Origin: an uncultured virus (IMG/VR IMGVR_UViG_3300025151_000026)
Lineage: Duplodnaviria > Heunggongvirae > Uroviricota > Caudoviricetes
DNA length: 20,000 bases
Virus record (IMG/VR): IMGVR_UViG_3300025151_000026
Reading direction: 5' to 3' (one strand)
Within the stretch, counting starts at the first letter, position 1, and each line of letters begins with the position of its first letter. The notes beneath the pieces were generated by a model, which was not told the origin of the DNA, did not search any database, and saw only the letters and a list, made by a program, of their open reading frames with translations. Position numbers and translations under genes: made by a program. Shown here one piece after another: positions 1 through 20,000 of this stretch.

Positions 1-2965
1 CTTTGTCGTCAGCAGCATAGGTTTCAACAGCCTCGCCTATGATACCAGCGGTCCACTTGGGATTGGTAGTGGTGAAGTCAGGATCGGTAGAACCAAACTT
101 TAGGGCAGGAGTATATTTAGAAGTGGTGTTCATACCTTTGGCTGTCAACCACCAACCGGGCATCCCGTTGGTAAGGCTGCTATCACCACTGCTACTGGAA
201 AACAAACCACCTGTTAGTTCTGCAAAACCACCTGTTTGGCTGTTACTGCCTTCTACTTCTAAAGTATAACTCGGAGCCGAGGTTTTTCCTACGGCTAATT
301 TACTTTCTACATTCATATCCATAGTAGATTGAACGGTAAACAAATTGTTGACATCGCTGATTCGCATTCTTTCAGTAGGTCCTGAAGCGGCACCTGTGCG
401 CCAAATAATTAAGTTATCTCCACCGGCTGAACCACCAGAGTTGTGAACAGACTGCAGATATAATGCTTTTTTGTTAGATTCTGCGGACTCAGAATTGATA
501 AAACTACCAGATGCGTCCTCGTTCTGCATAGACAGATATTGAGTGGCTACTCCTGTGCGTTGTAAACGCACTTCAGGGTTGTCGTCATCAATACCAATAA
601 TATGTAAGGAAGATGCCGGGGCATTGGTTCCAATTCCTAAACGATCGTTAGCAGTATCCCAGAAAAGATTATTATCGCCTTCAATAGTGTCAGCAGATGC
701 ACCATAGGCTACTTGTCCAGCAGCAATTGTGCCTGAAATATCGGGTGCTGAGCCACTGGAAGCAGCCGTTAGTCGGCCTTGAGCATCAACAGTAATGCTG
801 GCACGAGTATAACTTCCAGCCGTAACGGTGGTATTAGCCAAAGCAGGTGCAGCGTCAGAACGCATAAATGTAGTAGCCGAACCATTGACAGCAGAACCAC
901 TCACAGTAGCCGAAGGATTGGCTCCAGAAGGTTGAGTAATACCTACTGAGGTAGCACCTGTAATTCTACCTTGAGCATCTACGGTAAATTGTCCTACTTC
1001 GGTAGCAGAACCATAAGTGGCAGGCGTAACAGCAGTGTTATCCAGATTAACGGTGACCGTATCAGTAGCCCCTACCACAGTGCTAATACCCGTTCCACCT
1101 GCAATATCAACCGTTTGTCCATCTTCTACTATTTGGTTAGAACCAGAATCCGCAGTTAAAGTCCAACTGGTCATCTGGCCCGGTGCCGCACCACTACTGG
1201 CAGCAGTAATACGACCTTGCTGATCGACCGTAATAGAAGAATAAGTATAACTTCCCGGAGTTACGGCTGTATCATCAAGATTAACAGTCACGGTGTCTGT
1301 AGCACTGGCTACGCTGCTAAGACCAGTCCCACCTGCAATCGTGACAAGGTTGTTGTCACTCACGGTTTCCGTAGTTCCAGAATCTCCTGTGAGTCGCCAA
1401 TTAGAAAACGGGAAGTTAATCAGAGTGTCAGCAGCCGCAGTAAGTCTACCCTGTGCGTCTACGGTAAAGGTAGCAATTGTGGAGGAACTTCCATAGGAGT
1501 TAGCCGTAACCGTCGTGTCATCTAAGTTAATAGTAACAGTATCAGTAGCACCAACTACGGTGCTAATACCTGTGCCTCCGGCAATATCCATGGTATTGCC
1601 AATAGATACAGTTTGGTCAGAACCAGAATCAGCAGTTAAGGTAAATCCTGATAATAAGGAGTTAGTGGCTAAAGTAATTCTACCTTGTTGGTCTACATTA
1701 AACACTGGAACTGTAGTAGCAGAACCATATGTGCCGGGGGTGACCGCCGTATCATCTAAGTTAAGGGTAACTGTGTCGGTAGCAGTAACAGCAGAAGTGA
1801 GTGCAGTTCCACCTAAAACTTGCACGGTATTGCCGTCTGCAACCGTTTGCGTAGCAGAACCATCTGATAGAATCCATGAACTCATAGTTCCGGGCGCAGC
1901 ACCAGAACTCGCTGCGGTCAGTCTTCCTTGTTGATCTACTGTGATAGAAGCGTAAGTGTAGGATCCGGGAGTAACTGCAGTATCATCTAAAGTAAAAGTA
2001 ACTGTTTCAGGAACAGAAACAGCAGTAGTAATTCCAGTTCCACCTGTAAATTGCAGGGTGTCGCCATCATCAACAGTTGCTGTATTACTGCCATCACCTC
2101 TGATAAGAAATGAACTCATAGTTCCACCAGAATTGGTGATCTGAATAGAACCTCCCAAGTTTTGGATAGTAATACCTGACCCAGCCGTCAGAGTAGCAGC
2201 ATCAAAAGTTCCACCAGCAGCATTTCCAATCAACAGTTGTCCATCGGCTGGCGCAGTGTCATTATAATCTCCCAACTTACCAATCATTCTCATAGATTTA
2301 TCTGCTTTGAGTTGCACAGCCAATTGAGAATTATTTACTTCTAAGTTAATCACTCCAGTAGCCGCACGGGTTTCCAGAACTAAGTTATCACCACTACTAC
2401 CGACAACGGGTGGAGCAGAGGTCGCAGTATCTTCAAACTGAATCAATGCGGGGAATCCCGACAGGTTGCTAAACTTGCCGACGAAACTCAAGGAATTGTC
2501 GGCTTGCGCTTCAAAGACACGACCCTGTAAGGGAAGTGCTCCCGTCCCAATAGTCAATCGTCCACCGTTTCCAGCCCCTCCCACAGCAGCAGGTCCGACA
2601 ACTAAAGTATCATTTCCAGAATTATAAATAAAATCTCCATCTCCTCCGATGGTATCAGCACCAGTGCCGTAGGCTACTTGAGTATTAGCAATAGTTCCAC
2701 CAATGCCTCCTGCACCTGCCGCCGTAGCCTGAGTAGTTCCATCTGCGAAAGTAAGCACACCACCTGCACCCGCAGTAAGAGTAAGATTAACACCCTGCAC
2801 CAAACCTGTGCCGTGAATATCACCCGATACGGCTAAGGCATAACCGGGGTTTGTAGTCCCAATTCCCACCCGAGCACGAGTAGAATCAACAACTAAAGTG
2901 TTATTAACATCATCAATGATGTAAACACTGTTGCCACTCACGGTGGTCTGAGTGATCTCCGTCAT
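1..2965 (-). CDS. Long fibre/spike (tail-fibre-like) protein, >=988 aa, 3'-truncated by the window edge
   Basis: Manually translated from ATG at 2965 (MTEITQTTVSGNSVYIIDDVNNTLVVDSTRARVGIGTTNPGYAL...) to the window edge (...VETYAADDK) with no stop seen. Absent from the ORF track because it lacks a stop. G/T/A/S-rich, two R(V/L)GIGTxxP modules and six LDDTAVTPGSY...TVD(Q/A)QGR(L/I)T repeats typical of viral fibres. Promoter box 20 nt upstream. Confidence 0.85.
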   Translation of the reverse strand, partial: MTEITQTTVSGNSVYIIDDVNNTLVVDSTRARVGIGTTNPGYALAVSGDIHGTGLVQGVNLTLTAGAGGVLTFADGTTQATAAGAGGIGGTIANTQVAYGTGADTIGGDGDFIYNSGNDTLVVGPAAVGGAGNGGRLTIGTGALPLQGRVFEAQADNSLSFVGKFSNLSGFPALIQFEDTATSAPPVVGSSGDNLVLETRAATGVINLEVNNSQLAVQLKADKSMRMIGKLGDYNDTAPADGQLLIGNAAGGTFDAATLTAGSGITIQNLGGSIQITNSGGTMSSFLIRGDGSNTATVDDGDTLQFTGGTGITTAVSVPETVTFTLDDTAVTPGSYTYASITVDQQGRLTAASSGAAPGTMSSWILSDGSATQTVADGNTVQVLGGTALTSAVTATDTVTLNLDDTAVTPGTYGSATTVPVFNVDQQGRITLATNSLLSGFTLTADSGSDQTVSIGNTMDIAGGTGISTVVGATDTVTINLDDTTVTANSYGSSSTIATFTVDAQGRLTAAADTLINFPFSNWRLTGDSGTTETVSDNNLVTIAGGTGLSSVASATDTVTVNLDDTAVTPGSYTYSSITVDQQGRITAASSGAAPGQMTSWTLTADSGSNQIVEDGQTVDIAGGTGISTVVGATDTVTVNLDNTAVTPATYGSATEVGQFTVDAQGRITGATSVGITQPSGANPSATVSGSAVNGSATTFMRSDAAPALANTTVTAGSYTRASITVDAQGRLTAASSGSAPDISGTIAAGQVAYGASADTIEGDNNLFWDTANDRLGIGTNAPASSLHIIGIDDDNPEVRLQRTGVATQYLSMQNEDASGSFINSESAESNKKALYLQSVHNSGGSAGGDNLIIWRTGAASGPTERMRISDVNNLFTVQSTMDMNVESKLAVGKTSAPSYTLEVEGSNSQTGGFAELTGGLFSSSSGDSSLTNGMPGWWLTAKGMNTTSKYTPALKFGSTDPDFTTTNPKWTAGIIGEAVETYAADDK
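760..2120 (-). repeat. Six imperfect ~78-80 aa (~235-240 bp) tandem coding repeats in the fibre gene
   Basis: L(D/A)(D/N)T cores near 1990, 1760, 1525, 1280, 1045 and 840. DNA similarity is visible, e.g. aaccagaatc.gcagttaa at 1141 and 1621. Boundaries approximate. Confidence 0.85.
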
Positions 2966-2985
2966 GGTAAATATATCTCCGCACA

Positions 2986-2995
2986 ACTATTTATT
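2986..2995 (-). promoter_or_regulatory. TATA-like promoter box AATAAATAGT
   Basis: One mismatch to TATAAATAGT; 20 nt upstream of ATG 2965. Confidence 0.7.
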
Positions 2996-3003
2996 AGTTG
3001 TCA

Positions 3004-4452
3004 TCAGTCTTCACAGAAACTGGTGTTAATCACAGCATTTCCGCTACCTGCTGGAGTAGTCAAAGTAAATCTAAGTGTGTTGGCACCGCCTGTGCCGACA
3101 GAAACATTGAGTGCGTCGTTGCCGGGGACGATAACAAAGAGAAACTCTGGAAGCAAGGGTGCACCTGTAGAACGAGTAACTACGCCTGAAACCTGAAGAT
3201 ATCCAGTGTTGGCAGTAACGGTGTCTTCCAACATGATTTGAGCGAAATATCCAGCGTTAGCACGAGTTCCAGTTGGAATGCTAACATCAAAGTTTTGAGT
3301 TACTCCGGCGGTGTAAGTTCCAGTAGTAACCGAACCTGAACCACCTGTGGCAGCAATAGAAATAGAACCTCCACCGTTAGTAATGCTAATACCTGTGCCA
3401 GCCGTCAGAGTAGCCTTGTCTAAAGTATTACCTGTGGAATTACCAATCAATAATTGTCCATCGGTGTAAGAAGTTTGTCCAGTTCCACCGTAAGCCACGC
3501 CAACGGCAGTTCCTTCCCAAGTCCCGGTGTTGATAGTGCCTACGGCAGTAAGTGAAGAAATCGTAACTCCCGAACCCAATTCGGTAGCCGACAAAACTTC
3601 AGTTCCGTTAACGCTGTATACCTTGCCCGTGGCCACGTCCAGACCCGAGGAAGATGATAGCGCACCGCCATCAGACAAAGTAAGGAAAGTAACGGTGTTA
3701 GCCCCGACGTTAGATAATATATTTAATCCAGACGCAGCGTTAGATCCAACTCCTGCACCAGCAGCATCAGAGTTGAGGTCAATAACTTTATCTTCTACAC
3801 GCAAGTTAGTGGAGTCAATAAAGGTAGTAGTTCCCTCTACAGTTAAACTTCCCGGGAAAACAGTAGTGGTAGTAGCCCCACCCACAGTCAGGGTATTGGC
3901 TCCCAGTGAACCGAAAATAGTAGCGTTTCCAGCCGCAGCATCAATAGCCGTAGTGTTGTTACCAACTACTAAATTATTAACGGTGACTCCACCCGCCTTA
4001 TCGGTAGTAAATGCTGCATCAGCACCGAAAGCACCACCGTCGTTGTATTGCACTTGCCCGTCTACACCGGCAGGAGTGCCTGCTGCACCGGCTAAGAAGT
4101 TAGCACGAGTTTGTTGTTTCAGAGCGTTATCAGTAGCATCTAAAATTAAAATTAAATCAGCATCATCAGCAGTAGCCGTGGCTGCTTTACCAGAAATAAT
4201 AGCAGGCTGAGCCGTGGTAGCACCTGTGTTAGTTATCGTAATGTCGCCAGAAACATCAACCGCCGTGGCTGTGCCTGCATTAGAAACGATAATTTGACCA
4301 TCAGTCATGGTAACTTGAGTCAATTGTTTATTGACATCTACCGCCACAATACCTAATCCAGTAGTGAAATCATCTATTTGCACCGCACCATCTAAAATAA
4401 TGGTGGTATCCTCGATCTCGTAAGAGGTCGTGGTCTGGATAATCTTGGCCAT
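3004..4452 (-). CDS. Fibre/spike-like structural protein (~482 aa)
   Basis: G/T/A-rich beta-repeat protein with GQVQYNDGGAFG, LTVEGTTTFIDSTNLRVEDKVIDLN and GGTGQTSYTDGQLLIGN modules common in viral fibres. Start moved from TTG 4473 to ATG 4452 (MAKIIQTT), 20 nt downstream of the promoter box. Confidence 0.8.
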   Translation of the reverse strand: MAKIIQTTTSYEIEDTTIILDGAVQIDDFTTGLGIVAVDVNKQLTQVTMTDGQIIVSNAGTATAVDVSGDITITNTGATTAQPAIISGKAATATADDADLILILDATDNALKQQTRANFLAGAAGTPAGVDGQVQYNDGGAFGADAAFTTDKAGGVTVNNLVVGNNTTAIDAAAGNATIFGSLGANTLTVGGATTTTVFPGSLTVEGTTTFIDSTNLRVEDKVIDLNSDAAGAGVGSNAASGLNILSNVGANTVTFLTLSDGGALSSSSGLDVATGKVYSVNGTEVLSATELGSGVTISSLTAVGTINTGTWEGTAVGVAYGGTGQTSYTDGQLLIGNSTGNTLDKATLTAGTGISITNGGGSISIAATGGSGSVTTGTYTAGVTQNFDVSIPTGTRANAGYFAQIMLEDTVTANTGYLQVSGVVTRSTGAPLLPEFLFVIVPGNDALNVSVGTGGANTLRFTLTTPAGSGNAVINTSFCED

Positions 4453-4472
4453 AAATATATTTTCACTTGCCA

Positions 4473-4482
4473 ACTATTTATA
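4473..4482 (-). promoter_or_regulatory. TATA-like promoter box TATAAATAGT
   Basis: Exact motif; 20 nt upstream of ATG 4452. Confidence 0.75.
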
Positions 4483-4489
4483 TTTGTGC

Positions 4490-5359
4490 TCAATCAATAA
4501 CCTGAGCCGTAGTTACCCAACCGACCCAATCAATAGTTTGTCCGGCTGCACCAGTAACGGCAATAACTAAATTAACACCGGAAACGGTAGCGTCTACTTG
4601 ATAAGTGCCAGCCGAAGAATCGTGCACAATAAACTCAAACACCGCACCTAAGATAGAAGCGGTTCCTCCACCACGAGTCACGGCTCCTTTTAGTTGCACG
4701 GTGATAGAATCCGAACTGGAATCTACTTTACCCACAACATGAGCATCAAAAAACCAAGTGGAATTGGTTTGCAGTCCCATGGTTCCGCCGCCGGGGGTGA
4801 GGGTCATAGGGGTAATCGTGGCATCAGTGGTTGTAACCCCAAGAAGATAAGAAGCATGACGATTTTCATCATTTAAGGCCGCCGGTTGAACAATGGTTCC
4901 TCCTTCGGGTATAATCTGTAGTTCGCCCGCCACATCAGAATACAGATCGGTGTAATAAGTGCCGTCATAATCTAAGCGTAGTTGCGTAGTAACTTCTTCT
5001 ACATGGAGTTTACGAGCCGGAGTTTGAGTTCCGATACCGACTCTTAAGTTGGCTGCATCATAGAAAAATTGAGCCGTAGCACCAGCGAAACCACCCGCAC
5101 CATTGTTGTATTGCACGGCACCAGAAGCACCACCGGGCGCACCTCCGCCACCACCGCCACCTCCGGTGACAATGGAGACTACGCCTCCGCCTTCATCAGT
5201 TAAGGTGCCATTAGTAACTTTAATTGTAGTTACTGGGGTGACAGTAGGATTACCGTCTTGTTCTTCCACGGTAAGATTAGAGCCACCTCCGCCTCCACCA
5301 GAGGTAGATGTGACAGCAGTAACGCCAGTAAACTTAATTTTACGATTAGCGTGTGCCAT
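4490..5359 (-). CDS. Fibre/spike-like structural protein (289 aa)
   Basis: Poly-Gly hinges, GAVQYNNGAGGFAG and RVGIGTQTP modules, beta-rich C-terminal head-like domain. Confidence 0.78.
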   Translation of the reverse strand: MAHANRKIKFTGVTAVTSTSGGGGGGSNLTVEEQDGNPTVTPVTTIKVTNGTLTDEGGGVVSIVTGGGGGGGGAPGGASGAVQYNNGAGGFAGATAQFFYDAANLRVGIGTQTPARKLHVEEVTTQLRLDYDGTYYTDLYSDVAGELQIIPEGGTIVQPAALNDENRHASYLLGVTTTDATITPMTLTPGGGTMGLQTNSTWFFDAHVVGKVDSSSDSITVQLKGAVTRGGGTASILGAVFEFIVHDSSAGTYQVDATVSGVNLVIAVTGAAGQTIDWVGWVTTAQVID

Positions 5360-5379
5360 AATAAATATAATGATGCCTT

Positions 5380-5389
5380 GTTATTTATA
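5380..5389 (-). promoter_or_regulatory. TATA-like promoter box TATAAATAAC
   Basis: Variant motif; 20 nt upstream of ATG 5359. Confidence 0.7.
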
Positions 5390-5394
5390 GGTTA

Positions 5395-5952
5395 TCAACC
5401 TATGATGACATAGTTGACGTTGTAATTTAATGCACCGCCAGTAGGATTGATAATTTCTGCGCTGATGGTAAAAGATGTGCTGGCACTCCGACTACGAATT
5501 ACAGCAGGGGAGGCTATTTCCAGACCTGTTTCTAATTCTATTGAGAAAACAATAACATTTGTAGCCGTAACTGCGGTATCAGTAACTACAATTTGGGAAA
5601 TATTACCTCCGCTGCCTGCAACAGAACCACTTTGGTCTCCAGAAACAATACCATCTAACTTAGTTTTATCTGCGGCAGACATAGAACCGGCAGCACTGGT
5701 GGTAGCCGCACTGATTCCAATAGTTCCTGTGCCGGTAATGGTGCCACCTGTGATCGGAGCCGAAGTAGCCACTGAAGTAACACCAGCACCGCCACCGCCT
5801 CCGCCAGTGGTAATAGTAACGCTATTTCCTGTGCTGGCAGTAATAGAGCCTGCAGAAACAATAATTTCTTTTACATTGTTGTTAGTAGTGCTACCATCAG
5901 TAACAACTAAACCACCTGATGTAACTCCAGTAAATGAAATTGGATTGCCCAT
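5395..5952 (-). CDS. Short fibre-like structural protein (185 aa)
   Basis: GVTSVATSAPITGGTITGTGTIGI and AATTSAAGSMSAADKTKLDGI fibre motifs; N-terminus resembles the 289-aa neighbour; GAGGTGA ribosome site at 5957-5963. Confidence 0.78.
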   Translation of the reverse strand: MGNPISFTGVTSGGLVVTDGSTTNNNVKEIIVSAGSITASTGNSVTITTGGGGGGAGVTSVATSAPITGGTITGTGTIGISAATTSAAGSMSAADKTKLDGIVSGDQSGSVAGSGGNISQIVVTDTAVTATNVIVFSIELETGLEIASPAVIRSRSASTSFTISAEIINPTGGALNYNVNYVIIG

Positions 5953-5961
5953 TTAGTCACC

Positions 5962-6906
5962 TCAAGATTGTAGTTTAGCACGAGAAGTGTCATCATAACC
6001 ATCTTGGGTTTCAGTCCAACCAGAGAAACAAGCGTCCATAACACCAGTTGAGATAGCACTACCTGTGCGGTTGATAACACGGAAAACAATTTGCTTTTCT
6101 ACACTGATTGGAACATCAAAGTCCCACATATCACGCTTAGGTGAAGTTGGTGCCCATTGGAAATCTTGCCATTGTAAGAATAAAGCACCATCTACCCAAA
6201 GTTCATAAAACATACCCGAAGTCGGTGTAGTCAAAGAAGATGGTTCCGAATGACCGAAAGATGCTACAACATACAGTTCACCTGTGCTTCCTACGGAAAC
6301 AGTTCCGCCAACAGAGGCTGCGGTTGAACCTGAACCTACTGGGAAGGGGTTGGTAGCCGCATTAGTAACAGAATTAAGACCTGTAAAGGTTTGGGGTGGA
6401 ATCTGTGGAGTTGAGGCTGCTGTATAATCAGCACGAGCCACTACTTCGTCCAAAACACCATCAGCATTGGAGTCACGCCAAGTATTGTCACCCAAAACAT
6501 CGGCTACGTTAATAACTACCATATCTACATAAGCGTTGTTATCAAATTGATTAGCGTTAGCCAAAGTGCCATCAGCGTTGTAGGTATCTAAAGTAGTAAA
6601 ATCAATACGCTGGCGTTGAATCAAGTTGGCAGAATTGCCTTTACTAACCATGTGCCAAGGATAATTACTGTAATCAATGGGAATACCTTCAAGTCCTGCT
6701 TGTGGGGTTGCACGGACGGGGCGGCGAAAGGTCTGGGGGTCAACTCCCGGTCTCACCACCTGTGTTGCTGCAGTTGATACTGTAGAATAAGATGAAAGTG
6801 GAGGTGGGTTAGATTGAACGGCATTTCCTTTTTGTGAATAACCCGTCTGGAATGCCTTCTTACGATACGGGCGTTTTATATCCCTGATCTTCTCGCCAGT
6901 GGTCAT
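5962..6906 (-). CDS. Hypothetical virion protein (314 aa): basic N-terminus, beta-rich C-terminal domain (possible single jelly-roll)
   Basis: Long ORF with its own promoter box. The C-terminal ~100 aa shows alternating beta-strand patterns (ELYVVASFG, FYELWVDG, FDVPISV, IVFRVIN, ACFSGWTE). The fold is inferred. Confidence 0.6.
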   Translation of the reverse strand: MTTGEKIRDIKRPYRKKAFQTGYSQKGNAVQSNPPPLSSYSTVSTAATQVVRPGVDPQTFRRPVRATPQAGLEGIPIDYSNYPWHMVSKGNSANLIQRQRIDFTTLDTYNADGTLANANQFDNNAYVDMVVINVADVLGDNTWRDSNADGVLDEVVARADYTAASTPQIPPQTFTGLNSVTNAATNPFPVGSGSTAASVGGTVSVGSTGELYVVASFGHSEPSSLTTPTSGMFYELWVDGALFLQWQDFQWAPTSPKRDMWDFDVPISVEKQIVFRVINRTGSAISTGVMDACFSGWTETQDGYDDTSRAKLQS

Positions 6907-6926
6907 GTAATATATGCCTCCTTTCT

Positions 6927-6936
6927 ACTATTTATA
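6927..6936 (-). promoter_or_regulatory. TATA-like promoter box TATAAATAGT
   Basis: Exact motif; 20 nt upstream of ATG 6906. Confidence 0.75.
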
Positions 6937-6941
6937 CTTAC

Positions 6942-8885
6942 TCATCTATTTCTGGCACGGATTCCACGCTTGCGATGGTAGGCTTTGTCTCTAATTTCTT
7001 GTCGCTTACGCCATTCCTTCATTAAAATTAAATATCTTTCATAGGTGTCTGGTTGTAGCCCTTCCATGTTCAAAATCATGCGTTTATACCAATCTACACT
7101 ATCAGGGTGAATATCTATACCTAATTTGAGTAATTTATGACAAATGAGGGCATCTGCACCTTCAAAAAGCCAATAATCTAAGAAGACACGGGCAAAATCC
7201 CAAAGAGTGCTCGGTCGGGTTGTAATATTAAGAGGCTCACCACCCAAAGGCCGATAACCTACTCGTTCTAAATAATAAGGAAAGGTTTGCATATCGGTAA
7301 AAACCGTATATTCTACATCCCAAGTTTGGCCGGGAAGCACATAAACATTAGGTTTCAAGGCATATTGAGGCACAGCAATACCGGGTTGCACTGGAAATGG
7401 GGCTGCATCGCCTGAAATGCCGGGGCTGGTGGTGCCATCAGGATTTTCATAATAACGACTATCATTAACCACTAAATTAACGAAACCATTGGGCTTAAAA
7501 TCAGAAACGAAAGTTATTTCATTGGAGTTAGGATATCTAACAAAATAACGAGGTCCTTGTGGGGCAGCAGTAGTCCAATTATTTTCATAACGATTAGGTG
7601 GAGTAATAGGTCCGTGTCTACCTGTCCCCGAATAAGTGGTGGCATAAGTGGTAACGGGAGCACTACCACCCAATTTACCAAACGAAGGAAAATATCTAAT
7701 TCGCATTTGTGGTGGGGCTTGAGTAGGTCGGTTACGGGCTAAAGAAAAAACCCATTGAATCTTAACTTTACCTGCATCTTGGTTAACGAAACCTCCTTCA
7801 TACTCCATAGGTCCATAATCTCCCGTATCACCGGCGGCTACATCGTCAGCATCAGGCACATACATTTCAAAAGTAACGCCTAAGTTGCTTTGAGCACCAT
7901 AGGGTTGTGGATAAAGTCCCACGATACCTTGGTCGTAATCTGGTTCACAGACATAACCATGCCGATCTTGTTGAAGTGTGCCATCAGGATTGGGTTGAGC
8001 AAACTCTTCTACATTAGCCAGACTGTTAGCAGGATAAATAATAGAATTAACAATAACATCTGCAAACGTAACACCGGGTCCTAATGTGGTAGCACGAGTG
8101 TCACTTTCTGTAAAGAACAAACCACGATAATAAGCATTATCATATTCCACAATACTTGGACTTCTCGGTAAGCCAGTAGAAGTTGGTTTTTGAAGAGGGT
8201 ATCCAAACGCTACTTGAACAGGTGTCCATGCCTCTTCAGGAAGATCCTTAGCAGTAGTTCCGGGTGGTAGATTACGCTCACAATAATCAATGGATTGAAT
8301 ACGAGCACCACTGATTTGTTGCCCATTTATATTTAAATCTATTACTAAGGTATCAAAGGCATAAGAAGGAGTAAGAGTGGGATCTGGTAAAATGCCGGGG
8401 GTGGACCCGAAATTATTGAAAACTAAGAACTGGTCGGCTTGAACTAAAGGTTGGAAAGCAATTTGTTTTCGCTTCCAATTATCCACAGGAATATCGCTAC
8501 CTTGATAATATTGCCAATTACCATAATCGTCAAACGGACCGGGTGGAGTATATTTATCTGCAGCACGATTACCTAAGCCATCAGGAATATCATTAAAAAT
8601 ACCACGAGAAGTTTTGGCACCAGAACCATATTTAGAAGTAAAAATAGAAAAAGGAATGCTGGGTTCAGGCCATGCTTGGTAATCCCAACCTATCAATTCA
8701 CCATTTACTTTATACCCTGTGTTGGCGATAGGTGACCGAGGGTCAATGGGGTTAGGTGCCCTACCCTGACCATCTACTGAAGAATAAGCCAGAGGTCCTC
8801 GTAAATACATTCCATTGTAGCCAAGAGGTAATTGAAACATAGCCGTATTAGGACCCAATCTCCAATTATAAACTAAATGCCTCAT
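6942..8885 (-). CDS. Hypothetical virion protein (647 aa), Pro/Gly/Tyr-rich, paralog of 8882-9907, with Arg/Lys-rich C-tail
   Basis: Long ORF; ATGA overlap with the upstream gene; shares PxxYVLPGxTW and ARxFxxYxLxxGADxLIxxKxLxxGI blocks with its neighbour. Confidence 0.65.
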   Translation of the reverse strand: MRHLVYNWRLGPNTAMFQLPLGYNGMYLRGPLAYSSVDGQGRAPNPIDPRSPIANTGYKVNGELIGWDYQAWPEPSIPFSIFTSKYGSGAKTSRGIFNDIPDGLGNRAADKYTPPGPFDDYGNWQYYQGSDIPVDNWKRKQIAFQPLVQADQFLVFNNFGSTPGILPDPTLTPSYAFDTLVIDLNINGQQISGARIQSIDYCERNLPPGTTAKDLPEEAWTPVQVAFGYPLQKPTSTGLPRSPSIVEYDNAYYRGLFFTESDTRATTLGPGVTFADVIVNSIIYPANSLANVEEFAQPNPDGTLQQDRHGYVCEPDYDQGIVGLYPQPYGAQSNLGVTFEMYVPDADDVAAGDTGDYGPMEYEGGFVNQDAGKVKIQWVFSLARNRPTQAPPQMRIRYFPSFGKLGGSAPVTTYATTYSGTGRHGPITPPNRYENNWTTAAPQGPRYFVRYPNSNEITFVSDFKPNGFVNLVVNDSRYYENPDGTTSPGISGDAAPFPVQPGIAVPQYALKPNVYVLPGQTWDVEYTVFTDMQTFPYYLERVGYRPLGGEPLNITTRPSTLWDFARVFLDYWLFEGADALICHKLLKLGIDIHPDSVDWYKRMILNMEGLQPDTYERYLILMKEWRKRQEIRDKAYHRKRGIRARNR

Positions 8886-9907
8886 GGTAACGAACTCCTG
8901 CGAGTAGTCATGCCAGTGGCCTGAATCAATTCTTCATCTAAATCGCCTTCATGAATATCGGCTCGTAGTTGCCAACGAGTAAGGTCTTGTTTAAACTCTT
9001 GAAGATTCTTTTCCGTGACGGGAATACCAATATCTAACATTTTCTTAGCAATCAGAAAATCAGCACCATCAATTAATAAATATTTTACAAAAGCCCGAGC
9101 AATTTGATAATCTTTAAACAAAATAGGATTTTGTGGACCGTTAGTTTCGGTATTCCAACCAGCCGGATCTTCGCCAATGGCTTGTCCAACCCAAGATGGT
9201 AAACGATTTCGCACATTACCTACGGGATATGACATATCTACAGTTGGGTCATAAGGGTATCCGTTTTCACGAGATTCACCCGTAGCATAAACTTGTGAAC
9301 CTATGGGATAGCCCGGACCAGCATCATTAGTAGAAACTTCATCAGGACCACTCCAGAAAACACCCCATGTAGAGCCGGGAAGAACGTAAATAGGTGGGTC
9401 AATACCGTGTTTAAAGGATTCTACTGTAAAGAGATTAGCAAAATTAGGTTCTGGAAATGGAACTGTAAAACCACTTAAACCGTTAAGGGCTGAGTAATCA
9501 GGAGCATCGTAGTAATAATTTTCATCTACAAATATATTTAAGTTAGCCGGTGGTGGCCACACAGATAAGAAATCAATGATAATCATTTGATTATCTAAAA
9601 CCTGAGCCGAAGTTTTGATATTGTTGCCAAATTGTCCTGTAAATAAACCAACAGGTTGTCCTCCCGGAATCACAGGAATTATAATGTTGTCGTTAATATT
9701 ATTATTATACTGGTTGTCTGGGGGTGTAGGTGGAACGCTGCCCGGAGGATTACCCCAATTAGCAATAGGAGTTACATAAGGATTACAGTCTAACACAGGA
9801 TAGCCCAAACAATAAGTTTTAGCACCTTCTAAACTTCCTTGTGTCGGACGATCTGGATTAGCAGCAACTACGTTGCGCCATTCATACGCCTGTCGCCTAA
9901 CAGCCAT
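8882..9907 (-). CDS. Hypothetical virion protein (~341 aa), paralog of 6942-8885
   Basis: Start moved to ATG 9907 (MAVRRQAYEWR), 19 nt from the promoter box; conserved blocks shared with the downstream gene. Confidence 0.65.
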   Translation of the reverse strand: MAVRRQAYEWRNVVAANPDRPTQGSLEGAKTYCLGYPVLDCNPYVTPIANWGNPPGSVPPTPPDNQYNNNINDNIIIPVIPGGQPVGLFTGQFGNNIKTSAQVLDNQMIIIDFLSVWPPPANLNIFVDENYYYDAPDYSALNGLSGFTVPFPEPNFANLFTVESFKHGIDPPIYVLPGSTWGVFWSGPDEVSTNDAGPGYPIGSQVYATGESRENGYPYDPTVDMSYPVGNVRNRLPSWVGQAIGEDPAGWNTETNGPQNPILFKDYQIARAFVKYLLIDGADFLIAKKMLDIGIPVTEKNLQEFKQDLTRWQLRADIHEGDLDEELIQATGMTTRRSSLP

Positions 9908-9926
9908 AAACTCAATGGGTTGCACT

Positions 9927-9936
9927 ACTATTTATA
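9927..9936 (-). promoter_or_regulatory. TATA-like promoter box TATAAATAGT, containing the TAA stop of the upstream gene
   Basis: Exact motif; 19 nt upstream of ATG 9907. Confidence 0.72.
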
Positions 9937-10198
9937 TCTCTTGACGGTTAATGGCAGCATAAAAAATATATTTTAAGGCTTGTTTCCATTTATCCTCTAA
10001 CCAAGTGCCTTTGCCCACCAGAGGGATAGAAGTATCAAGTTTAACATTAAAAACAGAGGGATACTCATCAAAAACAAGATACTGAATCAGATCTTTCTTT
10101 TTACCAGACACAGGTAAATCCTTGGCCTTTAACAATTCTTTGAGTTCGGCTATAGTCATATTGACATAAATATTATATCTCTTGACCCAGCCGGACAT
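9932..10198 (-). CDS. Small SAP-domain (DNA-binding) protein
   Basis: MTIAELKELLKAKDLPVSGKKKDLIQYL fits the SAP consensus (LxVxELKxxLKxxGLxxSGxKxxLIxRL). Start is either ATG 10198 (20 nt from a variant box) or ATG 10159. Confidence 0.75.
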   Translation of the reverse strand: MSGWVKRYNIYVNMTIAELKELLKAKDLPVSGKKKDLIQYLVFDEYPSVFNVKLDTSIPLVGKGTWLEDKWKQALKYIFYAAINRQEI

Positions 10199-10218
10199 AA
10201 AGATAATAGGTGTTACCA

Positions 10219-10228
10219 ACTATATGTA
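10219..10228 (-). promoter_or_regulatory. Degenerate promoter box TACATATAGT
   Basis: Two mismatches to consensus, but the same 20-nt spacing to ATG 10198. Confidence 0.45.
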
Positions 10229-10236
10229 GTTAAGGC

Positions 10237-10692
10237 TCACATAGGTGCGCCATTACTGAAACGCTCGCTGTAGTATTCCTTCTGGATAGCCAATTCACCA
10301 ATAAGGCTGACATTGACGGTGCGAGTAGCAGTAGTAGCAGTAGTTACGCTAACAGTAACTGCAAGCGGTTGCTGGAAAAGCACCAAAATTGGAGTAGAGA
10401 AAGCGAGAACTGGTCCACCTTGGTTGATGTTGGAGAAAACCCAACTAATGTCAAAAGCGTTGGAAGGAACGTTGTTAGGTCCAACTTGAATGGAAACAGT
10501 AAAATCAGTTTCGGAAGTGGCTACTGTGCCAGCAGCGTCAAGAATGTTAACAGCAATAGCGTAAAGACGGACTTCTTCGTTATTTGCTTGATTTGTGAAA
10601 ATTGTTTGAGTATTTACAGTGCCAGCAGTAGTCGCTCCAGTAAATGTATGGGTTGTGGAGTAAATCTCTGGTTGTGGATCTTGATTTGCCAT
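10237..10692 (-). CDS. Small beta-rich structural protein (151 aa), candidate single jelly-roll capsid protein, paralog A
   Basis: Thr/Val-rich strands throughout; over half identical by eye to 10746-11219; own promoter plus an AGGTGA ribosome site at 10699-10704. Confidence 0.6.
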   Translation of the reverse strand: MANQDPQPEIYSTTHTFTGATTAGTVNTQTIFTNQANNEEVRLYAIAVNILDAAGTVATSETDFTVSIQVGPNNVPSNAFDISWVFSNINQGGPVLAFSTPILVLFQQPLAVTVSVTTATTATRTVNVSLIGELAIQKEYYSERFSNGAPM

Positions 10693-10726
10693 CTTAAGTC
10701 ACCTATACATATTGTTGTGTTGCACG

Positions 10727-10736
10727 ACTATTTATA
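10727..10736 (-). promoter_or_regulatory. TATA-like promoter box TATAAATAGT (leadered transcript)
   Basis: Exact motif; 34 nt upstream of ATG 10692, with a Shine-Dalgarno in the extra leader. Confidence 0.72.
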
Positions 10737-10745
10737 TCTTATGCT

Positions 10746-11219
10746 TCATCGGACCCCACGAGGATTACGTCGCTGACGTTGGGAATAGTATTCTTTTTGA
10801 ATAGCAATTTCAGCAATCAGGGTGCAGACAACGGTTCTTTGAGCCGCTAAAGTCGCACCTGTAGTAGATTCCAAAGAAACTTGAACTGCTAAAGGTTGTT
10901 GAAACAGAGCCAAGATGGGTGAAGTAAAAGTCAAAGTTTTGTCGTCTTTGAAATTAATCACAGTAGCATCAAATGGATTGGAAGGAATATTATTGGGTCC
11001 GACTTGAATAGTGATAGCAAAATCAGTATCAGTGGTAGCGGTGGTGACGGGGGCACCATTTTCATTAAGTATATCTACCATAATGGCGTAAATACGAACT
11101 TCTTCGTTGTTAGCCTGATTAGTAAAAATAGTAGAGGTGGCTACATCTCCGGTAGTGTTAGCATTTGTAAACACCGCACGAGTAGTATACAACTCTGGTT
11201 GTGGATCTTGATTGACCAT
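10746..11219 (-). CDS. Small beta-rich structural protein (157 aa), candidate single jelly-roll capsid protein, paralog B, Arg-rich C-tail
   Basis: Shares NQDPQPE, TIFTNQANNEEVR, IQVGPNN, LFQQPLAV and AIQKEYYS with 10237-10692; ends QRQRRNPRGVR. Confidence 0.6.
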   Translation of the reverse strand: MVNQDPQPELYTTRAVFTNANTTGDVATSTIFTNQANNEEVRIYAIMVDILNENGAPVTTATTDTDFAITIQVGPNNIPSNPFDATVINFKDDKTLTFTSPILALFQQPLAVQVSLESTTGATLAAQRTVVCTLIAEIAIQKEYYSQRQRRNPRGVR

Positions 11220-11239
11220 AAGAGTAATAGCACCCCCTT

Positions 11240-11249
11240 ACTATTTATA
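11240..11249 (-). promoter_or_regulatory. TATA-like promoter box TATAAATAGT
   Basis: Exact motif; 20 nt upstream of ATG 11219. Confidence 0.75.
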
Positions 11250-11251
11250 AC

Positions 11252-11647
11252 TTACTTTCCATCTCTCATTCGCAGTTCTTCCCACATCCAATCGTCATTA
11301 GGTGCTGCGTATTGAGGTTCAATGAACTTCGGTGGAGCAGGAGGTTCAGGAGGGGCTGGAGGCAAGACAGGAAGGGATTTATCCATTAAAAGTCCGGGGA
11401 GAACTCCAGTGATTTTCTCTTTCCACACATACTTACGAGTAAACCACCAAGTTAAAGGCATGAAAATAAAGACATCTATGAGAATAGCCCAAGGTCCAAA
11501 TTGTTTAGAGGTAGCATTAATTTGTTCTTGTGTTTCTACAGGACCTAACATACCATCTTGCCAAATGTATCCAAGCCAAAGTCCACAGATAGCCATCACG
11601 ATAAAGATGGTAAAAATCAGGGCTTGAACAAAAGTAAGACGGGACAT
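11252..11647 (-). CDS. Hypothetical membrane protein (131 aa; 2 TM, Pro-rich tail)
   Basis: Hydrophobic stretches ALIFTIFIVMAICGLWLGYIW and WAILIDVFIFMPLTWWF; PVLPPAPPEPPAPP tail. Confidence 0.7.
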   Translation of the reverse strand: MSRLTFVQALIFTIFIVMAICGLWLGYIWQDGMLGPVETQEQINATSKQFGPWAILIDVFIFMPLTWWFTRKYVWKEKITGVLPGLLMDKSLPVLPPAPPEPPAPPKFIEPQYAAPNDDWMWEELRMRDGK

Positions 11648-11671
11648 ATCTGGACTCCAATTCGCCTTTTA

Positions 11672-11681
11672 GTTATTTATA
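11672..11681 (-). promoter_or_regulatory. TATA-like promoter box TATAAATAAC
   Basis: Variant motif; 24 nt upstream of ATG 11647. Confidence 0.6.
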
Positions 11682-11698
11682 TTTACGGTATTCTTGCA

Positions 11699-12169
11699 TC
11701 ATGAATCACGAAATAACTCGTCTTCAGTATTCCATTCAGGAACAGGTTCTAAATCTATTTCGGGTGGCACAGATAACGGATCGTTAGAAAGTAGGAAATC
11801 ATGAACTCGTGGAGCCAAATCATCTAACTTTTCATCAATGCTACTGCCCTTTTCTTCGGAAATCTGTTCTAATTTACTAAAGAAACTGGCTAAAATAGCA
11901 GTGCCACGATAAAACTCGGGTGTAAAGGCTTTGCGTTGCATTTCAGAAATCCTTTCAGCAGACCGTTGAGCCACAATAGCCAAAATAACGGCAGCCAAGT
12001 TAGTAGACATAATAAAAGCCAACATTTGATAGTTCAACCAAAAACTGGGAGTTATTATTTGAGCAATAGTTTGAGTTAGCAGGGCTAATCCTAATGAAAG
12101 GAAAACCATGGTCTTTGCGCTAATAAAATCTGTCTGATTAAAATCATTCCATTCACTTTTTGATGACAT
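11699..12169 (-). CDS. Hypothetical membrane protein (~156 aa; 2 TM)
   Basis: Two hydrophobic segments. Start moved to ATG 12169 (MSSKSEW), which follows GAGGAGGTG at 12177-12185; overlaps the end of the upstream gene. Confidence 0.7.
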   Translation of the reverse strand: MSSKSEWNDFNQTDFISAKTMVFLSLGLALLTQTIAQIITPSFWLNYQMLAFIMSTNLAAVILAIVAQRSAERISEMQRKAFTPEFYRGTAILASFFSKLEQISEEKGSSIDEKLDDLAPRVHDFLLSNDPLSVPPEIDLEPVPEWNTEDELFRDS

Positions 12170-12638
12170 GAAGATACACCTCCTCAAATATTTCTATATA
12201 TCCAATAATTTCGTAGTCGTAAGAAGCCAAAAGTTCACGAACTTTCTTCTCCCATTTTCGTCCCTTATCTAAGGCAAACTCTTCCAACCTAAATATACCT
12301 TGTTGTGCTAACATGATAAAATCTTCATAATAAACAAAGGGATATAATTTTTCTTTATACTCTATTTCGTGGAACTCAGAGGCTACTTGGTGCACATCTT
12401 CTAATTGTTCCATAAGTTTACGCTCAAAAAAGTCGGCACCCATTTGTTGTTTGATAGGATCTTCTACTCCGATACCAGCAGACAGCCTTTCAGCCATCAT
12501 TTCCCATTCACGTTCAATGATAGCATCCCATCGTTGGCGGTCAGCATCATATTCCAAACCTAAATTAAGTCGGCGGTCTTTGAGATAATCGTTCCGCTTA
12601 GAACTAAGATATTCTAACCAGAGTTCCGACTCTTCCAT
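12153..12638 (-). CDS. Hypothetical soluble acidic, helical protein (~161 aa)
   Basis: ORF in the co-oriented run; ATG 12638 lies 20 nt from a variant box; no family recognised. Confidence 0.65.
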   Translation of the reverse strand: MEESELWLEYLSSKRNDYLKDRRLNLGLEYDADRQRWDAIIEREWEMMAERLSAGIGVEDPIKQQMGADFFERKLMEQLEDVHQVASEFHEIEYKEKLYPFVYYEDFIMLAQQGIFRLEEFALDKGRKWEKKVRELLASYDYEIIGYIEIFEEVYLHVIKK

Positions 12639-12658
12639 AAGCAATCATAGGTGGGTCA

Positions 12659-12668
12659 CCTACTTATA
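12659..12668 (-). promoter_or_regulatory. Variant promoter box TATAAGTAGG
   Basis: Two mismatches; 20 nt upstream of ATG 12638. Confidence 0.55.
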
Positions 12669-12671
12669 TCT

Positions 12672-12884
12672 TCATTGGCTAAAATAGTTGATAGCCGTGG
12701 CACTTATCCACGAAAAGGTGCCGACAATGGCAACCATAGAAATAAAATCTTTAGTATCGGGTAAAACAATTTGTGGGAATTGAATAGGTCCATCATCTTG
12801 CCAAGCACCTAATTGATAATGAAATAAGGCTTCTACTAAGAAAGCAGCAAAAGTAATACCGATAACTAAATTGGTTTTTGTCAT
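12672..12884 (-). CDS. Small membrane protein (70 aa; 2 TM)
   Basis: LVIGITFAAFLVEALF and FISMVAIVGTFSWISATAI; GGTGA site 4 nt upstream of ATG. Confidence 0.65.
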   Translation of the reverse strand: MTKTNLVIGITFAAFLVEALFHYQLGAWQDDGPIQFPQIVLPDTKDFISMVAIVGTFSWISATAINYFSQ

Positions 12885-12888
12885 AGTA

Positions 12889-13968
12889 TCACCGATCCCA
12901 TTTGAATTGAGGGTTTATCTTAAACTTATCCATAATCATTTCAGACGCAAGATTTCCAAAAATGGTTCCCAGTGCCCCGATTAGACATCCAATAATTATA
13001 CCTTTTAACATAACGGAAGCGTCATCGTCATCATAAAGATTGGCTACTTCAGGATGTTTCCGAAGGTATTGAGTAACCGAAGAAGGAGGGTTATCATTTT
13101 TCAAACGAGGGTCACGAGCAGCCGCAGGGTCGTGATACACTTTCCCCACAGGTGCGGTAAATCTCTCCCAATCCAACCAAGATTCTTTTTTCTTAATTTT
13201 ATTTAATATTTCCTTTCTTTTAGATTTTGATAATTCAGTCCAAGAATCCATAACTCCAAGATTCGCAAGCCTATCTCCTAAAAATCCCGATTTTCTATCA
13301 ATTTCTTTAAAACTCATTGTTGATAATTTATCAACTGAATATTCAGCCTCTGCTAAGAATTGGTCGTCCCATGATGATAATAAATTATCCATGATGTCAT
13401 CAATAGCCTGATTCAACTGCAGATTGTCTGTATCTGCTAAAATATCTTCTCTTTCTTCTTCAGACAAATTGTCATACCATCGGTATGCTACTCGTTCACG
13501 AGTATCTTCGTCGCCGGTGAGAGCAATATATATTTTTAATACGTCTTCAGAAGCACCATTTACCCAATCTTCAGACCAGTTTTCATAAGCCTGCTCGGTA
13601 GCCATTTGTGGATCGTAATAAGAATCGTCATACCCTTCTTCGCTTTGATACATTACGGGTTTAGTATAATGTCCACCACAAGAAGTGCCGGGGCCTTGAA
13701 AACGACCTCCAAGGACTCTACAATCACTCATAGTAGTTTCCATACACCTGCCATCAGGTAGCAAACAGGCACCAAACCAATTAGAATAAGGTGTAGCGTT
13801 GAACTCTTCCATTTCCAATAACATATCTATTTGACTATCAGTCATAATTTCCATAAGGTAATCAATAGAATCTTCCTCATCAGAATCAGGGTGAGCGTCT
13901 AACCACGCCACATATTCTCTAAGTTGGCGGTCAGAAATTATATCTAATAAAACTGACAGTTCGGTCAT
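12889..13968 (-). CDS. Acidic mosaic protein (359 aa) with a Cys-rich module and a C-terminal TM anchor
   Basis: GACLLPDGRC...DC...GGRFQGPGTSC module; C-terminal VMLKGIIIGCLIGALGTIFG; ATGA overlap with the upstream gene. Confidence 0.7.
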   Translation of the reverse strand: MTELSVLLDIISDRQLREYVAWLDAHPDSDEEDSIDYLMEIMTDSQIDMLLEMEEFNATPYSNWFGACLLPDGRCMETTMSDCRVLGGRFQGPGTSCGGHYTKPVMYQSEEGYDDSYYDPQMATEQAYENWSEDWVNGASEDVLKIYIALTGDEDTRERVAYRWYDNLSEEEREDILADTDNLQLNQAIDDIMDNLLSSWDDQFLAEAEYSVDKLSTMSFKEIDRKSGFLGDRLANLGVMDSWTELSKSKRKEILNKIKKKESWLDWERFTAPVGKVYHDPAAARDPRLKNDNPPSSVTQYLRKHPEVANLYDDDDASVMLKGIIIGCLIGALGTIFGNLASEMIMDKFKINPQFKWDR

Positions 13969-14246
13969 CCTTGTGCCTCCTTGATCTCTTCTGTTAGACC
14001 GAGAGCAAGGATTACAAAGGGTATACTCATTAGAGCATAATCAGTCCAACCAAACGCATCTGACGGCCAGCCGTATTGACGATAGGTGCGAGCCACACCC
14101 AGAAGTGTAGAAGTAAAGAAAGCAGCCGAACCAACGGCAGGAATCAAAAGACCACGCCATGCCTTACGGCGGGCTTGTTGTTGAGCATCAACTTCAGCCT
14201 CAACGTTTTCTTTCAAATGTTGTTGTTCGTCACCAACTTGAGTCAT
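13965..14246 (-). CDS. Small membrane protein (~93 aa; 2 TM)
   Basis: Start moved to ATG 14246 (MTQVGDEQQ), after GAGGTGA at 14251-14257; two hydrophobic segments. Confidence 0.65.
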   Translation of the reverse strand: MTQVGDEQQHLKENVEAEVDAQQQARRKAWRGLLIPAVGSAAFFTSTLLGVARTYRQYGWPSDAFGWTDYALMSIPFVILALGLTEEIKEAQG

Positions 14247-14250
14247 AACT

Positions 14251-14793
14251 TCACCTCGTAAGGAGTGCTGCGCCTGCACCAAGAATACCGACAATAGCCA
14301 TGCTACGCCAAGGAATTGAAGTTTCTGGCTCTACTTGCATTCCACTGATTTCTTCAGTTTCTTCTGCATTTCCGGTTACTACGGACGGATCATCCGAAGT
14401 TCGGCATCCGAAAACATTAGACCACAAAGGATTACACAGACGATTTTCTGTCATCCAGCGAGAAAATGAACCCGGCATAGATTGGTCAAGATAAGTATAA
14501 TCTTGCATATCAGCACCACTGGAAGGCATCCATTTCATAGTAGAACGACCTGAAGCAGTATAAGGAATACCGGCTTGACCATAGGGTTGGTAAGCATTAC
14601 CAGATTGGTCTAAAGTAGTAAGAGTTGGAACCCATGCCATCCATGGCACGGTAGAAGGGGCTTTAGAAATAGGGTCTCCGCCCGCAGTGTATCCAATGAT
14701 TTCCTGTTTCTTAGACGGGTCAGAAGGATCTTGAACATAACACTTACGGTTATACAAGTCACCTCGGTCACAAGTGATGTTATAGCCAGCCAT
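14251..14793 (-). CDS. Hypothetical protein (180 aa) with two Cys pairs and a C-terminal TM anchor
   Basis: Own promoter; C-terminal WRSMAIVGILGAGAALLTR. Confidence 0.7.
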   Translation of the reverse strand: MAGYNITCDRGDLYNRKCYVQDPSDPSKKQEIIGYTAGGDPISKAPSTVPWMAWVPTLTTLDQSGNAYQPYGQAGIPYTASGRSTMKWMPSSGADMQDYTYLDQSMPGSFSRWMTENRLCNPLWSNVFGCRTSDDPSVVTGNAEETEEISGMQVEPETSIPWRSMAIVGILGAGAALLTR

Positions 14794-14813
14794 GTATATT
14801 ATACGGTCAGCCG

Positions 14814-14823
14814 ACTATTTATA
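14814..14823 (-). promoter_or_regulatory. TATA-like promoter box TATAAATAGT
   Basis: Exact motif; 20 nt upstream of ATG 14793. Confidence 0.75.
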
Positions 14824-14824
14824 C

Positions 14825-15745
14825 TTAATCTTCAGTAGAATCTTCGTCTTGACTCTTAGCAAAACGATTCAAAAGCATAACGGCGGCAATCAAACCGAGT
14901 GTGCCGATACCAGCAGAAATAAAAGCGTTTCTTTTCAACTTGCCACCTTCAGTATTAAAATCACGCATAAAGCGGTCATCAAGGTAAGCATCTTCACCTA
15001 CGGTGGGGAATCCTTGAGCCTCAATAATCATATCTAACAAGTCGTCTGCGAAAGGTCCACCTGCACTGACATGAACACCATCGTCTTCACGATAAACTCG
15101 CACTTGACCTTCAGAAACCATATCTGACCAGTCATCGTGGGCAGTTAAGCGACGGTATAAATCTTTGGAAACGGTAAAGGTTTCAAAGTTTTCAGGAATC
15201 TCTTTTTCGTCTTGGACTTCTACAGTATCTGCGCCATAAGTAATACATGGGTCTTGACCACAGCCACAGTTTTTCTTTTCAGTTTCTGCCGACATACTCA
15301 TAGGACCAATGTTATCATCGTCATCTTCACCGTTAAATGGCGTAGCATTTATATTTACTACGGCATCAGTGCCGGGGGTGGCGGTTGTCATGGAAGCAGA
15401 ATTACTGCCGATAACACGACCGTTGCCATCAGGTTGGAAAGTTTCGTCACCAATCATAGCCACTTCTTCTACACCATCGGCTTGTTCTTCTGCCACAGGT
15501 GCATCAACAACATCAGCCACGTTTTCTGAAGCCTTGGCTTCTTCCATGCCGGGATAAGTAATATCTATACCAGATTCTTTAGAAACACGTTCTGCTTCTG
15601 CTTTGGAACAGACTTTGTGACAGTTATAAGTTTTACCTTTATATTTATATTCGCCTTTGATACCATAAGATTTTTTCTTAACAATACCTGTGACTTTACC
15701 TTTAACAGATTTCTTGAGTGGTAAACAATAAAAACTATACTTCAT
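14825..15745 (-). CDS. Mosaic protein (306 aa): Lys-rich N-domain, acidic linkers, CGCGQDPC motif, C-terminal TM
   Basis: Compositionally distinct blocks; TM AFISAGIGTLGLIAAVMLL; GGTGA site 4 nt upstream of ATG. Confidence 0.7.
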   Translation of the reverse strand: MKYSFYCLPLKKSVKGKVTGIVKKKSYGIKGEYKYKGKTYNCHKVCSKAEAERVSKESGIDITYPGMEEAKASENVADVVDAPVAEEQADGVEEVAMIGDETFQPDGNGRVIGSNSASMTTATPGTDAVVNINATPFNGEDDDDNIGPMSMSAETEKKNCGCGQDPCITYGADTVEVQDEKEIPENFETFTVSKDLYRRLTAHDDWSDMVSEGQVRVYREDDGVHVSAGGPFADDLLDMIIEAQGFPTVGEDAYLDDRFMRDFNTEGGKLKRNAFISAGIGTLGLIAAVMLLNRFAKSQDEDSTED

Positions 15746-15749
15746 TTAA

Positions 15750-16307
15750 TCACCAACCGAAGGTTTGAGCCTCGTAAGAAACTCGTGGAGCAAATAAATC
15801 TGCGGAAGGGGCGAAACCAAAGGCTTCTTGTCCTACGGCAGAACCGTAAATACCATGAGATCCAAAGTCTACATGGTCAGCGTTAGCAATTGGCTCAAAT
15901 AAATATTGAGCATCATCAGCCAAGTAAGCAGTTTGTTCTACTTGTTCAGCATTACTTTCTTCTTCACTATGCTTTTCCATTTCGCTTTCGTAAGCGTTTT
16001 GAGTAGCCTCTAACAAGGATTCATATCGCTTAATTTCATCTTGGGCTACGTTACCACGAGTCATACGACCCAGACCGTAAGCCAAAGGTGCAACACCAAA
16101 AACAATGGCTACTAAGGTGCGATGAGCACCTAAAACATCAAACTTGGCTTTGTCTAAACCACAGAAGGCTAAAGTGCCTGCACCTAAGAATAAAGGAATA
16201 CCAGTAGAGGGATTAAGGGCTTCTTTTTCAAGAGAAGATGGTTCACGAGGCGTATCATCGCCTTCACCAAACAAGATTTGGTTTCTTAATGACGCAAAGT
16301 CTACCAT
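15750..16307 (-). CDS. Hypothetical membrane protein (185 aa; N-terminal hydrophobic segments, coiled/acidic C-half)
   Basis: GIPLFLGAGTLAFCGL and TLVAIVFGVAPLAYGLG; own promoter. Confidence 0.68.
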   Translation of the reverse strand: MVDFASLRNQILFGEGDDTPREPSSLEKEALNPSTGIPLFLGAGTLAFCGLDKAKFDVLGAHRTLVAIVFGVAPLAYGLGRMTRGNVAQDEIKRYESLLEATQNAYESEMEKHSEEESNAEQVEQTAYLADDAQYLFEPIANADHVDFGSHGIYGSAVGQEAFGFAPSADLFAPRVSYEAQTFGW

Positions 16308-16327
16308 ACTAATACCTTCGGCTTACA

Positions 16328-16337
16328 ACTATTTATA
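16328..16337 (-). promoter_or_regulatory. TATA-like promoter box TATAAATAGT
   Basis: Exact motif; 20 nt upstream of ATG 16307. Confidence 0.75.
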
Positions 16338-16340
16338 CTT

Positions 16341-16715
16341 TCAGTTGGCACCAACGGCACGACCAAAGTAATTTGCTCCGAAAATAGGCTCAGTGGTCAT
16401 AAGTGTGTAAGAATAGGCTGTCCAATCAGAACGAACCGTGTCTTCTACATTGTTAGAGGTTTGTCCAACTGGATAAGTATAGTTGACATTTTGTCCGACG
16501 GCTTGTCCTCCCATGATACCACGGTCGGTGCCGATTACAGGGATTGTTCCCCAATTGTTGACTAAATGTTCTTTGCCAGTTTCAGTGTGGGCTTCTTTGG
16601 TTTCTTCAGTAGCCTCGCTACTGTCGTTCATTCTGCCCTTGATATAACTGCCTACAACAAGAGTTACCAGAGCGATTGGGATACCAATCATTAAACCTTC
16701 AGTTACTGCTGACAT
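16341..16715 (-). CDS. Hypothetical protein (~124 aa) with an N-terminal TM anchor
   Basis: GLMIGIPIALVTLVVGSYI; start moved to ATG 16715, 20 nt from the promoter box. Confidence 0.68.
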   Translation of the reverse strand: MSAVTEGLMIGIPIALVTLVVGSYIKGRMNDSSEATEETKEAHTETGKEHLVNNWGTIPVIGTDRGIMGGQAVGQNVNYTYPVGQTSNNVEDTVRSDWTAYSYTLMTTEPIFGANYFGRAVGAN

Positions 16716-16735
16716 ATTATTCACTTCTCCTCACG

Positions 16736-16745
16736 ACTATTTATA
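16736..16745 (-). promoter_or_regulatory. TATA-like promoter box TATAAATAGT
   Basis: Exact motif; 20 nt upstream of ATG 16715. Confidence 0.75.
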
Positions 16746-16746
16746 T

Positions 16747-19008
16747 TTACTGTTGTTCTCGGTTGTAAACCGCACCCAGACCCAAAAGAGCCAAAGGAAT
16801 AGTAAAGGCTGCCGCAATAGCACCAAAGCCTAATTTGTAACCTGTGCGGAATGGCTTTTCTAATTGAATAGGAACAGTAGGGTCAGCCAAACGACGTTGC
16901 TCGGCATCCATCTGGATTTCTTCTTGGATTTCTACCTGTTCTTGCAGTTCGTCTAAACGGGTAGCAATTTGATTACGATAACGAATCATTTCTTGTAACA
17001 AGGGGTGCTTAGGATTATCCATGGTTTGATACATAGTAGCGATGTCGCTTTCTAAGGACATATACAGTGAAAGCAGACGATCGAAATCTTGCTCATCATC
17101 AATAATTATATCTTCTCGGATTTCTAACAGAGTGTTGAACGGAGAATCAGCCGCAAACTCTTCGGCTTGCTTGAAGATTTTCTTGAATTGAGTTAGTTCC
17201 CTATCAGTGCGACGAACATTATATCCTGCATCACGACGAGCATCGGAATGTCCTTCGTTGTAAGCGTAAATAAAAGCATCGGATTCAGCACGTTGTCGCT
17301 TAAGTCCGGGGGTGCCATCCATGGGTTTCCAGTTAGCCATTTCTCCAAACTCCATTGGGTCCATAACAGGAGTGCTGTCTTCACTTTGGTAAAGAACGTC
17401 AAACTCTTCATCGGGTTGAGCACCCTCACCAAGAACAATATAAGCACCTTTGTAAGCCTCCATGCGGTTATCAGCGTAAACAGTAATTTGTCCCGTGTCT
17501 TCGTGTTCACCATCTACATAAATATAATAGGTAAAAGTATGGGCACGTTGGGGGTCGTAAGCCTTATCTCCATACCAATTCTTAATGACCATATCTTCAT
17601 CTTCGGCACCATAAAGTCCACCAGATGATTCTACCATGTCTTGTTGAGCCTCGGTATAGTTAAGGAAAGTATCGCCTGCGCCTACTAAGACTCCCAAAGG
17701 TGGGGCAGAAGCCGAGGAATATCCACTACCTGTGGGTGACATAGGTCCCGAGGTTTCCCACTCTACAATGCCATCATTCCAGACCGGAATATCTTCGGCA
17801 TCCATGTTATCATAATATTCTTCTAAAAAGTCTCGCCAGTGATTACCACAACGCTCTTCCAAATAAGCAGCATATTGGTCAACCAGACCACTTCCGAATG
17901 GTAATTCATGTGACTCTGCGGCATGAGTGCCAGTTTCAGCAGTATTGAAATCACTGTATTCGTGATACCATGTTACTGACACATCAACGTCAAATTGCTC
18001 ATCATAACTTGGGTCGCCATCATTAAAGGTATACTCAAAGTTTAATTTTCCTTCACCATCACCTGTGCTGCGAATCTCTTGTTCTACATAGTCCTCAAGT
18101 TCTCCCATCTGATCACCAGTCAAATCTTGGGGGGATTCATAGTCACATTGATATTTAATAGTTCCAAAAGACATACGCTCTCCTTCAAAACTACCGTAAT
18201 AAATATTACCATCTTCAGCATAATGTTGACGCATATAATCTACATCAGTAGCAGCGTCGTCCATTTCCCGTTCCTCTCGTTCACGCTTGAGACGTTCACG
18301 CTTGGTTTCAGCCTTCATAGCAGAAACACGATAATAACCTTCGCCTTCTGGCCCTCCTTCATCATAAATCCATTTAGCAGCACAAGGTTGGCAAATGTTG
18401 TCATGTCCTTCTATATCTCCACCGGGATTAGGTAATCCAGTAATATAACAGTTAGGACCTTCGGCATATTCAGTCCATTCTAAAAAGTCAATACCATCAA
18501 GGTGATCATCCTGACAAACAGTTTCTTCAGCAGCAAAAGGGTTATTAGATTCAGGAGTGCTTTGTGGACGATGTTCTTGGTGTTCTTGTTCTTGTTGTTG
18601 CGATTCACCGCCACTTTCAGTTCCACCATTTGATGGCGGAGTTGGTGTTTCTATCTCGTATTCGGGATTAATGCCAACGGGTTTTAAAGTTCCGCCAAGA
18701 TTTTCCCACATCAAATCAGAAGTAACGTGTCCCAAAGAAGGGTGGCTGTAAAGATTATATGGTTCAGCACCCATCTTGACTTCATCAACTAAATAATCAT
18801 CGTCAAAAGCACCGATTTGTTGTAGTTCAGCGATTTTGTCCTCACGGTCTAATTCCGAAAACTCTTCTTCAATAGTAATCATAAAATCTTCTAATTCATC
18901 GGGAGAATAAATATCCATTTTATAACCCAGTTGTTCTAACTGATCGAAATCTAACAGACGAAACATATCGTCTAATTGTTCATCACTGAAATATTGCACG
19001 AAAATCAC
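16747..19008 (-). CDS. Large acidic mosaic protein (~753 aa), putative polyprotein with recurrent xxAE motifs and a C-terminal TM anchor
   Basis: Long ORF with 13 AE dipeptides spaced between unrelated modules; C-terminal LGFGAIAAAFTIPLALLGLGAVY. GTG start at 19008 (GTGA overlap) or 18999. Confidence 0.72.
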   Translation of the reverse strand: MIFVQYFSDEQLDDMFRLLDFDQLEQLGYKMDIYSPDELEDFMITIEEEFSELDREDKIAELQQIGAFDDDYLVDEVKMGAEPYNLYSHPSLGHVTSDLMWENLGGTLKPVGINPEYEIETPTPPSNGGTESGGESQQQEQEHQEHRPQSTPESNNPFAAEETVCQDDHLDGIDFLEWTEYAEGPNCYITGLPNPGGDIEGHDNICQPCAAKWIYDEGGPEGEGYYRVSAMKAETKRERLKREREEREMDDAATDVDYMRQHYAEDGNIYYGSFEGERMSFGTIKYQCDYESPQDLTGDQMGELEDYVEQEIRSTGDGEGKLNFEYTFNDGDPSYDEQFDVDVSVTWYHEYSDFNTAETGTHAAESHELPFGSGLVDQYAAYLEERCGNHWRDFLEEYYDNMDAEDIPVWNDGIVEWETSGPMSPTGSGYSSASAPPLGVLVGAGDTFLNYTEAQQDMVESSGGLYGAEDEDMVIKNWYGDKAYDPQRAHTFTYYIYVDGEHEDTGQITVYADNRMEAYKGAYIVLGEGAQPDEEFDVLYQSEDSTPVMDPMEFGEMANWKPMDGTPGLKRQRAESDAFIYAYNEGHSDARRDAGYNVRRTDRELTQFKKIFKQAEEFAADSPFNTLLEIREDIIIDDEQDFDRLLSLYMSLESDIATMYQTMDNPKHPLLQEMIRYRNQIATRLDELQEQVEIQEEIQMDAEQRRLADPTVPIQLEKPFRTGYKLGFGAIAAAFTIPLALLGLGAVYNREQQ

Positions 19009-20000
19009 ACCTGTTCTTTGTATCCTTGACGAAGTTTACGGTTCATCTTCTTCATACCTTCTGCTTCTGACATCGGACCGAAGATAGTCATAGTTTTTCC
19101 GATACGACCATAGCCGTTAAACACACCACGGTTAGTAAAAGCGAAAACGTGATATTTGTTAGATGTTCCTTTACGGTTAGTAATGTATTCTGTGCGGTTA
19201 ATGCGAATGCCTTTGTAGCGTTGACGTAGGGCTTTCTTGACATCGGCTACATCAGTCGCCTTTTTAGGGTCAATACGAGCCATGGCTTCTAAATATAGTT
19301 CCTCAGCATCCCAGATCTCTTCAGCACGAGATTGTAGATTTTGGTGTCCTGAGTAGTTCAATGAAGCGTTATCAAAGTCACCATGAATAGCACTGGAAGT
19401 AGTGAGTTCGTCCATAGTAAAACTACCTAAGCCAGTGTCTTTACCAATATCCATAAGAGCACCTGCGCCAACATAAGGCGCATTAAACTCTTCTGCTCGG
19501 TAAGTAAAGTAACCCTTGCGCTCTTTGGCCTTGAGTTTCTTAGTAGCAGCAGCCACGGCTTGGGCTTGGTCACGAGTAGTCATAACATCAAACAAACGAG
19601 GGTTCTGGGCTAAGCCACCGTAGCCACCGAGAGCACGGAATACACCTTTGCCATTATTGTAGACAAAGACCATGTAAAACTTGTTGGTGTTAGCACCTTC
19701 CATACGAAGGGCATATGGACCCCAGACGCATTGTGAATATTCAAAGTTAGGGTCTATCTCGGCACGAATAGCCGAGCGAAGGTTGGCTTTTTCACGGTTG
19801 AGATTAGGGGCAGCCGTAGAAGCAGCAGCAAAGTATTCTGCAGATTTACCACGACGACCAGCCATAGCCTTGCGTGTCATACCACGCTTACCGTATTTCT
19901 TGGCACCAATCTTGTAAGCGGTGCGACGACCAATTTCATCAGCCTCTTGCTTGGACTTACCTTTGTCTTGGTATTGCATAGAAATCTTGTGAGCCAATTT
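19005..20000 (-). CDS. Protein with two WGR-like domains (>=330 aa, probably 5'-truncated)
   Basis: NTNKFYMVFV...GYGGL...KKLKAKERKGY (~19506-19715) and TSNKYHVFAF...GYGRIG...KMNRKLRQGY (~19017-19190) fit the WGR pattern (SNKFY...WGRIG...K.KKGY). The frame stays open to the window edge. Confidence 0.7.
   Translation of the reverse strand, partial: KLAHKISMQYQDKGKSKQEADEIGRRTAYKIGAKKYGKRGMTRKAMAGRRGKSAEYFAAASTAAPNLNREKANLRSAIRAEIDPNFEYSQCVWGPYALRMEGANTNKFYMVFVYNNGKGVFRALGGYGGLAQNPRLFDVMTTRDQAQAVAAATKKLKAKERKGYFTYRAEEFNAPYVGAGALMDIGKDTGLGSFTMDELTTSSAIHGDFDNASLNYSGHQNLQSRAEEIWDAEELYLEAMARIDPKKATDVADVKKALRQRYKGIRINRTEYITNRKGTSNKYHVFAFTNRGVFNGYGRIGKTMTIFGPMSEAEGMKKMNRKLRQGYKEQV

Follow-up and report, generated by a model that had tools for sequence, protein, structure and literature searches.

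The region spanning positions 12889-20000 of the window (the whole 20,000-nucleotide stretch of viral DNA that was analysed) codes for one soluble polyprotein and for several tail-anchored proteins of the 'beads-on-a-string' kind. All are composed of independent modules of 20-110 aa, each with an Ala-Glu (AE) signal at its C-terminal end, and it is at this signal that modules are gained or lost, change their order and pass from one neighbouring gene to another. The signal is four residues long: first a bulky one (M/F/Y/W/K), then one that is small or polar, then Ala (in some cases Ser or Gly) and finally Glu, with [M/F/Y/W/K]-x-[A/S]-E as its wider consensus. We give an even chance to a reading in which AE is a junction code that would be cut by a protease in both the soluble and the tail-anchored polyproteins. 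The region itself is best explained as belonging to a late gene block of the morphogenesis type, in a virus-like element that is marine, uncultured and archaeal in type. The comparison genome was a collinear 136-kb relative (153 ORFs, contained in genome G001), to which the window is 47-96% identical in protein sequence, gene by gene.

Breakpoints of the 753-aa tail-anchored protein were taken as clusters of internal BLASTP HSP ends among 87 relatives. The protein and its junctions are as follows.

16747..19008, minus strand: 753-aa tail-anchored mosaic polyprotein of about 13 modules
18763..18768, minus strand: junction KMGAE (aa 81-82), where the N-terminal helical domain and its helix 71-80 end; 12 HSP ends at or near aa 82
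18526..18531, minus strand: junction FAAE (aa 160-161), before the Cys module; 18 HSPs start at aa 158-165 and 4 end at aa 161
18307..18312, minus strand: junction MKAE (aa 233-234), end of the Cys module; 14 HSP ends at aa 234
18214..18219, minus strand: junction HYAE (aa 264-265), between helix 256-263 and strand 270; 7 HSP ends and 7 starts
17914..17940, minus strand: junctions NTAE (aa 357-358) and HAAE (aa 364-365), both within the linker that follows beta-alpha-beta domain 266-352
17794..17799, minus strand: junction MDAE (aa 404-405); 32 HSP starts at aa 400-404, and E405 is invariant in 37 sequences
17602..17793, minus strand: M404 module (aa 406-469), ending GLYGAE; the most conserved and most mobile module
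17380..17385, minus strand: SE variant junction LYQSE (aa 542-543); 35 HSP starts at aa 536-543, and the beta-alpha-beta domain 474-540 ends here
17284..17289, minus strand: junction QRAE (aa 574-575), end of the M540 module; 30 HSP ends at aa 575/576
17161..17166, minus strand: junction KQAE/EFAAD (aa 615-616); HSP ends and starts at aa 616
16900..16905, minus strand: junction MDAE (aa 702-703), between a helical module and the anchor stub; 4 HSP ends at aa 703, near the end of helix 669-708
16777..16833, minus strand: tail anchor, a C-terminal TM helix (aa 726-744) whose 19 aa average 2.06 on the Kyte-Doolittle scale; no other TM segment

The gene likely starts three codons in, at the ATG at 18999, which gives a protein of 750 aa as in P0001.

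The 13 AE and 2 EA dipeptides that the initial annotation had counted in the 753-aa protein are indeed present, whereas 5.86 AE are expected given its 49 Ala and 90 Glu, and 13 is reached in 11 of 5000 shuffles (p 0.0022). The WGR-like ORF described below has 6 AE versus 2.4 expected (p 0.023, shuffle), and enrichment is absent from the remaining 20 ORFs of the window (all p > 0.16). Thus, by count alone, the signal is confined to two proteins. Among 164 related proteins, which were picked by homology to the window and whose kinship is removed only partly by dereplication, AE occurs 507 times versus 214 expected (EA, 184 times) and is the top dipeptide by z score (20.1, with CG next at 9.0).

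The preference for a bulky residue two positions before AE (P4) also holds across the family, where 310 dereplicated contexts give enrichments of 5.3x for M, 3.0x for F, 2.4x for Y and 2.1x each for K and H; W reaches 3.2x in the 573 contexts available prior to dereplication. At P3, S, G and R are enriched about 2x in the 310 contexts, and the flank preferences are mostly on the non-primed side of Glu. The signal is asymmetric, in that the conserved positions N-terminal of Glu stay with the upstream module while the next residue is set by the downstream module. One-sided conservation of this kind is seen at many endopeptidase sites. Junction variants with SE and GE also occur. The AE codons vary (GCT/GCC/GCA followed by GAA/GAG, at 19 AE sites in two genes) in proportions about as elsewhere in the genes, and selection of the signal is therefore at the protein level.

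The proposal that AE sites fall at the boundaries between unrelated blocks is borne out by the breakpoints. Eleven of the 21 HSP-end clusters are located within 2 aa of an AE Glu, a number reached in 0 of 20,000 random placements of 13 sites, and the best of 11 control dipeptides accounts for 14% of clusters versus 52% for AE; this coincidence is sharpened somewhat by the tendency of HSPs to extend through a motif common to both proteins. The other 10 clusters lie away from AE (aa 244, 281, 287, 413, 484, 490, 551, 585, 602 and 666). Viewed from the motif, 12 of the 13 AE sites are on a homology breakpoint with mosaic relatives, and the AE at aa 60 is inside a helix with no breakpoint.

The predicted structure, an independent measure, points the same way wherever it is confident, with the signal placed at domain edges. 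The AlphaFold2 model of the 753-aa protein has a mean pLDDT of 58.9, with almost half of the chain (356 of 753 residues) below 50, and its confident domains span aa 1-81, 236-263, 266-352, 374-400, 474-540 and 625-708. The AE sites at 81, 233, 264, 357, 364, 404 and 468 are modelled at the edges of these domains or in linkers between them. The NTAE/HAAE linker, for example, is coil with pLDDT below 50, and HSPs end in it at aa 360 and 366 and begin at aa 357. Of the 13 AE Glu residues, 10 fall in coil runs, which make up 51% of the modelled chain; the AE at aa 60 is within its helix, and those at aa 615 and 702 fall in predicted helices.

Modules that recur in several contexts keep the ending and change the neighbour. 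The M404 module, which is predicted to be disordered and in which A468 and E469 are invariant, ends in AE in all 34 distinct flank contexts (78-100% identical among them), and so does the M540 module in its 34, where the end reads KR[QK]RAE in 32 and KRRKNA/E, with AE shifted by one residue, in 2. An AE ending is also found for the Cys module in 16 of 22 distinct contexts and for the beta-alpha-beta module in 6 of 7. In these modules, the residue after Glu varies with the neighbouring module. Nine clusters of stand-alone relatives terminate at ...KIFKQ, immediately ahead of the AE at aa 615, whereas two clusters run on as ...KIFKQAEE into a different module, and thus AE is an element of the junction and not of the module fold. 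M404 itself sits within the soluble WGR-like polyprotein in most relatives and within the anchored 753-aa protein in the window.

The soluble polyprotein is found at the end of the window.

19005..20000, minus strand: 3' part (331 codons) of the gene for the soluble WGR-like polyprotein, with its frame still open at base 20000
19836..19841, minus strand: AE junction GKSAE/YFAA, between the basic module and WGR-like 1; HSP ends at KSAE
19491..19496, minus strand: AE junction TYRAE/EFNAPY, after WGR-like 1; HSP end at YRAE/YKAE
19302..19325, minus strand: double junction SRAE/EIWDAE/ELYLEAMARI, before WGR-like 2

The module order is basic module, WGR-like 1, 'LMDIGKDTGL' module and WGR-like 2, and the first two appear in the opposite order in L025. 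After the TYRAE junction, the following residues differ in relatives (SNFN...), and at the double junction most relatives hold the 64-aa M404 module, which ends GL[WY]GAE/[NH]FEAMARI. The '330-aa WGR protein' is not a whole protein, since its frame is cut by the window end and its relatives are 755-959 aa long with the N-terminus MAKAPVV. The WGR label is tentative: PF05406 matches the window protein at E 0.0076 and 16.8 bits, below the Pfam gathering cut-off of 22, and in relatives it stays below 22 as well, with 21.1 and 19.8 bits for 2 of the 66 scanned and 8.9 bits for L020. Two relatives carry the name 'predicted DNA-binding WGR domain protein' in one source. The modules cannot be recognised as effectors or enzymes; Pfam returned only the 2 sub-threshold WGR matches and 1 sub-threshold WYL_2 match for the 66 relatives.

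The neighbouring membrane proteins carry the same signal or share the same block.

14825..15745, minus strand: 306-aa tail-anchored modular protein; TM aa 274-292; relatives 325-455 aa
15284..15289, minus strand: junction SMSAE (aa 153-154) of the 306-aa protein; a module is inserted exactly here in 8 relatives
12889..13968, minus strand: 359-aa tail-anchored modular protein; TM aa 319-337; relatives 199-301 aa
13639..13644, minus strand: SE variant junction MYQSE (aa 109-110) of the 359-aa protein
13168..13353, minus strand: junction FLAE (aa 206-207) and then a module of roughly 60 aa in the 359-aa protein
14251..14793, minus strand: 180-aa protein with a C-terminal hydrophobic tail; the ortholog in the 136-kb relative is tail-anchored (aa 164-182 of 184)
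13965..14294, minus strand: small one-TM protein; ortholog 91 aa
15750..16724, minus strand: a pair of small, non-mosaic membrane proteins (185 aa and 127 aa) that are conserved within this block

Large indels in the 306- and 359-aa families occur exactly at [A/S]E. The module inserted at SMSAE is 113-116 aa long and ends ...GKAAE or ...FDAE. After the MYQSE site, 2 relatives do not have the next 160 aa and read ...MSAE/YNAPPGKV and ...MHSE/YNAPEGKV, and 6 relatives without the approximately 60-aa module at FLAE read ...DDQFLAE/RFTAPVGKV or ...DDQFLAE/YHAPPGKV. The 180-aa family has no large indels among 14 relatives, nor does the 185-aa family have any. The true start of the small one-TM protein is probably downstream, because its ORF overlaps the next gene.

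A crude Kyte-Doolittle hydropathy scan finds one C-terminal TM segment within about 35 residues of the end, and no other TM or signal segment, in the 753-, 306- and 359-aa proteins and, through its ortholog, in the 180-aa protein, in agreement with the four C-terminal TM helices reported initially. The linkers quoted at that time (KSAEYFAA, YRAEEFNAPY, SRAEEIWDAEE, KQAEEFAAD, MEEFNATPY, FLAEAE, INATPF, MSAE and YGAD) are all in the translations, and YQSE occurs in both the 359- and 753-aa proteins. The central proposal of mosaic cassette proteins delimited by x-x-A-E is well founded, with module gain, loss, permutation and gene-to-gene transfer exactly at the signal.

The source virus, which is uncultured and marine, looks archaeal. 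The 136-kb relative has genes for archaeal PolD (DP2), TFB, a Get3/ArsA ATPase (PF02374, E 3.9e-56 in the Pfam scan), a HerA-type ATPase and many tail-anchored proteins; the hydropathy scan places 18 of its 153 ORFs in this last group, including the HerA-type ATPase, which bears a TM tail. No Pfam family for an HK97 capsid, portal or large (classical) terminase matches the relative at E <= 0.001, a scan that divergent capsid proteins can escape, and the sole 'terminase' PHROG match falls on the HerA/FtsK-type ATPase. With this archaeal-type gene set, the setting is not that of a T4- or phiKZ-like phage, and the analogy to T4 gp21 and phiKZ-type proteases that had been drawn is misplaced. Therefore, the C-terminal anchors are better taken as tail anchors of an archaeal virus that probably contains a membrane. 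It is gene position that suggests packaging of the modules in virions.

In the reading to which we give an even chance, the AE signal would be an endoproteolytic processing site cut next to Glu, either after it or between Ala and Glu as in the Glu-starting mature VP1 of SSV1, and each precursor would be split into separate small proteins. The modules of tail-anchored precursors would first be concentrated on a membrane via the C-terminal anchor, whose insertion would probably be aided by the virus-encoded Get3-type ATPase, and would be released afterwards. A module would need only an intact junction for its release, such that recombinants that keep the junction would be viable, which would explain the free shuffling of modules. 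More tentatively, an undescribed lineage of large marine archaeal viruses may make the inner proteins of a membrane-containing particle as polyproteins, both soluble and tail-anchored, cut at the four-residue code [bulky]-x-Ala-Glu. The gene set of this lineage would comprise PolD, TFB, a HerA-type ATPase, its own Get3 and its own Cdc48-like ATPase with a proteasome-docking-type tail. If true, dsDNA viruses of prokaryotes would have here their first polyprotein maturation system, a functional counterpart, of independent origin, of the ASFV and adenovirus systems, and the precursor genes would be open cassette racks whose modules are swapped among genes and strains.

The search for a protease, which the initial annotation had proposed, yielded no known family. 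The window encodes no protease, and none of the Pfam peptidase families matches any of the 144 of 153 ORFs scanned in the 136-kb relative; its NCBIfam (106 ORFs) and PHROGs (78 ORFs) scans gave no peptidase either. The T4 gp21-type family PF03420 (Peptidase_S77) has 0 matches at E <= 1 across genome G001, and Pfam gives no C5/C48/C57/C63 (Ulp1/adenain-like) peptidase match on the relative. The single Q...DCG match of a motif scan falls in a repeated Cys-rich beta-type domain that is not a peptidase.

One protease candidate was seen, a 408-aa zincin-like HExxH protein of the relative (G001:C16 110178-111404), which is proposed on the basis of its motif and middling fold scores. H83 and E84 are invariant and H87 is near-invariant in 17 sequences. 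The predicted model (pLDDT 88) has abylysin 4jiu as its top Foldseek match (prob 0.99, E 0.025), and VIA gives Z scores of 7.0 for ERAP1 (rmsd 3.5, 118 aligned), 6.6 for abylysin and 6.5 for selecase, within a range of 6.3-7.0 (ERAP1, abylysin, selecase and ZMPSTE24) that the tool rates as middling. The structures matched are minimal archaeal zincins and other zinc peptidases. The protein has no Pfam or PDB sequence match, and in L001-L026, whose flanks do not reach far enough to reveal it, it does not appear beside the polyprotein genes.

In relatives, the upstream neighbour, a gene beyond the window end, codes for an AAA ATPase (PF00004 with AAA_lid_3) that resembles the D2 ring of Cdc48/p97/VAT most closely (E 3e-43 to 1e-38), with AFG2, p97 and VAT D2 as its closest solved relatives. 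Behind a variable linker, its tail closes with Phe-Tyr-Gly, which is invariant in 13 of 13 orthologs. By sequence, the protein combines a classical ring with a hydrophobic-Tyr-X tail of the proteasome-docking type. Tails of this type dock Cdc48/VAT/PAN-type ATPases on the 20S proteasome.

Two other readings differ from cleavage by a viral protease. It is possible, though less likely, that the proteins stay whole as a multi-domain scaffold or matrix (tail-anchored, with one soluble member), where [bulky]-x-A-E is a repeated linear motif or domain cap in linkers, for example one at which a single partner docks multivalently, be it a capsid or membrane protein or the upstream Cdc48-like ATPase. 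All evidence for the junction code fits a repeated docking motif as well, the scans of the relative found no protease family, the Cdc48-D2-like ATPase is a conserved neighbour, and in the relative a tail-anchored protein of 662 aa contains five repeats of GVPQWYG(S)AE, in the manner of a multivalent motif. However, the permuted order of modules and their presence in either soluble or anchored proteins are easier to accept if the modules end up free, the stand-alone forms without AE indicate that an upstream module functions without the motif, and the conserved positions lie to one side of Glu as in a cleavage site. It appears improbable that the viral ATPase recruits the host's 20S proteasome, or some other host protease, to cut the junctions. 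The adjoining gene with its Phe-Tyr-Gly tail and the lack of a viral protease family among the ORFs scanned with Pfam speak for this reading, but proteasomes are processive and we know of none that cuts at a four-residue code, and p97-type tails ending in Leu-Tyr-Gly also bind non-proteasome partners.

Breakpoints that coincide with the motif might reflect a DNA-level recombination signal for cassettes, of which AE is merely the translation, but we consider this very improbable given that codons vary and flanking codons differ at the 19 AE sites of two genes, that SE and GE variants occur, and that six degenerate bases are unable to guide homologous recombination. We give least credence of all to chance, whereby acidic, Ala-containing, helix-rich proteins are simply rich in AE. 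There is no excess in 20 of the 22 window ORFs, and the ORF with the strongest excess in the relative (268 aa, 10 AE versus 2.4 expected) is not mosaic and looks like a coiled coil with runs of AE, so that an AE excess alone is not specific. Composition does not account, however, for the AE/EA asymmetry (13/2 and, across the family, 507/184), for the family-wide z score of 20 for AE or for the coincidence of AE with both breakpoints and domain edges.

Cleavage at AE would have both parallels and differences among known systems. The ASFV structural polyproteins pp220 and pp62 and the precursors of adenovirus are cut by adenain/Ulp1-like cysteine proteases, with (M/I/L)-x-G-G/x as the adenovirus motif, and junctions of the adenain, ASFV pS273R and poxvirus I7 type are G-G/x or A-G/x. 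As in those viruses, we deal with a large dsDNA virus, probably membrane-containing, that has an FtsK/HerA-type ATPase; here too, several core or matrix proteins would be made in one chain with a precursor retained at the membrane. The junction code is likewise short, and its bulky P4 and small P2 residues recall the adenovirus motif. Unlike in ASFV, adenovirus and poxvirus, the junctions are [A/S/G]-E and not G-G or A-G. In contrast to ASFV and adenovirus, the anchor is a C-terminal TM helix rather than a lipid, the host is probably an archaeon, and modules shuffle between strains and genes, which is not known for those polyproteins. The T4 gp21 and phiKZ-like prohead proteases cut after Glu (consensus L/I-x-E or S/A/G-x-E) and release internal head proteins. 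Glu at the proposed cut site and many virion-internal proteins under one code would be shared features, whereas in the 310 contexts the bulky residue is at P4 and Ala at P2 instead of P3, such that only the P1 Glu agrees, and the substrates are many-module chains rather than single proteins with a propeptide.

Iyer, Aravind and co-workers reportedly described in 2017 polyvalent proteins of phages and conjugative elements, whose shuffled domains are thought to be released by proteolysis. The proteins described here are likewise long mosaic proteins of a mobile element with domains shuffled between relatives. Polyvalent proteins differ in having recognisable enzymatic or anti-defence domains and embedded peptidases, neither of which Pfam finds in the window proteins (and only the three sub-threshold matches in the 66 relatives), whereas the present proteins have a defined four-residue junction code.

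Magroviruses (Aoguangviridae) are the known large viruses of marine archaea, found only in metagenomes, with genomes of about 90-100 kb, TFB, a large replication set, PolB and a complete HK97 head-tail module that has its own maturation protease (PMC10768690). The present virus resembles them in being marine, found only in metagenomes, and endowed with TFB and a large replication set. However, the 136-kb relative has PolD DP2 and a TM-tailed HerA-type ATPase, and by Pfam none of the PolB and HK97 head-tail families. A precedent is VP1 of the archaeal virus SSV1, which is processed at a conserved Glu by a protease that was not identified (PMC5748691). VP1 shares with the proposed system Glu at the site, a few conserved residues just N-terminal of it and no recognisable protease gene, and differs in that there is one cut in one capsid protein, the mature chain starts at Glu, and no modular polyproteins are described.

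A literature search yielded no report of a virus-encoded Get3. Among solved structures, the Get3-type ATPase is closest to ArsA1 (5zme) and to 3ug6 and 3zq6, two archaeal proteins with a single domain. The anchored proteins resemble Get3/TRC40 clients in having a single TM segment in the last 35 residues or so and no N-terminal signal, with a Get3-type ATPase in the relative. Unlike in the Get3/TRC40 pathway, this Get3 is encoded by the virus and the putative clients are modular virus proteins.

All 22 long ORFs of the window lie on the minus strand, and the region of interest comprises eight of them in transcription order, with the WGR-like ORF first and the 359-aa ORF last:

19005..20000, minus strand: WGR-like ORF (the label is below the Pfam cut-off), first in transcription order, its frame open past the window end
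16747-19008, minus strand: 753-aa ORF, second in transcription order
After the 753-aa ORF, minus strand: two small membrane proteins of 127 and 185 aa
Last four in transcription order, minus strand: 306-, 180-, 109- and 359-aa ORFs

Searches of curated families gave no match for any window ORF beyond one with a SAP domain and two that match phage tail-fibre PHROGs (2-2986, E 1.8e-20; 3004-4473, E 9.2e-21). Most of the mosaic proteins are held on a membrane anchor, as the initial annotation had proposed. Its label of effectors or cargo found no support; only three sub-threshold Pfam matches were obtained among 66 relatives.

The same annotation had pointed to an excess of Ala-Glu (AE) dipeptides, which proved stronger than was then known. 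The 753-aa protein carries 13 AE, compared with 5.86 expected from composition, and 2 of the reverse dipeptide EA; at least 13 AE were found in 11 of 5000 shuffles. The WGR-like ORF has 6 AE, compared with 2.4 expected (p 0.023), and the shuffle test revealed no excess in the other 20 of the 22 window ORFs. By counts alone, the AE signal is real but modest and is limited to two window proteins. With no motif fixed in advance, we counted dipeptides in the window's four mosaic proteins' kin, a set of 164 collected from 26 loci and from protein matches, with every distinct 10-residue context entered once. AE occurs 507 times where 214 are expected (2.4-fold), with EA at 184, and is the top dipeptide by z score (20.1), followed by CG (9.0) and KR (8.8), although these z values overstate independence because the 164 proteins are kin of those in the window.

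The AE sites also have a characteristic sequence neighborhood. The 310 contexts left after dereplication favor M (5.3-fold), F (3.0-fold), Y (2.4-fold), and K and H (2.1-fold each) two positions before Ala, and S, G and R (about 2-fold) directly before it. Weaker preferences past Glu are for T or S first, then F (4.2-fold) and A (2.4-fold), in keeping with a common AE-x-F-x-A start. At the 19 AE sites of the 753-aa and WGR-like genes, Ala is encoded by GCT, GCC or GCA and Glu by GAA or GAG, in about the same proportions as in the rest of both genes, and the flanking codons differ. The signal is thus at the protein level, not the DNA level.

Searching 5.8 billion proteins with the 753-aa query yielded 88 relatives, most of which match at high identity over part of the query (for example, 96% over 28% and 96% over 10%). 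BLASTP HSPs end at 82, 161, 183, 234, 266, 360, 366, 469-472, 575/576, 616 and 703, and start at 160, 231, 264, 357, 404, 540-543, 574 and 616; the Glu residues of the 13 AE sites are 61, 82, 161, 183, 234, 265, 358, 365, 405, 469, 575, 616 and 703. Eleven of the 21 internal HSP-end clusters fall within 2 residues of an AE Glu, a number that 13 randomly placed sites reached in 0 of 20,000 trials. Among the 12 dipeptides with at least 7 copies, AE accounts for 52% of the clusters and the next best for 14%. If the 32 HSPs starting at 400-404 are counted, 12 of the 13 AE sites have a breakpoint, the exception being AE 60-61. Ten end clusters are away from any AE; one of these, at 551, lies near YQSE at 540-543, an SE variant, as do 35 HSP starts. 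HSPs that run on through a motif common to both partners sharpen the coincidence with AE but cannot create it.

Four modules of the 753-aa protein were traced across relatives, and their distinct flank contexts were counted:

aa 406-469: M404, 64 aa; 34 flank contexts, AE ending (GL[WY]GAE) in 34 of 34
aa 544-575: M540; 34 flank contexts, AE ending in 34 of 34
aa 162-234: Cys module; 22 flank contexts, AE ending in 16 of 22
aa 266-358: beta-alpha-beta module; 7 flank contexts, AE ending in 6 of 7

M404 is preceded by AE in 25 contexts and by SE or GE in the remaining 9, and 37 aligned proteins show no variation at E405, A468 and E469. M540 ends in KR[QK]RAE in 32 contexts and, with a shift of one residue, in KRRKNA|E in 2. 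The residue past the junction Glu changes with the downstream neighbor. In most relatives M404 is absent from the anchored protein and separates the two WGR-like parts inside the WGR-like polyprotein. In L025, another locus of the family, the first WGR-like module has swapped places with the basic module relative to the window. Eight members of the 306-aa family have a module of 113-116 aa inserted exactly past PMSM[SA][AS]E, and the insert itself ends in AE. In the 359-aa family, a module of about 60 aa directly past FLAE in the window is absent from six relatives, and 160 aa past MYQSE are missing in two. Nine clusters of short stand-alone proteins start with MSHTF and stop with KIFKQ just ahead of AE 615-616, while two relatives run on through KIFKQAEE into an unrelated module. 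Since the stand-alone forms stop before the AE and others continue through it, the AE is a junction element and not part of the upstream module. The proposal of cassette-like mosaic proteins with a junction code is sustained, both by the breakpoints and by the shuffled modules with their AE endings. A short junction signal that makes protein modules freely exchangeable has a clear natural example here, with one 64-aa module occurring in 34 sequence contexts and two different genes.

M404 (window 17602-17793) is also the most conserved module of the family, with 78-100% identity over its 34 contexts, and it holds a Gly/Ala/Val-rich hydrophobic stretch (SASAPPLGVLVGAGDTF). It is predicted to be disordered despite this conservation.

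An AlphaFold2 model of the 753-aa protein, built from 79 sequences, has a mean pLDDT of 58.9 and confident domains at 1-81, 236-263, 266-352, 374-400, 474-540 and 625-708. The edges of these domains or the linkers between them hold AE 81, 233, 264, 357, 364, 404 and 468 as well as SE 542. Coil runs, which make up 51% of the chain, contain 10 of the 13 AE glutamates. AE 60 is within a helix and has no breakpoint, and AE 615 and 702 are within predicted helices. A fold search with this model found no solved structure at E <= 0.001.

Members of the family occur on 24 contigs from marine metagenomes and on 2 from genome collections. No match was found by blastn and tblastn among 50,697 phage records, and IMG/VR, searched with protein, alignment and the last 51 bases of the window, gave no relative. 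On one of these, G001:C16 (136,324 bp), 21 genes follow the same order as in the window, with protein identities of 47-96% (C16 62-83 kb). This collinear relative provides the genome context, and its genes need not be on the window's own contig of 75.6 kb. Its gene content includes the following:

PolD large subunit DP2 (Pfam, three domains, E 4e-108 to 4e-76)
TFIIB/TFB factor (Pfam E 7e-42; best solved relatives 1d3u, 1ais)
124172-125197 (L034:4172-5197): single-domain ArsA/Get3 ATPase (Pfam E 3.9e-56; best solved relatives 5zme, 3ug6, 3zq6)
HerA/FtsK-type ATPase with a C-terminal TM helix
VWA protein, and a 1509-aa protein with an AAA lid domain
PolX-LigD phosphoesterase fusion, ATP-dependent ligase, Fpg, NUDIX, Cu/Zn superoxide dismutase
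Glycosyltransferases, and collagen and thrombospondin repeats

Pfam searches of 144 of its 153 ORFs revealed no HK97 capsid, portal or classical terminase family. A crude hydropathy scan assigns a TM segment to 44 of its 153 ORFs and a tail anchor to 18, or about 1 in 8. The contig, virus-like with archaeal genes, sits in a metagenome-assembled genome titled Rickettsiales and was probably binned wrongly. Judging from this gene content, the lineage is probably a large, membrane-containing virus of marine archaea, and G001:C16 probably belongs to a group of large archaeal viruses that is as yet undescribed. The setting is such a virus, which has tail-anchored proteins and encodes a Get3 of its own, and not a phage like T4 or phiKZ, on which the initial analogies drew. 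PF03420, the T4 gp21 type of protease, has no match in G001. Magroviruses carry PolB and an HK97 module (PMC10768690); the relative, which is distinct from them, has PolD DP2 and, by Pfam, shows no HK97 module. Searches of an open-access library turned up neither a description of the lineage nor any account of virus-encoded Get3, viral PolD or an AE code. The number of tail-anchored ORFs together with Get3 suggests that the virus supplies its own targeting factor for tail anchors. Cleavage aside, a virus-like genome that combines archaeal PolD and a Get3 with so many tail-anchored proteins is of interest in itself, as it hints that the virus commandeers the insertion of tail anchors for building its membrane.

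The junction code seems to reach genes beyond the window. On the relative, a 662-aa protein (93559-95547; L032:13559-15547) has five copies of GVPQWYG(S)AE, a C-terminal hydrophobic tail and 12 AE compared with 5.2 expected, and an adjoining 348-aa membrane protein has 6 AE and 0 EA. A junction score matrix run over the 136-kb contig gave no discrimination outside the training families. The strongest AE excess on the relative (120349-121155; 10 compared with 2.4 expected) is in an ORF that has AE runs and a coiled-coil look and is not mosaic, so AE excess by itself does not identify the junction code.

Our best inference from these sequence patterns, to which we give an even chance, is that the junction code is a cleavage site. 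No peptidase family was found on the relative with Pfam (140 + 4 ORFs), NCBIfam (106) or PHROGs (78), and relaxed Pfam searches of 12 of its ORFs without a family returned nothing. Cutting of the junctions by a protease of the host is a version that we consider improbable. Motif scans of the relative left a sole serious protease candidate, a 408-aa protein with FVIGHEIGHLTTH. Other matches were discarded: a second HExxH is inside a helicase, GDSG-like strings are without support, and an Ulp1-like Q..DCG match sits in a repeated Cys-rich domain.

The 408-aa protein (110178-111404) has no sequence match in Pfam or the PDB, and it lies near 'putative metallopeptidase' clusters in a protein atlas (score 0.90), which is a lead only. 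It has 27 relatives among 1.84 billion representatives, and in the 17 aligned, H83 and E84 never vary and H87 hardly does. Its model (pLDDT 88) best matches, by Foldseek, the archaeal minimal zincins abylysin, jannalysin and selecase (probability 0.99-0.75, E 0.025-0.29). A second, independent aligner puts mostly zinc peptidases on top, with Z scores in a middling range (ERAP1 7.0, aminopeptidase N 6.7, abylysin 6.6, selecase 6.5, ZMPSTE24 6.3, BlaR1 5.9). This zincin-like HExxH protein is a tentative candidate for the AE-junction protease. Its gene adjoins that of the 1509-aa AAA-lid protein and is two genes from the VWA gene. The group as a whole (106406-115969; L033:6406-15969) consists of the VWA (335 aa), 923-aa, zincin-like and AAA-lid proteins, an arrangement that we take to recall MoxR-VWA pairs.

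A further lead lies directly upstream of the WGR-like polyprotein, where every locus reaching far enough has a classical AAA ATPase of 460-467 aa:

L020:6695-8077 and 12 orthologs: upstream AAA ATPase, the gene just past window base 20000 in relatives

This single-ring protein is nearest to the D2 ring of AFG2, p97 and archaeal VAT. It ends in Phe-Tyr-Gly in 13 of 13 orthologs, although the preceding dozen residues are variable. PAN, Cdc48 and related ATPases dock on the 20S proteasome through a hydrophobic-Tyr-X tail, and the viral tail has this form, a lead towards possible proteasome docking. The first 300 aa of the WGR-like polyprotein, encoded beyond the window end, show 92% column identity in 8 loci (L020:8114-9013 and seven others), in contrast to the mosaic remainder, and include invariant His, Asp, Cys and Ser. 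A profile of this part gave best E values of 0.72 and 1.8 against the PDB and nothing meaningful in Pfam. An enzyme may be embedded in this part, perhaps even the protease.

If the enzyme is a zincin with a Glu-specific S1' pocket, the scissile bond would be Ala-Glu; an enzyme of the serine or cysteine type would more probably cut past Glu. In the archaeal virus SSV1, a universally conserved Glu begins mature VP1, whose protease is reported as not known (PMC5748691). If the junctions are cut, they form a defined and easily testable code (Glu preceded by Ala, and a bulky P4 residue) for a putative protease in a virus group without a cultured member. Polyprotein maturation, known from RNA viruses and from eukaryotic viruses of the ASFV and adenovirus types, would then extend to large dsDNA viruses of archaea. 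The AE code can be used straight away for neo-termini searches in marine metaproteomes.

Several other window genes merit mention. The SAP domain (E 1.9e-9), a DNA-binding motif commoner in eukaryotes, is in a 95-aa protein (9932-10219) also kept in the relative. A tandem paralogous pair (10237-11219; 151 and 157 aa) shares an M-x-NQDPQPE-x-Y start; both proteins are Thr/Val-rich, have no family match and are conserved in the loci L016 and L020. An R-x-Q-x-YEW N-terminal motif is common to a 347-aa protein (6942-9925 region) and two upstream paralogs of 216-222 aa in relatives (L020:4042-5394). The C-terminal part of a 647-aa window protein is akin to the 210- and 161-aa counterparts of these paralogs, as well as to a 1573-aa protein encoded on G001:C16. 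A PRD1-type capsid or spike identity for the 647-aa protein was set aside, as the atlas scores are just 0.76-0.78, a range often reached by chance. The 347- and 647-aa proteins (6942-9925) and their relatives are possible capsid or vertex components. Finally, a 70-aa protein with two hydrophobic helices (12672-12884) has what we take to be the size and form of the capsid proteins of spindle-shaped archaeal viruses.
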